Positions 1 through 64,000 of a DNA stretch of 64,000 nucleotides are shown here, piece by piece. Under the pieces are notes generated by a model. The model was not told where the DNA came from. It was given only the letters and a program-made list of their open reading frames with translations, and ran no database searches. Both the position numbers and the translations under genes were made by a program. The DNA is taken from sequence record NC_100372.1. One strand, written 5' to 3'. The first letter of the stretch is position 1; each line of letters begins with the position of its first letter. This DNA comes from a phage.

Positions 1-159
1 GCCAATGAAGGGCCGACACTACCCATAATAAGTAATAAATTTAAAACATGGTACTTAGGATCTAGTATATTCTACATAAGTTAAGTATATGTACTTTAGT
101 ACCATAAGTACTAGATCTTTTATTTTTTATTATTTAGTTATTTTAGTTATATTCTTTAT

Positions 160-243
160 GTGTCCGTATCACGGACAGTTAGTGTCCGTATTACGGGCAA
201 ATGTGTCCGCGTGACGGACAGTAGTGTCCGTATCACGGACAGT
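160..243. repeat. Four tandem ~21 bp repeats, each built on the palindrome GTCCGT-N3-ACGGAC, at about 21-bp spacing (starts 160, 182, 203, 224); copies 1 and 4 identical
   Basis: Read directly: gtgtccgtatcacggacagt at 160 and 224, variants gtccgtattacgggc (184-198) and gtccgcgtgacggac (205-219). AT-rich tract 121-159 immediately upstream. Confidence 0.8.
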
Positions 244-316
244 TACTAACCTCTGTTCCATAGTGAACATAAAACATACAAATCCTTATAGTACAGATGT
301 TTAAGTTTTTACTGGT

Positions 317-667
317 CTAACCAGTTGTTGACATTCGAATAACTTCTTCTGGTGGCAAAACTTTGGAAAATGTGCATCTTTTACCTCTCCCTTGTGTGGA
401 TATTTCAACCACTCCTGCACATTCTAAAGTTTTAACGCACGCTGCTGCTTTTGTTTTCTTTATCCCAACATCTGCTGCAATTTTCCTTGTGCTGGGTGTG
501 AAGCGTAAATTTTCTCCAAGCTTATACCAGTTGTGCAGGTAGCAGTATACGATCTTGTCATATAAGTCAAGAACAACAACCTCCCCAGTTGTGTCATTCA
601 AAACTTTTGACATAGACAGTATTTCAAGGGGGACTTTAAGATATAGCAGCTTATCCCCATCTTTCAT
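317..667 (-). CDS. Small putative winged-helix DNA-binding protein
   Basis: 116-aa ORF; helix-turn-helix-like segment STRKIAADVGIKKTKAAACVKTLE; last gene of the minus-strand operon; true start may be internal. Confidence 0.4.
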   Translation of the reverse strand: MKDGDKLLYLKVPLEILSMSKVLNDTTGEVVVLDLYDKIVYCYLHNWYKLGENLRFTPSTRKIAADVGIKKTKAAACVKTLECAGVVEISTQGRGKRCTFSKVLPPEEVIRMSTTG

Positions 668-714
668 ATCTCCTGATTCTCCTTGTGTGGCAATTTTCTT
701 TAAAATAGCAGGGA

Positions 715-1269
715 TTACTCCCCGCTGTCAATAGCAAGACTCATTGCAATACGGTATGCCTCTTCTAATGGTAAGAGTCTCCCCCACACATCCCAACCGA
801 CATCAAACTGCCTGCCAAACAACTGCTGTGTGGTTCCGTGAGCATGACCGAACAGTTGGACTGATCCGTGAGGCTTTCTGTTCCACTTTGCAAACTGGTA
901 ATGGCTCATACAGATCAAATTCTTGTTGTGGCGAAGCTCGTAATAATCTACAACCTCATGACCGAACTCTTTCATAATTCTGACAGTCGTCCTTGTGTCA
1001 TGGTTACCACGAACAAGAATAATATGTCCGTTCAACATATTTAGAACATCTGGAAGCAATTTGTTGATATTCTTATCATTAGTGCACGCAATATCCCCCA
1101 AGTGAAACACAGTGTCTGCAGGTGACACAACAGAGTTCCACTTGGTGATGATTCCCGCATTCATACTGTCAAGATTGTGATCATACTGAGATCTGTGTTT
1201 TTGACATGAGTCGAACTCCATTACCCGCTGGTGGAGAAAGTGTGTGTCGCTTGTTACAAAGTATTTCAT
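715..1269 (-). CDS. Calcineurin-like metallophosphoesterase
   Basis: Motifs in order DTHF (DxH), GDIACTND (GDxxD), GNHD, GHAH. Start trimmed to the Met of MKYFVTSDTHF because the longest ORF overlaps the upstream gene. Confidence 0.7.
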   Translation of the reverse strand: MKYFVTSDTHFLHQRVMEFDSCQKHRSQYDHNLDSMNAGIITKWNSVVSPADTVFHLGDIACTNDKNINKLLPDVLNMLNGHIILVRGNHDTRTTVRIMKEFGHEVVDYYELRHNKNLICMSHYQFAKWNRKPHGSVQLFGHAHGTTQQLFGRQFDVGWDVWGRLLPLEEAYRIAMSLAIDSGE

Positions 1270-1276
1270 ACATTCC

Positions 1277-1687
1277 TCATTTAAGTTTAATGCAGTTTTT
1301 AAGCTGGCGTTCCATACGATCCACAACCCTGTCTGGAACATCATGAATGCTTTTATTACCATGGCGGTTTTCAACCACGATCACGGTATAACTATATCCA
1401 TGACTGATCGCCATGTCAATATATTCTTGCACATATTTTTCTTTTGTAAACGTATTACTTACCACGATACGGTCGTAGCCCATACGCATCATATCTTCTA
1501 CGTTATCTTTGCACCATTTTGCTGCAAGTGTTACTTTACTTGCATCCCAATTGTAATTGCCGTCATCGTCGTACCAGAACATATCGTTCTCAAAATGTGG
1601 ATACAGACCTTCTAAAGATAGCGCATTTGCCAGTGTTGATTTGCCAGACCCTGGTAGACCACGCACGATATATAGCATTTTAGACAT
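1277..1687 (-). CDS. P-loop kinase, polynucleotide 5'-kinase-like
   Basis: Walker A GLPGSGKST at the N-terminus, plus VVSNTFTKEK and VPDRVVDRM segments resembling the T4 Pnk kinase domain as recalled. Start taken at MSKMLYIVRG with a GGAGAG RBS. Confidence 0.55.
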   Translation of the reverse strand: MSKMLYIVRGLPGSGKSTLANALSLEGLYPHFENDMFWYDDDGNYNWDASKVTLAAKWCKDNVEDMMRMGYDRIVVSNTFTKEKYVQEYIDMAISHGYSYTVIVVENRHGNKSIHDVPDRVVDRMERQLKNCIKLK

Positions 1688-1708
1688 AGTAACTCTCCGT
1701 TTTAATTT

Positions 1709-1777
1709 TAATGATAGTATACCTAACTGTTTTGTTAATTTCAAGTGTTGACACCAAGTTATTTGTGTGGCAGGATA
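1709..1777. promoter_or_regulatory. Divergent promoter region between the minus operon and the plus block
   Basis: Minus strand: TTGAAA, 17-nt spacer, TATACT (plus coordinates 1716-1743). Plus strand: TTGACA at 1748-1753 with a weak -10. Confidence 0.35.
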
Positions 1778-1787
1778 AAGGGACAAA

Positions 1788-2723
1788 ATGACAAATGAGG
1801 AATGTATAATGAAGTATTTTAATGCAGACAACCTAGTTGACAAAGGTCTTGTAACCAGCAGATATTACCCGGATCTTGGGTTAAAGATCTATAAATATGC
1901 CAGAAAAGTATTCTACAACAATTTATGGCATTTGTCTCCTCGTTTGCTGGAGTGCCGAGGCATTGTTGTCGGTAATGAAGGAAATGTTGTGGCATGGCCC
2001 TTCACAAAAGTGTTTAACTTGGGAGAAAATTCCACCAACCTGCCTGACAATAAACTTGTGACGGCGGTAGAGAAAAAGAACGGATTCCTTGGTGTGGTAT
2101 CATCTCATAAAGGTGAACTATTGTTCTCAACAACCGGGTCTCTTGATTCTCCATATTGTAACCTCGCAAAGGAAACAATCCAGGAGCAATGTGGTAATTT
2201 AGATCTTATCAAGAGGGTTATGGGCCATGAAAACATGACATTCATGTTTGAAATTTGTCACCCTTCAGATCCGCATATTGTTCAGGAAGATCATGGCGCA
2301 TATTTGATAGGTTGCAGATATAATGATTCTGGAATAATGCTACCAGAAGCAGCTTTAGATGGGATTGCCAAATACCTTGGTGCAAAACGTCCTCACACTG
2401 TGCGTGAAATTCCGTTCAGCTATGCAAAAGAATTAGCTGCAGAAACAAGAGGTGAAGGGTATATGATTCGTAAGCCTTACTACCCTTATGATCTGCAGCT
2501 GAAGATCAAGTCTCCATACTATTTGGCACGGAAGGCCGTAATGAGGGGTAAAGCTTGGAAGATTTGGGATGATGATATCTTTAAACGTGTTGACGAAGAG
2601 TTTTACGGCATGGTAAACTTCATTCGTAGAAACTACACAGAAGATGTGTGGAATTGCCTCCTGGAGCAGGAACGACGTGAGATACTTGACTGCTATTTCC
2701 ACAACGAGGACTATATGCAATGA
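1788..2723 (+). CDS. ATP-dependent nucleic acid ligase (covalent nucleotidyltransferase), RNA ligase-like
   Basis: Motif I-like EKKNGF (Kx[DN]G), motif IV-like GEGYMIRKP, motif V-like LKIKSPYY; 311 aa; divergent from the kinase/phosphoesterase pair. Confidence 0.5.
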   Translation: MTNEECIMKYFNADNLVDKGLVTSRYYPDLGLKIYKYARKVFYNNLWHLSPRLLECRGIVVGNEGNVVAWPFTKVFNLGENSTNLPDNKLVTAVEKKNGFLGVVSSHKGELLFSTTGSLDSPYCNLAKETIQEQCGNLDLIKRVMGHENMTFMFEICHPSDPHIVQEDHGAYLIGCRYNDSGIMLPEAALDGIAKYLGAKRPHTVREIPFSYAKELAAETRGEGYMIRKPYYPYDLQLKIKSPYYLARKAVMRGKAWKIWDDDIFKRVDEEFYGMVNFIRRNYTEDVWNCLLEQERREILDCYFHNEDYMQ

Positions 2724-3070
2724 AGAAGTTGATTGTGTGGCTGGATGACTTGAGAGATCCGTCAAATTATGGGCTCCCAGATGCTCTTTGGCTAAAGAAT
2801 TCCTCTGAGTTTATGGATTTTATTAACGATAAGGGAAAGCTCTACAGGCGCGTTTCTGAGTGGCACATGGACAACGACCTTGGAGAGGTATTTGAAGGGT
2901 ACGATTGCCTATCTATGCTGGAGGAAAAATTTGTATTTGGTAAGCCTCCTGTAGTTGACAACGTGAAGATTTTCGTGCATACTTCTAACCCATCAGCTGC
3001 TCGTAAATTCATGCTTGCTGCTGACTCGTTTAAAAAGTTTGGAATAGAGATTAAACAAAACATCTACTGA
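2720..3070 (+). CDS. Hypothetical protein
   Basis: 116-aa ORF overlapping the upstream stop (ATGA-type coupling), same strand as neighbours. Confidence 0.4.
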   Translation: MKKLIVWLDDLRDPSNYGLPDALWLKNSSEFMDFINDKGKLYRRVSEWHMDNDLGEVFEGYDCLSMLEEKFVFGKPPVVDNVKIFVHTSNPSAARKFMLAADSFKKFGIEIKQNIY

Positions 3071-3078
3071 GGACACTT

Positions 3079-3840
3079 ATGCGACGACTGATCATTATCT
3101 CCGGTGCTGGTTTGAGCGCTGAATCTGGTATCCCAACTTTCCGATCTGGTGGCACTGCAATGTGGGAGAATTTCAGCATCGATGAGGTGTGTAACATCCA
3201 CACCTTTGCCAAGAACTATTATAAGGTTCATGACTTTTACAATGCACGGCGTGTAGCTCTGGGCAGTGTTGATCCTAACCTTGCACATCTCCGGATCGCT
3301 GAATGGTATTCCCGCTGGTCTGGTCGCGTGATCAACCTGACAACCAATGTAGATGATTTGCTGGAGCGTGCTGGTGTAAAACATGAAGATATTTTACATG
3401 TCCACGGATATTTGCCAGAAATAGTCTACGAGGATGATGAAGGGAGTAACGTCATTAAAGACATTGGATACTCTGAGGTAGATGCAAGCAAGTATACTTG
3501 GGTTAAGCCTAATGTCGTGTTCTTCGGAGAAGTAGCTCCAAAGTATACAGACATGTATGACCTGTTGACTTCTCTGACGAGCAATGATATGGTTATCCTT
3601 GTAGGGTGCTCCAACACAGTTATCAATTTTAACTGGGAGCTATTCCCTGCCTGTAATAAGGGGACCAAACTGCTGATCGTTAACAAATACGACTCACAGC
3701 ATTTAGGGGAGAATGGCATTTCACGTAGTGACATTTACCAGTATGAGGATCGCGGCATCCCAGTTTGGTTTAACGGGGCTGTTGACGCTTTCTCTGATAA
3801 AACATTCATTGACATCGTAGAAAACTTTATGGAACTGTAA
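3079..3840 (+). CDS. Sir2-family NAD-dependent deacylase / ADP-ribosyltransferase-like protein
   Basis: Canonical sirtuin N-terminal motif GAGLSAESGIPTFR; 253 aa. Confidence 0.85.
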   Translation: MRRLIIISGAGLSAESGIPTFRSGGTAMWENFSIDEVCNIHTFAKNYYKVHDFYNARRVALGSVDPNLAHLRIAEWYSRWSGRVINLTTNVDDLLERAGVKHEDILHVHGYLPEIVYEDDEGSNVIKDIGYSEVDASKYTWVKPNVVFFGEVAPKYTDMYDLLTSLTSNDMVILVGCSNTVINFNWELFPACNKGTKLLIVNKYDSQHLGENGISRSDIYQYEDRGIPVWFNGAVDAFSDKTFIDIVENFMEL

Positions 3841-3854
3841 GCGGAGGCCTTTTA

Positions 3855-4568
3855 ATGCTGAATACTAAACTGATTGACAACTTGGAAAAACTGTCTCAGC
3901 CTGAAAACTACCTTTGGTCTGCCAACTGGGTGGAAAATTGGAACCGTGTAGCAGCTAAAGTGAAAAAATCATACACACCATTCGAACTTCAGCTGAGTTT
4001 CATTGAGGAAGAGTTCAATGAAGTTTTGGAAGAGTTGGAGAAAGGTGATGGTGGGGATCATCTCCTAAAAGAGGCCTGCGATCTTCACGTTGTCACAAGT
4101 TATGCCGCTTATCTTGTTAACGATAACCATGAAAAGTGGTCAAACCTGTTTGATAATCCGCGAGGTCTTAAGTTTAAGATCGGTGAATTTTATGATACAC
4201 TGATCGCTGCGAAAAATACCTCTAAGCAAAGAGCGTCTGCTTACCGCTTAGCAGAGTTGTCGACAGCTTTGCTGTTCCAGCTTCGCGGTGATGTGTGCGG
4301 GATGATGCGGAAGGTTCTAAAATCTAATGACAGCAAGTTTGCACGCGTCAACCATCTGCGGTATTCACACGGTGCCAGTGCAGATATGCCTGCTGAACAA
4401 CTTATCGAGTTGGAGATTAAAGATCTTGAGCGACGCTTTGATGGTCGCTATGAAGGTTTTGTTGCTAAAGAAGAATTCTACAACGGAAATAAAGTTATCA
4501 TATTCCTCGACAGTAAAGGTAAGATTATGAAGCCTTCAAGCTTCAAGGATGTAACAGAATATATTTAA
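3855..4568 (+). CDS. Hypothetical protein, possible MazG-like nucleotide pyrophosphohydrolase fold
   Basis: Acidic helical segment IEEEFNEVLEELEKGDGGDHLLKEACDL resembles the MazG/HisE EExxE...D metal-binding pattern; weak. Confidence 0.4.
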   Translation: MLNTKLIDNLEKLSQPENYLWSANWVENWNRVAAKVKKSYTPFELQLSFIEEEFNEVLEELEKGDGGDHLLKEACDLHVVTSYAAYLVNDNHEKWSNLFDNPRGLKFKIGEFYDTLIAAKNTSKQRASAYRLAELSTALLFQLRGDVCGMMRKVLKSNDSKFARVNHLRYSHGASADMPAEQLIELEIKDLERRFDGRYEGFVAKEEFYNGNKVIIFLDSKGKIMKPSSFKDVTEYI

Positions 4569-4574
4569 TAACAT

Positions 4575-4603
4575 AGCCGGGGCGATCCCGGCTTTACTTG
4601 TTT
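4575..4603 (+). terminator. Candidate intrinsic terminator
   Basis: Stem agccggg / cccggct with loop gcgat, followed by ttacttgttt, just after the stop at 4566-4568. Confidence 0.5.
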
Positions 4604-4632
4604 AGGAAAGTATGCAAGTGAGGTAGAAAGTT

Positions 4633-4941
4633 ATGTACAAGCACTCCAGAGATCTTGAAAACGATGCTGTGTTTGGGGATCAGATGAAAGAATTGGTTAA
4701 ACTTATAGGTAGGATAGAGGATAAGTTTGACACTAAGATCTACATCGACAGCAAAGTATTCAACCACAAAATATGGACAAATCTGTGTGTTGGACTGCAT
4801 GGAGATAAAGATGTGGTAAATTTAGTTGTAATTAAGTTCATAGTGTGGCAGAATAAAACTATAAATTATTACGATCCGCACCTGCTTGTTTACCCGATAA
4901 AAGACCTATTAGAGAAGGAGGACTGCAATGCTGTTATTTAA
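4633..4941 (+). CDS. Hypothetical protein
   Basis: 102-aa ORF in the plus-strand block. Confidence 0.35.
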   Translation: MYKHSRDLENDAVFGDQMKELVKLIGRIEDKFDTKIYIDSKVFNHKIWTNLCVGLHGDKDVVNLVVIKFIVWQNKTINYYDPHLLVYPIKDLLEKEDCNAVI

Positions 4942-5197
4942 TCTTGCTAAACCTGTAGAAGCACACCAGTTTGACGGAAGCTCTTCATCAGTATCTGATC
5001 TGCAACGGTGGATTGATACAGGTGTGTTTACACCGTCACCTGTTCGGACCAGAGATATTCTTCGCATGTGTGAGCTTGTCGAGCCGTTTGGTAACCTGGT
5101 CTTGTACCAAGGGGATTGGTTAGTTGACTTTATGGGAGACTGGTTGGTAATGAGCAAAGAAGAGATGTTTAAAATTTTTAAGGAAGAGGCTGAGTAA
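4928..5197 (+). CDS. Hypothetical protein
   Basis: 89-aa ORF, overlaps neighbours by a few nt. Confidence 0.35.
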   Translation: MLLFNLAKPVEAHQFDGSSSSVSDLQRWIDTGVFTPSPVRTRDILRMCELVEPFGNLVLYQGDWLVDFMGDWLVMSKEEMFKIFKEEAE

Positions 5198-6480
5198 TGC
5201 ATCAGATCAAAACAACACTGTACGCACTGAACAAAGATGGCAGCTACCAACAGTGGAAAGTATTCACGGATGGTGATAAGGTTATTGTAGAGTTTGGCAA
5301 GCTTGATGGTAAACTGCAATACAAAGAGACGATCTGCACACCTAAGAACGTGGGTCGTGCCAATGAAACTACAGCTGAGCAACAGGCTGAGCTGGAAGCG
5401 ATCAGTAAGTGGGAAAAACAAGTCCGTCTGGGGTATGTTGAAAATATGGAAGATTGCGAGCAGGGTGTTGACCTTTTACCCATGCTGGTGCATGACTACC
5501 TGAAGCGTGGAAAGGCACTTAAATTACCTTGCTGGATCTTGCGTAAGTTAGATGGCCTTCGTCTACTGGTTGTTTTCCAAAACGGTGAGCCTAAATTTAT
5601 TTCCCGTGGTAATAAGTCCTACCCTATTCAAGGAAAGCTTCTGGAGCAACTTCGTTCTTTCCACTTCACCACCGGGATTAAACAGCTCGACGGAGAGATC
5701 TATATTCATGGTCTGCCTCTGCAGAAAATAGTGTCTCTTGCTAAACGTTGGCGCACACAGGAAGAGATTCAGGCCGAGATCGATAAAGACTACGAGGCAG
5801 ATAAAAAACGCCGTCATGCCGCAATTAAGGCAGGCTTATCAACATACAAAAACTTCAATAAGGTAGATATTCCTGTTGATGTTGAGCCTGTTCGTGATGA
5901 TTTGCGTTACGGAGGGTACTGTAGCTATGACTTAGAGTATCATATTTTCGACATCCCTAGTGACAAGGTATGGTGGGATCCGGAAACAGAATCTGGACGA
6001 TGCAAGGATCTTATGGATGCAGAAGATACCATTACCACTCTGATGCTTGACCATATCAAGGTTGTTGACGCAGAGCTTGCGTACACAGTTGATCATTGCG
6101 AAGAATCTGTTGGTGTATTCATGTCCGAAGGATATGAAGGTACTATCATGCGTAACTTCTGTGGTAAATACGAATACGGTCAGCGAACATCTGAAGCATT
6201 GAAATGGAAAAAGTTCAACGATGCTGAGGTGAAAGTTATTGACGTTGAGAAAGATAAGAATGATGAAGGTGTTCTTATCTGTGTTGACAAGGAAGGTATC
6301 GTTGTTAAAATGAAGATGAAAGGTACGCACGAGGAGCGTAGCTATGACAGGATGCAGGAAATGATCGGCAAGTTTGTCACCTTCAAATATCAAGCAAGGA
6401 CAGAAGACAACAACTACCAATTCCCTGTCGGCATCTGCGTCCGAAATGTTAACCCAGACACTTGGGAGGTTCTGGAATGA
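5197..6480 (+). CDS. ATP-dependent DNA ligase
   Basis: Motif I KLDGLR (KxDGxR) in ILRKLDGLRLLVV; 427 aa. Confidence 0.7.
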   Translation: MHQIKTTLYALNKDGSYQQWKVFTDGDKVIVEFGKLDGKLQYKETICTPKNVGRANETTAEQQAELEAISKWEKQVRLGYVENMEDCEQGVDLLPMLVHDYLKRGKALKLPCWILRKLDGLRLLVVFQNGEPKFISRGNKSYPIQGKLLEQLRSFHFTTGIKQLDGEIYIHGLPLQKIVSLAKRWRTQEEIQAEIDKDYEADKKRRHAAIKAGLSTYKNFNKVDIPVDVEPVRDDLRYGGYCSYDLEYHIFDIPSDKVWWDPETESGRCKDLMDAEDTITTLMLDHIKVVDAELAYTVDHCEESVGVFMSEGYEGTIMRNFCGKYEYGQRTSEALKWKKFNDAEVKVIDVEKDKNDEGVLICVDKEGIVVKMKMKGTHEERSYDRMQEMIGKFVTFKYQARTEDNNYQFPVGICVRNVNPDTWEVLE

Positions 6481-6604
6481 TGTAGGAAGGTTTAGTAGGT
6501 AACGGTAGCCAATTGAATGATGGTTTTTCAATTGGCACCTGCATAACCACATTATGCAGTGTTGTTGATCGGGTTAGTTATGAGTAAATTGGAGAGTATG
6601 AAAA

Positions 6605-7075
6605 ATGAAACTTGATAAAAATGTTCAACGAAAAGCTTTCTTGGATATGATCGCATATTCAGAAGGTACAGATAACGGTAGACAACCTACCAAGGATCGG
6701 GGCTATGATGTCATAGTCGGTGGCAAGCTGTTTAGCGATTACAGCAAGCATCCGGGTGTGTACGTTAAGCTAAATGCTAAACTTACCTCCTCTGCTGCGG
6801 GGCGCTACCAAGTTTTGGAGAAGTTTGCTAAACACTATATGAAACAGTTAGGATTACCAGATTTTGGCCCTGCCAGTCAGGATAAGATCGCACTACAATT
6901 GATCCGTGAGTGCAAGGCGCTCGATGATATTGATGAAGGTCGTATTCATCAGGCCATCCATCTTTGCAGATCCCGATGGGCAAGCCTTCCTGGTGCAGGG
7001 TACGGTCAGCATGAACAGAAGATTGAGAAGTTGATCGAGGTGTTTAAAAAGGCAGGCGGCATTGTCCTAGATTAA
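6605..7075 (+). CDS. Lytic transglycosylase endolysin, phage lambda R-like
   Basis: Strong full-length similarity to lambda R as recalled from memory: QRKAFLDMIAYSEGTDNGRQ, GYDVIVGG, AGRYQ, WASLPGAGYGQHEQK, KAGG. Confidence 0.85.
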   Translation: MKLDKNVQRKAFLDMIAYSEGTDNGRQPTKDRGYDVIVGGKLFSDYSKHPGVYVKLNAKLTSSAAGRYQVLEKFAKHYMKQLGLPDFGPASQDKIALQLIRECKALDDIDEGRIHQAIHLCRSRWASLPGAGYGQHEQKIEKLIEVFKKAGGIVLD

Positions 7076-7138
7076 TCATTGACATGACCACATGGACGTG
7101 GTATTGTTACCTAGTAAAATGTTAAGAAGGGTTTAACC

Positions 7139-7345
7139 ATGAAAGATTTTCTGTTGGCAATTTTGTTCATGGCAGCATGTCTGGCCTGTGGTGTCGTGTT
7201 TGCAGGTGAAACAGCGTATCTTGTCGATGTATATCGGGACAATGGTAAACGTATTTGCCTTTATGAAACAAGCCAAGGTGAGCTCTACGAGCTTGTTAAA
7301 CAAGGCGAGGCTGGATCTTGTCCTCGGACTCACTTCTTCGAATAA
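7139..7345 (+). CDS. Small lipoprotein
   Basis: Hydrophobic N-terminus with lipobox-like LAC/G (MKDFLLAILFMAACLACG); 68 aa; two further Cys (C40, C61) in the mature part. Confidence 0.45.
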   Translation: MKDFLLAILFMAACLACGVVFAGETAYLVDVYRDNGKRICLYETSQGELYELVKQGEAGSCPRTHFFE

Positions 7346-7356
7346 GGTTGGTAGTA

Positions 7357-7574
7357 TGGCTTTAGAAGGCACTGATTATATTCACGATTACCGTGGGAGT
7401 GCAGTGTATGTGGGCGATACTGTTGCAGTATACTACGGTTATGGTTCCCTAGAAACAGCGAAGGTCATACAGATCAAGAATGACCGTGCTAAGCTTGAAG
7501 TTTATTACTCTAATGGTGAAAGATCGATTTCTAAGTGGAAAGATGGTCATTGTATGGTCAAATTGGAGGGCTGA
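7357..7574 (+). CDS. Hypothetical protein
   Basis: Start chosen at MALEGTDY with an upstream AAGG RBS; the longer track ORF 7188-7574 overlaps the lipoprotein gene. Confidence 0.4.
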
Positions 7575-8038
7575 TGGAAGACGGACGTTTAATGAAGTCT
7601 GAACGCAGGCTTATTGTGCAGCTGATCCCAGAAACAGCTTGGTATAATAATCTCCGAAACGCTGTGAAGAAGAGTGAGTGGGATAAGATCCGTAAGAAGT
7701 GCTACAGAGAAGCCAACTATACTTGTGAGGTGTGCGGCGGTAAAGGCAGCAAACATCCGGTGGAGTGTCATGAACTTTACACTTTCGAAGAGGGAGTGAT
7801 CCGGCTTGTCGGACTGATAGCGTTGTGCCCAGATTGTCACACATCGGTGCATCCTGGGTTAGCAAATATCCGTGGAAAGTATGCTCAGGCAGTTAATCAG
7901 TTGGCTAAGGTGAATAAGATCACCAAGGGTATGGCAGAGGCCTATTACCGAGACTGCTTTGCAGAATGGCGGGAGCTTAGCAAAGTTCCTGAATGGAGAA
8001 CTGACTTTTCGTGGATAGAGGGTTACCTTGATGGCTAA
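7574..8038 (+). CDS. Putative HNH-type nuclease
   Basis: Cys/His pattern CEVCGG...ECHELY...LCPDCHTSVH; start at MEDGRLMKS overlapping the upstream stop (tgATGg). Confidence 0.4.
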   Translation: MEDGRLMKSERRLIVQLIPETAWYNNLRNAVKKSEWDKIRKKCYREANYTCEVCGGKGSKHPVECHELYTFEEGVIRLVGLIALCPDCHTSVHPGLANIRGKYAQAVNQLAKVNKITKGMAEAYYRDCFAEWRELSKVPEWRTDFSWIEGYLDG

Positions 8039-8321
8039 GAAACCTGTAAAAGAGAAATTTGATAAGACAGCTTTTGTATTCGATACACCTCTGGACGACA
8101 TTATTAGAGGTATGCAAGCACTGTATCGAAAGGCTGAATCTGAGCAGTTGTCTGAATCAGAACTTTACTGGCTTGGTTGGTGGGAGTTAAACCTGCCTAA
8201 AGCTGAAAGTTCTTGTCTGAGAACTGTTAAAACGTGCGCCCAAGAAAACGCCGCACTTGGAATCTACCACAAAAGGAAAAGATCAACAAAAAGCTCTCCA
8301 AGAAAGACTAAAAAGTCTTGA
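8028..8321 (+). CDS. Hypothetical protein with basic C-terminus
   Basis: 97-aa ORF ending in HKRKRSTKSSPRKTKKS. Confidence 0.35.
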   Translation: MMAKKPVKEKFDKTAFVFDTPLDDIIRGMQALYRKAESEQLSESELYWLGWWELNLPKAESSCLRTVKTCAQENAALGIYHKRKRSTKSSPRKTKKS

Positions 8322-8347
8322 CAAAAGTGCTATTAATCTGATATTAT
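8318..8347 (+). promoter_or_regulatory. Sigma70-like promoter
   Basis: TTGACA at 8318-8323, 17-18 nt spacer, ATATTA/TATTAT at 8341-8347; AGGAG RBS and ATG at 8381 downstream. Confidence 0.6.
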
Positions 8348-8380
8348 CAGTCAGATATTTATAAACTAGGAGAACTAGAC

Positions 8381-8689
8381 ATGCTTAAAATTTTTATTGT
8401 TGAAGATAAAGATATTGTCCAGTTGTATGCAAACGAGAATCATAAAGGTATGATCCTGAAGAAGGCAAGCAACCTTCATGAAAACACCATTCAACCTGGC
8501 GATGTAATTAAGATCTGTGGCTATCTGATACCAGACTCCTTGATGAAAATAACCCACCACTGGGGGTCTAATCCGTTCCTTTTTGAAAAATATTGGGATG
8601 TTGAGTCGCTTATTGCAGAGAGTGATGATGCATTCCATTACAGCATCCAACCATCTTGCAGAGTAACTAACAGGAGGGTCTTTGAGTAG
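8381..8689 (+). CDS. Hypothetical protein
   Basis: 102-aa ORF directly downstream of the promoter and RBS. Confidence 0.45.
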   Translation: MLKIFIVEDKDIVQLYANENHKGMILKKASNLHENTIQPGDVIKICGYLIPDSLMKITHHWGSNPFLFEKYWDVESLIAESDDAFHYSIQPSCRVTNRRVFE

Positions 8690-9821
8690 AGAATATCCGC
8701 TTATTGAGTCCATAGATTGTCTAGCTGATCTTCTTGAACCTGACGCTATAGTTTATTATGACTTCGATCAGGTTGCATACCAAGCTGCAGCAAGCTGTGA
8801 AAAAAGGACAATTGAGGTAACACATAAAGCCTCCGGACGTAAGAAGGTGTTTAAAACACGAACAGAGTTTTGGGGGAGGCAGAAGAACGCAGTTGGCGGC
8901 TGGTTAAAGGCTGAGAACACCAACCGTGAAGCTGCATGTAAAAAAGCTGGCAAGGAGTTTATTCCGTGGACACGAGAAGATTTCGATGTCTTGGATATCC
9001 AAACCCCTGATCCTGTAGAGAACTGCTTGCACACAATTAAGTGTAAAGCTAATGCAGTCCTTAACTATCTCGGTATTCCTGAAGATCGGTGCGTAGGGGT
9101 GCTTGGAGGAACAGGCAATTTCAGACTAGATCTTCCCATGCCGGAACGATATAAAGCCAACCGTAACAATACTCTTCGACCACTGTTGCTTGAAGATGCA
9201 AGACAGTATCTACAAAAGCAATATAACGCTCAAGTGATCAACGGTATTGAAGCTGACGACTGGTTAGCTATCCAGCAATTTGAAGGTTGGAACCACTACC
9301 AGAAAACAGGAAAGTTCAACAAGTTTATTATCTCTATAGATAAGGACCAGCGAACACTTCCTGGGCTTGTATTCGATCCGATGAGGAACGATAAAGGTGA
9401 TTTTGTAAGAGAGACACCTATGCTCATTGATAACGGTATGGGTAACATATTCATGAAACCAAACGGCGATGTTGGTGGGTATGGAATGTTGTTCTTCGGT
9501 TATCAAATGCTGTGTGGTGACTCGGCTGACAATATTAAGCCTTACCAAGGGCTTATTGGTAAAGGAAAGTTTGGAGATGCATCTGCATTCTCCTTACTGT
9601 CTCAGTGCAGCACACCGAAAGAGATGTGGTTAGCAATTATTGATCAGTATAAAAAATGGTTTCCGAAAGGTGCCGTTAAGTATACTGATTTCAATGGTAT
9701 CGACCGTAGGATTTCCGTAGGCCAGTGGATGAGTATAATTTTTGACTGTTTGTATATGAAGCGAACATTCAATGATCAAACAAAACTTGTTAACGTTCTT
9801 AGAAATGTTGGAGCAATTTGA
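8682..9821 (+). CDS. Flap endonuclease / 5'-3' exonuclease (FEN, RNase H-like)
   Basis: FEN signature NGIEADDWLAI and helix-hairpin-helix region CGDSADNIKPYQGLIGKGK; 379 aa. Confidence 0.7.
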   Translation: MSREYPLIESIDCLADLLEPDAIVYYDFDQVAYQAAASCEKRTIEVTHKASGRKKVFKTRTEFWGRQKNAVGGWLKAENTNREAACKKAGKEFIPWTREDFDVLDIQTPDPVENCLHTIKCKANAVLNYLGIPEDRCVGVLGGTGNFRLDLPMPERYKANRNNTLRPLLLEDARQYLQKQYNAQVINGIEADDWLAIQQFEGWNHYQKTGKFNKFIISIDKDQRTLPGLVFDPMRNDKGDFVRETPMLIDNGMGNIFMKPNGDVGGYGMLFFGYQMLCGDSADNIKPYQGLIGKGKFGDASAFSLLSQCSTPKEMWLAIIDQYKKWFPKGAVKYTDFNGIDRRISVGQWMSIIFDCLYMKRTFNDQTKLVNVLRNVGAI

Positions 9822-10144
9822 TGACTAAAAATTCTGTAGATAATGCAATTATGGAAGCTGTTTTTGAGGATGATCATACAACAGGGACCCTTAAAACAAA
9901 AAATACATTTATTGTTGCTACAGGTATGTGGCGGTTGTATGAAGATGACACTATTGCATACATCCTGTATACTGATGATTACGCAGATGATCGTGTATGG
10001 TCTGCTGTTTTAAAAGAAGATTGCGAGCTGATTGAGGGCGAGCGGTTATGCATGTTTACCAGCGTGGAAACAGACGTTAAGCTTTGCTCTCTTGTGCTAT
10101 TCAAAGACAAAGCTTATTCTCCAGATGAAGAGGAAACAGCATGA
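9818..10144 (+). CDS. Hypothetical protein
   Basis: 108-aa acidic ORF, translationally coupled on both sides. Confidence 0.4.
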   Translation: MMTKNSVDNAIMEAVFEDDHTTGTLKTKNTFIVATGMWRLYEDDTIAYILYTDDYADDRVWSAVLKEDCELIEGERLCMFTSVETDVKLCSLVLFKDKAYSPDEEETA

Positions 10145-10770
10145 GAGAAAGACTGCTGTCTATAGACCAGTCTCTTACCCACACAGCCTGTGTTGTATGG
10201 GACGATGGTAAGCCTGTTCATAAGATTGTGTTACGCACACAAAGCTCATCTGCAAAAGAGAAGAAACCAGGGACGGTTTCTTTTGCAACAGCTGCTGAGC
10301 GTATTGACTGGATCTGCAAACAGGTTAGATATTATATCCACACGCACGGAGTCGATACTGTGGTTATGGAAGGGCTTTCCTTTGGATCGCGAGGTGATGC
10401 CACACGTGAGCTGGCTGGGTTGTTTTACGGTCTTGAAGTTATGCTTTGGGATGCTTTAGCAGATTGTGAAAATGACGGCCTGTTTAAGGTTCACACAGTG
10501 ACACCAACAACTGCCAAAAAGTTTGCTCGTAGTCATCTTCCTGAAGAACTTGCTTTTGAGGAGAAGAAAAAGCTTGACAAAAGGACAGGTAAAGAGCATA
10601 CTGTGAAGAAACCTGTTACGATGGATAAAAAGTTGATGGTTAAGGCCTGCGAAGTATCTGAACCCGGGTTCCTGGATGGGATCAACTTGGTACAAGGTAA
10701 GGCCGATCTCGCAGATGCTTATTGGATAGGCAGGGCGCATCTGGAGGGATTATCGCAAAGCGTAAAATAA
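10141..10770 (+). CDS. Putative RNase H-fold nuclease (RuvC/YqgF-like)
   Basis: N-terminal LLSIDQSLTHTACVVW (Asp-containing strand), later VVMEGLSFGS and DLADAYWIGRAH; tentative. Confidence 0.4.
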   Translation: MRERLLSIDQSLTHTACVVWDDGKPVHKIVLRTQSSSAKEKKPGTVSFATAAERIDWICKQVRYYIHTHGVDTVVMEGLSFGSRGDATRELAGLFYGLEVMLWDALADCENDGLFKVHTVTPTTAKKFARSHLPEELAFEEKKKLDKRTGKEHTVKKPVTMDKKLMVKACEVSEPGFLDGINLVQGKADLADAYWIGRAHLEGLSQSVK

Positions 10771-11327
10771 GAAAGAAAGCTGTCAAAGCCCCCGTTCATA
10801 GCGGGTGGCTAAAAGATTCTAAGGACATAGCTAACTTTCGGAAAGAATTGTCAGAAGAGCAGGATGGTCTTGATCCGATCTTGTGCGAACCACTTCGTAA
10901 GCCTTGTTTAGATCATGATCATCTGACTGGTCGTTGCAGGGGTGTTTTGTCCCAATGCACTAATACCTTTGAGGGGTATGTGCTTAAATACTGGATGAAA
11001 TACTGTAACGAGTATACAGATTGCAGTTTATCAGAGGCGTTACGCCGGATGGCTGACTATCTGGAGAAAGACTACAGCGACTTCCCGCTCCACAAAAACT
11101 ACAGAGATGATATGACAAAGTTCTTGAGGAGATGCTCTAAAGCTACGATTATTGCACGTGCAGAATCAGATCTCGGTCTTGTCATTAATTCAGAGTATAC
11201 CAAGCATGAGGCTATTGAGGCCTACATGCAGGAGTTTATAAAGAAAACTGAGGAGAGAGATTTCTATGGGGACGAAAAAGGTATTCAATCCTTGCGATTC
11301 AGTTCTGATCAGGATGAAATACCGTAA
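10722..11327 (+). CDS. Endonuclease VII-like junction-resolving enzyme (T4 gp49-like)
   Basis: CLDHDHLTGRCRGVLSQCTNTFEG and YLEKDYSD match the recalled T4 endo VII segments HLDHDH...GKVRGLLCNLCN...YLKSDY. Confidence 0.7.
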   Translation: MDRQGASGGIIAKRKIRKKAVKAPVHSGWLKDSKDIANFRKELSEEQDGLDPILCEPLRKPCLDHDHLTGRCRGVLSQCTNTFEGYVLKYWMKYCNEYTDCSLSEALRRMADYLEKDYSDFPLHKNYRDDMTKFLRRCSKATIIARAESDLGLVINSEYTKHEAIEAYMQEFIKKTEERDFYGDEKGIQSLRFSSDQDEIP

Positions 11328-11487
11328 CTGGAAAGGTGTTGTTGCAGATCGCTGCGTTACTGAGCCTAATTTATGGTTTGGCTCTACAGAGTATCATAAA
11401 GAAGAGCAGTGGTTGATGCATGCATTTGACGTAGATAAGGGCGAATACCGTGACTTCGCTTTAAAAGACATTCTTCAGTTTTACTAA
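11266..11487 (+). CDS. Hypothetical protein
   Basis: 73-aa ORF; overlaps the end of the endonuclease VII gene in another frame, start uncertain. Confidence 0.3.
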   Translation: MGTKKVFNPCDSVLIRMKYRNWKGVVADRCVTEPNLWFGSTEYHKEEQWLMHAFDVDKGEYRDFALKDILQFY

Positions 11488-11499
11488 GGAATCTTAACG

Positions 11500-12483
11500 A
11501 TGATGACAAAGTTAACTCTTGAGCAAATTTTAACACTAAAGCAACAGGGATACACTAATAGACAAATTGCTCGTGAATTTTTAGGGCGTGAGTCGCGTGA
11601 GAGCTGGATCCGACTACAGCTTAAACGTGCACAAGAGAATATGTCAGAGATTGTAGGAGAGGCAACGGAGCGCTTCCTTGAAGAACACAAAGGCGCTAAA
11701 GTTTGGGTGTATGATACAGAGACATCCCCAACAAACGGCTGGTTCTTTGGGCACTATAAGACCAACATTCAAACCTGCGGTATTGAAATTATGCCTTATA
11801 TGCTAACTTTCGCAGGTAAATGGTTAGACAGCCCTAGTGTGGTCGACTGTGCTCTTCCTGATTACAAAATGTGGGGCGAGGATATCCACAACGATCTTGA
11901 ACTGATTCAAGATTTGTGGTATTATCTGGATAAATGTGATGTTGCAGTAGCGCACAACTCTGGTTTTGACTGTGGATGGGCCAACCAACGATTTGCATTT
12001 CACGGTTTACCACCAACAAGTCCATACAAAGAGGTTGACACCCTCAAGATGATTAAAAAGGCATTCCGTTTGAATGCAAACACGTTAGAGTATGCATGTA
12101 AATACTTCCAACTGGCCCGACAGAAGCTGATTGACCACACATTTGAAATGTGGATCAAGTGTGTTCATGGTGATCTTGAGGCGTTTAAACAGATGCGGGA
12201 GTATAATGTTGGGGACATCTTGTCTCTTGAAGGCCTGTATTTGCTGGCGCGTCCGTTTGCTAAGCAGCACCCTAACATGTCGTTGTACTACCAAGATGAG
12301 GAGTCAAAAGTTCGTTGCCCACGTTGTGGTGGAGAACACCTTCACGAGGAAGAAGCTTTGGCGTATACTCAGCTGAGTGCATTTAAAACATACCGCTGCG
12401 AAGGTTGTGGATCTGTTGTTCGTGATCGTAACAACATCCGTACTAGGGAAGAGATGAAAAACACCCTTATTCAGATAATCTAA
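11500..12483 (+). CDS. DEDD-family 3'-5' exonuclease with N-terminal HTH and C-terminal zinc ribbon
   Basis: Exo motifs VWVYDTETSP (DxE), VAVAHNSGFDCGW, YNVGD; N-terminal QQGYTNRQIAREF; C-terminal CPRCGG...CEGCG. Confidence 0.6.
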   Translation: MMTKLTLEQILTLKQQGYTNRQIAREFLGRESRESWIRLQLKRAQENMSEIVGEATERFLEEHKGAKVWVYDTETSPTNGWFFGHYKTNIQTCGIEIMPYMLTFAGKWLDSPSVVDCALPDYKMWGEDIHNDLELIQDLWYYLDKCDVAVAHNSGFDCGWANQRFAFHGLPPTSPYKEVDTLKMIKKAFRLNANTLEYACKYFQLARQKLIDHTFEMWIKCVHGDLEAFKQMREYNVGDILSLEGLYLLARPFAKQHPNMSLYYQDEESKVRCPRCGGEHLHEEEALAYTQLSAFKTYRCEGCGSVVRDRNNIRTREEMKNTLIQII

Positions 12484-12498
12484 CAAATAGAGGGAGGC

Positions 12499-13335
12499 TT
12501 GCGCCTCCCTTTTCCTTTTGGAGGCACTTTGAGCAAGAAAGAGTCCAACGACAAATATTACACAGACCCCGAGTATGCAGAATATCTTGTTGGTAAAGTA
12601 AAAGGTAAGTATGGGAATTGTGCATACGTTGAGCCTTCTGCTGGAAAGGGTTCTTTTTCAAAACTATTTTCAGAGATACTGTCGTATGATTTGGTACCAG
12701 ATCCTGAATTTGAAGGCCCAACCCCGTGTATTAAGGCAAACTTCTTAGAGGTGTACCCCAAGGCCGATGTATTCATAGGTAATCCTCCATTCGGCAAAAA
12801 TTCGTCTTTAGCTTGCAAGTTCTTTAACCACTGTGCATCATTGCTAGAGCCTGGTGGAGCTATAGCCTTCATCTTGCCACGGACTTTTGAAAAAATATTT
12901 TTTGCAAACAAACTGGACATGTCGATGCACCTTATTTACAGCGAAAGGTGCCCCAAGAACTCGTTTTTACTTAACGGCAAACCTTATGACGTGCCATGTG
13001 TTTTCCAAATTTGGGAGAAAAAGGTGTGCAATAGGGACCCTGTAGAGATCGGGGAGAATAAGTTATTTTCTTTTAGCACACCGGACGATTACGACTTCTG
13101 TATAAGACGTGTTGGGTATAATGCTGGGAAAGTATTGGGAGAGGATGACCCAAAATCTGAAGAATCAACATATTTCATAAAATCTTTAGTTGATGGTGTT
13201 GACAGAGTGTTTGCTGAGTGCTATTCTTCTTTTCAAGAAGAAGCAGGTAAGACTGCTGGAATGAAGAGTATAGGCAAGAAAGAACTACAATACATTTTGG
13301 AGACCAGGTATGATCAAAAGTATAGACTTGACTAA
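12499..13335 (+). CDS. N6-adenine DNA methyltransferase, gamma-class-like, orphan
   Basis: YYTDPEYAEY (YYTP-like), SAM motif VEPSAGKGSF, catalytic motif IV FIGNPPFGK. Confidence 0.7.
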   Translation: MRLPFPFGGTLSKKESNDKYYTDPEYAEYLVGKVKGKYGNCAYVEPSAGKGSFSKLFSEILSYDLVPDPEFEGPTPCIKANFLEVYPKADVFIGNPPFGKNSSLACKFFNHCASLLEPGGAIAFILPRTFEKIFFANKLDMSMHLIYSERCPKNSFLLNGKPYDVPCVFQIWEKKVCNRDPVEIGENKLFSFSTPDDYDFCIRRVGYNAGKVLGEDDPKSEESTYFIKSLVDGVDRVFAECYSSFQEEAGKTAGMKSIGKKELQYILETRYDQKYRLD

Positions 13336-13768
13336 AGAGCTTACTGATGCAAAAGCTTTTGGTGAGACAGCTGTGCAAAGGGGGCAGGCTATGGGGCTGG
13401 CACTACCTTTTGTCTTAAAAGAGCATTTTACAGATTTTCAGCTTATCCGTGGTGAAAAGGGGATGCTTATTCTGGAGCATAAGCTGAGTAAGAAACGTTA
13501 TAAAGTTGTTTTTAATTCTAAAGCTCCAACAAAACTTGGATTCAGAACTTACAATCTCAACCCTTCTTATACTAAGGGTGTTGGAAGAGTGGAACAGCAA
13601 CATCTCAGTGCTAGAGCTTCTTTAGCCCCTTTGATGCTAAATTTCTCAGGTGTTGCTTTGGGATACCTGGATAAGAAAAGAGTTCTTCATGTTCGTTTTA
13701 CAGACTTCGTAACGCTTTTAGCTAACAACGAAGTAGATGAAAAGGGACGTGTAAAAACAAACTTCTAA
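13310..13768 (+). CDS. Hypothetical protein
   Basis: 152-aa ORF. Confidence 0.4.
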   Translation: MIKSIDLTKELTDAKAFGETAVQRGQAMGLALPFVLKEHFTDFQLIRGEKGMLILEHKLSKKRYKVVFNSKAPTKLGFRTYNLNPSYTKGVGRVEQQHLSARASLAPLMLNFSGVALGYLDKKRVLHVRFTDFVTLLANNEVDEKGRVKTNF

Positions 13769-13783
13769 TAACGTGCAGTATGA

Positions 13784-13987
13784 TTGGAGACCGCAATGAC
13801 ACCAGAGTTAACAATTCCAGACAGCTTTTCAGAAAGCTTTATCCCAGAAATGATGAAGAAGATGCAATCACTGCTTGATCAGATTGAGGAGGCTGTTTGG
13901 GAAGACGATGCTGTAGTAGCTAACGAGCTGGTAGATAAGTGTAAAAGTATTATTGATGCAATTGAAGAATACCACGGAGGTTTTTAA
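13784..13987 (+). CDS. Hypothetical small acidic protein
   Basis: 67-aa ORF, coupled to the downstream gene (TAATGG). Confidence 0.35.
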   Translation: METAMTPELTIPDSFSESFIPEMMKKMQSLLDQIEEAVWEDDAVVANELVDKCKSIIDAIEEYHGGF

Positions 13988-14589
13988 TGGATATTATTGT
14001 TCTTAATGCTCCACCAAGTTCTGGAAAAGACCATATCGCAGATCTTTTGTTGGAAGCCATTCCAAACTCGCATCACCGCGAGGTAAAGGAAATGCTATTC
14101 AGTGTGGCAATTAAGGCAGCGGGTATTTCACCACAGTTGTGGAATGCACTCTATGATCGCCGCTACAAAGAAGAACCGTGCCCGTTCTTAATGATAGACG
14201 GCAAGCATGTTTCTCCGCGAGAATGGATGATCCATTGTAGTGAAAATCTGATTAAACCTATCTTTGGTGAAGACGCTTTCGGTAAGGCCGCAGTCGCATC
14301 CTTGAAGAAAGATTTCCCTGAAGGTAAAGGGGTTGTTGTTTACTCCGATGGTGGCTTCAAAGAGGAGCTGGCATGCCTTGGCGAGTACGCATACAGCACA
14401 GGTGGCGATCTTCTACTGTTCCGTATCCACCGTGCAGGATATGATTGGGGAAATGATTCCAGAACTTACCTTAGCCTAGAGAAGAACGGGATAAAAGGTA
14501 TCGAGTTTGATGTTGTTAACCCTGAGGGGTCTCCTTGGGAGTGCGCATCTGAGATTGTGTGCAAGTATATTGATGCTAAAGAGGTCTGA
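13987..14589 (+). CDS. Deoxynucleoside monophosphate kinase-like P-loop protein
   Basis: N-terminal MDIIVLNAPPSSGKD, resembling T4 gp1 dNMP kinase MKLIFLSGVKRSGKD as recalled. Confidence 0.5.
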   Translation: MDIIVLNAPPSSGKDHIADLLLEAIPNSHHREVKEMLFSVAIKAAGISPQLWNALYDRRYKEEPCPFLMIDGKHVSPREWMIHCSENLIKPIFGEDAFGKAAVASLKKDFPEGKGVVVYSDGGFKEELACLGEYAYSTGGDLLLFRIHRAGYDWGNDSRTYLSLEKNGIKGIEFDVVNPEGSPWECASEIVCKYIDAKEV

Positions 14590-14594
14590 GAACA

Positions 14595-15188
14595 ATGCTG
14601 ATCGGAATTGATGTAGATTTAACACTGGTAGACTCAGGAACAGCATGGTGGGAGTGGCTAGAGCGTTTATATGGTCCAGCCAGCAAGACAGTCGCTAAAC
14701 CTTCTAACGGACTGATGTATTACGATCTGTCAAAGTATTGGCCTGATCGCCCCAAAGAAAACATCATAGGGCCTTTTGATTTCTGGAGTGACCCGTTCCT
14801 CTACGACTTTCTTAAGCCTGAAGAGGGGGCTATTGAGGTTATGAAAGATTTGGTGGCTCGTGGTCACAAGCTTGCATTTATCTCTGTATGCAAGAAAGGT
14901 CACCTTGCATCTAAATCAAGGTTCTTAAAGCGTTGGACCAGCGATTTTATGGATCTGGACGATCACACCCAGGGTCACGGCTTCTACGCCACACATTTCA
15001 AAGGTAATGTGGCTGTAGATGTTATAATTGACGACAGACATGAATACCTGAACCAATTCGCTTCACGCCCTGAAGTTATTAAAATCTTAAAAGACACTCC
15101 TTATGAGCAATTCGAGGAGTTGAAGGTCAGTGTTGACTATACCACCAATAGTTGGTATAAAATAGGAAAGTTTTTAGAAGGTATTTGA
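14595..15188 (+). CDS. HAD-superfamily phosphatase, 5'(3')-deoxyribonucleotidase-like
   Basis: HAD motif I IGIDVDLTLVD (DxDxT) at the N-terminus; 197 aa. Confidence 0.5.
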   Translation: MLIGIDVDLTLVDSGTAWWEWLERLYGPASKTVAKPSNGLMYYDLSKYWPDRPKENIIGPFDFWSDPFLYDFLKPEEGAIEVMKDLVARGHKLAFISVCKKGHLASKSRFLKRWTSDFMDLDDHTQGHGFYATHFKGNVAVDVIIDDRHEYLNQFASRPEVIKILKDTPYEQFEELKVSVDYTTNSWYKIGKFLEGI

Positions 15189-15189
15189 A

Positions 15190-15390
15190 ATGGGCAGATG
15201 TTCTAAAGGTGGCGATCCTGTAGTCAGATACGGTGACTGGCTAGAGGTATATGATCTTGGAGGTAAGCTAGTGTATGCCTCCAGGATCACCCAAGACATG
15301 TGCTCTGATATGTTTAACAGATACCTTGCATTTAAGGCCAACATAAACCCAGACGAAATTTCCAAAATTAAAACAAGGAGAGCTAAATAA
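15190..15390 (+). CDS. Hypothetical protein
   Basis: 66-aa ORF with an upstream RBS. Confidence 0.35.
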   Translation: MGRCSKGGDPVVRYGDWLEVYDLGGKLVYASRITQDMCSDMFNRYLAFKANINPDEISKIKTRRAK

Positions 15391-16373
15391 TGCTAAAACT
15401 GTGCACTGCAAAGATTATTGCCGACAGCATTTCCGAGAAAGGTAAGCGTATCACCACTTTTGAGCTAGAGTATCCTCGAATTATTCACTCAGAGCTTATG
15501 ACACATCGAGTGTTCAGCCGAAACGCCATGTCTTCTCGTGCAGTTCCTGTCGGTAAGATGCTACAGCAGATCGTGGAGAATCCGGCAATGCCAGTTCGCT
15601 TCGGTGTAAATAAGCGAGGGATGGAAGATGGTGGGGAACACGATCAAAAGATCCGTGTAGAGTATACCGACATGGAGTTAACTCCTGAAGAGTTTTGGAA
15701 AGAAGCTGCAAAAAACGCCGCGTGGCATGCAGAGAAGTTCGCCCTTGCTGGTTACCATAAGCAAGTATGTAATCGCTTAGTGGAGCCGTTTCAGCGCATG
15801 AAAACAGTTGTAACAAGCACCGAGTGGAATAATTTTTTCCATCTGCGTTGCTGGCACGATGCTGATCCTACGATTCAGATGCTGGCTAATTGTATGTGGG
15901 ATGCTCTTATGAATAGCACTCCTGAAACCCTTAAACCAGGCCAATGGCACACCCCATATGTAGAGCACGTTTATTTGGACGGTGAGTTTAACTATGCCGT
16001 GCGTGACACAGAAGGGAAGCTATGCATTCTCGATACTGGAGAAGCTCTATCTATTAGTGCGAGCTGCTGTGCACAAGTATCTTATCGCAATATTGACAGC
16101 ACGTTTGAAAAAGCAGATAGTGTGGCTAAAAAATTGATTGGTGGGGATCGTATTCATGCAAGCCCTTACGAGCACCAGGCGACACCTATGGATCACGATA
16201 ATGCAATGGAACGTTTAAACTACTACCTGTCTTCATGTGAAATCACACAAGATAGTTGTGTTTGGCAGGAAGGTGTAACCCATCAAGACCGTGATGGTAA
16301 ATTCTGGTCTGCCAACTTTTGTGGGTGGGTTCAGCACAGACAGTTGCTTAATAACCACTTCATGAAAGGGTAA
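15390..16373 (+). CDS. thyX: Flavin-dependent thymidylate synthase ThyX
   Basis: ThyX signature in THRVFSRNAMSSR (xHRxxSxxxxSxR; first Arg replaced by Thr); 327 aa. Confidence 0.7.
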   Translation: MLKLCTAKIIADSISEKGKRITTFELEYPRIIHSELMTHRVFSRNAMSSRAVPVGKMLQQIVENPAMPVRFGVNKRGMEDGGEHDQKIRVEYTDMELTPEEFWKEAAKNAAWHAEKFALAGYHKQVCNRLVEPFQRMKTVVTSTEWNNFFHLRCWHDADPTIQMLANCMWDALMNSTPETLKPGQWHTPYVEHVYLDGEFNYAVRDTEGKLCILDTGEALSISASCCAQVSYRNIDSTFEKADSVAKKLIGGDRIHASPYEHQATPMDHDNAMERLNYYLSSCEITQDSCVWQEGVTHQDRDGKFWSANFCGWVQHRQLLNNHFMKG

Positions 16374-16374
16374 G

Positions 16375-16400
16375 CCTATCACAGCGATAGGTAACTTTTG
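16375..16400 (+). terminator. Hairpin after thyX (weak terminator)
   Basis: cctatc-acagc-gatagg followed by taacttttg. Confidence 0.4.
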
Positions 16401-16402
16401 TG

Positions 16403-16431
16403 TTGACTAATAGCATTAGATAATCTATAAT
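16403..16431 (+). promoter_or_regulatory. Consensus sigma70-like promoter
   Basis: TTGACT 16403-16408, 17-nt spacer, TATAAT 16426-16431. Confidence 0.7.
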
Positions 16432-16471
16432 AGTGGCTCACTTTGTTGGTGAGCCAGAAAGGGAGACAGAT

Positions 16472-16933
16472 ATGAGTGATGTTATGATTCCTAAAAAGAC
16501 ATTTATTTCAGTTACTTTAGATTTCCTATCTACCGTTCCTGGGTTTAACGTTCGCACACGAAACGGTCTTCGAGCTGCACTCTTTGCCGTAGGGTTTGAT
16601 TTAAAAAATATTGATGTTCTTCGTGGAAAAAACGTTAGATGCAAAAATAAACCAACTCATTATCGAAAGGCCGATGTATTTGCTGGTGTCATGCGTGCAG
16701 ACTTTAGATACCCACAAATGTATAATGGTGTAGATATTCTAGATGTAGATAAAGCACCCGGTGAGACAATGCTTGTTCAAGATCTTCCGTATGATATCCC
16801 CGTAGAGGATCGTGTCAATGTAAGAAAGTATACAAAACAATCTGAAAAGGCTGAAGATATTCATATTGTTGATGAACCTTTCAATTTTGAAGATCTGCAT
16901 CGCCTGGAAAAATTATTCGGTATTGAAAGCTAA
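16472..16933 (+). CDS. Hypothetical protein
   Basis: Start at MSDVMIPKK with an AGGGAG RBS; downstream of the consensus promoter. Confidence 0.4.
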   Translation: MSDVMIPKKTFISVTLDFLSTVPGFNVRTRNGLRAALFAVGFDLKNIDVLRGKNVRCKNKPTHYRKADVFAGVMRADFRYPQMYNGVDILDVDKAPGETMLVQDLPYDIPVEDRVNVRKYTKQSEKAEDIHIVDEPFNFEDLHRLEKLFGIES

Positions 16934-16943
16934 GGTGGTGAAG

Positions 16944-17174
16944 ATGAGTCATAACTCCAAGTGGAAGGATCTTGGTTTTGCAAGTCGGGCAGAATATGTT
17001 GGTTGGCTTTGGTTCAATGGCCTGACAAACGATATTAAAATGTATGATGATGTTTATTATGACGAGTATACAGGTAAAATTATAAATATCTCTGTAGAAG
17101 AGGATACCTTTACCCAACAAGATACTGATACCTGCCTTGATAAATACGTTGATGAAGTGGAGGAAGCAAATTGA
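16944..17174 (+). CDS. Hypothetical protein
   Basis: Start at MSHNSKWKD with an AAGGTGG RBS; overlaps the nrdA start. Confidence 0.4.
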   Translation: MSHNSKWKDLGFASRAEYVGWLWFNGLTNDIKMYDDVYYDEYTGKIINISVEEDTFTQQDTDTCLDKYVDEVEEAN

Positions 17175-19486
17175 TCACCAAGGTAATTAAAAGCAACGGA
17201 TGTGAAGTAGCATTCGATCCGGAACGTTTAAATAAGGCAGCTATTTTCGGTGACGACGGTAACGGCAATTGGTCACATATTGCACTTGATGCATACAAAC
17301 GGCTGTATGATGGATGCACAACCAAAGAAGTTAACCAAGCTATTATAGACTCCTGTGTTAGCCGTAAGGACGAAGCACATTCTCGTATGGCTGGTCGTGT
17401 TCTTATCGGTCAGATTTATAAAGAGGCTTTTGGAGGATTCACAAAGATCCCTTCCTTACCATCATTTTACAATACCATGGTTGATAAAGGGTATTGGGAG
17501 GATATGGGCTATAGCTTTACCGAGTTAAACACTTTAGACACTGTTATTGATCACAGTAAAGACCTTGGTTATGGCTATGCAGTCCTTAAACAGTTTCGAG
17601 ACAAATACGGGATCAAGGATACTCTTAAAGACACCCTGTTCGAATCTCCACAGATGATGTTTATGGGGATAGCGATGGCTGTCATGAAAAATATGCCGAA
17701 AGAACGCCGTATTGACGATGTTGTAAAATTATACACTTATCTGTCAGACTTAAAGATCAATGCCCCGACACCGTACTTAAACGGTCTACGCACAGGCAAG
17801 ACAGGGTATGCATCTTGTTGTGTAATAAAAGCTGACGATACAGCAAAATCTATTGGTGTGGCACGTGAAGTTGCATACACAATGACGGTTAACCAAGCAG
17901 GTATTGGCTACTATTTATCATCAAGATCTGCAGGTGATGGTGTTCGTGGTAACACTATTAAACATATGGGCAAGATTCCATATTATCGAGGTATTGATGC
18001 TGGAGTTAAGGAGAACAGACAACAATCACGTGGCGGTTCTGCAACAGTATCATTCCTTGCACTGGACCCGCAGATTGATGAGCTAATCCGTTTGAGAAAC
18101 CCTATGACTGTTGCTTCAAAAAGAATCAACACCATGGACTACTCTATAGGTATTAATAGGTCGTTTATCAACCGTGTGGCTAAGAATTTAGATTGGATGC
18201 TTGTTTCTTATAAGCACGCTCCTCAACTGCATGAGGGTATCTTCACCATGTCTATGGAGGAGTTTGATGCAGAGGTTGATCGTATCGCTAAAGATGACAG
18301 TATTCCTAAAACATGGATCCGAGCTAGAGATCTTGCTGTTGAGCTGATCACTCAGCGTACCGAGGTTGGAAGGCTGTACGTATACTGGACAGATGAGATG
18401 AATAGACATACACCTTTTAAAGATGTAATCTATTCAAGTAACCTGTGTGCAGAAATAGCCCTCCCGACAAAAGGCTATTCAGATATGCGTAATATCTTCA
18501 AGTACGATGTTGATGATGGCGAAGTTGCATTGTGCTTCCTGTCATCTCTTGTAGCCGGAAGGGTTACCCCAGAGGAGTATGAGGATGTTGCATACTACAC
18601 GGTGCTTATGATTGACAATGTTATGGAAATCATGACATATCCGTATGAAAATATGGAGAGCACTGTTAAAAAACGCAGATCCATTGGGGTTGGCCTTACT
18701 AATGTTGCACATTTTATTGCCAGCCACAAGGTTACTTACGGATCTCCTGAAAGTAAACAGCTTGTTCACGATCTTGCAGAACTTCACAGCTACAGCTTGC
18801 ATAAGGCAAGTTTACGATTGGCAAAAGAGCGTGGTGTCTGTGAGTGGATGCATAAAACAAAATACCCGGAGGGTTGGTTACCAATCGACACCTATAACAA
18901 AGAGGTCGATAGTGTGGTGAAAGATCCTTCTCTTAAGCAGGATTGGGAAGGGTTACGTAAAGAAATCATTGAAAATGGTGGGCTACGTAATAGCGTTCTT
19001 GAAGCATATATGCCTAATGAAAGCTCTTCGCTGGCAACAAACACCACTAACGGGGTTTATCCTGTCCGTGAACACATTATCTTTAAAAAGTCACCACAAG
19101 GGCAGGTGCTGTTTATCGTTCCTGAATATGATGAACTGAAAGAGTATTATACCTCGGCTTGGGACGTTGATACTAGCGACATGATTGATATGTATGCTGT
19201 GATTCAAAAATTCACAGGACAGGCAATCAGTGCTGACCTATATATTGATTACACCAAGTTGAAAGATGGTAAAATTTCAATGAAAGAGCAGCTGGGGTAT
19301 CTTATCCGTGCTACTAAATTCGGGATGAAGACATGGTATTACTTAAACTCTCGGGTTGGTGCTGGTGACTCTTTGACAGAGGAGCTTCACGCGAAGAAAC
19401 AGGCTGAAGATGAAACCAGAAAGAACTATCCTTTGATTGCAGATAGTTCAGTTGAAGATCCGTATTGCGAAAGTTGTGCACTGTAA
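17171..19486 (+). CDS. nrdA: Ribonucleotide reductase class Ia large subunit
   Basis: 771 aa, N-terminal ATP-cone (VIKSNGCEVAFDPERLNKA), C-terminal redox Cys pair CESCAL. Confidence 0.9.
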   Translation: MITKVIKSNGCEVAFDPERLNKAAIFGDDGNGNWSHIALDAYKRLYDGCTTKEVNQAIIDSCVSRKDEAHSRMAGRVLIGQIYKEAFGGFTKIPSLPSFYNTMVDKGYWEDMGYSFTELNTLDTVIDHSKDLGYGYAVLKQFRDKYGIKDTLKDTLFESPQMMFMGIAMAVMKNMPKERRIDDVVKLYTYLSDLKINAPTPYLNGLRTGKTGYASCCVIKADDTAKSIGVAREVAYTMTVNQAGIGYYLSSRSAGDGVRGNTIKHMGKIPYYRGIDAGVKENRQQSRGGSATVSFLALDPQIDELIRLRNPMTVASKRINTMDYSIGINRSFINRVAKNLDWMLVSYKHAPQLHEGIFTMSMEEFDAEVDRIAKDDSIPKTWIRARDLAVELITQRTEVGRLYVYWTDEMNRHTPFKDVIYSSNLCAEIALPTKGYSDMRNIFKYDVDDGEVALCFLSSLVAGRVTPEEYEDVAYYTVLMIDNVMEIMTYPYENMESTVKKRRSIGVGLTNVAHFIASHKVTYGSPESKQLVHDLAELHSYSLHKASLRLAKERGVCEWMHKTKYPEGWLPIDTYNKEVDSVVKDPSLKQDWEGLRKEIIENGGLRNSVLEAYMPNESSSLATNTTNGVYPVREHIIFKKSPQGQVLFIVPEYDELKEYYTSAWDVDTSDMIDMYAVIQKFTGQAISADLYIDYTKLKDGKISMKEQLGYLIRATKFGMKTWYYLNSRVGAGDSLTEELHAKKQAEDETRKNYPLIADSSVEDPYCESCAL

Positions 19487-19492
19487 TTTAAA

Positions 19493-19513
19493 AAGGGGCT
19501 TCGGCCCCATTTT
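19493..19513 (+). terminator. Intrinsic terminator between nrdA and nrdB
   Basis: ggggc-ttcg-gcccc followed by atttta; A-run upstream. Confidence 0.55.
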
Positions 19514-19525
19514 AGAGGTAGAATA

Positions 19526-20614
19526 ATGGCTGTATTTAATACTGAGAACACTGCTCATAAAACTGGTGATTATCCGCTGTTTTTAGGACAGCAGATGGGG
19601 ATGTACGACTCTATTAACAAAAAGTACCCACAGCTGTTTGAACTATACAAAAAACAAAAAGAACAAGATTGGGCAGAGGACGAAGTAGATTTGTCACAGT
19701 CTATTTCGGATTTCGTAACATGCTCAAAGTCAACTTACGATGTAATGGTGCAGACACTGATGTGGCAATGGGAGGCAGACAGTGTTGCAGCAAGATCTAT
19801 CATTTGTCTGTTTTCACCATTTATCACTAATAGTGAACTTTTCACCTTGTTGATGAAGCAGTCTGAGATCGAGGTTCTTCATGCACTAACTTACTCAGAG
19901 ATTGTTAGACAATGCCTTCCTAATGCTCGTGAGATTATAGAAGAGATTCAGGAAAACCAGAACGTGCTAAGCAGGTCTGGAGTTATTGTCAAATATATGC
20001 AAGAGCTTGAGGTTATTGGTGCAAAATACCGACTGGATCCTTCCAGTGTTGAAGAAGATGTTGTACGGAAATGTATCCTTAGAGCACTTTTTGCACTTTT
20101 AGCTCTAGAGAGTATTGAGTTTATTGCAAGTTTTGCATGTACGTTCGCAGTAGCTGAGCAAGGTATTTTTGTTCAAGTTGCACAACTCGTTCAAAAAATT
20201 ATGCTTGATGAGATGCTGCATTCGAAAGGTGATTTTGCTATCATCGATATCCTGCTTGATGATCCTACATGGGAGCAAAGCTTTCTTGAGATTAAGGGAG
20301 AGTTAAAAGAGATTCTTGACGAAGTACGGATCAAGGAGTACGGTTGGAGTGACTATATTTTCAGCGAAGGAAGGGCGATTATAGGGCTTAACTCACCATT
20401 ACTTAAAGAATGGGTTGACTATAACTGTTCACCGATTTATGATTACTATAACATCGACAAAGACTTTGTGCCGCCAACAAAAGACCCGTTACCGTTTATG
20501 CAGGTGTGGATGAAACCTTCACTGCAACAGACGGCTAACCAGGAAATGTCTAACACCGACTATCGCGTCAACACAACTGTTAATGACGCTGAAGAAGAAA
20601 TTTGGGAGTTTTAA
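19526..20614 (+). CDS. nrdB: Ribonucleotide reductase class Ia small subunit
   Basis: 362 aa; ferritin-like ExxH segment DEMLHSKG; position after nrdA. Confidence 0.85.
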   Translation: MAVFNTENTAHKTGDYPLFLGQQMGMYDSINKKYPQLFELYKKQKEQDWAEDEVDLSQSISDFVTCSKSTYDVMVQTLMWQWEADSVAARSIICLFSPFITNSELFTLLMKQSEIEVLHALTYSEIVRQCLPNAREIIEEIQENQNVLSRSGVIVKYMQELEVIGAKYRLDPSSVEEDVVRKCILRALFALLALESIEFIASFACTFAVAEQGIFVQVAQLVQKIMLDEMLHSKGDFAIIDILLDDPTWEQSFLEIKGELKEILDEVRIKEYGWSDYIFSEGRAIIGLNSPLLKEWVDYNCSPIYDYYNIDKDFVPPTKDPLPFMQVWMKPSLQQTANQEMSNTDYRVNTTVNDAEEEIWEF

Positions 20615-20617
20615 TAT

Positions 20618-20896
20618 ATGAGCTGTGAAAAATCTTTTTTCATTATCATCTACGGTAAGGATAACTGCCCACATTGTGTAAGAGCAAAAGAATTTGCAGC
20701 AAGCAAAGGTATACCTTTCGTATACAAGACGCTCGGTGAAGGATACACAAAAGAAGAGCTTATTGAGAAGTGTAGTCCATTTGTTCCCAGAACGTTGCCT
20801 CAGATCTTCTTGGAAAGCAACCTTGATAGTGTCCACATAGGTGGTGCTGACGATTTCATCTCTTTTGTTAAGAATGGTTTTGGAGAGAAAAAGTGA
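20618..20896 (+). CDS. Glutaredoxin-like redoxin (RNR hydrogen donor)
   Basis: Active-site CPHC in YGKDNCPHCVRAKEF; 92 aa. Confidence 0.75.
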   Translation: MSCEKSFFIIIYGKDNCPHCVRAKEFAASKGIPFVYKTLGEGYTKEELIEKCSPFVPRTLPQIFLESNLDSVHIGGADDFISFVKNGFGEKK

Positions 20897-23016
20897 AAGT
20901 TGTAAAACGGGACGGTAGAGAAGAGGTCTATAACGGAGTTAAGGTAATCAAGGCGGCAGAGTCCGCCTTACTTGAGTCTGGGCATACTGAAGAAGAAGCT
21001 TACCGGATCGCTTGTGCGATTAATGAAGTTGTTGCCAACAATCTACCAACCGACCAGTGCACGATCTCTGTAAAAAATATCCATATCCTTGTTGAAGATG
21101 CTCTTATGGATATGGGTTTAAAATGTGCAGCCAGAGAATATATCCAGTATAGACAGACAAGAGATAATAACAGAGAGGCAGGTGGAAAACTGCTTGCAGA
21201 TATTAGTGGCTTCTTGGATCGAACTTGTGATGAATTTACAAAAGAAAACGCAAATAAGCCCACTAATCATGTACATACTCATCGTGACCTGCTTGCAGGT
21301 ATCCTTAGCAAACACCTTGCATCAACACAGATACTGCCAGATCGTGTCTCCGAAGAGCACAACAAGGGATTCATCCATGTGCATGATCTTGACTATCTGA
21401 TCAGTCCGTTAACAAACTGCTGTTTGGTGAATTATCCGGATATGCTGGAAAACGGATTCAACATTGGCAACGCCCATGTCAGTAAGCCGAAGTCAATAGG
21501 GGTTGCAACAACAATCCTCAGCCAAATCTCTAGTGCAGTAGCTAGTGCTCAATATGGTGGTCAGACCATGAGCCATATTGATCATTATCTGGCGCAGTAT
21601 GCTGAAGCAACCTATGAGAAGAATCTTAAATTTTGTCAGGAACATTGGTTGCCGGATGCTGAGACTGTTGCAATGCAAATGACGGATAAAGACGTGTTTG
21701 ATAGTATGCAAACTTTGCTATACCAAATCAATACGTTAACTTCTGTCAACGGGCAAACCCCATTCATCACATTAAGTTTAGGACTGGATACCTCAATCTT
21801 TGGTAGAATGATTACCAAAAACTACCTGAAAGTCCACAAAATGGGTCTTGGTGAAGAACGTATCACACCTGTGTTCCCTAAGGTGCTGTTCTTCCTGGAG
21901 GAGGGTATCAACATGAACCCCGGGGATCCTAACTATGATTTGAAACGATTAGCTCTGGAATGCTCTGCAGAGCGGATTTATCCTGACTTCGTATCTGTAC
22001 CACTAAATAGAAAAGTGACAGGTTCAACAGAAGGTAATGTCACAAGCATGGGTTGCCGGAGTTTTCTTAGCAAATACAATGACTTGGAAACAGGAGAGGA
22101 GAAATACCTTGGCAGATTTAACTTAGGTGTTGTTAGCCTTAACCTACCAATGATTGCGGCAAAAGCTAAAACGGAAGGTGTTGATTTCTTTGCAGTTCTT
22201 GACGAGTACTTGGATCTGGCATACGAGGCTCATCTTGTAAGGGTTAACCGTCTAAAAGGAACAAAGGCAGGGCAGAACCCCATCATGTGGTGTGAAGGAG
22301 CTCTTGCTCGCCTGGATCCTGAAGAGAGTATTGATAAACTCTTCTATGACGGGTATGCTTCCATAAGTATTGGATATATTGGTGTGTATGAAACCTGCCA
22401 GATTTTAGGCAGAGAGGGAGACAAGTCCTTAGCTCTTGGGATCCTTCAGCACATGAAAGACGCTTGTGATCGGTACAAAAAAGAAAGTGGTCTGGCATTC
22501 AGCTTGTACGGCACTCCTTCAGAGAGCTTGTGCTATAAGGCTGCAACATGTCTAGATCGTGAATATCCTGAAGTGTTGAAGCACGAGCACGAATACCTTA
22601 CCAACAGTTTCCACCAGCCCGTGTGGATCAATAGCTCACCTTTTGACAAGTGGAAGTATGAGGAAGGTTTTGCTATGATCTCTTCTGGCGGTAACATTGG
22701 ATACATAGAAACACCTAACCTGAAAAACAACCTGGATGCTTTGGAATCCCTTGTCGATTTCGGGTATAAACACATTATGTATTTTGGTATTAACCAACCT
22801 GTGGATAAATGTCTTAAGTGCGGATTCTCTGGTGAGTTCAGTGCAACAGCTAAAGGCTTTGTATGCCCAGAGTGCGGAAACCATGAAGAGGGAACGATCA
22901 GTGTGATTAGACGTGTATCTGGGTATCTGTCCAGTCCAAACTCCCGACCTTACAACAAAGGTAAGCAAGCGGAAGTTATAGAACGGGTTAAGCACTACGG
23001 CAGCTGTGGTTGCTGA
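20893..23016 (+). CDS. nrdD: Anaerobic ribonucleoside-triphosphate reductase (class III)
   Basis: 707 aa; N-terminal ATP-cone; C-terminal zinc site CLKCGF...CPECG; glycyl-radical motif RRVSGYL. Confidence 0.9.
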   Translation: MKVVKRDGREEVYNGVKVIKAAESALLESGHTEEEAYRIACAINEVVANNLPTDQCTISVKNIHILVEDALMDMGLKCAAREYIQYRQTRDNNREAGGKLLADISGFLDRTCDEFTKENANKPTNHVHTHRDLLAGILSKHLASTQILPDRVSEEHNKGFIHVHDLDYLISPLTNCCLVNYPDMLENGFNIGNAHVSKPKSIGVATTILSQISSAVASAQYGGQTMSHIDHYLAQYAEATYEKNLKFCQEHWLPDAETVAMQMTDKDVFDSMQTLLYQINTLTSVNGQTPFITLSLGLDTSIFGRMITKNYLKVHKMGLGEERITPVFPKVLFFLEEGINMNPGDPNYDLKRLALECSAERIYPDFVSVPLNRKVTGSTEGNVTSMGCRSFLSKYNDLETGEEKYLGRFNLGVVSLNLPMIAAKAKTEGVDFFAVLDEYLDLAYEAHLVRVNRLKGTKAGQNPIMWCEGALARLDPEESIDKLFYDGYASISIGYIGVYETCQILGREGDKSLALGILQHMKDACDRYKKESGLAFSLYGTPSESLCYKAATCLDREYPEVLKHEHEYLTNSFHQPVWINSSPFDKWKYEEGFAMISSGGNIGYIETPNLKNNLDALESLVDFGYKHIMYFGINQPVDKCLKCGFSGEFSATAKGFVCPECGNHEEGTISVIRRVSGYLSSPNSRPYNKGKQAEVIERVKHYGSCGC

Positions 23017-23079
23017 TACTTGACAAAAGCCACAAGGATGTGGCATATTGTTGTTACACAGTAAACTAGGAGGTGCAGT

Positions 23080-23196
23080 ATGTCGTCAGGTATTTATAAA
23101 ATTTGCAAGTGTGGTTGTCATTGCAATCTTCGTTGGTGCAAGGCACTGGATGATTTTATTTGGCATTGTCCTAAATGTGATGCGGAGTACTTATGA
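23080..23196 (+). CDS. Cys-rich 38-aa micro-protein (MSSGIYKICKCGCHCNLRWCKALDDFIWHCPKCDAEYL), putative zinc ribbon
   Basis: AGGAGG RBS 7 nt upstream; stop overlaps the nrdG start (ttATGA); not in the ORF track because it is under 60 aa. Confidence 0.35.
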   Translation: MSSGIYKICKCGCHCNLRWCKALDDFIWHCPKCDAEYL

Positions 23197-23666
23197 ATAT
23201 TGTCGGATACACAGAAATATCCTACACCGAAGGGCCAGGTCTCAGGACGGCCTTGTGGGTATCTGGGTGCCCACACGCTTGTCCTGGTTGCTTTAATCAA
23301 GCATTTTGGTCCAAAGATAAGGGAAGAGAATTCACCGAAGAAGATTTGCAGAGAATTTTGTCAGATTTGGACAATGAATCTATATGCGGTATTTCTTTGC
23401 TTGGTGGAGAGCCTTTGGCTACGTATAATGAGCCCGGTATTATTAAACTTATGAGGAGAATTAAGGAAAAGTTTGGTGACAAGAAAACTATTCTTGTGTA
23501 TACTGGGTTCACATTTGAGCATATCTCTAGTGATGTTCTTGAGCTGGCTGATATCATCATTGATGGCAAGTATGTAAAAGATTTACCAACAAAGAAACCA
23601 TTCCGAGGCAGCGATAACCAAAGAATGTTTAAAAAGGTAGCAGGCGGTTGGGTTCAGGTTGACTAA
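23193..23666 (+). CDS. nrdG: Anaerobic RNR activating enzyme (radical SAM)
   Basis: Cluster motif CPHACPGC (CxxxCxxC) near the N-terminus; 157 aa. Confidence 0.85.
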   Translation: MNIVGYTEISYTEGPGLRTALWVSGCPHACPGCFNQAFWSKDKGREFTEEDLQRILSDLDNESICGISLLGGEPLATYNEPGIIKLMRRIKEKFGDKKTILVYTGFTFEHISSDVLELADIIIDGKYVKDLPTKKPFRGSDNQRMFKKVAGGWVQVD

Positions 23667-23669
23667 TCG

Positions 23670-23699
23670 TTGACAAAGCTTTGGTAAGTTGGTTATAAT
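23670..23699 (+). promoter_or_regulatory. Sigma70-like promoter
   Basis: TTGACA 23670-23675, 18-nt spacer, TATAAT 23694-23699. Confidence 0.6.
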
Positions 23700-23728
23700 T
23701 ATCGTAATGAAAGCAGAGGAGGTGCCAA

Positions 23729-23842
23729 ATGGCTAAAAAAGCCTTGAAGAAGGCGTACAAGAAAGAGATTGCGCTTGAGCTTAAGAAAAAACACAAGCGT
23801 GAAAAGAAATATCATGAAGATGAAGAGGGGGTGCAGCAGTGA
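23729..23842 (+). CDS. Lysine-rich 37-aa peptide (MAKKALKKAYKKEIALELKKKHKREKKYHEDEEGVQQ)
   Basis: GAGGAGG RBS upstream; overlaps the GTG start of the next ORF; below the ORF-track threshold. Confidence 0.3.
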   Translation: MAKKALKKAYKKEIALELKKKHKREKKYHEDEEGVQQ

Positions 23843-24189
23843 CACAAGAGCGTATTGATTTAGCCAGTAAGTTTGTAGATCTCATTTTGCCACGGTTGGT
23901 TACTCAACATGCAGACGCTATTTCTACCAATCTTGATGGCTTACGCCTAATGCTGAACCGAACAGATGACCCACGTATTCGGGCCGATTTAGAGGCCTCT
24001 GCCAACAAACTGGAAAAGTTCTTGCAAGTAGACACGCAAGAAGCCTTGCACAAGATTATGGTGGAAGGTTTCTCTAAAGAATTCACCGTTAAAGAGCTTA
24101 AGGAGCTGATCCGCCAAGAAGAGATGAATATCCGAGTTCAGGCTGTTGCAAGCAGCATGGAAGCGGCTATTGAAAAACTGTTGCAGTAA
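23839..24189 (+). CDS. Hypothetical coiled-coil protein
   Basis: 116-aa ORF (track start is a non-ATG codon), helical/charged composition. Confidence 0.4.
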   Translation: MTQERIDLASKFVDLILPRLVTQHADAISTNLDGLRLMLNRTDDPRIRADLEASANKLEKFLQVDTQEALHKIMVEGFSKEFTVKELKELIRQEEMNIRVQAVASSMEAAIEKLLQ

Positions 24190-24227
24190 AAGTCCTTGAC
24201 ACATCTCAATCTGAAAGGAGTCCCAAC

Positions 24228-25016
24228 ATGGGTCGAGCTAAAGAAACAAAACGCATGCGTGATGAAGCCAGAGAGGCTCGCAAATCTGATCGCCTGCGTA
24301 AGGCTGCTGAGAAATTTGCTGACGAACGAGAGCACACAGCTCCAGCTCTCCGACCAATGAACAAAAAGCAGCAAAAGTATCTTGATTATCTAGGATCGCG
24401 TAAGATTATTATTGTAAACGGTGTGTTTGGATCCGGTAAGACATTCATGGCATCCGCATATGCAGGTGATCTTTTGCGTAAGAACGAGATTGATAAGATC
24501 ATTGTTGCACGCCCTTACGTTCAGACAGGAAAGACTTCAGGGTTTAAACCTGGAAACGCAATGCAGAAACTGTGGCCCTATCTCCGAAGCATGATGGACA
24601 CGATTTGTCGTCGTGTTGGCAAAGGTGCTTTTGCCGCAATGCTGGGAGATGGTCAGAACAGTCGTATCGAGATCTGTGAAGTTGAAAGCATTCGTGGTCG
24701 TAGTTTCGATGAGCGATGCTTTGTCCTAATTGACGAGGCACAGCAAACTAACCCTGAAGAGATGTTGTCAATTATCACAAGGATCTCTGATCAGGCCACA
24801 CTTGTAATCATGGGTGATAATAGCCAACGTGACATCCCTGGTAAGTCTGGGCTTGCATGGGTAACGGATTTCTTTACTCGTCATCCAGATCCTGAGGTTG
24901 GGATGATTAGCTTTGATAGCCCAGATGATGTTGTTCGTTCTGGATTGGGCCGTCAGATTGCACTCAATCTTATTAAGGATCGTGCAAATCATATTTGGAC
25001 ACCTGTTTCCGAGTAA
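24228..25016 (+). CDS. phoH: PhoH-like ATPase
   Basis: Walker A NGVFGSGKTF; 262 aa. Confidence 0.8.
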   Translation: MGRAKETKRMRDEAREARKSDRLRKAAEKFADEREHTAPALRPMNKKQQKYLDYLGSRKIIIVNGVFGSGKTFMASAYAGDLLRKNEIDKIIVARPYVQTGKTSGFKPGNAMQKLWPYLRSMMDTICRRVGKGAFAAMLGDGQNSRIEICEVESIRGRSFDERCFVLIDEAQQTNPEEMLSIITRISDQATLVIMGDNSQRDIPGKSGLAWVTDFFTRHPDPEVGMISFDSPDDVVRSGLGRQIALNLIKDRANHIWTPVSE

Positions 25017-25021
25017 TACAA

Positions 25022-25042
25022 AAGGGTGGTTATTCCACCCTT
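25022..25042 (+). terminator. Hairpin after phoH
   Basis: aagggtgg-ttatt-ccaccctt; weak U tract. Confidence 0.4.
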
Positions 25043-25060
25043 AAATATCTAAAACAATTA

Positions 25061-25089
25061 TTGACAAACAGATAAGTTTTAGGTATTAT
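25061..25089 (+). promoter_or_regulatory. Sigma70-like promoter
   Basis: TTGACA 25061-25066, 17-nt spacer, TATTAT 25084-25089. Confidence 0.6.
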
Positions 25090-25114
25090 CGAACAAAACA
25101 AGGAGAATGACAGT

Positions 25115-25426
25115 ATGGCTACAATACAAGAGAGACTGAATAAGATATACTGCCTATTTGTCTATAACGGTGAGACAATTTTGGCAAACAAAGGATACAA
25201 GAATGTGTGGATTAAGGACAGCGGTGGTAACATAATCAACTTGGCGCTACTACGTGAGCGAAGACACCGATTCTTCACTGAGTCCCGTGTTATTGAAAGC
25301 AACACATTTTACAGAACAGGGGATAAAGTAATTGTTGACAATGACACGTGGTATGTGGTAGACTGGCAATCGTTGACCTGTGATGCTTCTGACAATTGTA
25401 AGTATTCCATGGTAATTGCTAAATAA
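25115..25426 (+). CDS. Hypothetical protein
   Basis: 103-aa ORF with an AAGGAG RBS. Confidence 0.4.
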   Translation: MATIQERLNKIYCLFVYNGETILANKGYKNVWIKDSGGNIINLALLRERRHRFFTESRVIESNTFYRTGDKVIVDNDTWYVVDWQSLTCDASDNCKYSMVIAK

Positions 25427-25487
25427 AGGCAAATGAGAATCAGGTTTAAATAGATCGCTTTTAACTTTCCAACATTAAGGACCTCAC

Positions 25488-26537
25488 ATGAATTTAACAC
25501 CTCGCAGCACCATGGTACACGGCATGAAAGAAAAACAGAACGGCTTCGAACCGATGAGTAATAAAATGTTTGGTATGCCTGGTGGTATTATGGAAACATA
25601 CAGCTACCCAACGCCAGTTGTTGACCACGTGCTTTATATTGACGATCTTGATGATTTGCAGGATCATATGTCCCGTTTGCAAACAATTCGTATGGCACGG
25701 CCGGAAGAAAGTATCCGTGTAATTGTTAACAGCCCTGGTGGTTGCGTCCACATTGCTATGGCGTATTTGCAGGCATTCCGCGAGTCTCAGGCAAGCGTTG
25801 TTGTACACGCTGAAGGGATGTGCTGCTCAGCAGGAACAATCTTATGGCTGGGTTGCAAAGAACGAACTGTGGCTCCGGACACAGAGTTTATGTTCCACTA
25901 CTATCAAGGTGGCACCTATGGCAACGGTGTGAACATGAATACTCAGGTCAACTACTGGAAGAAACGTTTTGAACGCCTGATCGAAAAATACTACGGTGGG
26001 GTTCTGACAGAAGATGAGATCGCATCCATCACGGCTGGTGGAGAAGTGTGGTTGGATGGAGAAGAGCTGGCAGCTCGAACTGGTGCTATCATTCTGGACG
26101 ATGAAAACATTCAGCGCATTCAGAATGGGCAGAAACCGAAAAAGCTTTTGGCAAAAAGTGATGAAGAAGGTGTGCTAGGCGAAGCAGGCCTGCCAGAGAT
26201 TCACCAATGCACATCTCTGGACGAGCTGGTCCATGCTGTTGAGTCTGCAAAAGTAAATGGTATGAAAGGTGATGTTCACACTGTGTTCCTGAATCTGCAG
26301 ATGGAGAGTGGTGAGACCGTTAAGATTGCACTGGGTGAGATTACCTCGGAAGATCTGCAGCGATTCTCTGTGGTAGAGCTTCAGGACATTTTGTCCCAAT
26401 TGAAAACCACCCTGAACGGAGGTGAAGAAGTTCAGGTTAAAGATAAGACCCGCAAGCGTCTGGTGGACAATATTATTAAAACAGCAAAAGAGCTCAATGA
26501 AAAAATCCTGGGCGCAGGAATTGTCGAAGAAGCTTAA
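25488..26537 (+). CDS. ClpP-family serine protease-like protein with long C-terminal extension
   Basis: ClpP-like core with the Ser in EGMCCSAGTILWLG; 349 aa versus roughly 200 for ClpP; start may be internal. Confidence 0.6.
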   Translation: MNLTPRSTMVHGMKEKQNGFEPMSNKMFGMPGGIMETYSYPTPVVDHVLYIDDLDDLQDHMSRLQTIRMARPEESIRVIVNSPGGCVHIAMAYLQAFRESQASVVVHAEGMCCSAGTILWLGCKERTVAPDTEFMFHYYQGGTYGNGVNMNTQVNYWKKRFERLIEKYYGGVLTEDEIASITAGGEVWLDGEELAARTGAIILDDENIQRIQNGQKPKKLLAKSDEEGVLGEAGLPEIHQCTSLDELVHAVESAKVNGMKGDVHTVFLNLQMESGETVKIALGEITSEDLQRFSVVELQDILSQLKTTLNGGEEVQVKDKTRKRLVDNIIKTAKELNEKILGAGIVEEA

Positions 26538-26548
26538 ACATTAATCTT

Positions 26549-26574
26549 AAAGCCCTCTTCGGAGGGCTTTTATG
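26549..26574 (+). terminator. Intrinsic terminator
   Basis: aaagccctc-ttcg-gagggcttt followed by tat. Confidence 0.7.
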
Positions 26575-26588
26575 ATCTGGAGATTTGC

Positions 26589-27122
26589 ATGACTTGTGCT
26601 AGAAAACCTGACGAACAACGTAACGCCTATGATGAATATGTGACACCAGAGTGGTGTGCAGAAGGGTTGTATGACCTCATTCCGTTCCCAGAAGATTGGA
26701 CCTATTTGGAGCCTTGCAGGAATAGCGCCTCAGGTGTGTTCTACTCCCGTATGCCGTTAGGATCTGCATGGGGAGAAATCCAAGAAGGTGTTGACTATCT
26801 GAATACGGAATACAACCATGTTGACTGTATTATCACCAACCCGCCGTACAGCCTGGCTCGTGAGTTTGTGGACAAGGCGTTGAAAGATGCCGACGTAGTT
26901 ATTATGCTTTTGCGTCTTAATTTTCTGGAAAGCAAGGCCAGATTTGAATGGTGGCTTGATAATGCCCCTACCACTGTGATCACAATATCTAAGCGTCCAT
27001 CATTCCAATCGAATGGCAGAACTGACGGGCAAGCATATGCATATTTTGTGTGGGACAAGAAGAACCGTTTAGACCTACCACCATTTATGTGGTTGGCACC
27101 TCCGGAGGCAGACTTGAAATGA
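26589..27122 (+). CDS. Small phage Dam-like N6-adenine DNA methyltransferase, orphan
   Basis: Catalytic motif CIITNPPYSL; 177 aa. Confidence 0.65.
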   Translation: MTCARKPDEQRNAYDEYVTPEWCAEGLYDLIPFPEDWTYLEPCRNSASGVFYSRMPLGSAWGEIQEGVDYLNTEYNHVDCIITNPPYSLAREFVDKALKDADVVIMLLRLNFLESKARFEWWLDNAPTTVITISKRPSFQSNGRTDGQAYAYFVWDKKNRLDLPPFMWLAPPEADLK

Positions 27123-27403
27123 AAATGAGTGCTAAGGACAAGTTGCACCAGTTAGCGCTAAAACGTCCTGTAACTCTCCCTGACGAGCTTAACTCCATTT
27201 ATGATGCGATTGTAGGGGAGATACAAAATAAGGCGTTAGCAGGCTTTCTGGGATGCGGATTTTCGATAAATCTTCCATCACACCTCTCAGACTACTTCCC
27301 ACACATCGTTGGGGATTTGAGGGCAGGAGGTCTGCAGGTGGATGTTGTTGGCATCTCCCCGGAGAAAAATAACACAGTTGCCTACTTGACAGTGACCTGG
27401 TAG
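27119..27403 (+). CDS. Hypothetical protein
   Basis: Start at MKMSAKDK overlapping the methyltransferase stop (aATGa). Confidence 0.4.
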   Translation: MKMSAKDKLHQLALKRPVTLPDELNSIYDAIVGEIQNKALAGFLGCGFSINLPSHLSDYFPHIVGDLRAGGLQVDVVGISPEKNNTVAYLTVTW

Positions 27404-27412
27404 TAGTGTATT

Positions 27413-27679
27413 TTGTTTTCAACAAGAGGGGGGTCATCTATGTATAAGTCATTTTCAATTTACTCAAGACAGGCAAAACACTACACAGAGATTCTGATCA
27501 CTCAGAAAAAATCTGTGGAAGGTGAGTGGGAATATCATCATAAAATGTTGCGTCCAGACTGGGTTTTTGATAGGCTTATTGCTATGATCCCTCTTGGAGA
27601 AGTATACCCTCTGACAGGTCATAGGGATGCTTGGGATTTAATTGACTATATAGATTCATTTAAGGAGCCTAGATTATGA
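27413..27679 (+). CDS. Hypothetical protein
   Basis: 88-aa ORF. Confidence 0.35.
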   Translation: MFSTRGGSSMYKSFSIYSRQAKHYTEILITQKKSVEGEWEYHHKMLRPDWVFDRLIAMIPLGEVYPLTGHRDAWDLIDYIDSFKEPRL

Positions 27680-28074
27680 AGATTGAGATTACTGAAGAAG
27701 GTAAGAAAGTCTCTGGTAACTATGCAACAGTTATCCGTGATGTAATGTTCGAAGTCACTAAGATTGGCACATCCAAGGTTGGTCAAACGGTGAGTGTGCA
27801 AGGTAATATCACCGCAGGAGAGAAGATATTCATCGTGATAAAAGGCCAGGATCCTGTAGAAGGGACAGTTGGACGTGGTGGATACTTGTGTATCTCTGAA
27901 GAGCCTCGCATGCTAGTTGCTGATAACTCCACAGGTAAAAAGCGAGTATGTAACACGGACGAGGTGATGATTATCTATCCAGTCAACCCGGATGATCCGG
28001 CAACATGGATTGTGGGAAATGAAATCTTCTCTTTAGAAGAGCTATCCTTCCCAGCTCCGCGATCTGTTCAGTAA
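27676..28074 (+). CDS. Hypothetical protein (MKIEIT... N-terminus)
   Basis: 132-aa ORF; N-terminal MKIEITEEGKK pattern recurs in other genes of this block. Confidence 0.4.
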   Translation: MKIEITEEGKKVSGNYATVIRDVMFEVTKIGTSKVGQTVSVQGNITAGEKIFIVIKGQDPVEGTVGRGGYLCISEEPRMLVADNSTGKKRVCNTDEVMIIYPVNPDDPATWIVGNEIFSLEELSFPAPRSVQ

Positions 28075-28113
28075 TAATTTATCTTGCCAGGGACGGCAAA
28101 AGCAGGAGGTAGC

Positions 28114-28347
28114 ATGAAAGTTAAATTTCTTACAGATTTAGGGTACCCTTCCTTGGTTGACTGCGTTGGTAAAATTGTGGAAGCAAAACGGCTATCTGCA
28201 AACGATAATGTTGTCATGGTTAAGGGAAAAGATTTACTAGCTGCAGGTGCAGAGTCTGGCAGGATCTCTCCTGACTATACGTATTACCTGTCTTTAAGTA
28301 ATCTACCAGAACGAGGCGGCAAAGGCCTTGAAGTTGTGGAGGAGTGA
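28114..28347 (+). CDS. Small acidic protein, paralog family A
   Basis: MKVKFLTDLG...KGKDLLAAGAE...LEVVEE; paralogous to 31772, 31986, 33496 and 34933. Confidence 0.45.
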   Translation: MKVKFLTDLGYPSLVDCVGKIVEAKRLSANDNVVMVKGKDLLAAGAESGRISPDYTYYLSLSNLPERGGKGLEVVEE

Positions 28348-28889
28348 CAGGTATGCTTCTGATTAACTGGGAAGACCTCTATGGGGACAAAGACCCTGTT
28401 GCGTTTGTTGATCGTAGGTGGAGGTACACTGAAGAACAACTGGCTGCAAAAAATTTAACTGCAAAACGCAGAAAGATCATCCAGTGCAAGTACAAATACG
28501 CACAGTTTGCTGCAAAAGTGTCTCCACAAATCGAGAGTTTTGTACTTAAATTGTATGACGAGTACCTCAAATTCAAATTGGATTTTGTACAGGTATACCG
28601 TGCACAGGTACGTCCAGATACCAACATCTGTAGATGGAAGGTTGTTTGTGATGGTAAAGATTTGCCGCTCAGTTTGACAATTGAGTGGCGTTGGGGGTAT
28701 CATGAGTGCGGTTTGTATGATATTTGGGATGTCATTGTAGATCCTGCTAAGTACCTGAACACAGAGGAGCTGGAATATATCAATAAGGTTATTCTAGATA
28801 TGTTTTTCAGCTACACCCATGAAAACTCTGAGAAAGAACGGGATAATTTTCTTGACACCCTCGGCAACCACCTGCAGTGTACAATTTAA
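28344..28889 (+). CDS. Hypothetical protein
   Basis: 181-aa ORF. Confidence 0.4.
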   Translation: MTGMLLINWEDLYGDKDPVAFVDRRWRYTEEQLAAKNLTAKRRKIIQCKYKYAQFAAKVSPQIESFVLKLYDEYLKFKLDFVQVYRAQVRPDTNICRWKVVCDGKDLPLSLTIEWRWGYHECGLYDIWDVIVDPAKYLNTEELEYINKVILDMFFSYTHENSEKERDNFLDTLGNHLQCTI

Positions 28890-28907
28890 CCTACAAAGGA
28901 GGAGCCA

Positions 28908-29144
28908 ATGAGTATAGATGCTGTGCTGATAGGTTACCTGGTAGTAGCTGTTATAACAGCAGTAATCTTGGCAGGTATATGCATCGTGTCTACACGAAGG
29001 GTGAAGTTTGATGATTTTATCACCATCATCACTGCTGCGCCCTTTTGGCCTGTTGTTATCTTCATCGTAATAATGTGCCTAGTTGATTACCACAAGAATA
29101 TCCGTAAGGAGAAAAAGGAGAGTAGGGATGGATACCGCACCTAA
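28908..29144 (+). CDS. Small membrane protein (two predicted TM helices)
   Basis: VLIGYLVVAVITAVILAGICIV and IITAAPFWPVVIFIVIMCLV; GGAG RBS. Confidence 0.4.
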   Translation: MSIDAVLIGYLVVAVITAVILAGICIVSTRRVKFDDFITIITAAPFWPVVIFIVIMCLVDYHKNIRKEKKESRDGYRT

Positions 29145-29280
29145 AACTGTTTATACTGTTCTTAAAGAGATTGCGTTCTACGCAGATCTTAGCCGGGCAC
29201 CTTTATGGGAAAAGAATATGTATTTAAAATGGTGCGTGAAATTAGGGGGGCCTTCTAATGTTTCAAGCCATGTTTATTGA
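29128..29280 (+). CDS. Hypothetical small protein
   Basis: Start at MDTAPKTVY within the longer track ORF 29083-29280. Confidence 0.3.
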   Translation: MDTAPKTVYTVLKEIAFYADLSRAPLWEKNMYLKWCVKLGGPSNVSSHVY

Positions 29281-29546
29281 AATGCTCTCTGGGGTATTAC
29301 TGCTGGTAGCCATTTTGGGTGGCGCGGCACTGATGTATAATTATCTTGAAAAAGGGGACAGTAATGACAAAAAAATAAATCCTTAGAACAGGCTGAAAAC
29401 CTTCTCCACGAGCTGGTAAAGGAGTGGAAAGTTGAATACTCAGATTTTAATGCAAGAGAGGGGGAAGATTATTGGCCTACAGAGCGCTCAGAGGGAGAGT
29501 GGTATCAAGATTTCATAGAATGGCTATATCAGACGTGCGATGAGGG

Positions 29547-30008
29547 GTGACGATGTTTGTTAAATATGTAAAAACGTGCCTCAACAACCTTGGTAGAGAG
29601 CATTGGTACACACTGCTTGAAAAAGGAGAAATTTTAACAAAATCTGGAAAGATAACTTTGATACCTTTGGACGATAAAGACCCGTCACTACTTGTCATAG
29701 ATGATTACGTTACAGGTGTGTCGTACGAGGTATCTGTGGAGAGGTTAATACGCAGATCTGGAGGTCCTTATGACCGAAGAGAGTATGTTTTCGATTCCGT
29801 TACAGAGAAGGAAGATCCGTCCCTAATGTTTAGAATGGTAATCAGGGATATGAAATCATCTATAAATAGGATCGTAAAGGACATTAAGGAGCCTTTTAGG
29901 GTAAAAGTTAATAAGTTTTTTGATTCTAAGATCAACATACTCACCGTTGTGCTAGGCGTAATTCAACTTCTGTTAATTTTGCACTATTTTGAACTGTTGT
30001 TTAAGTAA
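29547..30008 (+). CDS. Hypothetical protein with C-terminal TM helix
   Basis: 153-aa ORF; C-terminal ILTVVLGVIQLLLILHYF. Confidence 0.4.
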   Translation: MTMFVKYVKTCLNNLGREHWYTLLEKGEILTKSGKITLIPLDDKDPSLLVIDDYVTGVSYEVSVERLIRRSGGPYDRREYVFDSVTEKEDPSLMFRMVIRDMKSSINRIVKDIKEPFRVKVNKFFDSKINILTVVLGVIQLLLILHYFELLFK

Positions 30009-30068
30009 TGTGCATTATGGCACAAAGGATGTGCCATAATTAAATAAACTAAGAAAGAGGTAGAGAGA

Positions 30069-30416
30069 ATGTCAAAGATTAAATCGATATTAATGTGGGT
30101 GGCTGTTGTAGCTTTTGTAGGATACTGGACTTGGGAAACTGAATTAAAAGATATTGGGTATACCAGCCTTGAGAGCAAGGCGTGCATTGGCATAACCGAT
30201 GCATTCAGGCAGAATGCTATGGATCACGAATGTGTCGATGCAGATATAGATGAGAAACTGTCTAAGGACAAAGATTTTTACCATGGTCATGCCTTGCTTG
30301 ATAGTGGTGACACTGTGGAATTCTGGTCGTGGTTCCGTGAAGATGGGACAATAAAGACAGCAGTAAAGATTTCCAACAAAGAGTTGATGCTGTTGCAGCA
30401 GAAGGAGGTGCAATGA
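30069..30416 (+). CDS. Hypothetical protein with N-terminal TM/signal anchor
   Basis: N-terminal ILMWVAVVAFVGYWTW; 115 aa. Confidence 0.4.
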   Translation: MSKIKSILMWVAVVAFVGYWTWETELKDIGYTSLESKACIGITDAFRQNAMDHECVDADIDEKLSKDKDFYHGHALLDSGDTVEFWSWFREDGTIKTAVKISNKELMLLQQKEVQ

Positions 30417-30700
30417 TCTGGATATCCTACGCTGATGGCACCATGCTGTATACTGCAGGTACTAGATATGAAGTTAAGGAGGACGATAAAAAATTTATCG
30501 TAAAAACATTTGACAAGGACGACAACCTTTTGCTAGAATTGACTTACAAGGTTGGGGATGTATCTAGCATCCAATTAGATTGCGGTCATAAAGATAACCC
30601 GCTCAAGAAACCTGGGGTAGGTAAAGCTTCAGAAGAACGCCTGTCTCGTATTGCAGAAAGCGTTTCTGCACAAAAATCTAAAAAGGGGACTAGAAAATGA
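30413..30700 (+). CDS. Hypothetical protein
   Basis: 95-aa ORF, coupled. Confidence 0.4.
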   Translation: MIWISYADGTMLYTAGTRYEVKEDDKKFIVKTFDKDDNLLLELTYKVGDVSSIQLDCGHKDNPLKKPGVGKASEERLSRIAESVSAQKSKKGTRK

Positions 30701-30891
30701 AAAACTTACATTTTAACACTTATTACTACAACACTTTGAATGATTTGTATTATATTGTTCGAAGTAAAAATCCTGAAACAGTCCTATTCTGCCGCGAACC
30801 TTTCAAAGGAGAGGAAGTGGAGTCTGAGATGAATGTTAGCCAGATTACCTCTTTGTTGCTCTCAGGTGCAATGGAAGAAGCAATATTCTAA
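30697..30891 (+). CDS. Hypothetical protein
   Basis: 64-aa ORF, coupled. Confidence 0.35.
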   Translation: MKNLHFNTYYYNTLNDLYYIVRSKNPETVLFCREPFKGEEVESEMNVSQITSLLLSGAMEEAIF

Positions 30892-30909
30892 ACCAGGCGG
30901 GAGGGTTTT

Positions 30910-31095
30910 ATGAAGCACTATTGTCTGTCTGGTAGGATGGGGGTGGATTGTGATTGGGTTTTCTTAAAACTTGTCAGCGTTCGAGAGTCCATCCCAGAGG
31001 AAGAGCAAGAAAGTGAGCTGATGTCATGGATCAACTATTACGGCAACACTTTCCGGCATGTCAAAATGGAAGAGCTGCCAAACGAGGCTGATTGA
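30910..31095 (+). CDS. Hypothetical protein
   Basis: 61-aa ORF. Confidence 0.35.
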   Translation: MKHYCLSGRMGVDCDWVFLKLVSVRESIPEEEQESELMSWINYYGNTFRHVKMEELPNEAD

Positions 31096-31190
31096 TTATG
31101 GTCGCATCAATATTAACGTTTATGGGTGGCGTGGCATTCGGATTCATTCTTTGTCTGTTTATAGTTATCATGGCTATGCGAGGCTGAATT

Positions 31191-31475
31191 ATGAAACTGT
31201 TCGAGTGGTTTAAAAAGTTTAAATACCAGGCTGTTGCTGTATCGAAATGGACCGTCCGCTGGGTGGACGATGATGGAACACAAATTCCCGGTGATCAGGA
31301 TACCGGATACTGGGTTATGATGGAGAACGGATTTGGGAAAAGGAAGTTTAAATGTGTTGGTGCTCCTACTCTTTTAAATGTTAGAAGTGTGCCAGGGTAC
31401 AGCACTATGGTTGTTTGGGAGCTATCCGGTGTTCCTCCTGCTAATGTGCAATATCTGCCAAACCCAGAAAAATAA
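31191..31475 (+). CDS. Hypothetical protein
   Basis: 94-aa ORF. Confidence 0.4.
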   Translation: MKLFEWFKKFKYQAVAVSKWTVRWVDDDGTQIPGDQDTGYWVMMENGFGKRKFKCVGAPTLLNVRSVPGYSTMVVWELSGVPPANVQYLPNPEK

Positions 31476-31487
31476 AAGGAGAAGATA

Positions 31488-31772
31488 ATGAGCAATGGTG
31501 TTAGCAATAGTGCTGCAGAGTTTAAAGTGATCTGTAAAGGAACTTATTGGATAGTGAAACAGAAAGTGTACCTATTCGGTTTCATACCGTTTTGGCAGAG
31601 ATTTTGCTGGGGAGCTAACGAGCTTAAGAGATACGCAACCAAGGCTATGGCACTTATTGGTATAGCTGAATACATTGCTGCCAGGGACAGAGAGGGTAAA
31701 ACTTGTTACTACACTGCTGACGAGATTCGTAACAGTGTTTACGTTCCACAACCGCCCGATGGAGACCGCTGA
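31488..31772 (+). CDS. Hypothetical protein
   Basis: 94-aa ORF with an AGGAG RBS. Confidence 0.4.
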   Translation: MSNGVSNSAAEFKVICKGTYWIVKQKVYLFGFIPFWQRFCWGANELKRYATKAMALIGIAEYIAARDREGKTCYYTADEIRNSVYVPQPPDGDR

Positions 31773-31996
31773 TGAAAGTTAAAGTTTTAGATTCAAGCTT
31801 CTATATTGGTCAGGAGCCCTTAGTGGGGAAAGTGTTTACCGCTATCCCTAACGAAGATTATCCTGACCTTCTAAAAATAAAAGGTGCAGATCTTATTGCC
31901 GCTGGTGCATCCCAGGAATGCTTTGACAGTCAGTGGACCTACAACTTTGCCCTAGGAGAGGATGTGGAGATAGTGGAGGACGATCATGAAGGTTAA
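31772..31996 (+). CDS. Small acidic protein, paralog family A
   Basis: MKVKVLDSSFYIGQEPLVGKV...IKGADLIAAGAS...EIVEDDHEG. Confidence 0.45.
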   Translation: MKVKVLDSSFYIGQEPLVGKVFTAIPNEDYPDLLKIKGADLIAAGASQECFDSQWTYNFALGEDVEIVEDDHEG

Positions 31997-32240
31997 AATT
32001 CTTGACTCTAACGTCTACTTGGGACAATCCTTCCTGAAAGGAAAGGTAGTACCTGCTGTATACTTCGAAGGGTTGCCGTGGGACGATCCTGTGCGGCAAA
32101 ATCACAGCCATGTAGGCCACAATGTGGTGTTCATCTTGGGATCAGACCTGATCGCGGCTGGTGCCCCGGAATATTATTTCGGAGAGGACTCGTATTATGC
32201 CTTTGGGGCAGGGTCAGATGCAGATATTTTAGAGCTGTGA
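31986..32240 (+). CDS. Small acidic protein, paralog family A
   Basis: MKVKILDSNVYLGQSFLKGKV...GSDLIAAGAP...ADILEL; adjacent tandem copy. Confidence 0.45.
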   Translation: MKVKILDSNVYLGQSFLKGKVVPAVYFEGLPWDDPVRQNHSHVGHNVVFILGSDLIAAGAPEYYFGEDSYYAFGAGSDADILEL

Positions 32241-32252
32241 TGGGGAACTGTT

Positions 32253-32651
32253 GTGAAAAATAAACTGTTCAAAGTTACAATGAAAATTCGCGGAGCTTGG
32301 AGCGTAAAGCAAGGGCGTATCCCCGAATTTGAGAAAGACTTCTACGTAGTCTCCACCTCGGAGGAGGCTGCATGCTGGCAGGCTGGCTATGCCTATGCAA
32401 GAACCTGGTACGAAGGATACCAGACTGGAGGCTATGACGGAGAAATTGTCAGTAAGGGTGTGGAAGAAATTAATGTGTTGACAAGTGAAAAAGTTTTTGT
32501 TATAGTGCATCCAGATTCCAGAGTGAAGCATTACTGGAATGCCAGAACAAAAACCTGGACACCGTTTGCAGATTCTGCTACACCACTTTTAAACCAGAAA
32601 GCTCTTGACTCTGCCCCAAGCTATGGGGTTGTTGAAGAAAAGATAAGCTGA
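32253..32651 (+). CDS. Hypothetical protein, paralog family B
   Basis: Paralogous to 34458-34853 (VHPDSRVKHYWNARTKTWTP versus MRHPHSNIAYYWDVLNNEWTP). Confidence 0.45.
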   Translation: MKNKLFKVTMKIRGAWSVKQGRIPEFEKDFYVVSTSEEAACWQAGYAYARTWYEGYQTGGYDGEIVSKGVEEINVLTSEKVFVIVHPDSRVKHYWNARTKTWTPFADSATPLLNQKALDSAPSYGVVEEKIS

Positions 32652-32668
32652 AATAGTGGGGTGCTTAC

Positions 32669-32959
32669 ATGATGGATTTAGTTTTGGACGCTGATAACAC
32701 CGGATCGTTTAAAAAAGATGGTGTAATAAGCATGGACCAATCCTGCGATGTCAAGATTGACTCAAAATGGACCTACAAGTTTGACGGTGAGATCTTCGCA
32801 AATGATGAGAAGGTCGTGGATGCTGTAGCCATTTTAAACGCTTTAGGGTATGACCCTGTGAACTCATTGATCAAGGATCCTGTTGAGTTTGCAGAGTATG
32901 TTCGTAAAATGGCAGATCTTGCAGTAGATATTTTAAAAACTATCGACAACAAGTTGTAA
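32669..32959 (+). CDS. Hypothetical protein
   Basis: 96-aa ORF. Confidence 0.4.
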   Translation: MMDLVLDADNTGSFKKDGVISMDQSCDVKIDSKWTYKFDGEIFANDEKVVDAVAILNALGYDPVNSLIKDPVEFAEYVRKMADLAVDILKTIDNKL

Positions 32960-33040
32960 AAACTGTTGACACAACGCTTCAGATTTAGTATCATTGTTTT
33001 CAAAGAGGGGTTGGTCCCTCTTCTTTAAAAGGAACACATT

Positions 33041-33358
33041 ATGCAAATTGAAATCACTGGCAACGTAGAGATCACTGAAGGTATGGTGTCTTTCATTTCC
33101 AACAAAATGTCCAAGCTGGAGCGTTTGCACCCCTCTGCCAACTATGCACGTGTGAGTGTAAAAGTTGAAAATGATCACCAGGAAGTTATGGCTTTCATTT
33201 TTGACACTTCTGGAAAAGAAGTTATCGCCAAAGCTAAAGGTAGTGATGCTTACGAGGCAACTGACCGTATGGTAGATGTTGCAGCACGCCAGTTGGCTAA
33301 GTGTGGTGGAAAGAAAGGTAAGGGAAAAGGCAAAGTAAAGATTGACTTTTTAGATTAA
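33041..33358 (+). CDS. hpf: Ribosome hibernation promoting factor / RaiA-family homolog
   Basis: MQIEITGNVEITEG...KLE...VSVKVE...AKGSDAYEATDRMVDVAARQLAK aligns with recalled E. coli HPF (MQLNITGNNVEITEA...KLEQ...KVE...AEGQDMYAAIDGLIDKLARQLTK); Lys/Gly-rich C-terminal tail. Confidence 0.7.
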   Translation: MQIEITGNVEITEGMVSFISNKMSKLERLHPSANYARVSVKVENDHQEVMAFIFDTSGKEVIAKAKGSDAYEATDRMVDVAARQLAKCGGKKGKGKGKVKIDFLD

Positions 33359-33495
33359 GGTGCTACAATGGGCACGATTAAGAAATTAATCCCAAATGTA
33401 GAGATTGCATGCTTTGAAATTATGTTTGCAATCGCAGTTGTAGTTAATGTGTTAGGTTACGGCTATTAATATCAAATAATTGAGGAGACCTCTAA

Positions 33496-33765
33496 ATGAA
33501 AATTAAATTATTCCAAACTGAGCTGGCAGACAAAAACTGTGGACTGGTTGAAGGCATGATCGTTGAAGCACAACCAGTTGACTACATGAAGGTGGTTCGT
33601 GATGCCCTGGGTGAAGGTTTTGATCTGATGGAGCCAGCTCTGCGAGAAGATGTCATCGAAATGGCTAAAAAGCACACACCGGAAGGTTTGGTAGTGTTTG
33701 TTGCTCCAGGTAATGGAGAGGAGTTGATTGTAACTCCGGATGTGTATGAGGTTGTAGAAGAGTAA
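33496..33765 (+). CDS. Small acidic protein, paralog family A
   Basis: MKIKLFQTEL...YEVVEE. Confidence 0.45.
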   Translation: MKIKLFQTELADKNCGLVEGMIVEAQPVDYMKVVRDALGEGFDLMEPALREDVIEMAKKHTPEGLVVFVAPGNGEELIVTPDVYEVVEE

Positions 33766-33857
33766 TCCTGCTTGGGTTGGAATACTTTCCTCGACAAGAA
33801 AGGTTTATAATTATTTGTGGGAAAGGAATCCCCATCTCTTACCAGAGGTGATACTAT

Positions 33858-34121
33858 ATGATTGTTTATTTTAAAACTTCAGGTGGATACCCTGATTCTC
33901 AAAGCTTGATTGGAAAAACGTGCACAGCATACTCACCTCTTGATGAGGAGGTAAGTGGTATCCTACGAGATATGTATCGGATTGATCCACAAGAAGCTTT
34001 TGATCAAAACCTTGTATTTGTCAAGGGATCAGACATAAAGTCTTTGGGGGCATTCCCTGAAGCAGATGATGATGCTGTTTATTCGTTTATGACACCTTTT
34101 GAAGCTATGGTTGTGGGGTAA
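33858..34121 (+). CDS. Hypothetical small acidic protein
   Basis: 87-aa ORF. Confidence 0.4.
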   Translation: MIVYFKTSGGYPDSQSLIGKTCTAYSPLDEEVSGILRDMYRIDPQEAFDQNLVFVKGSDIKSLGAFPEADDDAVYSFMTPFEAMVVG

Positions 34122-34125
34122 GAAT

Positions 34126-34458
34126 ATGAAAGTACGCTTTATTGGTGAAACAATTCCTGTGCATCTCCGGTCTCCTGAAGACTCTGCAGATCTTGCATCT
34201 CAAAAGGCGAGAGGGTATGATAAGAAAGTGATCTCAAGCAATGTAGAGCTTGAGGCCACCAGTCTGCCTGACCCAGCTGCATTCTTCAATCATTATGGCT
34301 ACTATTTTAGCAATCTGATGAATATTGGTGAGCTTGTGTTTATTAGTGGTGGAGAGATAGTTAGCAAGCTTGGTGGAGATCCGGATATCTTTCATGAAAC
34401 CTGTCCTTTTGCATTTGTGGTGGGTTCAGATGTGGAAGTTATTGAGGAGGTTCGGTAA
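34126..34458 (+). CDS. Hypothetical small acidic protein
   Basis: Start at MKVRFIGETIP; C-terminus EVIEEVR resembles family A. Confidence 0.4.
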   Translation: MKVRFIGETIPVHLRSPEDSADLASQKARGYDKKVISSNVELEATSLPDPAAFFNHYGYYFSNLMNIGELVFISGGEIVSKLGGDPDIFHETCPFAFVVGSDVEVIEEVR

Positions 34459-34853
34459 TGGTAAGTCTATACCGTGTTGAGTATAGCTCGGATACTGTAT
34501 ACAACGTAAGAAGCAAAGATCGCAGTGATAGAGTGCAAGAAATGTATGTTCTTGCAGATAGTCCGTTATCTGCAGCGTTCAAGGCAGGAGCTCTTGCATC
34601 TCGTTGGAAATTTGAGGGTGGATCTTTCTATGAAGAAACCCTCGAAGATTCTGTTGTTATTTCTTCTGTAGAGGTTTCAACCGACTACGAAGGGAAAAAG
34701 TTCGTAATGCGGCACCCACACAGCAACATTGCGTACTACTGGGATGTTCTGAACAATGAGTGGACCCCTGATCTTCAGAAGGCCACTGTTCTAACCCCAT
34801 TCCTGGCAGATAAGTTCCCACCAGAAGGTAATTTATCTGCACTGTTTCAGTAA
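34458..34853 (+). CDS. Hypothetical protein, paralog family B
   Basis: Paralogous to 32253-32651. Confidence 0.45.
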   Translation: MVSLYRVEYSSDTVYNVRSKDRSDRVQEMYVLADSPLSAAFKAGALASRWKFEGGSFYEETLEDSVVISSVEVSTDYEGKKFVMRHPHSNIAYYWDVLNNEWTPDLQKATVLTPFLADKFPPEGNLSALFQ

Positions 34854-34862
34854 TTTTATGCC

Positions 34863-34900
34863 ACACAGGTGTTGACAACACCAACCCTGTGTGCAATAAT
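34863..34900 (+). promoter_or_regulatory. Promoter with embedded inverted repeat (operator-like)
   Basis: TTGACA 34872-34877, 17-nt spacer, AATAAT 34895-34900; inverted repeat cacacagg (34863-34870) / cctgtgtg (34886-34893) brackets the -35. Confidence 0.45.
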
Positions 34901-34932
34901 ACCTTCATCTTAACAAGATAGGAGACCGACTG

Positions 34933-35190
34933 ATGAAGATTAAATTGAAAAACCTTGAAACGGCAGAGATTCAGGAAGGTGTTGATTTCCGTTCTAAAGA
35001 TGGAGACATCCTAGAGGCGAATGTCCCGACATATAAGTTGATTAAAGGTTTTGGCAACGTTCCGGAGGAGGATATTACAGACATTCTTATGATGTTGATC
35101 CTTGACGGGACTGTGTTTGTAGGTGAAGGTGAGAACGCTATTGCAATCCCGAGCCATTTTTATGAAGTAGTTGACGAAGAGGTGCTGTAA
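34933..35190 (+). CDS. Small acidic protein, paralog family A
   Basis: MKIKLKNLET...YEVVDEEVL. Confidence 0.45.
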   Translation: MKIKLKNLETAEIQEGVDFRSKDGDILEANVPTYKLIKGFGNVPEEDITDILMMLILDGTVFVGEGENAIAIPSHFYEVVDEEVL

Positions 35191-35541
35191 ATGAAAGTAG
35201 AGATCACAGGTTTTGATATGAATGCGGTTCCGGAAGATATTTTAGCTAAACTCCCGGAAGGTTTTAGTAACGGTGTTGTGGTGGATGCTGTCCCTCCTAC
35301 CAAAGACATTCTGCTGCAGTATGGTGTAGCAGAGGAGGATGTCGATAAAGTTCTTACAATGATGGCAATCGACCGTGTTGTCGTTGTTAAAGGTCTTGAA
35401 GGTTTTGATGACGATCCTCTGATTATTCGTGGTGATGACTATCGCATCATCGACAACGAAGGCCAAGAGTTCTACGAACCTTCTGCTGAAGATGTTCTTA
35501 ACTTACTACTGGAAGCAGGCACCGAAGAGGAGGAAGAATAA
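35191..35541 (+). CDS. Hypothetical small acidic protein
   Basis: MKVEITGFDM...; 116 aa. Confidence 0.4.
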   Translation: MKVEITGFDMNAVPEDILAKLPEGFSNGVVVDAVPPTKDILLQYGVAEEDVDKVLTMMAIDRVVVVKGLEGFDDDPLIIRGDDYRIIDNEGQEFYEPSAEDVLNLLLEAGTEEEEE

Positions 35542-35870
35542 TGAAAATTGATCCGTTACTGAAGGCTCGTGCAGAAAAAGCATACACTATCAAGCTGACC
35601 TCTCTGGTCCCTACTTGTCATCCGGATGTAGGTTGGCCTGAAGGCCTGGTAGAGGGGACTGTAACAGCTGCATACCTTCCTAACATCAAATACCTCATGG
35701 AGATCTTGGAGATGGATGAGGAAACTGCAGAACAGTTCCAGTTAGACATGAAACAAAGTGGGACTCTGGTTATTCACGGGTGGTATAATACTAAAGATGC
35801 AGAAGATCCTCTGGTAACTTCTAATCTGGCATATGAAATCTTAGGACCTTTGAACTTGGGGGAAGATTAA
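35541..35870 (+). CDS. Hypothetical protein
   Basis: 109-aa ORF, coupled. Confidence 0.4.
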   Translation: MKIDPLLKARAEKAYTIKLTSLVPTCHPDVGWPEGLVEGTVTAAYLPNIKYLMEILEMDEETAEQFQLDMKQSGTLVIHGWYNTKDAEDPLVTSNLAYEILGPLNLGED

Positions 35871-36157
35871 TGAAAGATTTGGTCAAGATCAAGATTAAAG
35901 ATACCAATGGAGAACTCAGCCATTTTGGAATTAACGATGGTGACGAGCTGGTCGCCCACCTGCCTACCAAGGAAGTTGTAAGCAAGGCTGTTGCCGGAGA
36001 AGAAGATGCAATGCAGGCTGCTGGTGTGGATGAAAACTATGTAGCCATGTGCATGTGCCGAGATCAGGTTGTTCTGTATAAAGCGTATCGACCAAATGGA
36101 GCACCTGAGTGGCTTGTTTTCCGACCCGAAGGGTATGAAATTTTAGAGACACTATGA
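35870..36157 (+). CDS. Hypothetical small acidic protein
   Basis: 95-aa ORF, coupled. Confidence 0.4.
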   Translation: MKDLVKIKIKDTNGELSHFGINDGDELVAHLPTKEVVSKAVAGEEDAMQAAGVDENYVAMCMCRDQVVLYKAYRPNGAPEWLVFRPEGYEILETL

Positions 36158-36246
36158 TAAATCTTGCCAAGGTTGCAATGGCACTGCTAATTATTTGCTG
36201 GATAGTGACCTTGGCACTATGTCTTGTATTTCATTAAGGGGGCTGT

Positions 36247-36510
36247 ATGAACATCTTGGTGTGGGTTGTGGCAGTGGCGTTTGTTGCGTGCCTCTCTTGT
36301 TGGGTTGCTGTGAGGATTTCTATAGCCACTCTTCGGAAATTAGGGTTCTCAGAGTGGGATATTAATATCCTTTCTTTTCGCAATGAGACAATCTCAGCCG
36401 CCCTGCTGTGCAAGAGGTTTAAGTGGGAACCTTGTGAGGTCATGAACTATCTAAGAACAGGGGATATTCCTGAGAGATTTAAAAAAGTTCTTGACGGCAA
36501 AGACAAATGA
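36247..36510 (+). CDS. Hypothetical protein with N-terminal TM helix
   Basis: MNILVWVVAVAFVACLSCWVAV; 87 aa. Confidence 0.35.
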   Translation: MNILVWVVAVAFVACLSCWVAVRISIATLRKLGFSEWDINILSFRNETISAALLCKRFKWEPCEVMNYLRTGDIPERFKKVLDGKDK

Positions 36511-36665
36511 TAGTATAGTGACTAACAAGAGGTGAGGAATGACTGATTTTACTGAAGCTTTAATGATGGCCTTATCTGTTTTAGCGCTATCGGTGTGTTT
36601 TGGAGCGTTATTCACATCTCTGGTTAGAGTTTTACATACCATATTATCACCCAAGGAGCACAGTA

Positions 36666-36916
36666 ATGACGAAGATTGACTTAAATGCTGGCGACCATTT
36701 GTTGTCAAATGCATCGGGGATTATCTTGGATTCACAATCGGCAACACTTACGAGGCGGTAGTGGCGAAGGTTTATCATGATAAAGTCCTCAGCCTTGTGT
36801 TTGACTGTGATGATGACGGAGATGACCGTTACGTCTGTGAGGTGCTGGCACGTGACGATAGTGAAGACCAGAAATTCCTGGTTATTGAACTGAACGGTAT
36901 TTTTGTAGAACGTTAA
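36666..36916 (+). pseudogene. Possible frameshifted or non-ATG-initiated member of the small acidic protein family
   Basis: ATG at 36666 opens a 31-codon frame (MTKIDLNAGD...); a family-like sequence (...VYHDKVLSLVFDCDDDGDDRYVCEVLARDDSEDQKFLVIELNGIFVER) continues in a different frame to the stop at 36914-36916 with no in-frame ATG. Confidence 0.25.
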
Positions 36917-36944
36917 TTTAAAACAATATAAGGAGACTCTTACT

Positions 36945-37250
36945 ATGGCTAAATCTAAAGTTGAACTGTTCACCTCTCTGCCTTCTGACACTGCAGAGCG
37001 TGATCGCCTCCGTAAAACAATTGAAGAGCTGGTGGAACTTCAGCTTCAGATTAAAGATCTGAAAGACGCTATCAAGGATATTATTCTTGTCGAGAAACAG
37101 GATCATCTGTATTCTCCTAAGTTTATCAAGTCATTGGTGGCTACCGAATTCGATATCCGCTACGAAGCTGAAAAACGTCGAGCTAAAATCGAAGAAGAGG
37201 TTGAGCACATGTCTGAAGCAGACATTCTGTTCAAACGCTCTGCAGAATAA
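36945..37250 (+). CDS. Hypothetical protein
   Basis: 101-aa ORF with an AAGGAG RBS. Confidence 0.45.
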   Translation: MAKSKVELFTSLPSDTAERDRLRKTIEELVELQLQIKDLKDAIKDIILVEKQDHLYSPKFIKSLVATEFDIRYEAEKRRAKIEEEVEHMSEADILFKRSAE

Positions 37251-37267
37251 CAACGAGGAGGGGTCTT

Positions 37268-37289
37268 GGCCCCTATTTTTACTATCTAT
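37268..37289 (+). terminator. Intrinsic terminator
   Basis: aggggt-cttg-gcccct followed by attttta. Confidence 0.7.
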
Positions 37290-37303
37290 GGAGAAGATCA
37301 GAA

Positions 37304-37630
37304 ATGCTAATGCCGATTACTGTAAAAGAGCTAAATGAACGTGATGCAGGGGGCCTGTGGCCTGCACGGAAAATACGCTGCGTTTATATGAAAGAGAATC
37401 TTGAGCACCTTGATCAGCAGATTGCGGTTGGTGATATTTTCGAAGTTCTCTATTCTAATCGTCGCAACTGGGAAACCATTCAACCTTCCGGTTTTGTTCT
37501 TGCCAGACTTGATACTGGAGAAGTGATTATCCCCGGGCTGGATATTGTCTTCGAAATTATCCAGGAGTGGGATCCTGATAAGATTAAATATGAAGAGTTA
37601 TTCGGTGAAGGTATTATCAAGCCTGTGTGA
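37304..37630 (+). CDS. Hypothetical protein
   Basis: 108-aa ORF. Confidence 0.4.
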   Translation: MLMPITVKELNERDAGGLWPARKIRCVYMKENLEHLDQQIAVGDIFEVLYSNRRNWETIQPSGFVLARLDTGEVIIPGLDIVFEIIQEWDPDKIKYEELFGEGIIKPV

Positions 37631-37638
37631 GGTGGATT

Positions 37639-37938
37639 ATGTCTACAACGACAGCTAAATACTCCTATATGCCAGCAACCTCAGCAGAAATAGACTTCAG
37701 TTTCGATGTGTTTCCATTGTTTGAGATAGTCCTGGCATACCCAACAATTCTATCTACTCCTGAATCACTTGTACCTGTTAAGTTGCAGAACGCTATGCAT
37801 TCCATGCACTACAACAATAAATGTAGGCACAGATGGTGTCAAGACGAGGAAAAAGATCTGGAGAGTTTGAAAGATTTTGACAGTCACCTTTTGACACCTT
37901 TTAGTTACTCAAACCTAGACAAACCCTCATGGGTATAG
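37639..37938 (+). CDS. Hypothetical protein
   Basis: Start at MSTTTAKYS with a GAGGTGG RBS. Confidence 0.4.
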   Translation: MSTTTAKYSYMPATSAEIDFSFDVFPLFEIVLAYPTILSTPESLVPVKLQNAMHSMHYNNKCRHRWCQDEEKDLESLKDFDSHLLTPFSYSNLDKPSWV

Positions 37939-37962
37939 CAAAATATCAAATTTAAGGCACCT

Positions 37963-37990
37963 AGGACGCTCTGTGGCGTCCTTTTCTTTA
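37963..37990 (+). terminator. Intrinsic terminator
   Basis: aggacgc-tctgtg-gcgtcct followed by tttcttta. Confidence 0.7.
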
Positions 37991-38151
37991 TCTGGTGCAC
38001 GATTCCATACCTTAGACAATTAATCTCCTTACAGAGCGTTTAAAGGCATCCTACAAACAACTCTCTATTTCGAGCGTAGCGAGAACGCACGCCCGTTTTG
38101 ACCCAAATCACCATACGCTCGGATTTTAACCAAACCCTCGCGGTGTTTCTG

Positions 38152-38180
38152 TTGACACATTACCGCTCCTGTGATAATAT
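38152..38180 (+). promoter_or_regulatory. Sigma70-like promoter
   Basis: TTGACA 38152-38157; -10 candidates GATAAT 38173-38178 or TAATAT 38175-38180. Confidence 0.45.
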
Positions 38181-38200
38181 CCACACATCGTTTGAAGAAT

Positions 38201-38293
38201 ATGGGATACACAATGAAAACATTGTCAGAGGTTTTAGTGGTGATCCTGATGATCATTGCGTCCATAGCGGCTGTTGCCGGAATATGCTTATAG
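38201..38293 (+). CDS. Hydrophobic 30-aa micro-protein (MGYTMKTLSEVLVVILMIIASIAAVAGICL)
   Basis: Single predicted TM helix; downstream of the 38152 promoter; below the ORF-track threshold; speculative. Confidence 0.3.
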   Translation: MGYTMKTLSEVLVVILMIIASIAAVAGICL

Positions 38294-38368
38294 CATCGAC
38301 ACGTTCCAGCCATATGTCGATAAAGTCTTATTTTTTAAACATGTTGCCGGAATACTCACGGGTGGAAC

Positions 38369-38554
38369 ATGACCAACACACATGCATCTACAGAAACATC
38401 TGAAGGAGTGACAGAGGAAAACTTCAATTCTGAGGATTCTCTATCTCCGTCCCAGGTGGACCCTGAGGCTGATGACCTAACGTGGGAGGATATCATAGCC
38501 ATCTGGTTCTCTATTATGCCTGAGCACGAAGAGTTCAGAGGTGGGAGACTATGA
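38369..38554 (+). CDS. Hypothetical small acidic protein
   Basis: 61-aa ORF. Confidence 0.35.
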   Translation: MTNTHASTETSEGVTEENFNSEDSLSPSQVDPEADDLTWEDIIAIWFSIMPEHEEFRGGRL

Positions 38555-38674
38555 AGCACCGAGCCCACATAAGTTTATCATGCTAAAGCATGGCCTGAAG
38601 GGGCAAACGTGCATAATTCCATCGTATTGGAACGTATAAACCCCGTTCACACTCTCATTTCCAGAGGAGATTTC

Positions 38675-38890
38675 ATGAAAATAGAAATATTTGGTGGGGC
38701 TGACAACACTCGTGGCCTGATTTACCTTGAATTCGATGAATCTTACCTGCCAGAGGTGTTAAATATAGATGCTGTTGCGGAAGCCCTTGATGTAGACCCT
38801 AAAGATCTCTACTCCCGTGCTGAGATTGATGGTTGGGAAGAGACTCTGAACATTGATTTCAGTGAAGTAGTAGATGAACCTTTGGACTGA
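38675..38890 (+). CDS. Hypothetical small acidic protein (MKIEIFGG... N-terminus)
   Basis: Start at MKIEIFGGADNTRGL with a GAGGAG RBS; last gene of the plus-strand block. Confidence 0.45.
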   Translation: MKIEIFGGADNTRGLIYLEFDESYLPEVLNIDAVAEALDVDPKDLYSRAEIDGWEETLNIDFSEVVDEPLD

Positions 38891-40355
38891 CACACAAGTC
38901 TGCTTTGCAGGTTTAGCTGCTCAGCTAAGGTTCTGGAGTCACCTATAACATCTTCCAACTAAATTTCCTACCAACACAGTTACTTACCCACCACACATGA
39001 CTGTTTGCTTGTTTAGTGAGCAGTCATCCCTTGACATTCTTGCCTATCTTGATAAAATTAAGTTCTTCTCTTTTCTTTTACCGAGTAATTCGGGTTTTCT
39101 GTTCTCTTCGGTTTGAAGGGGTATGGAGATACACCTGAGTGAACAGGGTGAACAACCGAACCTTTAGCTATGGCATTAGCATGGCGAAGCGGACGGGTGA
39201 CGAAAGAGGGGCCGGAGGACACCAGTCACTGCCATATAGTATATGGGTGATAACCTGAAGAGTCTGAATAAGTGTTTAAGTACCAGTCAGAGGAAAAGGT
39301 GAATGGTAGCCGAAGGGGGAGGGGGGTTTCTTATATCTTTAATTTGTATACTTTATATACACTTGTAAACCAATTCAATTAGGATCTGTTTACCACACAA
39401 AGTGGATGGAGACAAATATCACCTATTAAACTTGAATTATTTATAGAAAATACCACAACACCGCTTAAGTCTTTGATTTTACACACAAATCTTACAAATA
39501 TCCTACCTCCATATTTAACATACTTGTAACATATTCCATATCCTACCTGCCTGATCAATTTACTCCCACCACATTCCCACATTTTCCCTGTCTGTACTAC
39601 CCCACCCCCGCCGGGAGTCCCGTCATATCTGGCTTTCCAGCAAATATCACACCCACAAATATCATCACCTGAAGAGGGTTTCATCCCATAATACCTGCCT
39701 TACCTGAAGAGCGCTTCATACACCACCTAAATTTTTTAATTGACCCCTCCCCGCCGCCGGAGAGGTTGGCTTTTCCCACACAGGCCTGAAGAGTCAGCCA
39801 GAAATATCTGAACAGGTCCAGTTATGCCCCGATTTTGTGCTTGTCCTACAGGAGTGCTGCCCTGTCAGGAGCCGGTAGCGACTGGAGTGCTGCCAGGCGG
39901 ACGGAATGGGAATACTTCTCATTTTTATAATAATTCTCAAATATCGAGGCAGTGAGGCAAATTAATAGGCCAGGCCGTTCACACAGTGGCACAACATTTG
40001 CAATCTATCTTGTGGGAGTGAATGAGAATACCTATCATTGTGAGAATGGTTATCATTACGGGCAATTTAACATAATACCTATTATGCGCACCACTGGCGA
40101 TACATACAGGGATTGATAACATGGGTTACTGTTTACGCACATAACAATTATATTTATTACTATTTGTGTGGGATATAGTTAGCAACCAATAGATTAGATA
40201 TTGACCTGCAGACTTCTGACCGTCCAGACGTCTAAACGCCCACACAACAAGGATTATACATACATTCCTGAATGTAAACAGGGCCGCAAAAAATGCTACC
40301 ATACCAGTTTGTAAATTTTTCATGCAGCACTTGACAAAGAGGAGAAAAACTTGTC

Positions 40356-40417
40356 TGACACAATGTGACAAAATTGCCACTTTTGACACTTTTACCTTTG
40401 ACACAATATGACACAAT
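40356..40417. repeat. Cluster of five TGACA(C/A)(A/T)(A/T)T repeats
   Basis: tgacacaat 40356, tgacaaaat 40366, tgacacttt 40384, tgacacaat 40399 and 40409; inside the ORF-free region. Confidence 0.6.
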
Positions 40418-40443
40418 AACGGCTGTTACTATTCCATATCTCA

Positions 40444-40503
40444 CTGTTTACGTATAGACTGTTTACGCCTGAATAGTTTACGCCCAAACTGTTTACACAG
40501 AGA
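40444..40503. repeat. Four tandem 15-bp repeats with core TGTTTACRC
   Basis: ctgtttacg 40444, ctgtttacg 40459, tagtttacg 40474, ctgtttaca 40489 (exact 15-bp period); extra copies at 40129, 40900 and 40943. Confidence 0.8.
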
Positions 40504-40510
40504 TGATAAG

Positions 40511-40750
40511 CCATGACATTCGTTTGCATGAAAACAATTAACAAGTTAATAATATATGACATAATATAAAAGCAGGGCAACTATTAGAAGATCTATAGTT
40601 GCCTTGCTTGTTATGTCATGATTAACTAAATACAAGGCAACTATGATCTGAATAATAGATTGCAGAAAAACTATCACGGGGGTGATTGTTACTGCTTTTA
40701 TATTATGTCGCGACTCCGTCGCGCCATGCCATTCGTTTGCATAGTTGCCT
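40511..40750. repeat. Nested dyad-symmetric element
   Basis: Perfect 18-bp inverted repeat gacataatataaaagcag (40558-40575) / ctgcttttatattatgtc (40692-40709); inner palindrome ggcaactat-N10-atagttgcc (40576-40603); GGCAACTAT again at 40636 and inverted at 40741; flanking direct repeat cattcgtttgcat (40517 and 40731); palindrome cgcgac-tcc-gtcgcg (40709-40723). Confidence 0.8.
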
Positions 40751-41357
40751 TATTGTTACAGGTAAAACAATTACATTATTAATTATTTCTTATCTTTCTC
40801 TTAGTCATCTAATGATTCCAGTCAGTATAGTAATGTACAGTAAACATTAGACGACTAAAGATTTCTCTGTGTATAATAACTTATCGTGACAATTTCGAAC
40901 TGTTTACGAAAAATGTTGACACCTGAGCTGATTTATGTTATGCAGTTTACACGAATAATTATTTTATGCAGGTATTGACTATTCCGTTATTCTGTGGTTG
41001 GAATAAATACTTTGCAGACTATAGAATGGCGTGCGTACGTGAATTCTGAGATCTGGCGGCTATAGTTATACTCGATTTTTCGCGTAGAACACGCTTTCGA
41101 TGCTGTGTAAGTGTATGACTTATAAAGATTTTTAGTTGTTGACAAGATATTGGAGATGTGCATCAGGTTAAAATTTGTGCAATAGCGGCATTACGTGCAC
41201 TTTTGGGAGAGAAAACGGGTAAAAATGGCCCTGCTACCACACAATGAAAGATTATGCAATGGTTATTTTCCATGTATATTTGTACAGTATGTGGGATTGA
41301 TGGCTAGTCAATTATTCCACTTGCCAGGTAGGGCCGTTTATGGTAGGAGAAGAGCAG

Positions 41358-41386
41358 ACAAAAAGAAAGGGGCCTTTAAGCCCCTT
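41358..41386 (-). terminator. Intrinsic terminator for the minus-strand block
   Basis: Plus-strand aaggggc-ctttaa-gcccctt; on the minus strand it is followed by tctttttgtc; sits just past the stop of 41405-41824. Confidence 0.65.
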
Positions 41387-41404
41387 GATAATTCAGTTAA
41401 GAAA

Positions 41405-41824
41405 TTATAATGATTCGTATATTTCAAAAATCCGATTTGCCAGGTCGTTACGGTAGCGGAATTTTTCATCGCGCTTGATCATTAAATCCTTATAGCCGTA
41501 CTCTTTAAGCACTTCATTAACTTTATAGCGGCATACCTGCATATTATCTTGAGCGTCACCAATAAACTTGTTGCTGTGGTGCATTGCTTTAATTTCTTCT
41601 TCCAGGACCAGGGCAACTACCCGGACCGGATCAAGCTGGTAGGCGGTAACATCTATGCGGCATTGTAGACGGCTTTTAACGTCTGCCACCGGATATACTG
41701 CAACCTCTTCCCCGTCAACATTGACAATAATTAGTTTACCATCGATTTCGAATCCTTTCGCCGCCGGACCGTGACAAAAAGCGTTATCAAAGCTATATGC
41801 CGGATTATCAGATTTAATGTTCAT
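41405..41824 (-). CDS. Hypothetical protein
   Basis: 139-aa ORF, last gene of the minus block. Confidence 0.45.
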   Translation of the reverse strand: MNIKSDNPAYSFDNAFCHGPAAKGFEIDGKLIIVNVDGEEVAVYPVADVKSRLQCRIDVTAYQLDPVRVVALVLEEEIKAMHHSNKFIGDAQDNMQVCRYKVNEVLKEYGYKDLMIKRDEKFRYRNDLANRIFEIYESL

Positions 41825-41968
41825 GGTGTTTTTACCTCTTAGTTAATTTTCTTACAACTTCCCTTCAAAAAAGAATATAGCAAAACTGCCGATCCCTGTC
41901 AACAAGGGATAGCATAATTTTTATGTGATCAAGGGGCTTTATCGCCCCTGACCATGCAACCTGTTGTA

Positions 41969-42232
41969 TTATTTGTTGCTCATCCAGTTTTCCCAAGCTG
42001 CCTGATAATCTGCCTCACTACGGCGGATCTCTTCTTGTTCTTCAAGCCGGATCTCTTCTTCCAGGTACCCCAAGATATCGGCTTTTTTGGTCTGGCGTAA
42101 CATCCAATCGTCTTTTTTGCGAGTAAAGATCTTGTACGCTTTCTCGCAAACTTCTTTTTTGCTACCTTTTTGGACTTCAAGAATTCTGTAAGCCATGTAC
42201 TGAACTAGTTTGAGCTGGTCAAGACGTTTCAT
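41969..42232 (-). CDS. Hypothetical protein
   Basis: 87-aa ORF. Confidence 0.4.
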   Translation of the reverse strand: MKRLDQLKLVQYMAYRILEVQKGSKKEVCEKAYKIFTRKKDDWMLRQTKKADILGYLEEEIRLEEQEEIRRSEADYQAAWENWMSNK

Positions 42233-42288
42233 GATGTTTTCCTCTTTATGTGGTTCGTTTCGATTAGTTGATAATATAGCATGAATTG

Positions 42289-42507
42289 CTATTTACTCAC
42301 AACAATATCGAAAACAAATTTTTCTTTGTTGTCAAAACTCACGTATCCGATTCGACCACGCAATCCCCGAGTAGTGCCGTATTCGTAACCATCAAGGCCT
42401 TTAACCTTCCAATCCGTACCCATTAAAACCGCATTATATTTCTGACCAACTACAAAAGCGCTACCAGTTGATTCAATGCAAACAACTTTAATTTTACGGG
42501 TTGCCAT
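42289..42507 (-). CDS. Hypothetical protein
   Basis: 72-aa ORF. Confidence 0.4.
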   Translation of the reverse strand: MATRKIKVVCIESTGSAFVVGQKYNAVLMGTDWKVKGLDGYEYGTTRGLRGRIGYVSFDNKEKFVFDIVVSK

Positions 42508-42569
42508 TTTCTTTCTCTCTTTTTGTGCGGTTCTGATTAGTGGGCCTTTTGGCCCGTGTCATTATCTTA

Positions 42570-42842
42570 TTACTTACGGCGGCAGAATTCAAGCGTTTTT
42601 AATTGATAATCTTCCTCAGCCTGAAGTACAACCGCCTCGATCATTTCGTTGGCATTGTTGAAGCCATACCCTTTAGCGAACTCGTCCGCACCACCTTCGT
42701 GATCATGTTCTGCGTTCATCGCTTCCACGAAATGGAATTCAAGATTATTGAGATAAGGGCTTGATGTTCCGTCCTCTTTTTCGATGAGATCCCAAATAGT
42801 ATTAAAACGTGATTCGACTTCTTGGTTAATCCAGCTTAACAT
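42570..42842 (-). CDS. Hypothetical acidic protein
   Basis: 90-aa ORF. Confidence 0.4.
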   Translation of the reverse strand: MLSWINQEVESRFNTIWDLIEKEDGTSSPYLNNLEFHFVEAMNAEHDHEGGADEFAKGYGFNNANEMIEAVVLQAEEDYQLKTLEFCRRK

Positions 42843-43054
42843 GGCGTTTTCCTCTCTTCTGGTTGTTGTGTGGGCACTTTTGCCCCTTCAAGATAAATGT
42901 TACCCCACCGCCTGGCAGGTGTCAACGGTTTTTATAGTTTTTTATATGACAGGCACCCCCGGTGATTGTCTCCCCCCGTCGCCAGGTGCCTGCCGTGAAA
43001 CAAGTATAACAAAAAACAGGACCATTACAAGCCCTGTTTTATGGTTTATAAAGA

Positions 43055-43246
43055 TTATATTTTTTCGCCTATATAGTCCGGTCGGTTTTTCTCTGTCATA
43101 CGCTTAAGCAATTCTTGCATGTTGCTTATGGCTTGCAGTGTATCCTCTTCAAGGGATGAATCGAGATAATCAGGATCATTCTTCACCTTGCAATGGTTAT
43201 GGTAACGTAGTACTGCCAGTACTTTTTTAACTTCTTCTGCTGTCAT
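43055..43246 (-). CDS. Hypothetical protein
   Basis: 63-aa ORF. Confidence 0.35.
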   Translation of the reverse strand: MTAEEVKKVLAVLRYHNHCKVKNDPDYLDSSLEEDTLQAISNMQELLKRMTEKNRPDYIGEKI

Positions 43247-43391
43247 TATTCCACCTAAAACAATGAGTTAATATATAACATTAGATCGCTGACTACCAGG
43301 ACAACACTGATCAGCACATACCTAACCATAAGGGGAAAGATCGCCAACATTGCCACCACGATCCCCATGGTAATAATTATCTTTCTCATGG

Positions 43392-43676
43392 TTAACGGTT
43401 CACGTAAGTTTTCCCGTTTACGGTTATCGGCAGATCCTCCAGGTCTGGATCTTCTTTAAGGTCGCGAGCAAGTTCACCGCACCGGACGCCCTCGAATCCG
43501 TAGTACTCTGTAGTGCCGTCCTTAAAAGTTTTTGCGGCAAGGCATAGGCGATAAGTAACCCCGATTTGATTGACGGCATGGATATCAGTTAGATCTACCT
43601 CTTTTGCCAACTCTTTAGCCATTACAGGCGCATTAAGTCCAACAACCAGGGCAACCACTGCGATCATCTTTTTCAT
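43392..43676 (-). CDS. Small secreted/periplasmic protein
   Basis: Signal-peptide-like N-terminus MKKMIAVVALVVGLNAPVMA followed by KE; two Cys in the mature part; 94 aa. Confidence 0.45.
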   Translation of the reverse strand: MKKMIAVVALVVGLNAPVMAKELAKEVDLTDIHAVNQIGVTYRLCLAAKTFKDGTTEYYGFEGVRCGELARDLKEDPDLEDLPITVNGKTYVNR

Positions 43677-43767
43677 TGTGTCTATCCTCTTTCTGCTACG
43701 TTTAAGGCGGCAGTAACCGCCTGTTTATGCTTTGTTGGTTAATTTTCGGGTATCTGTATAAATTAAA

Positions 43768-43983
43768 CTATGCTGTACGCTCAACTATAACAACGGCTTG
43801 AGGGATCTCACCTTCAACCACTATCAAGGCTTTTTTCTGCGTGATAGATATCTTTACCCGCTTCAGCGTGGCGGTAAAATCTTTCATTTCGTCACGTGGT
43901 GTTTTAGTGCAATACCAGATCTCAGGCTTGCCGATCTGCAAGTTGCGTAAAAATTCTGTTTTGCCTGTTTTGTTGGTGATCAT
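43768..43983 (-). CDS. Hypothetical protein
   Basis: 71-aa ORF. Confidence 0.35.
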   Translation of the reverse strand: MITNKTGKTEFLRNLQIGKPEIWYCTKTPRDEMKDFTATLKRVKISITQKKALIVVEGEIPQAVVIVERTA

Positions 43984-44039
43984 TTGCCCCTCTTTATTTT
44001 TTCATAATTTCAGGAGGGGCCTTTTCGGCCCCGCCAGGC

Positions 44040-44324
44040 TTATTTATTGATGGCGTGCAACGGGAAAGGTACGCCAGGTTGATAGATAACTTTTACAACC
44101 TCATCAGGGCAAAAGAAGTTGCAAAATTCACCGCAATAGGCTTCGTCTTCTTTTAGCTCTTCATCAACATACTCAAAAAAGTAGTCGATGCTTGGATAAT
44201 CCTGGCCGGGATTATAGTCGACCATTGTCAGGACTAGCTCAAGATCGTTGCGTAGGATATGCATACCAGCTTTTAAGTATTTGGCTTCCATTTCTACTAC
44301 ATCGCCAACGGTAACAATAGCCAT
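44040..44324 (-). CDS. Hypothetical protein
   Basis: 94-aa ORF. Confidence 0.4.
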   Translation of the reverse strand: MAIVTVGDVVEMEAKYLKAGMHILRNDLELVLTMVDYNPGQDYPSIDYFFEYVDEELKEDEAYCGEFCNFFCPDEVVKVIYQPGVPFPLHAINK

Positions 44325-44532
44325 GGTTTTAACTCCTATCTATCCGGTTAATGATTGGAGGCCTCACCGCCCCCCCCGACACCCTTTATTATCCATATTG
44401 TAGGACTTGATGCAAGTACTTCTTTAAAAAATTTTTAAGCGCCTTGGGGCCGCTGTAACGCCAAAATAATAAAGGCCATGCGGGTTGCATAGCCTTTAGA
44501 TGATTATATCGCTGTAGGCCCTGCTGGGGGCC

Positions 44533-44883
44533 TTATTTTGCATTATTTCCTATATTGCCGCTACGGTACCAGCGTTTACGGTGAAAATGGTAATAATCGC
44601 CATCGGCATTGAACATCAGATGGTTTTCAATAACCAGCTTACGAAGGTGGGCCGGATCTTGTTCCATTCTTGCCAGACTCTGGCGGCTGTTACGTAAGCG
44701 GATAAATTCCATATTCAGGCCGTTGATTGCAGCATGGATGTCAAAGTAACCACCTTTGAGACGTTCACGCATGGCGTTAATCTCAACACAATATACAGAT
44801 TTCTCACAAATCAAGGTATTAGCCAGGGCGCGGACCTGGGCAAGGGGGTTAAGCTCATTAAGGTAATATAGTTTTACTTTCAT
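44533..44883 (-). CDS. Hypothetical protein
   Basis: 116-aa ORF. Confidence 0.4.
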   Translation of the reverse strand: MKVKLYYLNELNPLAQVRALANTLICEKSVYCVEINAMRERLKGGYFDIHAAINGLNMEFIRLRNSRQSLARMEQDPAHLRKLVIENHLMFNADGDYYHFHRKRWYRSGNIGNNAK

Positions 44884-44900
44884 AAAATAACCTGCTGAAA

Positions 44901-45221
44901 CTAGTTTGAGAAAACATCGTTCACAATAGCGATCACAATGCCGTTCACCTTGTCACGGTCAACAATGCACAAATCGCCATAGATCATGTGGTAGTCTGGA
45001 TGATCTTTCACGGAATAATCAATGAGTGTTTTCTTATCGTCCAGCTTACTAACTTCCATTCTCATAACGATATGAGAATCATCAAAGGCATTATTCCGAA
45101 AAGTCATAACCTGACCGCCAGGGCACCCGGTGATCTCTACTTCCACGCCGTCTACGATCTGACCATCAAAGAAATAAAGATTATTAGCCTGGATAAACAT
45201 GATCATTACTCCTTTTTGCAC
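44901..45221 (-). CDS. Hypothetical protein
   Basis: 106-aa ORF; preceded on the minus strand by the 45-bp repeat element. Confidence 0.4.
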   Translation of the reverse strand: MQKGVMIMFIQANNLYFFDGQIVDGVEVEITGCPGGQVMTFRNNAFDDSHIVMRMEVSKLDDKKTLIDYSVKDHPDYHMIYGDLCIVDRDKVNGIVIAIVNDVFSN

Positions 45222-45244
45222 TGATTATTTTAACAGGGTTTAAA

Positions 45245-45289
45245 TTTACTTTATTGATGGCCCTGGAGTCAAGGCCATCTAAAAATAAA
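45245..45289. repeat. 45-bp direct repeat copy 1 with internal palindrome
   Basis: tttactttattgatggccctggagtcaaggccatctaaaaataaa; identical to 48988-49032; palindrome gatggcc-N10-ggccatc; the minus strand reads TTGACT inside the loop. Confidence 0.85.
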
Positions 45290-45291
45290 TT

Positions 45292-45492
45292 TTACAGGCC
45301 TACAATCTCTTTAATTCGTTTTACTGCTGCCTCAGCGCCTTGAGGGTAAAAATTATGGTAACCAATCACGCGGGTAATACTGATCGCCACTTGATGATCT
45401 TCATAATCGCCTTTGAAGATTTCTTGACCGTCAATCAGCACGGCAATTTTTTCTTCTTTTTTGAAGTTAATAACGCGGATATTGTTGCTCAT
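45292..45492 (-). CDS. Hypothetical protein
   Basis: Start at MSNNIRVINFKK within the longer track ORF 45292-45579. Confidence 0.4.
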   Translation of the reverse strand: MSNNIRVINFKKEEKIAVLIDGQEIFKGDYEDHQVAISITRVIGYHNFYPQGAEAAVKRIKEIVGL

Positions 45493-45971
45493 TTTGTTTC
45501 TCCTTTCTGGTCTTTGTGTTGGTGGGGATTGCTCCCCGTTGATTGTTATTATCCATATTTCCGGACCGGATTGCAACACCCTAGAAGAAAAATTTTTGAA
45601 AAAGTTAAGCCCCCAGGGATTGGGGGCCGTTATCAGTTACTTACAGCGATAAAGTACATCCCTACGCCTAACAATATTTCAAGGGCGATGATCTCAAGCC
45701 ATACCGTAACACGGCGCACCTTATCGGTGCGGGGCTTATCCTTGGGTGTCATCGTCTCCCCCTTTCCTCCTGTTAGCAGTGACGTGGTTTGCAATGGCCC
45801 CCAGGAGTATTATCACCACGCACATTACAAGAAAAATTATCTCTGTCGTTGTTCGATCCATTGTTATAAAATTCCTTAAGATCAGGCCTGAAAATAAAGC
45901 TTTCGTTATTGAATCCATCCCGCCAGGCGGCTGGCTTCAAATCTTCACTAAATGGATTAATTAACGTGGTA

Positions 45972-46343
45972 TTATTTAAACGGCTGGCCCACATATTTTC
46001 TATTCCTCTCAAATAAGCGATCCGCCTCAGTTAAACAAATCTCATGGGCGTGATCTCTGGTTTTAGCTTCATCGAAAACCTGTTGTGCAAGGCTGCAACG
46101 TAGGGAGACTGGAAGATCACTATAATAGGCGTTGACAAACGTTTGAGCGTCGTACAGGTCTGAAAATACTTTACCCTTTCTATTATTCCCCTTGTCAACA
46201 ATTGCAAGGATAACCAATACAATAGTTGCAACCACTCCCAGGAAGATAGATATAATAAACCATAAAAAGGCGGATCTACCCATCTTGCCAGCGATCCAGG
46301 CGTTAAACAAGGCAACTAATATAGCCAAAATAATAAATTCCAT
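45972..46343 (-). CDS. Membrane protein (two predicted TM helices)
   Basis: MEFIILAILVALFNAWIAG and FLWFIISIFLGVVATIVLVILAIV; start trimmed to MEFIIL. Confidence 0.4.
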   Translation of the reverse strand: MEFIILAILVALFNAWIAGKMGRSAFLWFIISIFLGVVATIVLVILAIVDKGNNRKGKVFSDLYDAQTFVNAYYSDLPVSLRCSLAQQVFDEAKTRDHAHEICLTEADRLFERNRKYVGQPFK

Positions 46344-46410
46344 TCTATGTACCTCTTTTACAGTTCTGATTAACAATAAGGCGGCAAATATGCCGCCGCC
46401 TGTTACCTGA

Positions 46411-46827
46411 TTAAAAATTATCGCCGTAAATCTTTCCGCTTTCTACCCATACCACCACGCGGGGCATACTATCCCACACATCTTGTTTTAGATTGAGCGA
46501 GTGCAGTTCTTCGGTGGTGCTCATACCGGGCACGGGCTGATTGTATACTGCAAAACGACCGCCTGCATAATCATAGGCCAGGGTTAAATCACACTGGATC
46601 ATCTTTTTGATCATGGCATTAAGCATAGCGTTAGCCGCGTACTGATCTCGTTTTAATGGCAACTCTTTAATCAGTTTGCGATAGTTTTCGATATGGTCGC
46701 ACACTGTTTCACGCGGAAGATCTTTCATATCTTCACGGAATGTAACCAGGTTAAACATAACGGTGTCAATAGCTTTAGTAGTGTTTTTCATGATGTTTTC
46801 CTCTTTGTTTTGTGGGAGGCAAGTCAT
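46411..46827 (-). CDS. Hypothetical protein
   Basis: 138-aa ORF. Confidence 0.4.
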   Translation of the reverse strand: MTCLPQNKEENIMKNTTKAIDTVMFNLVTFREDMKDLPRETVCDHIENYRKLIKELPLKRDQYAANAMLNAMIKKMIQCDLTLAYDYAGGRFAVYNQPVPGMSTTEELHSLNLKQDVWDSMPRVVVWVESGKIYGDNF

Positions 46828-46882
46828 CTCGCCCCCTTGAGTTTTAAATATAGCAGGTTTTTAGATTATTGCAACACTTTAT

Positions 46883-47506
46883 TTATGAAAAACTCATCTC
46901 ACCATATTCATCCACATCAAACCGCCAATCATTGGCTTCAATAAGGCCGATCAGGTTTTCGGTAGTAAACTGTTCAAGATAGGCCTCCTCCAGGTCTACA
47001 TAAACCTTGCGGGATAGCTCCCGTACCGTCTCGGTGATCAGCTCTTCCAGGTCTTCCACTTTGTTTTCTTGTTTGGCGGTCAGATCTAGCCAGGTGGTAT
47101 CAATGTATCCGCTTACAGTGTTTTCATGGCTGTAATGGCTGTACTTGTCGCGTTCAACACTGGCTGATAACTCGCCATCGTGCATTGTGCCGAACAAGTG
47201 ACGAATTGATCGGAACTTGGTCAGGGCCTTTACTTTACGCAAGAATTTTTCTAAATCCACGTTTTCAGCACTGATTGACGCGCCGTCACCCTGGCACCAA
47301 AAGCCGGACCAATGTACTTCGGTATCTTCAAGGCCGTACTCTGGAAAAACTTGTTCTTTATAATATTCAATTACACTTTCTGCGAAAAAATCCTCTCCGC
47401 TGTGTTCTTCTCTTTCGCGGACCATTTCAATAGCTTTTTCTTTTTGTTCGTCGGTCAGCACGTCGAAAGATAAATTGCAACCTGTGGTAATGTTAACGGT
47501 GGTCAT
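46883..47506 (-). CDS. Hypothetical acidic protein
   Basis: 207-aa ORF with an AGGAGA RBS. Confidence 0.45.
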   Translation of the reverse strand: MTTVNITTGCNLSFDVLTDEQKEKAIEMVREREEHSGEDFFAESVIEYYKEQVFPEYGLEDTEVHWSGFWCQGDGASISAENVDLEKFLRKVKALTKFRSIRHLFGTMHDGELSASVERDKYSHYSHENTVSGYIDTTWLDLTAKQENKVEDLEELITETVRELSRKVYVDLEEAYLEQFTTENLIGLIEANDWRFDVDEYGEMSFS

Positions 47507-47534
47507 GATATTTTCTCCTGTTTTCTTTATTAGT

Positions 47535-47591
47535 GGCGGGAAGTTTTCCCGCCTGTGTGTTTAATTATACTTATTGAGATTTACTTGTCAA
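47535..47591 (-). promoter_or_regulatory. Promoter-plus-leader-hairpin module (minus strand)
   Basis: Minus strand reads TTGACA (plus 47586-47591), 15-nt spacer, TATAAT (plus 47565-47570), then hairpin GGCGGGAA/TTCCCGCC (47535-47553), then RBS and the ATG at 47506. Confidence 0.45.
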
Positions 47592-47841
47592 CACTATTTT
47601 TTAAATTATTGTGGCGTAAAATGTTCAAGATCTCTTCAACGTCATCAACACGGCGGTAATTTTTAAACGCTACCAATTGCCCCATGATTTTAATCACTGG
47701 GCGGCCTTGCCAGTGCCCCTGGAGAAAGCGCGCCTTGACTTTATCGGTGGAGCTATCACGCCACCAAATGGCCTTGTTGTTGCAGTAGTAAAAATTATTC
47801 AGGACAACATCAACCTTATCAAAATTTTTTAATTTACGCAT
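47581..47841 (-). CDS. Hypothetical protein
   Basis: 86-aa ORF. Confidence 0.4.
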   Translation of the reverse strand: MRKLKNFDKVDVVLNNFYYCNNKAIWWRDSSTDKVKARFLQGHWQGRPVIKIMGQLVAFKNYRRVDDVEEILNILRHNNLKNSVDK

Positions 47842-48082
47842 GGCGTTTACTCCTTTCTCTCTTTGATGTGGTTAGTATAGCTAACCTGTTTAAGATGTCA
47901 AGCTTTAAATAAAATCACTGTCAATAATATTTTTAACGCCATAAAACGGCCCTGGGCGATGTTTTCAGGTTAAGAAAGGCGATTGCATAGGTGGGGGCCT
48001 TTTCGGCGCTTACAGGGCCAACCAGGGGCGCTATTCGTAGGATAGAAATAAAAAGCCCCGCACAATGGCGGGGCGTTGGTTG

Positions 48083-48304
48083 TTATTTGTCTTTATGGCG
48101 GTATCGTTCTGCCTGTCGTTCACGTTCCAAAAGTAGGCCAGGCAATTTACGATCATAATGATTTCGCCAGATCTTTCCAAATCTTTTTGGCTTATTTAGT
48201 TTATTGTTACGCTGGCGGCGTTCCGGCAGCTCTTCGGAATCATGAGATCGCTTTACAATCTTCTCAAAATTAATCTTCATATATTCCCCCCTTGCTAACT
48301 TCAA
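48083..48304 (-). CDS. Hypothetical basic protein
   Basis: 73-aa Arg/Lys-rich ORF. Confidence 0.35.
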   Translation of the reverse strand: MKLARGEYMKINFEKIVKRSHDSEELPERRQRNNKLNKPKRFGKIWRNHYDRKLPGLLLERERQAERYRHKDK

Positions 48305-48641
48305 TATTTGCCTGAATAGCCCGGATACGGCGCTTTATAACTTCCTGGTCTGTGTGATCGTATCCCCAAAAGTCTACAATTTTTGCGCCCCCCGCCTCCA
48401 GGCGGTATAGTGTTTCCTGCATCTTGTAAGCCGGGACCGGTCGCGGTGTTACTTGGTCACCTTCTTTATTTTTATACTTTATAATATAATCTTCGTTATC
48501 GTTGAATGCCCAAAATGGATATTTTGCAAGGGCGTTGCTTTCTTTTTCGTTCTTAGATTGGATCTTGTTTACAATTAAAGCCGTAGCAATAGCGCCGATA
48601 ATAAAACTTGCACCGCTGATCATGTTACTTTCTCCTTTCAT
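48270..48641 (-). CDS. Hypothetical protein with N-terminal TM helix
   Basis: MISGASFIIGAIATALIVNKI; 123 aa. Confidence 0.4.
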   Translation of the reverse strand: MKGESNMISGASFIIGAIATALIVNKIQSKNEKESNALAKYPFWAFNDNEDYIIKYKNKEGDQVTPRPVPAYKMQETLYRLEAGGAKIVDFWGYDHTDQEVIKRRIRAIQANIEVSKGGIYED

Positions 48642-48698
48642 GGTGTTAATAAATTATCTTTATAGATGGCCCTGCAGCCAGGACCACCGAAAAAATAA

Positions 48699-48944
48699 CT
48701 ATTTCACAATGCCCACAAAACAGATCCCGCCTTCCCCGACGTAGGCAATATCGGTCACTTTGTAGTCGGTTAAGATCTGTTTATTCAGATCATTAATAAA
48801 ATCGGTCATTGCGTTGGTGTAGTTGTCTTCCATGTCTAGGGAATAATCCCAGGTGTAAACCTTTTTACGTCCGAAGCCTTTAACAACAACACGGGCACCT
48901 TTGGTGTTGGTTGGTGCATAGTATTTAGTGATTAGTGCTGCCAT
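48699..48944 (-). CDS. Hypothetical protein
   Basis: 81-aa ORF; preceded on the minus strand by copy 2 of the 45-bp repeat. Confidence 0.4.
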   Translation of the reverse strand: MAALITKYYAPTNTKGARVVVKGFGRKKVYTWDYSLDMEDNYTNAMTDFINDLNKQILTDYKVTDIAYVGEGGICFVGIVK

Positions 48945-48987
48945 GGTTTTAACTCCTCTGTATTAGTTCAGTGTTAACAGTGTAAAG

Positions 48988-49032
48988 TTTACTTTATTGA
49001 TGGCCCTGGAGTCAAGGCCATCTAAAAATAAA
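48988..49032. repeat. 45-bp direct repeat copy 2 with internal palindrome
   Basis: Identical to 45245-45289; flanks also similar (taaa(t/g)tttact). Confidence 0.85.
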
Positions 49033-49033
49033 C

Positions 49034-49438
49034 TTAGTAAGTTTTCAGTACTTTACCGTCCAACCTGTCAAGCTGGATCTCGATAGCTGCAGAAAACCTA
49101 TTGTACACCACGTCGCCCATGGAATCCAACCAGTCTATGACGTTATACACCTGCTCTTTGTTCTTGCAGGTCCGGATCCGTTTCATGATGTAAGCCGGAT
49201 CAATATTGGTACTTTCGTTGGTGTTCCCCTGTACCTGATTTGCCGTATTAGTTACATCTTTAATGGCCTTTACCACCACCTGGAAGGGCTTTAAGGTGCC
49301 TTTTGCGTTCATCTCACGCGCTTTTGCGGCGCGGTTGTTATATGTTACACAACGGCGGCAAATGTTCACCAAATGCATGTCAATAATTTTTTCATCGTTT
49401 GCCAGTTCGTTCATGATGCGGCGTACGTTCTTATTCAT
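49034..49438 (-). CDS. Hypothetical protein
   Basis: 134-aa ORF. Confidence 0.4.
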   Translation of the reverse strand: MNKNVRRIMNELANDEKIIDMHLVNICRRCVTYNNRAAKAREMNAKGTLKPFQVVVKAIKDVTNTANQVQGNTNESTNIDPAYIMKRIRTCKNKEQVYNVIDWLDSMGDVVYNRFSAAIEIQLDRLDGKVLKTY

Positions 49439-49457
49439 GATCTTTTTCCTTTGTGTT

Positions 49458-49514
49458 GGCGGGAAACATTCCCGCCTTTTGTGACTAGTTTACTTGAATT
49501 TTGCAGCGTGTCAA
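49458..49514 (-). promoter_or_regulatory. Promoter-plus-leader-hairpin module (minus strand), second copy
   Basis: Hairpin GGCGGGA-aacat-TCCCGCC (49458-49476); minus strand TTGACA at plus 49509-49514; same architecture as 47535-47591. Confidence 0.4.
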
Positions 49515-49520
49515 CAATTT

Positions 49521-49919
49521 TTATTCGTGGGCGCATGTTACAATGTGCTTTTTATAGCCCAGGTGGTTAGCAAGTGCCGACAAAAACTCTTCTTCATAGA
49601 TCCAGCCGTTGGCAGTGATCCCCATAGCATTTAATGCGCTCTCAAGTGCTGCATTAGCTTTATCGTAACCGTGACCGCTCGCCTTCCCGCCAGTATAACC
49701 GTACTTATTGTTCTTGTTGTCGTGAATCCAAAAAACGCAGTATTGAGTGTTCCCGCTGGCGGCGGCATAATACCGGATCTCAGCTACTTCGTGCAAATTA
49801 TTGTCATCGTCCAGGCCCACCAGATTATAAGCCTTGTAAAATCCACGATCACGGCGGCAGTTCTTGACATCAGAAAAAGAAAAGTCCGCATTATCAAAAT
49901 TAAAGGTAGTGGTTTTCAT
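49521..49919 (-). CDS. Hypothetical protein
   Basis: 132-aa ORF. Confidence 0.4.
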   Translation of the reverse strand: MKTTTFNFDNADFSFSDVKNCRRDRGFYKAYNLVGLDDDNNLHEVAEIRYYAAASGNTQYCVFWIHDNKNNKYGYTGGKASGHGYDKANAALESALNAMGITANGWIYEEEFLSALANHLGYKKHIVTCAHE

Positions 49920-49983
49920 GATTTTATCCTCTTAGTGTCTTTTGTGCTTTTAGTGTATTTGGTGTCGGACTGTATGTCAATAC

Positions 49984-50181
49984 TTATTTTTTATTAAACC
50001 AGTGGTTGATCTGGCCTTTTGTCAGGGCGCAACGATTAAGCTGTTGCCGGGTATAGCTCTGACCGCGACGGAATTTATAAAGGCCTTGCCCGTTGTTGAT
50101 GGTTACGTCCACCTGGCAAATCATTTGATCGGTGACGGCCTGGCGAGTGTTGCGACGTACTTTAATTCCGTAGGCGTTCAT
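49984..50181 (-). CDS. Hypothetical protein
   Basis: 65-aa ORF. Confidence 0.35.
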   Translation of the reverse strand: MNAYGIKVRRNTRQAVTDQMICQVDVTINNGQGLYKFRRGQSYTRQQLNRCALTKGQINHWFNKK

Positions 50182-50264
50182 GATTTTTATCCTCTCTGTT
50201 AATTAGTGTGGTGTTGTTCACCTTGCGAGGATAAGAATAACAGAACTATCCGAGCTGTCAACCA

Positions 50265-50438
50265 TTAGTTAGAATTATTTTTTGGGCAGAATTCTCCAGC
50301 CGCCGCCCCTGCCAGGTTAACCATCATTTTTTCGTACTCTTCTTTATGTTCCAACGCTCCCGCCATAGCCTTTTCAACCAGGGCGATAGCCTCAGCGTCA
50401 TTAATCGCTACATTTCCAGGGATCCTATTACCTTTCAT
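50265..50438 (-). CDS. Hypothetical 57-aa protein (MKGNRIPGNVAINDAEAIALVEKAMAGALEHKEEYEKMMVNLAGAAAGEFCPKNNSN)
   Basis: AGGAGG RBS 7 nt upstream of the ATG (minus strand); first gene downstream of the 50.4-51.5 kb ORF-free region; below the ORF-track threshold. Confidence 0.4.
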   Translation of the reverse strand: MKGNRIPGNVAINDAEAIALVEKAMAGALEHKEEYEKMMVNLAGAAAGEFCPKNNSN

Positions 50439-50652
50439 TTTTGTACCTCCTCTTCAATTGTTACCTGCCCTGTAGCATAGGCCTACCAGGTTTGCAAGCT
50501 TTCACTCTCTCCTACCTGGTCAGTCAGGTCCTGCCAGGCTGGCCCCGCCAGGTTGCAGCGGTTGGTGTATTATGTTAGAAAAAATTTTTGAAGAAGTGTT
50601 GACAGCGGCCCCGCCAGGTGGCACAATATACCTATCGAAAGGACGGCAGGCA

Positions 50653-50845
50653 CCGGTGACGGGGGAGACAACCACCGGGGATGGGCGCTGCATAAAATGA
50701 GAACGGTTATCATTATCATTTAAAAATTTATGCAAAAAATCCTTGCTTTCTTTGTCCTGTGTGATACTATAATAACAAGCCGGGGCAACAGGGGCCGGGA
50801 GACAATCACCGGGGGTGCCCGTTATTCTGCAAACGAGAATGATTA
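50653..50845. repeat. Two copies of a roughly 60-bp composite element: GGGAGACAAYCACCGGGGRTG, about 15 nt, GAGAAYGRTTATCATT, then an A/T-rich tail
   Basis: Copy 1 at 50653-50710 (gggagacaaccaccggggatgg ... gagaacggttatcatt), copy 2 at 50787-50845 (gggagacaatcaccgggggtgc ... gagaatgattatcatt). Confidence 0.75.
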
Positions 50846-50980
50846 TCATTCAAAATTCTAAATGAGAACTTTTCGCATTTCATAAATTTAGTTAGCATGC
50901 TAATTACCTACCGTGACAATTCTATATAAAATAATACCTCCTTAAATATTTCCATATACAAATTTTAAAAATCCATTTCC

Positions 50981-51150
50981 GAAAACGAAAAATCGATTTC
51001 GTCCCCAAAAATTTCAGGTCGAGCTCCGGAACGATTTCCAGAAAATCTGATTCAGAAAACGAAAAACAGATCGAGTACTAAGAAATTTATCGAGAAAAAT
51101 TTTCAGAAAATTCAATCTTTGAAACGAAAAACAGATCGAGTACTGAGAGA
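50981..51150. repeat. Imperfect tandem direct repeats, about 66-74 bp period, core GAAAACGAAAAA(C/T)(A/C)GAT(C/T)
   Basis: gaaaacgaaaaatcgatttcg 50981, gaaaacgaaaaacagatcgagtact 51055, gaaacgaaaaacagatcgagtact 51121; ATCCATTT(T/C) also recurs at 50971, 51324, 51341 and 51396. Confidence 0.75.
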
Positions 51151-51386
51151 GATGTATCAAAACCTGCTGAGAATAATGGGTTTATTGTTATAAAGGGTCA
51201 AAGGTAAGCTGGGAAAGTTCCGGTAGAAGGGTGAGAGTATGTGCGGAAAATCTGGAATAGTAACTTAAAGTACGGTGCGAACGATAGAATGAGCAGCACA
51301 TCTTATCGCGCCTGTCTTGAAAAATCCATTTTAGTTTTCGATCCATTTTCTGATTTTCTAAGAATTTTAAAATATCCGGCTAGGTA

Positions 51387-51417
51387 AAATATCAAAAGGA
51401 GGAAATCCATTTTAGAA
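51387..51417 (-). terminator. Candidate terminator for minus-strand transcription entering the ORF-free region
   Basis: aaggagga-N15-tcctcctt; on the minus strand followed by ttgatatttta; large loop lowers confidence. Confidence 0.4.
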
Positions 51418-51455
51418 ATCCTCCTTATACTTGATGTGCCAGGGATTTTCAAGTA

Positions 51456-51785
51456 TCAACTGTCTTTGTTTTTAGGCTTGTGCATACGTAGAGGTATGGT
51501 CTTTATAACATTCCATCTGCCCAACCCCTCCCAGTTCCAATTGTGAGCGTGATACCCAGTTATGCATGCACTGCTGGCGTGATCATAAGCATAAGAGAAC
51601 GCTATGCGAACCAGGTGGGGCCAGTCCCTCCACGGCTGTGGACCGTAAGCCTTTCTCCAACACCGACACAAACTAATTGTCTCAAGAATAGGTAGAATAA
51701 CAAATCCATATACCGCCACCAAAATGGTAAGAGCAATGATTGTCAGGAATACATACCCTGCAGTTGAAATAATGATCTCTGTCAT
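51456..51785 (-). CDS. Membrane protein
   Basis: Hydrophobic N-terminal half (IISTAGYVFLTIIALTILVAVYGFVILPIL); 109 aa. Confidence 0.4.
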   Translation of the reverse strand: MTEIIISTAGYVFLTIIALTILVAVYGFVILPILETISLCRCWRKAYGPQPWRDWPHLVRIAFSYAYDHASSACITGYHAHNWNWEGLGRWNVIKTIPLRMHKPKNKDS

Positions 51786-51985
51786 TTGTCATCCCCTTTC
51801 TTACGGATATAGATGTGAGAGCCTGCTTGTACATAAATTTCCCGACCATCTTCTGCAAAGATGTGGAATACACGGTCGCCTTCGTATTCAATACGGGATA
51901 TCTTCATAACGGTCTTCCCACCCGGAATGCGGATCTCATCACCCACAGCAATGTTCCATGCAGATTTAAGCTTAAACATCTGCAC
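51782..51985 (-). CDS. Hypothetical protein
   Basis: 67-aa ORF, coupled. Confidence 0.4.
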   Translation of the reverse strand: MQMFKLKSAWNIAVGDEIRIPGGKTVMKISRIEYEGDRVFHIFAEDGREIYVQAGSHIYIRKKGDDK

Positions 51986-52217
51986 CCCCCTTTGGGAGCT
52001 CTAACTCTGGCATAGCCATATACGCCACGACAGGGTTGTAATCAAAGTAGAAATGACCGTTAATTATCCCAGTTTTGTGGGCATAGTCACCAGATCCTGC
52101 AAGAACAATCTCGCAAACTCCGAAATCCACCTCGCCATTCTCATCTGCCATGGCTACAATATACTTTCCTAGAGGCATGTTTTTAACGCCGTCTACAAAT
52201 GTCCACCCTTTGTTCAT
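51972..52217 (-). CDS. Hypothetical protein
   Basis: 81-aa ORF. Confidence 0.4.
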   Translation of the reverse strand: MNKGWTFVDGVKNMPLGKYIVAMADENGEVDFGVCEIVLAGSGDYAHKTGIINGHFYFDYNPVVAYMAMPELELPKGGADV

Positions 52218-52237
52218 ACTTTATCTCCTGCACTTTC

Positions 52238-52570
52238 TTAAGGTAACCAGTAAACAATTTCGCCTTTCAGTTCCATGTCGTTACCGACATAGATTTTCCA
52301 GCCATCCATTTTAGCCACTGCAGGAGTGAAGCCCGTAGAACCACTAACCTCTTTCCAAGTCCCGTAGTCAGGTTGCCAGATATAGAATCCACCTCCCTTG
52401 TCCCATGCTCCATATACCACATCGAGCAGGTTGCCCATTGCAACAATAGTAGGCCGTGGGAATAATACATCTACAGATGCGCCACAATTTCGGGTAGATT
52501 TTAAATTACAATCCCAAAAGATGTCTGCCAGTGTGGCGGCGATAGCTTTACGTCTTTCTAATGTTACCAT
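52238..52570 (-). CDS. Hypothetical protein
   Basis: 110-aa ORF. Confidence 0.4.
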   Translation of the reverse strand: MVTLERRKAIAATLADIFWDCNLKSTRNCGASVDVLFPRPTIVAMGNLLDVVYGAWDKGGGFYIWQPDYGTWKEVSGSTGFTPAVAKMDGWKIYVGNDMELKGEIVYWLP

Positions 52571-52580
52571 GGCACGATAC

Positions 52581-52772
52581 TCACTTGTTGTTAAGAAGTT
52601 CTAAAACTTTCTGTTTTACTTTATCAAGGTCTGTTGATTCAAAAATTGTGCGATATCCCCAACTTTGCCCATAGGAATAACTGCAATCCCCGTAACACCA
52701 TTGCTCAACTTGATAGTATTCAAGGAATGGGTGCTGTCTGACTATGATACCGTCTCGATTAAAAATTACCAT
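52581..52772 (-). CDS. Hypothetical protein
   Basis: 63-aa ORF. Confidence 0.35.
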   Translation of the reverse strand: MVIFNRDGIIVRQHPFLEYYQVEQWCYGDCSYSYGQSWGYRTIFESTDLDKVKQKVLELLNNK

Positions 52773-52835
52773 AATTTATCCCTCTCTGCTAGTCTATGTT
52801 TGTATTATATACTGCAGTTTTCAGATGTCAACCTT

Positions 52836-53030
52836 TTACAGGTTACTCCAGTATAATCGGCATTTACACTTCGGGCAATGAGGTTCTTTTATGTAATAAC
52901 CATCAGTCTTTGGAACACTTTTTGGTGCAGTTTTAAGATTGTACCGAGTAAAGCACCGGAAGCAGGTTACCTCTCCTACCTGTTGATCGTTTATCCACTC
53001 ACCAGAGTAAAGCTCTTTCTTGTTTCTCAT
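52836..53030 (-). CDS. Small zinc-ribbon protein
   Basis: CFRC...CPKCKC pattern; start at MRNKKELY with a GGGGAGAG RBS. Confidence 0.4.
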   Translation of the reverse strand: MRNKKELYSGEWINDQQVGEVTCFRCFTRYNLKTAPKSVPKTDGYYIKEPHCPKCKCRLYWSNL

Positions 53031-53281
53031 AATTCTCTCCCCAATCCTCTGCAATCTTATACCAGAATCTCCAGCCAGAAAGCACACGGGAACACTTTGA
53101 GGATTGAATCTTTACTAGGCTCGGAAGTTCTTTTTCCGTAGGGCAGGTAGAAATACCCTCCTGCAGATTCAAACATGGCTCCTTCTGTTGTATCTATCAC
53201 AGCTAGAATTAAGATTTTAGTCTCCATAGTGCTCCCCTGTCTTAATCGTTGTGGTGACTATACCACCTTAAAATATAGCTG

Positions 53282-53821
53282 TCAACACTCTTTGTACTCC
53301 ACCACGATAATATCTATATCAAAAGTGGCAAGGTTAATAATGTCCTCTACATGTTCCCACTTCAAACCGCCTATGCCGCACCCGATCTTAGGGATGTAGA
53401 ATGGTAAAATCGACCCCTCAAATACTTCATTGACTCGCTCAAAGCCTTTCAGTATTGAGAAATATTCAGCATTAGGCCCTGGGTAGAACTGAGTATACAG
53501 ATTTATTCCGTAGACAATACCTCTCGGAGATAAGTGCTCCCAGCGGGAGAACGCGCCCAGTTTACTTAGGCAACCGTGCATAGTCATTTTATCAGCTTCC
53601 AATGCTTGAGGGAACTCACGGGCAATCTGTTTTGCTACACCCTTACCCATTGTGTGGAAGCAGTTACAACCGTGGATCAGGTGACCATCACCGCTCTTAA
53701 AAAGGGAGATTAAATCTCCCTCTACAGTATCAATAATCACGATATTCCAGCTCCTCTTCCACAATTTCAAAAAACTCAGTCCAGCACTGTGGCATATTGG
53801 AGTTACCGAAGTGGCTTTCAT
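53282..53821 (-). CDS. Putative macro-domain (ADP-ribose binding/processing) protein
   Basis: VIIDTVEGDLISL, IHGCNCFHTMGKGVAKQIAREF and PKIGCGIGGL resemble the macro-domain GDIT...NAAN...GGGV...G-rich loop pattern; start uncertain (overlaps the upstream ORF). Confidence 0.45.
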   Translation of the reverse strand: MKATSVTPICHSAGLSFLKLWKRSWNIVIIDTVEGDLISLFKSGDGHLIHGCNCFHTMGKGVAKQIAREFPQALEADKMTMHGCLSKLGAFSRWEHLSPRGIVYGINLYTQFYPGPNAEYFSILKGFERVNEVFEGSILPFYIPKIGCGIGGLKWEHVEDIINLATFDIDIIVVEYKEC

Positions 53822-54155
53822 AGTAAAGGTTTTTACCGCTCGGAAGATAGAAATCTGTTACCTCATAAAATCCACAATCGTCGCACTCTCCCTCTTCAAA
53901 CTTGGCCTTAACCTTAATGCCGAGGAAGGTGAAAAGTTTATGGATATCTTCGGTCTCGAACTCCCAATTAATGTTGTTTTCCGCATCGGTGTAAAACTGG
54001 ATCAGTAGGCCATCATCCATTTTTCCAAAATATTCTGTGAAGTAGCTTCCTTCCCAGAAGTCTTTGTGACAAATAATATCCATGCGCTTGCCCATAATAA
54101 AGGTGTGGGCGTTTCGTGCATCGTCACGAATCAGTTTTGGCATTTCATAAATCAT
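53730..54155 (-). CDS. Hypothetical protein
   Basis: 141-aa ORF. Confidence 0.4.
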   Translation of the reverse strand: MIYEMPKLIRDDARNAHTFIMGKRMDIICHKDFWEGSYFTEYFGKMDDGLLIQFYTDAENNINWEFETEDIHKLFTFLGIKVKAKFEEGECDDCGFYEVTDFYLPSGKNLYYESHFGNSNMPQCWTEFFEIVEEELEYRDY

Positions 54156-54220
54156 CGTAGTTCTCCAGGATCAATAGGTGGTGCTACAGGAAGATCATAA
54201 AACATGGCGATCACATTCTC

Positions 54221-54418
54221 TTACGCAGGAATTGCTTCAAACAGGCCGTTATCGATACCATCCTTCAAGTAAAGATTATACTCTATGTCAGTATCTGTGT
54301 AAAGGGCAGCATCTAGCATTCTATCTGTGAGTCCATCCATTGGGTGGAGAAACCACCACCCACGCCAGTCAAAGTAACAACCTGGTGCATCTTCTCTCAC
54401 ACGGATTCGATAAATCAT
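54221..54418 (-). CDS. Hypothetical protein
   Basis: 65-aa ORF. Confidence 0.35.
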   Translation of the reverse strand: MIYRIRVREDAPGCYFDWRGWWFLHPMDGLTDRMLDAALYTDTDIEYNLYLKDGIDNGLFEAIPA

Positions 54419-54514
54419 GGGCAGTGGCCTCCTGTTAGTTACACATCCCAGTTTTCTTCGTTCATCACATCCTCCAGCTCAACAAGGTTATAATTGCACA
54501 CCTTACAACCCGTG

Positions 54515-54931
54515 TCAACAGAAAACTTCAACAAATTCTTCCACAGTTTTAATGTCATGGGAAAAAGGTTTGCGGCTATAACGGGCAATAGCACTGTCAA
54601 CCACCGCCCGGTACTCCAAATCTTCAGAATATTTCATGAAGCATTGCAACGTCTCTGGACAGATAGCCAGATAGCTCCACCACCCCTCTTCAGATTGGTA
54701 GTCAAATCCCATACTCTCTAGCCACGAAGCGTATACACCTGCACCTTCCAGCCAGTGAGTATTTTCATCAAGAAACTTGTTCACAGTCATGTGAGCTTCT
54801 AAGCATTTATCCAGCTCTTTTCCGTTAACCAGCCACGCACTGACAGTGGCGCATCCAAGATCCACAGATTGAGCTGATAGATTGTATTGGTCATAGTTCT
54901 CAGGTTTAACAATGATATCTTCTAATGTCAT
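54515..54931 (-). CDS. Hypothetical protein
   Basis: 138-aa ORF. Confidence 0.4.
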   Translation of the reverse strand: MTLEDIIVKPENYDQYNLSAQSVDLGCATVSAWLVNGKELDKCLEAHMTVNKFLDENTHWLEGAGVYASWLESMGFDYQSEEGWWSYLAICPETLQCFMKYSEDLEYRAVVDSAIARYSRKPFSHDIKTVEEFVEVFC

Positions 54932-54993
54932 TTTTCAGTCCTCTATATACAAAAATGCCCCACCCTTTCGGGTAGGGCTATGTTAACTAGATG

Positions 54994-56220
54994 TTAAAAA
55001 GGTATGTCATCATCAAAGGCGTACTGTGCCGGATTCTGATCCATCGGGTCGTCTTCCGCATCATCTACAGGAGGAGCGTCTACAGTGTTTTGCTGTGGGG
55101 CGGCTTCCTGTTTGGCAGCTTGAGGCTCTTGATGGTCAGTGGCTCCAGCACCGTTCTTGATCCAATCATACAACGGTTCAGCAAGATTAGTCAAGACATC
55201 TTTTGCCTCTGCAGTAATTGCTACTGCAAAATCATCAACTTTCGTTTTCTTGTCAATACGGCGACAAGCGTTCAATACCGCATTACCAACACTGGCACCT
55301 ACTTCATCTTCAGTTCGGTTAGTGGCTTGAGCGTACTCTTTCTTAAGCTCGATGGTGACCACGTGCAGTGTTTTAGCCACATCTAAAGGGCTGTCAATCT
55401 TAAACCCGCGATCCAGGATGATCTGCAATGCATTGATACTGTGCCCTGTCTCTACACCGATGGGGTCGTAAGAGGATTTACGCTTACCACCAGAACCTTG
55501 TGTACCGTTCTCTGCTTTAGGCGGGTAGGCCTTGAAGCCGCTGATAATATTCCCGGTGTCTTTGTCAACAATAGCTGCAACACGACCACCTACCACCAGG
55601 TCTTTAAGCTGCTCATCAGAGACAACCATAGCACCTTCACCAATCTTGTGATCATTGACAGTAACCACGTTGCCAACAATCTGAGTCACATCGCCATAGA
55701 TGCGTAAAACGTCCTGATTGGCATTCTGCTGAGGTTTCTGCTTCTGGCCTTGTGATTGTGCACCTTGTTGCTGTTTTTGCTGCTGAGTCGCTGCTGGAGC
55801 CTCTCCTGCACCCAGCTTGACCATCTTAGCCAGGGAGCCTTTGTAATAGGTCTTACCGTTATGCTCGTTTGCCTTCAAAGGGATATTTACGATCCATCCT
55901 GGCGTTACAGTTTCCCACTTGTCATCAATTTTAACAGAGACAGAGTCTTGATGACCCGGTTTAAGCAGCTTATCACCCATACTGATCCAAACTTCTTCAC
56001 CACCTTGAAGCAGGTTATCAGAGGAATCCAGTTCAGAAATCAGTAAAGAGATGGTGTGGCTGGATTCAATTTTCTTACCTTGCCACACAGTGGTTTTAAT
56101 ACCTGTTGTAGGATCAGCACCTTTGATAGGCTTGATGCTGACACGTTTAATCATGCCGTGAGCCAGTAAAACAGTTTCACGCGGATTCATCGGGTTAGCG
56201 AATTGTTGAATAACGCTCAT
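54994..56220 (-). CDS. SSB-like protein with bacterial SSB C-terminal tip
   Basis: C-terminus ...DDPMDQNPAQYAFDDDIPF matches the E. coli SSB tail (...MDFDDDIPF); Gln/Gly-rich linker; 408 aa; the N-terminal region is not obviously a canonical SSB OB fold. Confidence 0.55.
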   Translation of the reverse strand: MSVIQQFANPMNPRETVLLAHGMIKRVSIKPIKGADPTTGIKTTVWQGKKIESSHTISLLISELDSSDNLLQGGEEVWISMGDKLLKPGHQDSVSVKIDDKWETVTPGWIVNIPLKANEHNGKTYYKGSLAKMVKLGAGEAPAATQQQKQQQGAQSQGQKQKPQQNANQDVLRIYGDVTQIVGNVVTVNDHKIGEGAMVVSDEQLKDLVVGGRVAAIVDKDTGNIISGFKAYPPKAENGTQGSGGKRKSSYDPIGVETGHSINALQIILDRGFKIDSPLDVAKTLHVVTIELKKEYAQATNRTEDEVGASVGNAVLNACRRIDKKTKVDDFAVAITAEAKDVLTNLAEPLYDWIKNGAGATDHQEPQAAKQEAAPQQNTVDAPPVDDAEDDPMDQNPAQYAFDDDIPF

Positions 56221-56585
56221 TATTTATCTCCTTGTTCTTCGTTAGTGTTTGCCGTGTGTGCAAACCCTGCTTGAATTAATTTGTCCTGAACTTGAGCCAA
56301 CAGGCCCATTGCAAAACTTGTGGTCCCAGAGAGGGCCATCAGCATATCTCGTTGTTGAGCTACCCAACCTAAGGCATAGTCCAAACGACGATATTTTTCT
56401 TCTTCACGCAGAGCCTGGAATAATTGTTCAGCCTCTGGCTGTTGTGTAAGCTCCTGAAGTCTTCCCATGAAAGAAGAAAGCACTAGCAGAAGAGACACTT
56501 GATCTTTACTTAACCCTAAGAAAAATTCTTGAGGTTGTTCTTGCTCGTTCATCGCAACCGACGCTTGATCGTTCATTTGTTCCAT
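56220..56585 (-). CDS. Hypothetical protein
   Basis: Start trimmed to MEQMNDQAS with a GGAGA RBS; stop overlaps the SSB-like start. Confidence 0.4.
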   Translation of the reverse strand: MEQMNDQASVAMNEQEQPQEFFLGLSKDQVSLLLVLSSFMGRLQELTQQPEAEQLFQALREEEKYRRLDYALGWVAQQRDMLMALSGTTSFAMGLLAQVQDKLIQAGFAHTANTNEEQGDK

Positions 56586-56668
56586 TATGGAATCTCCGAT
56601 TTTATTTGAACAACATAGAAGGAGACACCATTTTAGCATCTCCTTCTGCAAATTACAACAGGTATTTG

Positions 56669-56914
56669 TTAGCCAATTACTTCGAAAGTACCCCAACTCC
56701 CGTTCAGCAGGCAGGTGATCGGATCACCATCATCGTCAATTATTTCAAAGTTTTCAACATCCAGAATATGGTCATCGAACACAATGCTCTTATCGCCACC
56801 ACCAGAAATAACAGCGTATTCCTTACCTTGTGTTAGGTTCTGGCAACCTTTGCCGCCGAAACCAACTTCAACACAACGTACTTTCTGTCCTGCGCGAGCA
56901 ACTACTCCAGCCAT
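56669..56914 (-). CDS. Hypothetical protein
   Basis: 81-aa ORF. Confidence 0.4.
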   Translation of the reverse strand: MAGVVARAGQKVRCVEVGFGGKGCQNLTQGKEYAVISGGGDKSIVFDDHILDVENFEIIDDDGDPITCLLNGSWGTFEVIG

Positions 56915-56931
56915 CTTAAGGTCTCCTGATA

Positions 56932-57252
56932 TTAATCGTCAAGTTCAAAATAGATTTTAACAGCTTCATCAAAGATTGGAATCCCGATGTTGTTGATAAG
57001 CTGCCAAACTACCATATCTTTTCCTGGATCTGGGAGAATGTCAACCTTTCTCCATGCGCTGTATATCCAGTTCGGACCGCCTTCTGCACTAACTGGTAGA
57101 TTTTCACCAGCTTCTTGTAAATACTTATACAGCAAAAGGTATTCTGGGTACTCTAGAACACTGTCCTCTGTAGTATATAGCAGTTCACGGTATACTTTCA
57201 AGAATCCTGTTGGGTTGATGTTTTCAGTCTTCATTTGCTGCTTCTCCTGCAT
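56932..57252 (-). CDS. Hypothetical protein
   Basis: 106-aa ORF. Confidence 0.4.
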   Translation of the reverse strand: MQEKQQMKTENINPTGFLKVYRELLYTTEDSVLEYPEYLLLYKYLQEAGENLPVSAEGGPNWIYSAWRKVDILPDPGKDMVVWQLINNIGIPIFDEAVKIYFELDD

Positions 57253-57628
57253 TCATCAGATCTGCCATAGCGTCACCAACGAAGAGGACAACCACGTCGT
57301 TGACAGCGTCAGCATCATCTTTATTGATGTTGCTGAATTTGGGGCACACTGCAATGACCATATAGACCCCGTTGCCCAACTGAACAGTGCGTGTAGTGCA
57401 CATTAGTGTGGTGCTTGTGCCTTCTTTAAAGGCAAATCCTTGCAGACGTTCTTCCAGAGAGTCACCTGTGGATTTCAACAAGGCAAGATCGCCCAATGCG
57501 TAGGTAGTGTCCTCATAGGTCAGTCCAGAGGTCAATGTTGCCTTTCCATCAGAAACTATAATAACCCCATCGGCACCGTCAAGCTCAGAGGCTTCAAAGA
57601 TATTAATATCCCAAATGTTTTTCATCAC
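57224..57628 (-). CDS. Hypothetical protein
   Basis: 134-aa ORF. Confidence 0.4.
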   Translation of the reverse strand: MMKNIWDINIFEASELDGADGVIIVSDGKATLTSGLTYEDTTYALGDLALLKSTGDSLEERLQGFAFKEGTSTTLMCTTRTVQLGNGVYMVIAVCPKFSNINKDDADAVNDVVVLFVGDAMADLMNAGEAANED

Positions 57629-57945
57629 GCTTCCTCGTCATCTAATGAGTTGAAGATTTCACCGAAGTATTCTAAGACTTCCAGCTCACGGGTGGTGCAG
57701 AAAACACAGTCCCCGTTGTCATCTTCGATAACGGCCTCTTTACCAAGAACATCCACTTCAAATTCGTCGTTTAACAGAACGGAACCTGTGTAAACTTTAT
57801 CTGCCGTGCAGTCCCGAAAAGCAGAGTCCTTCTCCAAGTAGTCTGGCTTAACCTTGGCTTTAATTCGTTGATATTGTTTGGTCATTGCTGTGGTCCCCTT
57901 TCGTTTTGATAGGGCCATTATATTAGGCCCTATCGCTATTGTCAA
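57625..57945 (-). CDS. Hypothetical protein, paralog family C
   Basis: AFRDCTADKVYTGS...DDNGDCVFCTTRELEV; paralogous to 57949-58203. Confidence 0.4.
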   Translation of the reverse strand: MTIAIGPNIMALSKRKGTTAMTKQYQRIKAKVKPDYLEKDSAFRDCTADKVYTGSVLLNDEFEVDVLGKEAVIEDDNGDCVFCTTRELEVLEYFGEIFNSLDDEEA

Positions 57946-57948
57946 GTA

Positions 57949-58203
57949 TTAATGCTCAGGTTTTACAAAAACTACTTCGTTAACAGTGCACCAGACAGAA
58001 TCTCCTTCATCATCTTTAAAGGTAAGACACTGGGCTGAGTTTTCCAACTCATCGAGCTCTTCTTGTGATAAATAGGTCCCTTCTTCCAGAAGAGCTTTTA
58101 CCAGAGGGTTCTCACAAAACTCTGCTTCATAAACTGTACCGATTGTGCAATCTTTAAAAGCTCGGTCATTTGCAACGCACTCTGGCTTCAAAGTGATTTT
58201 CAT
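57949..58203 (-). CDS. Hypothetical protein, paralog family C
   Basis: AFKDCTIGTVYEAE...DDEGDSVWCTVNEVVFV. Confidence 0.4.
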   Translation of the reverse strand: MKITLKPECVANDRAFKDCTIGTVYEAEFCENPLVKALLEEGTYLSQEELDELENSAQCLTFKDDEGDSVWCTVNEVVFVKPEH

Positions 58204-58279
58204 TTTAGCAGTCTCCTCAATTATTTAAAAATCAACTCTCTGTTTGTGTGGAGCATCTTATATCCAATCTTACTTCTTG

Positions 58280-58678
58280 TCAATGACTATTTTCAATCAT
58301 CCACACAGGGTCGAGGTAAATTTGTTGGCGTTTTGCCCAATGACAAACTTCATTGTACATCTGAATCTCTTTGTCTGTCAATTCACGAATAGGCTCATCT
58401 ATACCCTCATTTTTGTGGTAATCCCAGTCGGCATCGATTTCCCACAACCATGACTTACGATCTTCACGCTTACGCACACAAAAGTCCCCAGGACGGCCTG
58501 CCAGTGCATTTAAGAACTCGTTCTCCGCTCGCTCCTGAAGAATACTAAGGAGCAAAACGTTGGAGCATGACCGTAAAATATGCTTCAGCTCACAATCATC
58601 AATCTCAACTTCAATACGTTGCTTGACTGTGTGGGTACCTTTTACTAACATTCTACCTCCTCTATACAAACTCTGCAA
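58280..58678 (-). CDS. Hypothetical protein
   Basis: 132-aa ORF. Confidence 0.4.
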   Translation of the reverse strand: MQSLYRGGRMLVKGTHTVKQRIEVEIDDCELKHILRSCSNVLLLSILQERAENEFLNALAGRPGDFCVRKREDRKSWLWEIDADWDYHKNEGIDEPIRELTDKEIQMYNEVCHWAKRQQIYLDPVWMIENSH

Positions 58679-58856
58679 GGGTTGTGTTGTTCACCGCACC
58701 ACAGTAGATGGAATATCCCAACCCATTATGGTGCAGAAACCACGGCACACCTTGGTCATCCTTCACGTATACATCTCCATTTTCCGTGAAGGGCCAATAC
58801 TCTTCCCCAAGGGTAAAATACCTACTCATACCTTCAGCCAGATACTTTACTTTCAT
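58662..58856 (-). CDS. Hypothetical protein, paralog family D
   Basis: FTLGEEYWPF...DDQGVPWFLHHNGLGYSIY. Confidence 0.4.
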   Translation of the reverse strand: MKVKYLAEGMSRYFTLGEEYWPFTENGDVYVKDDQGVPWFLHHNGLGYSIYCGAVNNTTLAEFV

Positions 58857-59080
58857 AGATCCTCTTCAACAACTACAAACTTGGCAAGTAGGGTGGTCCC
58901 ATAGATATGATACTCACCATTTGCCAGATGGGAGATATACCAGGAGATACCGTCCTCGTCTTCGATCATATTGTTCCTGCGATCCTTATCGTAATAAACC
59001 TTGTAGACCTTACCTTCTTCAAAGAATGACAGGTCTGTCATCTTTTCTTCTACAAATGTAGCTTTAACCAAAGTTGTCAT
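58853..59080 (-). CDS. Hypothetical protein, paralog family D
   Basis: FFEEGKVYKVYY...EDEDGISWYISHLANGEYHIY. Confidence 0.4.
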   Translation of the reverse strand: MTTLVKATFVEEKMTDLSFFEEGKVYKVYYDKDRRNNMIEDEDGISWYISHLANGEYHIYGTTLLAKFVVVEEDL

Positions 59081-59451
59081 TGATCTGTCTCCTTCTTGTT
59101 GAGCCGGAACACTGCAATAATAGCATTTCCAAGATGCAGTGTCAAATCATTCCCCAGATACCATAACATTCCACGGTCATCTTTGATGAAAGGATAACAA
59201 TCCGGTGCTTTCCAGACATTATACACTTTGCCGACCTGAAAGAAATCAGGCCCTGTTGGAATTTTAGTACCGGGCCACACTTGAGACACCTGAACGCACT
59301 CTACCTGCATAATGACAGGGATAGTCATAGAAGTAAATGTTTTTGTTGGTTCTACTACCATAAAAGTCTCCTCTCTGTCTAACAACACTTCCGTGTGTTG
59401 ATAGTTTACATTAGTGACAATCGCCCCAGTTACGACCGCACAAGTATTCAC
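59077..59451 (-). CDS. Hypothetical protein, paralog family D with N-terminal extension
   Basis: FFQVGKVYNVW...DDRGMLWYLGNDLTLHLGN; the longest ORF overlaps the polymerase 3' end by 41 nt, so the true start may be internal (for example MVVEPTKTF). Confidence 0.35.
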   Translation of the reverse strand: MNTCAVVTGAIVTNVNYQHTEVLLDREETFMVVEPTKTFTSMTIPVIMQVECVQVSQVWPGTKIPTGPDFFQVGKVYNVWKAPDCYPFIKDDRGMLWYLGNDLTLHLGNAIIAVFRLNKKETDQ

Positions 59452-62188
59452 CTGTGATCTGGAACGGAACGCCCATCATTTTAGAAGCCTGCCAGAAGCA
59501 ATGCACCACCATTTCGCCCACAGGGCTCCAGATAAGTTCAAGCTTTCCGTCATCGTTCAAGATAGGATCGTATACCGTATTTCCGTCCTTGTCAACCACT
59601 TCGTTTCCGTCCTCATTTTTGCGTGCCTTTTTGTACTTATGACCGTCGAACACATGAAGTTTAGCCTCTTGTTGGGCTTTAAATGTTTCCAGCTCTTCAA
59701 TTGTGTCGAAGGTGTATACAGTTTTATACTTAGGGGTGTCAGGCACTTGAAGCTGATATTCGTCATGGTAATAAATAATACGACGAACACCTTCATCATA
59801 CCATCCACGCTTCACCATTTGGTGGTGCATGAGGATTCCGACCAAGTCGCACAACGATGCACCGCCATTTTGCTGATATGCATTAAGCAAAGAGTGTTTA
59901 GAGCGGGTCCAAATGGCATGCCCGTCAAAAGAGTAGATAAATTTCTTACCTGTTGCTTCCCAGAATTTCTCCAGATCCTCTTTGCGCCCCTTAAGACCTG
60001 GGTTGGCATCCCAGAGAGCATCAATTACTCTCTGCCCCAGTTCTGGAGAGATATCCAGCATATCTGCAACTTTATCTTTTTGTGCCCCATACATAACCCC
60101 ATACGTGATAGGTTTACCATCGTTACGAGACACCTCTCTACCTGCTACTTTTGTATATGCCTCAGCATTGTTTTGGTGCGCGTCCCCGTTACTTACAACA
60201 TCATAATACAGACCGTTGTCAAACTCAAAGGCACCCCAGGCCCCGATGAGCTGCTCTAAGTTGGACCCGTCAATACCGATCTCAAAGTATCCAGGAGGAA
60301 CACCCCACAGACTACGCATCTCTTTACCCATAACCACTTTAGGAGATGGTTTAGGCATGTTTGCACAAATACTATGTTTCTGTCTGGAAGTGTTTGTTAA
60401 TCCAGAACTTTTAGCAGGAAGCTTGTGGTCAATCTTCAAACGTGGATGATTAAGAAGACCAGTATCTACCTTATCTTCCTTGATTGGATCAAGGACCGAT
60501 CTGCGGTTTCGCAATGATAACCACAAAACGATATCTTTAGCCATCTCTCCGTTCAATTTTTCAAGATTCGGGCACAGGTGTCCAAACGTATCTTTCAGTT
60601 GCGGAGAAGTAATAAGCGCTCTGGCTTTTCTACGTATCTTCCCAAACACTTCCTTTTTAATCCTTTCTGAGTTAGGGAAGCTTCGGAACTTGTGCACGGT
60701 TGTCTGGAACTTAGCATCGGTTTTGTTCCAGAAGTTGATAATCAGGTCACAATACTCTGACTCTAAAAGCTCGTCCATATATGCATATACTCGTGCATCA
60801 ACATCTGCATCAGGTAGAGCTTTCTTCTTGCTGTCTTTAGTTACATCCTTAGTTCTCCACATTGTCGGAAGCCAACCAGCACTGATCAGGTATCGCTTAA
60901 TGTCGTCCTGGTTGCTGATTTTCATAGGTATCTTGCAGTCCGGCATTCGCTTCTGCTGTAGATCACTTATTGCCTGATCCATTAGCTCTTTAGGTAAAGG
61001 TTGTGGTGTGGAGGTGCCCTTAATATAGCCTCTCAAGAAATCAGCCATCTTATCGGGGTCTTTGCAGCCCATCTCTTCACACCATTTTATCCCCATCTTG
61101 CTGACATCTCCTGTGGAGGTAAATGCTCGCTTAGGCGGGGCTTTGAACTCTAAAGCGCTCATGTCCACAGGATAGCCAAGCTTATCTTTTAACCATTTCC
61201 AACCATTATTGGAGATTGTCCCATCTTGGTTAAACGGCTTTTCAGGGAACTTGGGCCGCTGAGACATTGACAACTCTTTTAAAGGAAGTTGAGGTTCAAC
61301 ACGATCAGCGATCTCTTTCATCCACGCATCGCAACGGTCCCGTAAAGCAATAGCCCCATCTATGTCGAAATACACCCCCTGTCGAGCCTGCAGCTCCATC
61401 AGAAAGTGCTGTAACATGCCTCGGCGTAATGCGTTCTTCCAGGTGATTTTCTTGAAGCCTTTCGGCTTCTCTTTGGCAGGATCGTACATAAAGTTCTGCA
61501 TGTCAGATTTGCCGTAGAATACACCTTTTGATTCCGCTACCAACTCCTTCCAGAGCAACTCCTGGATGATAACGTCCTCGAACACACGATCCACATACTT
61601 CCACAGAGGAAGCTCACGCCAGTCATCGATTTGAACTTTCTGGTTACCAAGGGCATAGCCCCATGCCATAAGGCCATGAGGTCCAACAGGTTGCATTTTC
61701 TTGGTAACTGGATTAAATACTGCGTCCGGACAACCTTTTGGCAAAGGGCGGTCAGGCCACAAGATTCGACTCATTGCTAACGTATCGAACAGATTAACCT
61801 GGTGGTCGTTGATAGTCCCCATGCATTTAGGATCACGGAACATATCAAAATGAATACCGGATAATCTCTCCATCAGCATAAAGTCGTAGCTGTAGCAGTT
61901 ATGACAGTTCAAAGCTGTAGGTGACCAGTCTGAGTTGCCTGTAAGCCAGCCTTCCAACTCTGAAAAATCTGCTATGCGAGCCTCAAAATCTGTATAAAGG
62001 GTCTTCTTTGCCAGAATGAAGTTCTTAGCTTTCTCCACATCCTCTTCAGAGTAGTGTGTGCGGTCATTTAGAGGAAGGAACAGCATAAAACGGTTCTTAT
62101 TCAGCTCTTTAAACAAACCGCAGTGATAATAAAGATCTGGGTCTTCCAGCAGGCCAGAGGCCTCAAAATCGAACGACCACATGCTCAT
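59411..62188 (-). CDS. Family A DNA polymerase with 3'-5' exonuclease domain
   Basis: Exo I FDFEASGL, Exo II HNCYSYDFMLM, motif B-like KPITYGVMYGAQ, motif C IIYYHDEYQL; 925 aa. Confidence 0.9.
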   Translation of the reverse strand: MSMWSFDFEASGLLEDPDLYYHCGLFKELNKNRFMLFLPLNDRTHYSEEDVEKAKNFILAKKTLYTDFEARIADFSELEGWLTGNSDWSPTALNCHNCYSYDFMLMERLSGIHFDMFRDPKCMGTINDHQVNLFDTLAMSRILWPDRPLPKGCPDAVFNPVTKKMQPVGPHGLMAWGYALGNQKVQIDDWRELPLWKYVDRVFEDVIIQELLWKELVAESKGVFYGKSDMQNFMYDPAKEKPKGFKKITWKNALRRGMLQHFLMELQARQGVYFDIDGAIALRDRCDAWMKEIADRVEPQLPLKELSMSQRPKFPEKPFNQDGTISNNGWKWLKDKLGYPVDMSALEFKAPPKRAFTSTGDVSKMGIKWCEEMGCKDPDKMADFLRGYIKGTSTPQPLPKELMDQAISDLQQKRMPDCKIPMKISNQDDIKRYLISAGWLPTMWRTKDVTKDSKKKALPDADVDARVYAYMDELLESEYCDLIINFWNKTDAKFQTTVHKFRSFPNSERIKKEVFGKIRRKARALITSPQLKDTFGHLCPNLEKLNGEMAKDIVLWLSLRNRRSVLDPIKEDKVDTGLLNHPRLKIDHKLPAKSSGLTNTSRQKHSICANMPKPSPKVVMGKEMRSLWGVPPGYFEIGIDGSNLEQLIGAWGAFEFDNGLYYDVVSNGDAHQNNAEAYTKVAGREVSRNDGKPITYGVMYGAQKDKVADMLDISPELGQRVIDALWDANPGLKGRKEDLEKFWEATGKKFIYSFDGHAIWTRSKHSLLNAYQQNGGASLCDLVGILMHHQMVKRGWYDEGVRRIIYYHDEYQLQVPDTPKYKTVYTFDTIEELETFKAQQEAKLHVFDGHKYKKARKNEDGNEVVDKDGNTVYDPILNDDGKLELIWSPVGEMVVHCFWQASKMMGVPFQITGEYLCGRNWGDCH

Positions 62189-62246
62189 ATACAGTTCTCC
62201 TTAAAGGGGAGGCGGTTGTACTACCCCTCCCACTCTTGGTTAAACA

Positions 62247-64000
62247 TTAAAAAGGTGTTTCGTCGTCTTCAAAACCAGGAACGTGGTTAGAGGACGGATC
62301 ATCATACTGAAGATCTTCCTGTGTGTCAACAGGGTTAACAGCAGGGGTTATAACCTTATCAGCCACAACCTTGCCCACAGGTGTTTCTACAACTGCATGC
62401 TCCTGATCCTCAAACATAGCCTGAGGTCTCCAAACAACCTCCCCACCTTCCCCATCTGTAAACATCTGCATTTCTTTGTCCCAGTACCAGTTGCTGGCAT
62501 CATGGAACTTGCCTGTGTGGGGATCCATAACTAGAGTGTCTGCAATACCTAAGGTTTTTGCTGGGCGGTTTTTAAGACCTACCAGTCGGACACGTCCACG
62601 GGAACGATCCACCATCTCCTCTGCCTCTACCCCGACAACCACCCAGCTAAGTTGCTCCAATCCGGCACTACCGCGAAGGTTCTCTTTTCGTACAGGGTAC
62701 CAGAAAGGTAACGGATTTCCATCCTTATCCTTCGGAGGTACAATCTCTGTGCGCTTCAGGTGAGCAATCACCAAGATAAACACATTAAACTGCTTACAGA
62801 ACGCGGCTAGTTGAGTCATAGCCATGTCAAGTTCTTTGCGCTCATCCTTAACATTAAGCCCTGAAATCACCATAGACAAGTGATCCAGCACAATGTAACG
62901 GCAGTGATACAGGCACACCATTTGTTTAAGCTTAGTGATCAGCTCATCTACAGGAATGGAGCCGAAATGCTTGAACACTTTGATTTTTCCGGCCTTGGCC
63001 CAAGATTGATGAATCTCAGCGTGCTCCTGATCGGTCAGGAACTGACTGGGGTCTTCAACAAACTCTTTAACATCAAACCCCAGCTGGTTAGCGTACAGAG
63101 AGTTGATTGCTTCCTCAGGATCCTCTTCAAGGTGAATCAGGCACAGGCGATCATCCTCTTCATAATCATCAGCTTTAGGGCATGTTGGATCCATCAAGTA
63201 TCTTGCAATGCAATGTTCCAGCTTCTTGGCTACAGTTGTTTTACCACCGCCAGACGGGCCTGTCAGCATCATCAAGGTGCCTTTGTGGAGTCCTTTCAGC
63301 ATCTTCTGCAGTTTAGGGAACTCTGCACTAATATCCACGCCATTGGAAGTCTTCTTACGAAGAGATTCAATGGAGAAGTCTTCTAAATCAGATACAGCAT
63401 CAGGCACATATTTGACTGGGTGACGGAACATGTTGACAATATCTTCCAGCTTTTTAGCCTTCAGCATGTCACGAATATCTTTTACACCATCAGGGTCGTT
63501 TACCTCACCTGGGTATTCCACGTGGTAAACGTTGTCAGCCATCAAAAATGCTGCGATATTATGCGTAGCTTCAACACCTTTGATAACGTGTTTTTGCTTC
63601 TCTACCTCGTTAGCTGCATCGTTGTCCATTGCAAGGACTACTGTTCCGTAGCTACGGATAAATTTCTCATTGTTCGCAAAAGTGTCTACGGCGTTTGCAC
63701 ACCCGCAGTTAATTCCGACAAAAGGCAGGCATGGTTTTCCTGCCAGATCACCGCCGTTGATAACTGCATCAATCCCATCCTGGACTTCTTTAGCCCACTG
63801 CTTCACCTTCGCCGGGGCTTTAGCATTGGTGAGAATTCCTTTTACTTGTACCTGATATGCAGCCTGCCACGCTGCAATAACATCTCCTTCCCCCTCACAA
63901 ACGTTAATCTGCTTGCGGTTGTTGGAGGATGCACACAGCTTTTGACCAAACATCTGGGAGTTGGCCTTTACTATGCCGACAACCGAGAAATGGCCCCTTT
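62247..64000 (-). CDS. Primase-helicase (TOPRIM plus DnaB/RecA-like helicase), probably 5'-partial at the window edge
   Basis: TOPRIM-like VCEGEGD and VVLAMDNDAAN; Walker A MLTGPSGGGKTTVAKK. First in-frame ATG at 63953, but the frame stays open (no stop) up to position 64000, so the N-terminus may lie outside the window. Confidence 0.75.
   Translation of the reverse strand, partial: RGHFSVVGIVKANSQMFGQKLCASSNNRKQINVCEGEGDVIAAWQAAYQVQVKGILTNAKAPAKVKQWAKEVQDGIDAVINGGDLAGKPCLPFVGINCGCANAVDTFANNEKFIRSYGTVVLAMDNDAANEVEKQKHVIKGVEATHNIAAFLMADNVYHVEYPGEVNDPDGVKDIRDMLKAKKLEDIVNMFRHPVKYVPDAVSDLEDFSIESLRKKTSNGVDISAEFPKLQKMLKGLHKGTLMMLTGPSGGGKTTVAKKLEHCIARYLMDPTCPKADDYEEDDRLCLIHLEEDPEEAINSLYANQLGFDVKEFVEDPSQFLTDQEHAEIHQSWAKAGKIKVFKHFGSIPVDELITKLKQMVCLYHCRYIVLDHLSMVISGLNVKDERKELDMAMTQLAAFCKQFNVFILVIAHLKRTEIVPPKDKDGNPLPFWYPVRKENLRGSAGLEQLSWVVVGVEAEEMVDRSRGRVRLVGLKNRPAKTLGIADTLVMDPHTGKFHDASNWYWDKEMQMFTDGEGGEVVWRPQAMFEDQEHAVVETPVGKVVADKVITPAVNPVDTQEDLQYDDPSSNHVPGFEDDETPF

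What the first reader, a model, noticed from the sequence alone, without database searches (positions are those of the whole stretch)
43392..43676. Secreted or periplasmic small protein encoded in the early block
The protein has a clear signal-peptide-like N-terminus (MKKMIAVVALVVGLNAPVMA) and two Cys in the mature part. Periplasmic phage proteins are candidates for superinfection exclusion or inhibition of periplasmic host factors.
Basis: inference. Interest (0 to 1): 0.4.

Follow-up and report, generated by a model that had tools for sequence, protein, structure and literature searches.

The report
Exported small phage protein, membrane-peptide partner
This is a real, conserved gene of rV5-like E. 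coli phages. It encodes a small protein that is almost certainly exported to the periplasm and is made together with a tiny membrane peptide, but its function is unknown and can only be guessed (most likely it acts on the cell envelope, for example by blocking a second infection).

Summary
**Observation:** confirmed. Window 43392..43676 (minus strand) encodes a 94-aa protein, the counterpart of phage rV5 ORF171/gp166 (PHROG 9845, function unknown).

**Export signal:** the N-terminus is a textbook Sec/SPase-I signal peptide: MKK, an 11-residue hydrophobic core, then NAPVMA|K. It is too short and too polar to be a transmembrane anchor. Both mature cysteines are conserved.

**Selection and distribution:**
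- The gene is under purifying selection (omega about 0.08).
- It is full-length in 172 Vequintavirus/Phapecoctavirus genomes.
- One natural deletion variant lacks it, so it is probably accessory.

**New findings:**
1. It is translationally coupled (2-nt gap or ATGA overlap) to a conserved 44-aa inner-membrane peptide in three lineages.
2. The mature 74-aa domain is confidently modelled as beta3-alpha-beta2, with no significant match to any solved structure.
3. Its only structural relatives are uncharacterised, signal-bearing proteins of T7-like Bonnellviruses, with both cysteines in the same positions. Homology is plausible but unproven.

**Function:** no family, paper or neighbouring gene indicates what it does. 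T4 Spackle/Imm is the closest analogue in design (early, cleaved signal, about 75-aa mature protein with a disulfide, plus a membrane protein). It is not a homologue, and rV5 has no annotated tail lysozyme for it to target. Export is well supported; superinfection exclusion remains a guess. Interest is moderate to low.

The parts
43392..43676 (-). Gene for the 94-aa exported protein ('SP94'), including the TAA stop; ortholog of rV5 ORF171/gp166
   Evidence: ORF and translation. rV5 synteny. PHROG 9845, E 2.9e-61. omega 0.08. Full-length in 172 phage records.
43617..43676 (-). Codons 1-20: predicted Sec signal peptide MKKMIAVVALVVGLNAPVMA, cleaved after Ala20
   Evidence: n/h/c anatomy and the -3/-1 rule. 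dG19 of +7.0 is not TM-grade. Features kept in the divergent P0043. No TMD called in the rV5 ortholog.
43395..43616 (-). Mature 74-aa domain (8.3 kDa, pI 4.8). Predicted beta-beta-beta-alpha-beta-beta fold. Cys45 (43542-43544) is in strand 2 and Cys66 (43479-43481) is at the helix N-terminus.
   Evidence: AF2 model with pLDDT 83-91 over the mature part. Physicochemistry. Conservation map: residues 66-79 are nearly invariant.
43685..43691 (-). Ribosome-binding site AAGAGGA; its GAGG core ends 9 nt before the ATG
   Evidence: Read from the sequence. Not sequestered in the predicted RNA fold.
43255..43389 (-). Coupled gene for a 44-aa hydrophobic peptide ('TM44'; rV5 ORF170). Its ATG lies 2 nt after the SP94 stop and has no Shine-Dalgarno of its own.
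   Evidence: ORF. PHROG 16005, E 2.5e-26. '1 TMD' in rV5 Table S3. dG19 of -1.9 for residues 4-22 only. omega 0.15-0.20. Same junction in L003 and a 4-nt overlap in ESCO5.
43705..43722 (.). GC-rich hairpin (6-7-bp stem; 6 in the scan, 7 in the RNA fold) between the upstream ORF and SP94. On the minus strand it has no U-tract; on the plus strand it looks like a terminator.
   Evidence: The fold of the whole leader is not better than shuffles (z -0.2). Its role is unknown.
43784..43811 (-). Candidate internal sigma70-like promoter (GTGAGA-16-TATAGT with TG) inside the 3' end of the upstream ORF
   Evidence: Consensus scan, 9 of 12 matches. Promoter-like sites are not enriched over shuffles in this region, so this is weak.
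44388..44415 (-). Candidate promoter of the five-gene unit: TTGCAT-16-GATAAT, preceded by an A/T-rich UP-like tract
   Evidence: Read by eye. It falls below the scan's threshold because the -35 matches only 3 of 6. The Gotham record carries a PhagePromoter prediction upstream of its counterpart of this gene. It is retained in the deletion variant L009.
44470..44498 (-). Terminator-like hairpin with a T-run that ends the preceding unit
44040..44324 (-). First gene of the putative unit (94 aa, PHROG 12610, unknown function)
43768..43983 (-). Second gene of the unit (71 aa, PHROG 5988, unknown function)
43055..43246 (-). Last gene of the unit (63 aa, PHROG 9599, unknown function)
43013..43040 (-). 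Terminator-like hairpin (11 pairs plus a T-rich tail) that closes the unit

Best explanation
SP94 is an accessory protein, probably made early, that is exported by the Sec pathway.

How it is made (inferred from sequence): signal peptidase I cleaves it after Ala20, releasing a 74-residue acidic domain into the periplasm. The domain has a beta3-alpha-beta2 fold that is probably locked by a DsbA-made Cys45-Cys66 disulfide. Ribosomes that terminate on SP94 re-initiate 2 nt downstream on TM44. TM44 is a 44-aa peptide with one inner-membrane helix (residues 4-22) and a conserved, strand-prone tail (VLISVVLVVSDL).

How it most likely works (inference, not shown): the two products are made in fixed proportion and probably act together at the periplasmic face of the inner membrane. 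SP94 is too small and lacks any catalytic motif, so it most likely works by binding. Its nearly invariant helix and acidic segment (CGELARDLKEDPDL) is the likely contact surface.

The function I think most likely is envelope-level protection of the infected cell: blocking entry or genome injection by a second phage, analogous in design to T4 Spackle plus Imm.

My step-by-step confidence:
- export and cleavage: about 0.85;
- functional pairing with TM44: about 0.6;
- superinfection-exclusion-type role: about 0.3.
For: - Signal-peptide anatomy and the single permissible cleavage site.
- An insertion free energy in the signal-peptide range, not the TM range.
- No TMD called in the rV5 ortholog, while ORF170 is called '1 TMD'.
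- The leader sequence diverges but its features are kept in P0043.
- Both Cys are conserved in 40 of 41 cluster representatives and occupy the same columns in the Bonnellvirus family.
- The mature domain is modelled confidently.
- Purifying selection acts on both genes.
- The SP94-TM44 junction is conserved as a 2-nt gap (window, rV5, L003) or a 4-nt overlap (ESCO5).
- The location is a leftward small-ORF unit with sigma70-type promoters that also holds rIIB.
- A 137-kb genome with an ~880-bp deletion of the gene's 5' part shows that it is dispensable, as accessory exclusion or defence genes are.
- T4 Spackle is an early protein with a cleaved signal, 75 aa mature, with one disulfide, and works alongside the protein Imm (PMC7677548).
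Against: - No trained predictor (SignalP, DeepTMHMM) was available, and nothing here is experimental.
- There is no sequence or fold relationship to any protein with a known exclusion function.
- rV5 has no annotated virion-borne lysozyme, so the specific Spackle mechanism has no evident target.
- The Bonnellvirus structural relatives lack a coupled membrane peptide, so the partnership may not be essential to the fold's function.
- TM44 topology is uncertain. The residue after the first hydrophobic segment is R, K or E in different lineages.
- One isolate carries C45Y.
Confidence: 0.4

Rival explanations
1. Host-directed periplasmic effector. SP94 binds and neutralises a host periplasmic or envelope factor common to E. 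coli hosts, rather than an incoming phage. Candidates include a protease, a cell-wall enzyme, an envelope-stress sensor, or the periplasmic part of a membrane-embedded defence system.
For: - A structurally similar, signal-bearing family with the same Cys pair occurs in the early region of unrelated T7-like Bonnellviruses. That fits a shared host target better than phage-specific exclusion.
- The conserved acidic surface suggests a fixed partner.
- The gene is dispensable.
Against: - Homology between the two families is not established: hhalign E is 0.042 and most shuffle tests are not significant.
- There is no hit in PADLOC or in any annotated family.
- No candidate target was identified.
Confidence: 0.25
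2. Lysis-timing control. SP94 is a periplasmic regulator of lysis. It could act like the T4 RI antiholin, or as an inhibitor that mops up the basic endolysin gp89 (pI 9.3) if it leaks early. TM44 would then be a holin- or antiholin-like membrane partner.
For: - T4 RI is also a protein of about 97 aa that acts in the periplasm (my own knowledge).
- rV5 carries rIIA/rIIB homologs in the same leftward unit, and its holin assignment is only tentative.
- SP94 is acidic and the lysozyme is basic.
Against: - The leader is a normal cleavable signal peptide, not a weakly hydrophobic Gly/Ala-rich SAR domain.
- The fold is beta-rich, and no RI structure appears among the fold or sequence hits.
- The putative rV5 holin gp129 has two TMDs and no large periplasmic domain to bind.
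- The genes lie far from the lysis genes.
Confidence: 0.12
3. Uncleaved signal anchor. The N-terminus acts as a type-II membrane anchor, so the beta-rich domain is tethered to the outer face of the inner membrane rather than being soluble.
For: - The Bonnellvirus relatives have longer, TM-grade N-terminal segments, with dG19 from -2.0 to +1.1 in most members, and a 23-residue helix in the model.
- Cleavage has not been shown.
Against: - In the window family the hydrophobic core is only 11-13 residues (16 in P0043) and is followed by N-A-P. Its dG19 is +5.5 to +7.5 (+4.8 in P0043).
- It has a canonical V-x-A site.
- TMHMM and Phobius did not call a TMD in rV5 ORF171.
- In either case the domain faces the periplasm.
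Confidence: 0.1
4. Spurious ORF, or a signal-like N-terminus that arose by chance.
For: The gene is short and is annotated only as hypothetical everywhere.
Against: - omega is 0.08.
- It is full-length in 172 genomes.
- It has a strong RBS.
- It gives a confident structure model.
- The signal-peptide features persist through 11 changes in the 20 leader positions.
Confidence: 0.01

Closest known systems
T4 Spackle (gp61.3) acting with Imm (superinfection exclusion)
   Same: - Both are early phage gene products.
- Both have a cleaved periplasmic signal.
- The sizes nearly match: 75-aa mature Spackle against 74 aa here (PMC7677548).
- Spackle has one disulfide; SP94 has a conserved Cys pair.
- Each acts alongside a second phage protein; in T4 that is Imm, which I recall is a small membrane protein.
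   Different: - Spackle is an alpha-helical bundle, whereas SP94 is predicted beta3-alpha-beta2.
- There is no sequence or fold match.
- As far as I recall, sp and imm are not adjacent or translationally coupled in T4, whereas SP94 and TM44 are 2 nt apart.
- Spackle's target is the gp5 tail lysozyme, and rV5 has no annotated tail lysozyme.
Bonnellvirus (T7-like) 104-aa protein family, e.g. Escherichia phage Lidtsur QBZ71517.1 (uncharacterised)
   Same: - The predicted topology after an N-terminal hydrophobic leader is the same.
- Foldseek matches are reciprocal: E 2.2e-3 with TM 0.59 one way, and rank 5 with E 3.8e-3 the other way.
- Both Cys, the -1 Ala and the C-terminal NG[KH] motif align in hhalign and in MAFFT.
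- Both genes sit in an early-region block of small ORFs.
   Different: - Identity is only 20-25%, and the sequence statistics are marginal.
- The leader is longer and TM-grade in most members.
- There is no adjacent membrane peptide.
- Its function is equally unknown. It is the 13th CDS of the Lidtsur record, so by numbering it is presumably not the anti-defence protein 'Lidtsur 6'.
T4 RI antiholin
   Same: A small phage protein of about 97 aa that acts in the periplasm (my own knowledge).
   Different: - RI uses a signal-anchor-release domain and is helical.
- It needs a holin with a periplasmic domain.
- None of these features is seen here.
Bacterial periplasmic lysozyme inhibitors (Ivy, MliC/PliC, PliG, PliI)
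   Same: Small, mainly beta-sheet periplasmic binders, some with disulfides (PMC7677548).
   Different: - There is no Pfam hit.
- None appears among the listed top 50 PDB fold hits, and no fold hit reaches E 0.001.
- The topology includes a helix packed on a 3+2-stranded sheet.

Membership tests
Sec-type signal peptide cleaved by signal peptidase I | Positively charged n-region with no acidic residues | tested here: met
   MKK, +2/-0, invariant in all members
Sec-type signal peptide cleaved by signal peptidase I | Hydrophobic h-region of about 7-15 residues, shorter than a TM helix | tested here: met
   11-13 residues (16 in the divergent P0043). The best 19-mer dG is +5.5 to +7.5 kcal/mol (+4.8 in P0043), against -3.2 for Lep TM1 and +2.4 to +8.1 for OmpA, PhoA, MalE and DsbA leaders. 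The scale values and reference sequences were recalled from the literature.
Sec-type signal peptide cleaved by signal peptidase I | c-region with small neutral residues at -1 and -3, a helix breaker near -4 to -6, and no Pro at +1 | tested here: met
   NAPVMA|K: V(-3), A(-1), P(-4), K(+1). The first 11 mature residues have net charge -2. MalE likewise has K at +1.
Sec-type signal peptide cleaved by signal peptidase I | Not a lipoprotein signal (no lipobox L-[AS]-[GA]-C) and not a Tat signal (no RR motif) | tested here: met
   The window-family leader has no Cys. P0043 has ...TSTC..., which is not a lipobox. There is no RR.
Sec-type signal peptide cleaved by signal peptidase I | Demonstrated export and cleavage | not testable with these tools
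   This needs fractionation, PhoA fusion or N-terminal mass spectrometry. No trained predictor was available.
PHROG 9845 (phage protein family, unknown function) | Full-length profile match | tested here: met
   E 2.9e-61, residues 1-94 against profile positions 1-94 of 94
T4 Spackle family | Sequence homology to gp61.3 | tested here: not met
   No Pfam or NCBIfam hit. A profile search of all PDB sequences at E up to 10 returns no Spackle chain.
T4 Spackle family | Compact alpha-helical bundle fold | tested here: not met
   The model has five strands and one helix. No fold hit reaches E 0.001 and no Spackle entry appears among the 50 listed hits.
T4 Spackle family | Binds and inhibits a tail-spike lysozyme | not testable with these tools
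   The only annotated rV5 muralytic enzyme is gp89, which has no virion MS evidence.
T4 RI-type antiholin | Signal-anchor-release N-terminus and a helical periplasmic domain that binds a holin's periplasmic domain | tested here: not met
   The leader is an ordinary cleavable signal and the fold is beta-rich. The putative rV5 holin has two TMDs and no large periplasmic domain.
Spanins (i-, o- or u-spanin) | Lipobox (o/u-spanin), or an N-terminal TMD with a long coiled-coil periplasmic domain (i-spanin) | tested here: not met
   No lipobox, a cleavable signal, and a 74-aa beta-rich domain. The gene is far from the lysin gene.
Proposed superfamily with the Bonnellvirus Lidtsur-type proteins | Same fold topology and reciprocal structural match | tested here: met
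   Both are beta3-alpha-beta2. Foldseek prob 1.0 in both directions, with TM 0.59/0.54 one way and 0.39/0.42 the other.
Proposed superfamily with the Bonnellvirus Lidtsur-type proteins | Statistically significant sequence similarity | tested here: inconclusive
   hhalign E 0.042 over 82 columns. HMM against sequences, per-sequence E 0.015-0.14. Shuffle z ranges from -0.4 to 4.3, with only pairs involving P0043 significant. The merged-profile search found no bridging family.
Known anti-phage defence proteins (PADLOC) | Profile match to any defence-system component | tested here: not met
   No families at E up to 1 for SP94 or TM44

The most novel reading that the evidence does not exclude
SP94 and the Bonnellvirus proteins may be true homologs. 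They would then define an unrecognised superfamily of disulfide-locked beta3-alpha-beta2 proteins that unrelated virulent coliphages (large rV5-like myoviruses and T7-like podoviruses) export into the periplasm early in infection. Their role would be to neutralise one common host envelope component, such as the periplasmic sensor part of a membrane-embedded defence system or an envelope-stress pathway. In the myoviruses, a co-translated 44-aa membrane peptide would tether or deliver the protein. That would make it a periplasmic counter-defence or takeover module with a new fold.
Probability: 0.12. Interest if true: 0.65.

Novelty: new variant of a known kind. Interest (0 to 1): 0.33.

Why it matters
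Very few phage proteins that act in the host periplasm are understood; T4 Spackle, RI and T5 Llp are the classic cases.

SP94 is present in every matching Vequintavirus and Phapecoctavirus record in the collection, and some of these phages have been studied as therapy or biocontrol candidates. It has never been annotated beyond 'hypothetical'. If it excludes other phages or alters the envelope, it would affect how these phages behave in cocktails and in co-infections.

The analysis here gives a concrete and cheap experimental handle:
- a two-gene module of 420 bp;
- a predicted mature N-terminus (KELAKE...);
- a predicted disulfide (Cys45-Cys66);
- a conserved acidic surface to mutate;
- a natural deletion variant;
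- a possible sister family in T7-like phages.

If it turns out to have no phenotype, it is simply one more small accessory gene.

Tried and rejected
- **Family libraries.** Pfam, NCBIfam and PADLOC scans of SP94 gave nothing. For TM44 the only result was a sub-threshold DUF7396 hit (E 0.014).
- **PDB by sequence.** The profile search gave only noise, such as Evasin and LRR proteins at E of 0.17 or worse.
- **Exhaustive HMM search of 1.84 billion representatives.** It found only one divergent phage member (P0043), a truncated variant (P0042), and a spurious LRR-repeat protein (P0044) that matches the CGELARDLKEDPDL segment six times.
- **PDB fold search.** The best TM-score was about 0.35. The many HIV RT/RNase H hits reflect only the generic three-strand-plus-helix motif and were rejected as meaningless for a 74-aa periplasmic domain.
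- **Shared two-gene architecture with Lidtsur.** Rejected, because the ORF downstream of the Lidtsur homolog is not hydrophobic.
- **Link to the known anti-defence protein 'Lidtsur 6'.** Rejected on gene numbering, because the structural relative is the 13th CDS.
- **Merged two-family profile search for bridging or cellular relatives.** It found only more Bonnellvirus-type members.
- **My automated cleavage-site picker.** It chose sites inside the h-region ('VVG|L') and was discarded in favour of manual application of the -3/-1 and +1 rules.
- **Leader hairpin as a regulatory structure.** The fold is no better than shuffles.
- **Literature searches by accession, locus tag, signal peptide and transcriptomics.** Nothing on this gene turned up.
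- **Spanin, lipoprotein and Tat readings.** Rejected on sequence features.
Full report
**1. What is there**

The window is a Vequintavirus (rV5-like myovirus) genome segment. The 2-kb stretch around the finding is 98% identical to Escherichia phage ECP26 and 91% to rV5.

The reported ORF is real. It lies at 43392..43676 on the minus strand, with 94 codons plus TAA, and a GAGG Shine-Dalgarno 9 nt before the ATG. It corresponds to rV5 ORF171/gp166. It belongs to PHROG 9845, 'unknown function' (E 2.9e-61), and has no Pfam, NCBIfam or PADLOC match.

**2. Is the signal peptide real?**

The N-terminus has the full three-part anatomy:
- n-region MKK;
- an 11-residue hydrophobic core, MIAVVALVVGL;
- a c-region, NAPVMA, with V at -3, A at -1 and Pro at -4.

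Cleavage after Ala20 is the only SPase-I-compatible site, because cleavage after Ala16 would put Pro at +1. There is no lipobox and no twin-arginine motif. The first residues of the mature protein have net negative charge.

The scale values were recalled from the literature.

| Sequence | Best 19-residue dG (kcal/mol) |
|---|---|
| Window family | +5.5 to +7.5 |
| Divergent member P0043 | +4.8 |
| Leaders of OmpA, PhoA, MalE, DsbA | +2.4 to +8.1 |
| Leader peptidase TM1 (a true TM helix) | -3.2 |

(all)

Independently, the rV5 genome paper scanned the proteome with TMHMM and Phobius. It lists no TMD for ORF171 but '1 TMD' for the neighbouring ORF170 (PMC3606486, Table S3). The first 27 residues of rV5 ORF171 are identical to the window protein.

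A crude signal-peptide pattern hit only 4 of 290 ORFs of 40 aa or more in the window. The other three are unconvincing, and one is the Rossmann N-terminus of a SIR2 protein.

The strongest argument is evolutionary. In the divergent homolog P0043 (57% identity), 11 of the 20 leader positions differ, yet the charge, the hydrophobic core and the small -1/-3 residues are all kept.

No trained predictor was available, and nothing here is experimental. [quoted passage not shown]

**3. The gene is real, core to its lineage, but dispensable**

Against rV5 there are 13 synonymous and 4 nonsynonymous differences (omega 0.08).

tblastn finds the protein full-length in 172 phage records, at 78-100% identity in the 40 listed rows. 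The named ones are Vequintavirus or Phapecoctavirus. All annotated rows among those listed say 'hypothetical protein' or 'Phage protein'.

The 5.8-billion-protein index gave 42 clusters. For many of them the longest contig is about 130-150 kb, which is phage-genome size; others come only from short fragments.

An exhaustive HMM search of 1.84 billion representatives added only P0043, which sits in the same syntenic position in contigs of about 135-140 kb.

One 137-kb contig (L009) has an ~880-bp deletion equivalent to window 44372..43493. It removes two upstream genes and the first ~61 codons of SP94, including the signal peptide. It leaves the promoter, TM44 and the downstream genes intact. 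So the gene is probably accessory rather than essential, assuming the assembly is correct.

**4. The mature protein**

After cleavage the protein is 74 aa, 8.3 kDa, with pI 4.8.

AlphaFold2, using a 28-sequence alignment, gives pLDDT 83-91 across the mature part. The layout is strands 24-35, 41-51 and 56-62, a helix at 66-75, and a small hairpin at 84-91.

Cys45 lies in strand 2 and Cys66 at the helix N-terminus. Both are present in 40 of 41 cluster representatives; the exception is P0030 with C45Y. In the oxidising periplasm a conserved pair like this is expected to form a disulfide. That is an inference, because I could not obtain coordinates to measure the distance.

The conservation pattern:
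- The least variable segment is residues 66-79, CGELARDLKEDPDL (mean entropy 0.11).
- Variation concentrates at the start of strand 1, in the strand 2-3 turn (position 52: Q, N, K, E or S), and in loop 80-83.

The protein has no catalytic motif and is too small for an enzyme. I read it as a binder, with the acidic helix face as the likely contact surface (inference).

**5. No known fold, but a sister family in T7-like phages**

Foldseek against the PDB gave nothing with E below 0.07 or TM above about 0.36. The many HIV RNase H hits reflect only a generic three-strand-plus-helix motif. A profile search of PDB sequences gave noise.

Against predicted viral structures, the only non-self hit of note was a 104-aa protein of Escherichia phage Lidtsur (E 2.2e-3, TM 0.59, RMSD 2.8 Å over 73 columns). 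Lidtsur is a Bonnellvirus, a T7-like podovirus (PMC7552041).

The gene is the 13th CDS, in the early small-ORF block before the primase. By numbering it is presumably not the anti-defence protein 'Lidtsur 6'.

Evidence for a relationship:
- The protein has an N-terminal hydrophobic leader ending in A-x-A, two invariant mature cysteines, and an invariant C-terminus ...SINGHNINLT.
- Its AF2 model has the same beta3-alpha-beta2 topology.
- Used as a query, it recovers the Vequintavirus protein at rank 5 (E 3.8e-3, prob 1.0), after its own relatives from LIMEzero and PGT2.
- hhalign and MAFFT independently put the two families in the same register. They superpose the -1 Ala, both Cys, Gly63 and the NG[KH] motif.

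Evidence that it is not established:
- The sequence statistics are marginal: hhalign E 0.042, HMM per-sequence E 0.015-0.14, and most pairwise shuffle tests not significant. Only pairs involving P0043 reach significance, the best at z 4.3.
- A merged-profile search found only more Bonnellvirus-type members. Their leaders again differ in sequence but keep an A-x-A-type site.

I therefore call the relationship plausible but unproven.

The Bonnellvirus leaders are mostly TM-grade (dG -2 to +1), so those proteins may be anchored rather than released. In either case the domain faces the periplasm.

**6. The coupled partner**

Two nucleotides after the SP94 stop, a 44-aa ORF begins (43255..43389, minus strand; rV5 ORF170; PHROG 16005). 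It has no Shine-Dalgarno of its own.

The junction is conserved in three lineages:
- the same 2-nt gap in rV5 and in the divergent L003 lineage, where the gene was not called;
- a 4-nt ATGA overlap in the Phapecoctavirus ESCO5, where the ORF is unannotated in RefSeq.

The ORF is under purifying selection (omega 0.15-0.20). Only residues 4-22 are TM-grade (dG -1.9). The most conserved part is the following tail, (Y/H)VLIS(V/I)(V/I)L(V/A)VSDL.

I infer translational coupling and a functional pair. One attractive but untested idea is that the strand-prone tail docks on an edge strand of SP94.

The Bonnellvirus relatives have no such neighbour.

**7. Transcription context**

On the minus strand, a terminator-like hairpin at 44498-44470 is followed by an A/T-rich tract and a weak promoter-like site, TTGCAT-16-GATAAT, at 44415-44388. 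I read this by eye. It is below the scan's threshold, but the Gotham record predicts a promoter upstream of its counterpart of this gene.

Five small genes follow:
- 44324..44040;
- 43983..43768;
- SP94;
- TM44;
- 43246..43055.

A second terminator-like hairpin at 43040-43013 closes the unit.

The rV5 authors place this region in a leftward unit, 'genes 10-1-238-164', that includes rIIB and has sigma70-type promoters. So early expression is plausible, but it has not been measured. I found no transcriptome data for this gene.

**8. What it most likely does**

The chain of evidence runs as follows:
- Shown by the sequence: a conserved two-gene module.
- Strongly inferred: Sec export and cleavage.
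- Inferred: the disulfide, the pairing with TM44, and a binding (non-enzymatic) mode of action.
- Guess: the biological role.

The closest design analogue is T4 Spackle working with Imm. Spackle is an early protein with a cleaved signal, 75 aa when mature, with one disulfide. It inhibits the gp5 tail lysozyme to exclude superinfecting phage (PMC7677548).

SP94 is not a member of that family, because fold and sequence both fail the test. The specific mechanism also lacks a target. rV5's only annotated muralytic enzyme is gp89, which has no virion MS evidence.

My probabilities for the role:
- an exclusion or envelope-protection role: about 0.3;
- a host-directed periplasmic target: about 0.25, favoured if the Bonnellvirus link is real;
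- lysis-timing control: about 0.12.

**9. Verdict**

The functional suggestion is untested.

The added value of this analysis is the coupled membrane peptide, the apparently new fold, the candidate sister family in T7-like phages, and the natural deletion variant.

This is an ordinary kind of object (a small exported accessory phage protein) in an uncharacterised form. Interest is moderate to low unless experiments reveal a target.

Noticed in passing
window 38900-41400: An ORF-poor stretch between convergent transcription units, equivalent to the 2.6-kb 'non-coding' region of rV5. It contains an AT-rich core (GC 0.33 at 40500-40999). All five exact copies of ACTGTTTAC in the 64-kb window lie here (40128-40907), on one strand, against 0.7 expected. 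There is also a perfect 18-nt inverted repeat (40558-40575 / 40692-40709). No Rfam family or tRNA was found. It looks iteron- or origin-like.
   Followed up: partly
window 3079-3840 (+): A 253-aa ORF with a clear Pfam SIR2 domain (E 1.1e-26). Its GAGLSAESGIPT N-terminus mimicked a signal peptide in my crude scan.
   Followed up: partly
window 43984-44039: Relative to rV5, this phage lacks three small genes (rV5 ORF173-175, one of which is a 46-aa '1 TMD' membrane protein) between the ORF172 and ORF176 counterparts. The small-ORF block therefore varies by insertions and deletions.
   Followed up: no
L008 1788-1922 (ESCO5, NC_047776.2); L003 5285-5419: The conserved 44-aa membrane-peptide gene is missing from the RefSeq annotation of ESCO5. 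It was also not called in the metagenomic contigs L003-L006. It is probably under-annotated in other records too.
   Followed up: yes
L009 1458-1707 (Logan ERR3991045, 137-kb contig): A natural deletion of about 880 bp, equivalent to window 44372..43493. It joins the sequence just downstream of the unit's promoter to the last 34 codons of SP94, creating a 68-aa chimeric ORF (P0042). TM44 and the downstream genes are intact.
   Followed up: yes
phage collection hits: About 15 records labelled 'Campylobacter phage' (for example MG065674, MG065666, MG065635, MG065650) carry this gene at 82-98% protein identity and have rV5-like or phAPEC8-like genome sizes. Records labelled Pseudomonas phage PsgM04F and Acinetobacter phage ABPW7 do too. 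The host labels look doubtful for what are essentially coliphage genomes.
   Followed up: no
window 43255-43389 (-): TM44 gives a full-length but sub-threshold match to Pfam DUF7396 (E 0.014, 16 bits against a cutoff of 27). This may hint at a wider family of tiny membrane peptides.
   Followed up: no
L007 2875-3325 and 6033-6233 (phage Lidtsur): The Lidtsur early region contains several other very small hydrophobic ORFs (33, 58, 57 and 66 aa), none of them adjacent to the SP94-like gene.
   Followed up: no

Follow-up and report, generated by a model that had tools for sequence, protein, structure and literature searches.

Small genes of an rV5-like phage are separated by copies of a 51-nt intergenic element in which a candidate σ70-type promoter lies within a 21-bp hairpin. 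Judged from aligned genomes, these copies are breakpoints for recurrent gain and loss of a gene cassette, a role overlooked by the earlier note on this DNA. We regard the element as probably a PeSL-type (promoter-early stem-loop) cassette, a composite of intergenic promoter and stem-loop among the small genes of an rV5-like phage. The window, the whole stretch of 64,000 nucleotides analyzed here (NC_100372.1), belongs to a Vequintavirus (rV5-like myovirus of E. coli), with 92–98% identity to Vequintavirus genomes, and the block of small genes that carries the element is probably early.

Copies of the element and candidate promoters

A 45-nt string, reported in the earlier note and confirmed here, occurs exactly twice (45245-45289 and 48988-49032), in both cases intergenic on the minus strand and directly upstream of a gene, and contains both the palindrome GATGGCC-N10-GGCCATC and the sequence TTGACT. 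None of 100 dinucleotide-preserving shuffles contained a 45-nt repeat, even when three mismatches were allowed. We found that the true repeat unit is ~51 nt (45242-45292 and 48985-49035) and is self-complementary throughout on the sense strand, and that a third, degenerate copy with 75% identity, overlooked previously, lies at 48651-48701. Covariance-model scores were 81 bits on the minus strand versus 40 bits on the plus strand for copy 1, 85 bits for copy 2, and 72 bits for copy 3. The copies and their flanking genes are listed below.

44533-44883, minus: 116-aa ORF, 17 nt beyond the 99-aa gene (ORF list)
44901-45200, minus: gene downstream of copy 1, 99-aa hypothetical protein (MFIQANN...) (ORF list; relatives annotate a 300-bp CDS)
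45242-45292, minus: element copy 1 (slot 1), full 51-nt hairpin (exact repeat, fold, covariance model)
45243-45248, minus: –10 candidate of copy 1 (TAAATT), spaced 18 nt from the –35 and part of the outer helix (3′ strand)
45256-45279, minus: inner stem and loop of copy 1 (fold)
45267-45272, minus: –35 candidate TTGACT of copy 1 (consensus scan)
45292-45492, minus: upstream 66-aa ORF, stop codon adjoining copy 1 (ORF list)
48270-48623, minus: gene for a 117-aa homolog of rV5 gp185, downstream of copy 3
48651-48701, minus: element copy 3 (slot 3), degenerate (75% identity, fold, covariance model)
48665-48688, minus: inner stem of copy 3 (fold)
48699-48944, minus: gene downstream of copy 2, 81-aa hypothetical protein, homolog of rV5 gp186
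48985-49035, minus: element copy 2, hybrid of slots 2b and 2 (exact repeat, fold, covariance model)
48986-48991, minus: –10 candidate TAAACT of copy 2 (consensus scan, 18-nt spacing)
48999-49022, minus: inner stem and loop of copy 2 (fold)
49010-49015, minus: –35 candidate of copy 2 (consensus scan)
49034-49438, minus: upstream 134-aa ORF, homolog of rV5 gp189, stop codon overlapping the 5′ end of copy 2

The final base of the 66-aa ORF's stop codon is also the first base of copy 1, and the 81-aa gene lies between copy 2, on its upstream side, and copy 3, on its downstream side. A gene does follow copy 1 where one had been proposed (44901-45221), but its start is most likely the ATG at 45200, which has an AAGGAG Shine-Dalgarno (SD) sequence 8 nt upstream and agrees with the 300-bp CDS of relatives; the GTG at 45221 is unlikely. 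Every copy in the window (3/3) and all 66 copies in 18 genomes are preceded by a stop codon and followed by the SD and ATG of the next gene, always in one and the same orientation. The element is present in about 120 Vequintavirus genomes, in most of them as three near-identical copies plus a degenerate one; the family comprises three or four copies per genome, not just two, all inside ~4.5 kb. ECP26, a complete close relative of 137 kb, contains only the three copies of the window and none outside the ~4.5 kb. The element had no match in Rfam, and neither the 99-aa protein nor the other flanking genes had a Pfam match. Other intergenic regions with a promoter and hairpin, as well as other cassette indels, occur in the same block.

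On the sense strand, the element contains TTGACT-18 nt-TAAAYT, a σ70-type –35/–10 pair with 9/12 consensus matches and a suboptimal 18-nt spacer; an AT-rich, UP-like tract precedes the pair, and the SD and ATG come after it. TAAACT (48986-48991) and TAAATT (45243-45248), both spaced at 18 nt, are the sole usable –10 candidates. The –35 of copy 1 is split: its TTG belongs to the stem and its ACT to the tetraloop. TTGAC is invariant across 29 distinct canonical copies and the next two bases are variable; within the loop, the A and C that complete TTGAC never vary, whereas neighboring loop bases do. Copies 1 and 2 are annotated as promoters by PhagePromoter in phage Gotham. These features make the earlier proposal of a duplicated promoter cassette reasonable, except for the –10 it named: TAAAGT, placed ~17 nt after TTGACT, in fact begins 13 nt after it, an impossible spacing. 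The promoter screen in the rV5 genome paper (10-of-12 matches, N15-17) does not list the element, which fails that cut-off. The outer helix of the hairpin, rather than promoter function, could account for much of the conservation seen in the –10 and AT-rich tract. The predicted transcription start of copy 1 is near 45236; a literature search found no transcription-start or RNA-end data for any Vequintavirus.

Gain and loss of a two-gene cassette

In most relatives, a 621-bp two-gene cassette flanked by two direct copies of the element lies between the 134-aa and 81-aa genes. Among 18 genomes examined, 12 have this cassette and six, including the window, lack it; each of the six has one hybrid element at the junction. 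In the window, the upstream flank of copy 2 matches slot 2b of relatives and its downstream flank matches slot 2. The cassette-less genomes form at least four flank groups, each nearest to a cassette-bearing genome, and the flanks of ime and magaca are 100% identical to those of EdH4 on both sides. This comparison of aligned flanks shows a cassette that was, by all appearances, precisely lost or gained several times, with one hybrid copy left behind. In principle, the cassette-less assemblies could be repeat-collapse artifacts, or one deletion could have been spread by recombination in the flanks. Just one cassette indel is linked to the element; others in the block use homologies of 8–15 nt at ribosome-binding sites and starts.

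Identity over 45 nt would open the copies to homologous recombination or replication slippage, and also to gene conversion. The same loop variants turn up at more than one slot, frequently in several copies of a single genome, and at slot 2b of L014 the downstream gene has been replaced. Identical copies that serve as recombination substrates, together with cassettes that carry their own promoter, would therefore allow cassettes to leave, enter, or be exchanged with no effect on neighboring genes.

The sense-strand hairpin

The 51 nt fold as a 21-bp hairpin, with an 11-bp A/U lower helix, a 2×3 internal loop, a 10-bp GC-rich upper helix, and a tetraloop. Folding energies on the sense strand were –23.6 kcal/mol (z = –7.3), –25.4 kcal/mol (z = –6.9), and –22.4 kcal/mol (z = –5.4) for copies 1, 2, and 3, respectively; z-scores on the antisense strand were –3.1, –4.4, and –1.4, with only –8.1 kcal/mol for copy 3.

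Several observations support an RNA structure maintained in its own right. First, across 18 genomes with 40 distinct copies, which are not all independent because some of the genomes are related, 97.4% of cells were paired, versus 36–56% when partners were slid, and four pairs were altered on both sides; doubly changed cells numbered 39, versus 13.7 ± 4.6 in shuffles, none of 500 of which reached that value. RNAalifold, unaided, gave the same structure. Second, variable columns in the core were 4/9 of those unpaired versus 1/35 of those paired, the latter being compatible with wobble pairing (Fisher p = 0.004). Third, G·U pairs occupied 110 cells on the sense strand versus 7 on the antisense strand, and overall pairing was 97.4% versus 85.1% (97.8% versus 77.9% in slot 3). 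Because these G·U pairs make the fold specific to the sense strand, they argue for an RNA structure rather than a protein operator. Finally, the hairpin of copy 3 is kept (GGUGGUCCUG/CAGGGCCAUC, with two additional G·U pairs) while its –35 is lost (CTGGCT) and its "–10" decays in relatives from GATAAT to GATAGT to GACAGT. Compensatory changes between haplotypes in the outer helix of copy 3 run from U-A to C-G and from A-U through G-U to G-C. Retention of the slot 3 hairpin by compensatory change during decay of the –35 and –10 therefore indicates that the hairpin is selected on its own.

We think it unlikely that the main role of the hairpin is to end the upstream transcript as an intrinsic (Rho-independent) terminator or attenuator, after which the promoter would restart transcription. 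It does resemble one, being a stem-loop directly after a stop codon with a GC-rich 10-bp upper stem; two annotation pipelines label copies as terminators, with copies 1 and 3 so marked in phage Murica; and termination has been proposed for PeSL stem-loops, one of which cut lacZ expression as strongly as rrnB T1 (PMC2839356). However, an intrinsic terminator requires a U-rich tract within 0–2 nt of a GC-rich hairpin, and this defining 3′ tract is absent on both strands: the sense tail is AAUAAAGUAAA, and the T-rich run lies upstream of the stem on either strand. The element escaped a terminator scan that did pick up genuine hairpin and T-tract sites in the vicinity. Compensatory conservation of the 11-bp A/U lower helix, moreover, is unneeded for termination. 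The 117-aa gene has no convincing promoter of its own by consensus scan and must therefore be read through the copy 3 hairpin, which consequently cannot be a strong terminator.

Less probable still is that the element lacks any regulatory role and is kept by duplication and gene conversion, merely provoking slippage or recombination, either as a palindromic repeat of a selfish or neutral kind (similar to MITEs or REPs) or as a structure of the DNA itself (a cruciform or single-stranded hairpin). Apparent gene conversion among copies, their mediation of deletions, the small and local family, endonuclease VII-type enzymes encoded by the phage, and a fold formed by single-stranded DNA as well (–12.6 kcal/mol, z = –5.4) all fit such a repeat. 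It would leave unexplained the constant orientation exactly between stop codon and SD/ATG, the invariance of those TTGAC bases that lie in the loop, and the compensatory substitutions that keep the hairpin even in diverged slot 3, where conversion is not homogenizing and where, as DNA, the outer helix is lost and yet its pairs covary. Terminal inverted repeats, target-site duplications, and copies elsewhere were all absent.

Very improbable, finally, is an operator, as suggested in the earlier note. On this reading, GATGGCC-N10-GGCCATC would be bound by a dimeric regulator, of phage or host origin, that covers the –35 and turns both genes on and off in concert. A perfect 7-bp inverted repeat does bracket the –35 and is extremely conserved between copies and across ~120 genomes, but it is only the top of the 21-bp hairpin, whose pairing continues through another 11 bp of A/U flank, with compensatory and G·U pairing on the sense strand only. 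In slot 3, one half-site carries two transitions (GGTGGTC versus GATGGCC), so that the symmetry expected of every functional operator copy is broken in the DNA and pairing is kept as G·U. The L014 variant adds a base between the half-sites with the stem intact. We found no candidate regulator, and the flanking genes lack Pfam domains.

Proposed function and relation to known elements

In the PeSL-type reading that we prefer, canonical copies in duplex DNA would act as σ70 promoters, with transcription starting ~35 nt before the ATG and thus re-initiating for the next gene. Read-through RNA from upstream would fold into the long hairpin and mark a transcript boundary. The role of this hairpin would most likely be in processing or 3′ stabilization, as its length and shape resemble those of an E. 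coli RNase III substrate, and it is probably not an efficient terminator.

PeSLs occur in the T4-like phages RB49/phi1, PST/T4, and nt-1/KVP40 (Arbiol et al. 2010, PMC2839356; Comeau et al. 2014, PMC4122927). They border insertions, deletions, or replacements that distinguish close relatives, and ORFs lying between two copies are removed by recombination. Five placements of the stem-loop around the promoter are known, among them overlap with the –35, and the stems may include G·T pairs; promoter strength, attenuation by the stem-loop, and mini-circle formation have been shown experimentally (PMC2839356; PMC4122927). The literature searched describes PeSLs only from T4-like phages, and we found no report of them in rV5-like phages. 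Like PeSLs, the present element is intergenic, begins in an AT-rich tract with the stop codon of the preceding gene, and ends with an SD and ATG; it has a candidate σ70-like –35/–10 pair (9/12), a stem-loop overlapping the –35, and G·T(U) stem pairs. It also lies among small ORFans in a hyperplastic block, its adjacent copies flank cassettes present or absent between close relatives, and degraded "half" copies exist. It differs in belonging to a Vequintavirus, unrelated to T4-like phages, and in having 3–4 copies in ~4.5 kb rather than dozens per genome. Its stem is GATGGCC.../...GGCCATC instead of the Gn-loop-Cn of PeSLs, and one 21-bp hairpin with a covarying lower helix encloses the complete candidate promoter, from UP-like tract to –10. 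Termination, unlike in PeSLs, is doubtful because there is no U-tract and read-through appears obligatory.

Hairpins processed by RNase III offer a second comparison. Dunn and Studier reportedly described, in 1983, such hairpins between the early genes of phage T7. These T7 sites are intergenic hairpins in a polycistronic early transcript and are not known to contain promoters. The rV5-type hairpin is likewise intergenic and spans about two helical turns with a small asymmetric internal loop, but does not resemble the T7 sites in sequence and contains a candidate promoter. In length and shape only, its duplex of 11 + 10 bp with a 2×3 internal loop falls within the ~20–22 bp expected of an RNase III substrate; the ideal duplex is 22 bp, and a single cut in a small internal loop leaves a stabilizing 3′ hairpin on the upstream mRNA (Nicholson 2014, PMC3867540).

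A wider idea, which we put forward tentatively and consider rather doubtful, is that promoter-in-hairpin cassettes of the PeSL type are a general, convergent device of large virulent phages, with a distinct RNA-level logic in the rV5 lineage. There, transcripts of the AU-rich UP tract and –10 would form opposite strands of an RNase III-length helix, and one 51-nt sequence would be a DNA promoter, a processing and stabilizing signal in read-through RNA, and a portable recombination site for self-expressing cassettes.

The element is otherwise a tidy rV5-like case of the "mobile regulatory cassette" known from T4-like phages, and no new principle is involved. It extends that idea to an unrelated phage group widely used in therapy and biocontrol, and reconciles contradictory database annotations that label a single sequence promoter or terminator depending on the genome. 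At 51 nt, and with natural variants that separate hairpin from promoter, it is a compact test object for asking how one sequence can accommodate both a promoter and an RNA structure. It also explains the presence or absence of the two-gene cassette, among the commonest differences in gene content between rV5-like phages, and the 45-nt repeats predict where DNA may be lost from engineered or evolved members of the group.

The repeat encodes a conserved sense-strand RNA hairpin

An identical 45-nt sequence, TTTACTTTATTGATGGCCCTGGAGTCAAGGCCATCTAAAAATAAA, occurs twice in the window, in gaps between small minus-strand genes, as the earlier note had reported. Each occurrence is part of an intergenic element of about 51 nt whose sense strand is the minus strand, and a repeat search (family D1) found a third copy, 75% identical. 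Relatives place copies at four sites, called slots 1, 2b, 2, and 3.

Copies of the element in the window (minus strand) and their predicted folding
Copy 1, 45242-45292 (slot 1; identical part 45245-45289): sense ΔG -23.6 kcal/mol; z, sense -7.3, antisense -3.1
Copy 2, 48985-49035 (slot 2b/2 hybrid; identical part 48988-49032): sense ΔG -25.4 kcal/mol; z, sense -6.9, antisense -4.4
Copy 3, 48651-48701 (slot 3, degenerate): sense ΔG -22.4 kcal/mol; z, sense -5.4, antisense -1.4

TTTACTTTATTGATGGCCCTGGAGTCAAGGCCATCTAAAAATAAA had no match in 100 dinucleotide-preserving shuffles, even at ≤3 mismatches. A covariance model scored the two exact copies at 81 and 85 bits and the third at 72 bits and, with filters off, found no further significant copies in the 64-kb window; applied genome-wide to the relative vB_EcoM-ECP26 (137 kb), which is the best match of the region (97.8%), it found the same three copies only, within ~3.8 kb. 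Small minus-strand genes form a block at ~39.3-64 kb, and the plus-strand block stops near 38.9 kb. This region is 92-98% identical to ~120 genomes of Vequintavirus (rV5-like) myoviruses of E. coli, across which the element is 95-100% conserved, usually at three places per genome. A pattern scan of IMG/VR matched two rV5-like contigs only, apart from chance matches, and rV5-like contigs found in a metagenome scan with the stem pattern had the same four slots only, giving no evidence that the element has travelled to other contexts. An Rfam search of 43-51 kb (E ≤ 1) returned one spurious snoRNA match and nothing else. The same element is present in 17 GenBank 'Campylobacter phage' records (MG0656xx; host C. 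jejuni) whose sequences share ~92-93% identity with E. coli rV5-like phages in the region, which suggests mislabelled hosts or coliphage contamination in that dataset.

Sense-strand RNA of each copy folds into a single hairpin, and the palindrome that the earlier note took for an operator is the top of this longer structure, leaving the operator reading unsupported.

Parts of the hairpin (sense, minus strand; RNA fold)
Lower helix: 11 bp, A/U
Internal loop: 2x3 nt, around 45253-45255 (copy 1) and 48996-48998 (copy 2)
Upper helix: 10 bp, GAUGGCCUUG/CAGGGCCAUC, including one U·G pair
Tetraloop: ACUC

Multiple comparisons support selection for this structure. First, in 40 distinct 62-nt sequences (from 66 copies in 18 genomes), standard pairs filled 97.4% of 840 pair cells, as against 36-56% when the 3' partners were slid by 1-3 columns. 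Both sides had changed at four lower-helix pairs (G-C/A-U/G-U, U-A/C-G, U-A/G-U/A-U/G-C, and A-U/U-A), doubly changed cells numbered 39 versus 13.7±4.6 after shuffling (0/500 shuffles reached 39), and RNAalifold recovered the same two helices when no structure was supplied. Second, pairing is strand-specific: G·U cells numbered 110 on the sense strand and 7 on the antisense strand, where only 85.1% of all cells were paired, and in slot 3 the paired fractions were 97.8% (sense) and 77.9% (antisense). Third, in the 44-nt core of the canonical copies, 4/9 unpaired columns varied compared to 1/35 paired columns (Fisher p = 0.004); the variable unpaired columns were tetraloop positions 3 and 4 and internal-loop positions 1 and 2, and the sole varying paired column changed from C to U opposite G, retaining the pair. 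Finally, the element folds much more weakly as ssDNA than as RNA, and the lower helix of slot 3 is lost as ssDNA, yet its pairs covary. The selected structure is thus most simply RNA, in transcripts reading through from the upstream gene.

The probable start codon of the first downstream gene is ATG 45200, the site of a 300-bp CDS in the annotations of relatives; GTG 45221, at the end coordinate given in the earlier note, is an unlikely start. None of eight flanking proteins scored above threshold in a Pfam scan, and tblastn with the 81-aa downstream protein, aimed at orthologous contexts in other genera, found non-Vequintavirus homologs only in unrelated siphoviruses (<46% identity).

Promoter-like sequence and the role of the hairpin

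On the sense strand, copy 2 reads TAA (stop) G TTTATTTTTA GATGGCCTTG ACTC CAGGGCCATC AAT AAAGTAAACTT ... AGAGGAG ... ATG. Of the promoter/operator cassette proposed earlier, the promoter part is plausible: a sigma70-type scan paired TTGACT, over an 18-nt spacer, with TAAACT (copy 2) or TAAATT (copy 1), matching at 9/12 positions. The TAAAGT first suggested as the -10 is too close to serve, as just 13 nt separate it from the -35. The A and C with which TTGAC ends, both in the loop, are invariant in canonical copies, and the two bases after TTGAC vary (ACTC, ACAC, ACTT, ACGC, ACAT); the sixth position of a -35 hexamer is the least conserved, and the first variable loop base falls there. The upstream T-rich tract resembles the distal UP-element subsite AAAWWTWTTTT (reportedly from Estrem, 1998), with a shift of ~2 bp in the direction of the -35. 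In slot 3 the hairpin persists with CTGGYW in place of TTGACT, and the '-10' passes from GATAAT through GATAGT to GACAGT, accompanied by compensatory substitutions that preserve the helix. Because slot 3 retains the hairpin while the -35 and -10 decay, the hairpin is selected in its own right, and canonical copies are under a further constraint, one consistent with a promoter; we infer that these copies have promoter activity. No transcript maps for Vequintavirus came up in a literature search.

Annotators are in conflict over the element: two copies are a 'terminator' in Murica and a 'promoter' in Gotham (by PhagePromoter), and the site is left unannotated in EdH4 and Alma. The rV5 genome paper, which required ≥10/12 hexamer matches and a 15-17-nt spacer for promoters, has it in neither its promoter nor its terminator tables (PMC3606486).

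We rank a processing or 3'-stabilising role for the hairpin above termination for three reasons. Neither strand has a U-tract behind the stem; a terminator scan did not call the element, though it called true hairpin-plus-T-tract sites nearby; and the gene after slot 3 (48270-48623), for which no other promoter candidate was found, must be expressed by read-through across the slot 3 hairpin. The same observations led us to downgrade a classic terminator. An internal loop in a substrate of E. coli RNase III restricts the enzyme to a single cut, after which a stabilising hairpin remains at the 3' end (PMC3867540), and the 21 bp and small asymmetric internal loop of the element fit this description, so RNase III-type processing may occur. 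An operator in duplex DNA is likewise downgraded, since one half-site in slot 3 is GGTGGTC instead of GATGGCC, a change that destroys DNA symmetry and preserves RNA pairing.

A gene cassette is present or absent at the repeat

A 621-bp segment lies between two direct canonical copies (slots 2b and 2) in Murica, EdH4, Alma, rV5, JES2013, JEP1, navn, MaxTheCat, A6-1, ECO111 5-P, and others. Within this cassette are genes for a 39-aa membrane peptide and an acidic protein (113 aa), together with a TTGACA promoter and its 5'-UTR hairpin. It is absent from the window, ECP26, ime, magaca, phiWec189, and one IMG/VR contig, each of which has a single element with an upstream flank of slot-2b type and a downstream flank of slot-2 type. 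These hybrid flanks point to recombination, with a crossover inside the identical 45 nt. The cassette-less genomes form at least four flank groups, each nearest to some cassette-bearing genome, which argues that loss (or gain) recurred or spread by flank recombination.

Cassette-less genomes and their nearest cassette-bearing relatives
ime, magaca: EdH4; 100% on both sides (400 nt and 340 nt)
Window, ECP26: ECO111 5-P; flank identity 95-99%
phiWec189: rV5 (upstream), navn (downstream); flank identity 99%
IMG/VR contig IMGVR_b: JES2013 (upstream), navn and Gotham (downstream); flank identity 96-97%

An assembler that skipped a segment flanked by 45-nt repeats would produce false cassette-less genomes, but six independent projects yielded such assemblies, and this artefact is unlikely to explain every case. 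Loop variants recur at different slots and are often common to copies within one genome (slots 1 and 2 in rV5; 2 and 2b in navn, EdH4, Alma, and JEP1), which suggests gene conversion among copies. A divergent contig (L014) retains the slot-2b element with a different gene downstream. The slot-2b copy of Gotham (L003 9515-9545) appears decayed, as a 5-nt deletion in the 3' arm removes the GGCCC-equivalent bases and leaves a 13-nt spacer, destroying both stem and spacer; the stem in slot 3 of Alma (L002 5130-5170) contains one additional G and a G-to-T substitution. Either real decay or sequencing error at a hairpin could account for these odd copies.

The gene block is hyperplastic as a whole, and the element is its longest homology. 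Other cassette indels are bounded by 8-15-nt homologies in RBS/start regions. Three of them, relative to rV5, JES2013, Murica, and others, lie at 42257-42518, 44549-44907, and 43977-43988, and such RBS/start-codon homologies, instead of the hairpin element, occupy their borders. The 72-aa and 116-aa genes of the window are missing from some relatives, and relatives have an extra 0.7-1.0 kb at 43977-43988. Repeat-mediated deletion was rejected for rV5_ev146 (L023, LR699804), an evolved or recombinant rV5 with one copy, whose 5.5-kb (rV5 gp163-gp183, including slot 1) and 0.5-kb (gp189 and slot 2b) deletions are not bounded by the element; locally it is just 87-97% identical to rV5 (L024) and is thus a recombinant.

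Comparison with PeSLs and other repeats

Several other repeats were noticed. A metagenomic hairpin family on GC-rich (53-65% GC) phage-like contigs (loci L035, L039, L040, L045, L046, L048, L050-L053, L055, L056, and L058-L061) has an identical 10-bp stem and a GNRA-type loop in the frame ATTTCCTC-GATGGCCTTG-GCRA-CAGGGCCATC-CGGGAA, just 5' of the SD/ATG of many different genes, with a second copy bearing a different stem at one locus; its contigs weakly match Pseudomonas phages phiPSA1 and Medea1. It looks like another repeated 5'-UTR regulatory hairpin, unrelated to the element, and the shared stem is probably coincidental. At 160-245, a 21-22-nt unit repeated four times in tandem, each with the palindrome GTCCGTnnnACGGAC (GTGTCCGTATCACGGACAGTTA; family D2), looks like a binding-site array. 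Two long non-coding stretches with internal repeats (families D4 and D6) may be origin or regulatory regions: 40324-41404 has two recurring motifs, GCGTAAACAG and (A)TTGTGTCA, besides long inverted repeats around GGCAACTAT, and 50850-51455 has direct repeats of 47-55 nt, GAAAACGAAAAACAGATCGAGTACT. The rV5 genome paper mentions a 'non-coding' box (PMC3606486).

A second type of composite region occurs on the minus strand at 49458-49514, 47535-47591, 46800-46874, and 45500-45576, and within the 621-bp cassette of relatives (L004, ~9900-10000). Its layout is a strong TTGACA/TTGCAA-N16/17-TAnAnT promoter, ~10 nt, a GC-rich 5'-UTR hairpin without a T-tract, an SD, and an ATG; GGCGGGAA...TTCCCGCC is common to several of the hairpins. 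These regions resemble either 5' mRNA stabilisers or PeSL-type elements whose stem-loop lies 3' of the -10.

PeSLs, the promoter-early stem-loops of T4-like phages, combine an upstream stop codon in an AT-rich tract, a sigma70 promoter, and an SD and ATG at the 3' end with a stem-loop at one of five positions, including overlap with the -35, in which G·T pairs occur; they lie among ORFans, recombination of neighbouring copies deletes or inserts cassettes, and degraded half-copies are found (PMC2839356; PMC4122927). The element, with its candidate promoter, matches nearly every one of these features. It differs in its host lineage (Vequintavirus rather than T4-like), in its tiny, local family, in its stem sequence, in the enclosure of the whole putative promoter in one covarying 21-bp helix, and in showing no sign of termination. 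Given this near-complete match, and since PeSLs in rV5-like phages are not reported in the literature searched, we file the element as PeSL-like. It carries a known concept over to a further group of phages in a clean and testable form, and introduces no new principle.

Follow-up and report, generated by a model that had tools for sequence, protein, structure and literature searches.

Promoter–hairpin cassettes in an early-gene block of an rV5-like coliphage and their putative role at the mRNA 5′ end

Two minus-strand genes in the coliphage record NC_100372.1 are each preceded by a promoter, the same GC-rich palindrome and a ribosome-binding site, raising the question of what a hairpin placed at the very start of a leader does. 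The 64,000-nucleotide (nt) stretch analysed here (the window) is from an rV5-like coliphage (Vequintavirus). The original prediction had located these two modules (M1 and M2) and regarded their hairpins as RNA processing or stability elements; re-inspection of the sequence agrees with it on strand and coordinates. M1 and M2 belong to a larger class of cassettes, each a promoter followed by a G-first GC hairpin (class A). Among described systems, the promoter-early stem-loop (PeSL) cassettes of RB49-type phages come nearest to this class, and M1 and M2 represent one form of that general kind. Our preferred reading, to which we assign a probability of about 0.55, is that M1 and M2 are paralogous early-gene cassettes in which the hairpin serves as a 5′-proximal stabilizer of the ompA type. 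Their probable role is thus to guard the start of the mRNA, not to terminate or cleave the transcript. We infer the transcription start, the promoter activity and the stabilizing effect of the cassettes from sequence; our literature search found no transcript mapping for Vequintavirus, and the published rV5 annotation does not contain the M1 and M2 promoters.

For M1 and M2, we compared 16 Vequintavirus genomes, consisting of the window and 15 relatives from GenBank phage records, and resolved indels between them with local blasts. About 42 kb of rV5 (105-138 kb and 1-9 kb) was also scanned. A search for related loci over viral contigs returned 2 close relatives, and the exact palindrome turned up in 115 scattered IMG/VR contigs of uninformative context. 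The M1 cassette had no matches outside Vequintavirus records, and the sole Rfam 15 match over positions 41000-58000 was a chance snoRNA (E = 0.8). The ten ORFs neighbouring the modules are all of unknown function according to Pfam and PHROGs, except for a T7 gp1.1-like domain.

Both modules share the order promoter, 10 nt, GGCGGGAA-N3-TTCCCGCC, unstructured A- or CA-rich leader, SD and ATG (Table 1). The promoters score 12/12 (M1) and 10/12 (M2), each with a 16-nt spacer, and are preceded by AT-rich tracts (aataatttaaaaaatagtg in M1 and gaataaaaattg in M2). The hairpin comprises an 8-bp stem with a G-first arm and a 3-nt loop, or alternatively a 7-bp stem and a 5-nt loop, at −13 to −14.6 kcal/mol. 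It is the only part of each leader that folds (M1 leader, −14.6 kcal/mol, z = −5.1; M2 leader, z = −3.7), and the SD region is unpaired. The hairpins resemble Rho-independent terminators in their short GC-rich stem and small loop, but the sense-strand tails that follow them, ACUAAUAAAG and AACACAAAGG, contain no U-run, as had been predicted, whereas the true terminators of the block do (Table 1; others at 41386..41367 and 54978..54957). Thus, the M1 and M2 hairpins are not classical intrinsic terminators. The original prediction had overlooked the terminator at 48046..48074.

The 8-mer GGCGGGAA occurs 5 times in the window against 0.69 expected, a count reached in 0 of 100 shuffles, and two copies of the full 8-3-8 palindrome are present where 0.18 would be expected. 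At a window-wide density of 8.3e-4 perfect GC hairpins per nt, several nevertheless start exactly 10-11 nt after a −10 element; together with the excess counts, this makes a chance arrangement unlikely. The fifth GGCGGGAA (49684-49691) is a lone half-site within an ORF and was treated as chance. The likeness of the 8-mer to the eukaryotic E2F site is irrelevant in a phage.

Table 1. Positions of the cassettes, genes and hairpins in the window.
Feature	Position	Strand	Description
M1 −35	47591..47586	−	TTGACA; invariant, 16/16 genomes
M1 −10	47569..47564	−	TATAAT; 16-nt spacer; TATACT in many relatives
M1 leader hairpin	47553..47535	−	GGCGGGAA-AAC-TTCCCGCC; 10 nt after −10; predicted mRNA position +3 to +5
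M1 leader, SD and ATG	47504..47534	−	A-rich, unstructured
M1 SD	47519..47515	−	AGGAG
M1 ATG	47506..47504	−	
207-aa ORFan	46883..47506	−	Predicted M1-driven; phrog_5162, function unknown
M2 −35	49514..49509	−	TTGACA; invariant, 16/16 genomes
M2 −10	49492..49487	−	TAAACT; 16-nt spacer
M2 leader hairpin	49476..49458	−	GGCGGGAA-TGT-TTCCCGCC; 10 nt after −10
M2 leader, SD and ATG	49436..49457	−	CA-rich
M2 SD	49451..49447	−	AAGGA
M2 ATG	49438..49436	−	
134-aa ORFan	49034..49438	−	Predicted M2-driven; phrog_13245; Vequintavirus only
Third class A cassette	46815..46874	−	TTGCAA-16-TATATT, 10 nt, hairpin GGGGGCGAG-AUGA-CUUGCCUCC (46815-46836)
Fourth class A cassette	45524..45576	−	TTGCAA-17-GATAAT, 10 nt, GGGGA-GCAA-TCCCC (45524-45537)
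Fifth class A cassette	42872..42925	−	TTGACA-17-TAACAT, 11 nt, GGGCA-AAAG-TGCCC (42872-42885)
Plus-strand counterpart	32966..33022	+	TTGACA-17-TATCAT, 8 nt, AAGAGGG(G)-loop-(T)CCCTCTT
Class B copy 1	48986..49036	−	−25.1 kcal/mol, z = −6.9
Class B copy 2	45245..45294	−	
Class B copy 3	48650..48701	−	Diverged, GGTGGTCCTG...CAGGGCCATC
Intrinsic terminator	48046..48074	−	GCCCCGC-N6-GCGGGGC (hairpin 48074..48055), then UUUUUAUUU; U-run
Hairpin	42542..42555	−	GGGCC-AAAA-GGCCC; z = −3.5; weak promoter-like site before it
Intercistronic hairpin	44015..44032	−	GGGGCC-GAAAA-GGCCCC; z = −2.4; no promoter, no U-run

Both hairpins, whose conservation the original prediction had proposed to check, are kept in the 15 related genomes. 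Across the 16 Vequintavirus genomes, the −35, −10 and SD elements of M1 and M2 are invariant or nearly so, and the stretch from SD to ATG in M1 shows no variation. Minor-allele cells per site amount to 0.008-0.039 in the hairpin arms, compared with 0.04-0.11 in the spacer, discriminator and leader. The M1 hairpin is identical in 11 of the 15 relatives, has an inverted loop (AAC to GTT) in two, and is weakened in two, ECP26 and MiataMamis, where the weakening is tolerated; in ECP26, two bases have gone from one arm only. The M2 hairpin is identical in 13 of the 15. It has a 7-bp stem and an inverted loop (TGT to ACA) in phita32, and in MiataMamis its inner stem is swapped with compensation to give GGCGGTTGA-TAC-TCAGCCGCC (−15.6 kcal/mol). 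The Av-05 orthologue retains GGCG/CGCC alone of the arms, and the 45537 hairpin combines an invariant GGGGA/TCCCC stem with five loop forms among the relatives. Pairing, rather than stem sequence, is what these variants and the unrelated stems at the same spacing conserve.

The window has five or more class A cassettes, and rV5 has eight; their hairpins begin 9-12 nt downstream of the −10 element (in the window, 10 nt for both GGCGGGAA hairpins, for GGGGGCGAG and for GGGGA, and 11 nt for GGGCA). Among 66 distinct promoter–hairpin combinations, drawn from the 16 Vequintavirus genomes and further rV5 and Av-05 loci, 55 have a spacing of 9-12 nt and 31 of exactly 10 nt, and Avunavirus phages have the same spacing (10-11 nt). 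The third cassette of the window carries two sense-strand G.U pairs in its hairpin and a CA-rich leader after it; the true ATG of its gene is probably at 46791, with 46827 a probable mis-called start. Throughout the class and without exception, the sense strand carries the G-rich arm first, and G.U pairing is seen in the sense orientation only, which argues for a strand-specific role at the RNA level. Other observations weigh against the preferred reading: such a hairpin is absent from about half of the block's strong promoters and from the strong promoters of the 207-aa gene homologues in jumbo phages 121Q and RaK2, and weakening of the M1 hairpin is tolerated in two relatives.

These features suggest how a cassette could work. 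An AT-rich tract and a near-consensus sigma-70 promoter would place the start of transcription by host RNA polymerase some 7-8 nt downstream of the −10 element, such that the G-first GC hairpin would be the first structure of the mRNA, with about 2-4 unpaired 5′ nucleotides remaining. The hairpin would slow 5′-end-dependent decay through RppH and, in turn, RNase E, in the manner of the ompA and papA stem-loops, and the open A- or CA-rich leader with its SD and ATG would leave translation initiation free. RNase E cleavage is much slower when the RNA 5′ end is base-paired (PMC3997798), RppH is blocked by a 5′-terminal stem-loop, and both enzymes require a minimum of 2 unpaired 5′ nucleotides, with a preference for 3 or more (PMC8833179). 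The M1 and M2 hairpins begin with the eleventh nt past the −10 element, which for a predicted start at nt 7-8 leaves 3-4 unpaired nucleotides. Since that number still allows these enzymes partial access (PMC8833179), protection may be modest.

Functional parallels are the 5′ stabilizing stem-loops of ompA and papA (Emory/Bouvet/Belasco 1992 and Arnold 1998, as cited in PMC3997798). As in those leaders, a simple hairpin lies a few nucleotides from the 5′ end (here predicted), its sequence is unimportant and its pairing kept, and what follows is an unpaired leader bearing a strong ribosome site. Emory, Bouvet and Belasco reportedly found in 1992 that an mRNA is stabilized by a stem-loop lying at most 2-4 nt away from its 5′ end, irrespective of the stem-loop sequence. 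The ompA leader is 133 nt long, whereas the leaders here are far shorter (~45-55 nt) and their 5′ ends are predicted. In contrast to ompA and papA, the element is serially reused before many phage ORFans, and stabilization is here a prediction. Stability is the best-supported reading because of the fixed post-start position, the sequence-free conserved stems, the G-first polarity and the sense-strand G.U pairs. A purely structural role nevertheless leaves the identical 8-bp arms at two loci unexplained.

The most serious rival, which we consider possible although clearly less probable than 5′-end stabilization, comes from the PeSL cassettes of RB49, phi1 and other T4-type phages (Arbiol et al. 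2010, PMC2839356; Comeau et al. 2014, PMC4122927). PeSLs likewise join an AT-rich tract, a sigma-70 consensus promoter, a stem-loop of poly-G then poly-C, an SD and an ATG; they form dense repeats between the small ORFans of a hyperplastic early region and bound gene-sized indels, as a class B element does here. On this account, the hairpin would act on RNA reading through from the upstream gene, either attenuating the entering transcription or, once a cut in the AU-rich leader has made it 3′-terminal, forming a 3′ barrier that keeps 3′ exonucleases off the upstream mRNA; the promoter of each gene would then mainly set its level. The same hairpin could act in this way on read-through RNA and also stabilize its own transcript. 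The cassettes directly follow the upstream stop codon with no terminator between, one PeSL stem-loop cut downstream lacZ as much as rrnB T1 (Arbiol et al., PMC2839356), and intercistronic hairpins without promoters occur at 44015-44032 and 43704-43722. Moreover, in other cassettes of the window and in RB49 PeSLs, the stem-loop lies over the −35 or −10 element and is therefore present in read-through RNA only. By contrast, intrinsic termination should be weak where a sense U-run is absent, and tight spacing of 9-12 nt across unrelated hairpins is not required for such a role.

PeSL stem-loops occupy five positions, one subclass lying downstream of the −10 element as in M1 and M2, where the hairpin is predicted to come after the start site and not just before it. 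In 50 kb of RB49, none of 30 strong promoters has a hairpin at +8 to +12, and eight have one over or between the −35 and −10 elements, whereas the fixed post-start position is the dominant class here. As most RB49 stem-loops lie over the promoter, where they cannot affect the transcript that it initiates, a function shared by both systems could lie elsewhere, a point against the stabilizing role. The carriers also differ (T4-type phages there, Vequintavirinae here). A 63-aa ORF (52581-52772) is 87-89% identical to Krischvirus proteins, and sequence comparison indicates that Vequintavirus and PeSL-bearing phage groups swap ORFans; no DNA similarity to Krischvirus was detected beyond the shared gene, which is all that the window has in common with JEP8. 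With no homology to the RB49 and phi1 PeSLs, the cassettes are an analogue or a convergent design, with no demonstrable homologue.

Two further readings give the arm sequence a role of its own. The first, which is speculative, holds that the fixed +4 G-first hairpin would shield the 5′ triphosphate of early mRNA from a host sensor (of decay or of RNA-directed defence), and that the GGCGGGAA arms would additionally mark the two genes for a sequence-specific co-regulator. If so, the recurrent loop inversions would reflect frequent palindrome extrusion in replicating phage DNA. The second, which we judge slightly less probable still, makes the palindrome a DNA operator, with a dimeric phage or host protein on the GGCGGGAA half-sites near +13 co-regulating both early genes. 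Its appeal lies in arms that are identical at two loci with promoter spacers and leaders otherwise ~30-40% alike, that are conserved in most relatives and whose half-sites are unaffected by loop inversion; MaxBurger and phita32 also carry a third hairpin, GCGGGAA-TAC-TTCCCGC, in a further cassette. The position of the palindrome also resembles that of lacO. However, the half-site sequence is not constant where the site is retained: MiataMamis M2 exchanges the inner half of both arms with pairing kept, Av-05 has only GGCG/CGCC, and ECP26 M1 has one altered arm. Sister cassettes place unrelated hairpins at equal spacing, G-first polarity and sense-only G.U pairs are unexpected for duplex DNA, the palindrome is confined to these two sites in the window and the ~42 kb of rV5, and a scan of ten neighbouring ORFs revealed no DNA-binding domain.

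It is improbable that the hairpins are antisense terminators that stop plus-strand transcription and spare the early promoters converging polymerases. A terminator scan calls both in the plus-strand direction, where weak T-rich tails follow (TTTTGTGACT for M2 and TGTGTGTTTA for M1), and the A-run before M2 is conserved, but the tail of M1 makes a poor U-run, the remaining class A hairpins have no upstream A-runs, a search of the block turned up no strong plus-strand promoter accompanied by a gene, and the sense G.U pairs would become A.C mismatches in antisense RNA. Least probable of all are RNase III processing sites, which would fit the intercistronic, leader-proximal location and the processing of T7 early mRNAs at intercistronic hairpins (PMC6121014), but the stems have just 5-9 bp, against the 60-nt R1.1 structure with its two helices around an internal loop (PMC6121014), and an R1.1-like architecture is found in class B instead. 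The original reading of the hairpins as processing or stability elements therefore stands for stability, on position, retained pairing and polarity, and not for RNase III, given the short stems.

The class B element, which like the PeSL-like setting was absent from the original prediction, is repeated, conserved and shows covariation through compensatory changes. Its irregular RNA hairpin of 21 bp has a 10-bp GC upper stem, a 2/3-nt internal loop and an 11-bp AU lower stem. T7-type RNase III sites require roughly two helical turns, or about 20 bp of duplex. Like R1.1, class B is, by its predicted fold, about 50 nt long with two ~10-bp helices and an asymmetric internal loop, whereas the GGCGGGAA hairpins are 8-bp stems that lack an internal loop; like T7 RNase III sites, the hairpins here are intercistronic, in an early polycistronic region read by host polymerase. 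Its irregular 21-bp helix and asymmetric internal loop make class B the better RNase III candidate. A TTGACT in its loop was considered as a −35 element and rejected, as copy 3 keeps the structure without it; it is probably there for stem pairing.

Copy 1 is the junction of a 572-bp indel: FV3, rV5 and others have two direct class B repeats around a 572-bp insert, the window has a single copy, and the blast pieces overlap across window positions 49035..48986. The region is a hyperplastic ORFan block, PeSL-like, with gene-sized indels among the 15 relatives that cassettes bound. In these relatives, the GGCGGGAA modules themselves were not seen to flank any such indel, and one other indel has SD/ATG microhomology at its junction. 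As for the similar hairpins proposed elsewhere in the block, those at 42542-42555 and 44015-44032 held up; the former lies at a boundary of gene-content difference among relatives and the latter just upstream of a gene-sized indel hotspot (43977-43989). The one at 47990-48010 did not (z = +1.35; 190 of 200 shuffles fold equally well).

No new mechanism is implied by these findings. The cassettes represent natural compact expression parts that combine a strong promoter, a 5′ hairpin and an open leader, and the rule that a GC hairpin of any sequence lies 9-12 nt after the −10 element could aid the annotation of early units and start codons. They may also explain the sites of gene-sized indels in the ORFan region. 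Collectively, promoter/stem-loop cassettes, hitherto described in T4-type phages, are extended to the rV5-like phages (Vequintavirinae), which include therapeutic and typing phages.

The two modules M1 and M2, each a minus-strand promoter followed by a leader hairpin, lie at exactly the coordinates of the original prediction (47535–47591 and 49458–49514), and are non-random and conserved. The 8-mer GGCGGGAA occurs five times against 0.69 expected, and the full palindrome of M1 and M2 twice against 0.18 expected. RNA folding yielded the hairpin as the sole structure of both leaders (−14.6 kcal/mol; z = −5.1 for M1 and −3.7 for M2), with the Shine–Dalgarno sequence (SD) unpaired in each. The rV5 GenBank annotation has a promoter at neither module. 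Two of the additional hairpins proposed originally are real (42542–42555 and 44015–44032, both on the minus strand), whereas the third, at 47990–48010, shows no hairpin (z = +1.35).

A 3-kb query around M1 and M2 matched 122 phage records, 111 of which covered at least 80% of the query, all from rV5-like myoviruses (Vequintavirus); vB_EcoM-ECP26 was the top match (97.6% identity). The modules belong to an extended run of small early genes on the minus strand, corresponding to rV5 ORFs 164–238, and none of the ten surrounding ORFs has an assigned function, except for a T7 gp1.1-like domain in ORF 48083–48280. The early block also includes 557 nt without an ORF (50896–51458, minus strand), with direct repeats of 55 and 47 nt around the core GAAAACGAAAAACAGATCGAGTACT; this gap is the counterpart of the rV5 'non-coding' box (PMC3606486), and a long gap in Avunavirus 24-2-1 holds similar repeats. 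At 160–245 on the plus strand, GTGTCCGTATCACGGACAGTTA is repeated four times in tandem (units of 21–22 bp, spacing 22/21/21), each unit holding the 7-3-7 palindrome TGTCCGT-atc-ACGGACA. The repeats, which precede a TTGACA at ~328 by about 85 nt, resemble operator or iteron arrays recognised by dimeric DNA-binding proteins.

Among the window and 15 Vequintavirus genomes, the M1 and M2 hairpins are conserved, and their arms vary less than their flanks (minor-allele cells per site, 0.008–0.039 in the arms versus 0.04–0.11 in the spacer, discriminator and leader). The −35 hexamer is unchanged at both modules, and the stretch from the SD to the ATG is invariant at M1 and variable at M2. The M1 loop (47543–47545) changes from AAC to GTT in MaxBurger and APECc02 with the arms intact, and in phita32 the M2 loop (49466–49468) is reverse-complemented relative to its common form (TGT/ACA), with one base lost and again with the arms kept. 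In FV3, the loop of a further hairpin (43704–43722) is inverted (TTACCG/CGGTAA) between arms that remain in place. The palindromes have thus been inverted in three independent events, which is a mutational signature of the template-switch-like kind. MiataMamis M2 (GGCGGTTGA-TAC-TCAGCCGCC) has a new inner stem with pairing kept (−15.6 kcal/mol), and the M1 hairpin is weakened in ECP26 and MiataMamis. The 207-aa gene downstream of M1 has an orthologue in the Avunaviruses Av-05 and 24-2-1, where it is preceded by TTGACA-18-TACTAT, 11 nt and GGCG-ATACAC-CGCC; the homologous gene of 121Q and RaK2, both jumbo phages, has a strong promoter without a hairpin. Because stems change only by compensated steps while flanks drift freely, the simplest account of the arm sequence shared by M1 and M2 is that one cassette was duplicated and that its stem has evolved slowly since.

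Other cassettes repeat this layout with hairpins of unrelated sequence. rV5 contains eight such cassettes (class A: a sigma-70-type promoter, a G-first GC hairpin, an open leader, SD and ATG), with the hairpin 9–12 nt after the −10 hexamer. Across 66 distinct promoter–hairpin combinations, from 16 Vequintavirus genomes and further rV5 and Av-05 loci, this distance is 9–12 nt in 55 and exactly 10 nt in 31. Given how often such hairpins occur across the window (8.3e-4 per nt), about 0.1–0.3 would be expected in a 5-nt slot behind 25–67 promoters, as compared with five or six observed. The hairpin at 45537 has a constant stem with five loop forms across genomes, some of which have gained a compensated sixth pair. 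The leaders 3′ of the hairpins are CA- or A-rich (for example, ACACAAAG, ACCAACACAAAG and ACTAATAAAG). At 46789–46836 (minus strand), ATG 46827, whose counterpart opens the equivalent 138-aa ORF in the ECP26 annotation, falls within a class A hairpin loop; since the PHROG profile does not begin until residue 13 and ATG 46791 has a good SD in front of it, the true product probably starts there and has 126 aa. MaxBurger (L130) and phita32 (L134) have a cassette absent from the window, with a third hairpin of the GGCGGGAA family (GCGGGAA-TAC-TTCCCGC) 12 nt after the −10.

Coordinates of the cassette elements and class B copies in the window
Feature	Position	Strand	Sequence	Context
M1 −35	47591..47586	−	TTGACA	then 16-nt spacer
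M1 −10	47569..47564	−	TATAAT	then 10 nt to hairpin
M1 hairpin	47553..47535	−	GGCGGGAA-AAC-TTCCCGCC	
M1 leader		−	A-rich 15 nt, AGGAG, 8 nt	ATG 47506 of 207-aa ORF
M2 −35	49514..49509	−	TTGACA	then 16-nt spacer
M2 −10	49492..49487	−	TAAACT	then 10 nt to hairpin
M2 hairpin	49476..49458	−	GGCGGGAA-TGT-TTCCCGCC	
M2 leader		−	AACACAAAGGA...	ATG 49438 of 134-aa ORF
Class A hairpin	46836..46815	−	GGGGGCGAG-AUGA-CUUGCCUCC	10 nt after TATATT
Class A hairpin	45537..45524	−	GGGGA-GCAA-TCCCC	10 nt after GATAAT
Class A hairpin	42885..42872	−	GGGCA-AAAG-TGCCC	11 nt after TAACAT
Class A-type hairpin	33003–33022	+		8 nt after −10
Class B copy 1	49036..48986	−		
Class B copy 2	45294..45245	−		
Class B copy 3	48701..48650	−		

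A spacing from the −10 that stays fixed whatever the hairpin sequence suggests a function linked to the transcript 5′ end, and we favour a 5′-proximal stabilising hairpin at the predicted mRNA start. Transcription starting at the seventh or eighth nucleotide after the −10 would leave 3–4 unpaired 5′ nucleotides before the hairpin; the predicted start nucleotide is an A after a C in M1, M2 and the 45537 cassette. Stabilising 5′ stem-loops reportedly lie 'no more than 2–4 nt' from the 5′ end (Emory et al. 1992, reference 95 of PMC3997798), a limit that the M1/M2-type leaders would respect with the predicted start. We found no study of transcript mapping in this phage group, and the start sites are predictions. 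Base-paired 5′ ends are poor substrates for RNase E and RppH (PMC3997798, PMC8833179). Protection may be partial, because both enzymes are already active with 2–3 unpaired 5′ nucleotides (PMC8833179). In read-through RNA, the hairpin may act as an attenuator or 3′ barrier, which is compatible with the 5′-hairpin role. A DNA operator is hard to reconcile with the MiataMamis and Av-05 sequence variants, the unrelated hairpins that sister cassettes carry, the strand polarity (in every class A family, the sense strand has its G-rich arm on the 5′ side) and the G·U pairs, such as the two in 46836..46815, which are valid in sense RNA only. Of the processing or stability roles originally proposed, stability is supported, whereas RNase III cleavage is not, the stems of 5–9 bp being too short; T7 R1.1 is a 60-nt, two-helix structure (PMC6121014). 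Classical terminators are ruled out, as predicted, since no class A hairpin has a 3′ U-run on the sense strand; a canonical terminator with a U-run, missed originally, is present at 48074..48046 (minus strand).

A better candidate for RNase III processing, by its predicted fold, is a separate intercistronic element with three copies in the window (class B; UUUAUUUUUA-GAUGGCCUUG-ACNN-CAGGGCCAUC-AAUAAAGUAAA), whose architecture resembles that of T7 R1.1 (PMC6121014). The RNA forms an irregular hairpin of 21 bp that contains an internal loop of 2/3 nt (z down to −6.9; −20 to −25 kcal/mol). Pairing holds in 96.1% of cells over 42 distinct copies, both sides change at four pairs, and the covariation score was reached by no shuffle; shifting the register by 1–3 columns reduces pairing to 35–56%. 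G·U pairs of the sense orientation are conserved as well. Downstream of copy 3 lies the small minus-strand gp1.1-like ORF (PF08200, E = 2e-11), and T7 gene 1.1 similarly comes after the R1.1 RNase III site (PMC6121014).

The nearest described kind of element is the promoter-early stem-loop (PeSL) cassette of RB49 and phi1, comprising an AT-rich tract, a sigma-70 consensus promoter, a poly-G/poly-C stem-loop for which five alternative positions are known, and an SD with its ATG (PMC2839356). PeSLs border ORFans of hyperplastic regions and mediate ORFan shuffling (PMC2839356; PMC4122927). The same structural features are found in the window, including promoter-overlapping forms such as TTGACA-atagc-GATAGGGCC-taaTATAATg-GGCCCTATC (57934..57907), and indels here are likewise bounded by cassettes, of class B. 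FV3, rV5, MaxBurger, MiataMamis and phita32 have about 570 bp (572), corresponding to rV5 ORFs 192 and 193, between two direct class B copies, at a site where the window, ECP26 and phiWec189 have one copy; 241Ecol lacks the next gene, with the same kind of junction. At 43977–43989 (minus strand), where relatives have 688–1198 bp of extra genes, the junctions show imperfect SD–ATG microhomology (AGGGGTAAATCATCATGAT versus AGGTGGGCAAATGATCACC), indicating that translation-start regions are also recombination points. ORFans are common to both phage groups: the 63-aa ORFan at 52581–52772 (minus strand) shares 87–89% protein identity, and 83% DNA identity over about 200 nt, with Krischvirus (RB49-like phages), which indicates recent exchange between unrelated myovirus families. 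No DNA homology was detectable between the cassettes of the window and those of RB49 type, and no indel bounded by GGCGGGAA modules was seen in the 15 relatives. The post-start hairpin position is dominant in the window group, whereas among 30 strong promoters in 50 kb of RB49, none has a hairpin at +8 to +12 and in eight the hairpin overlaps the −35 or −10 or falls between them. We file M1 and M2 as PeSL-like cassettes in which the stem-loop serves as a 5′ leader hairpin; they illustrate design principles that are already known, though not previously described in this phage group.
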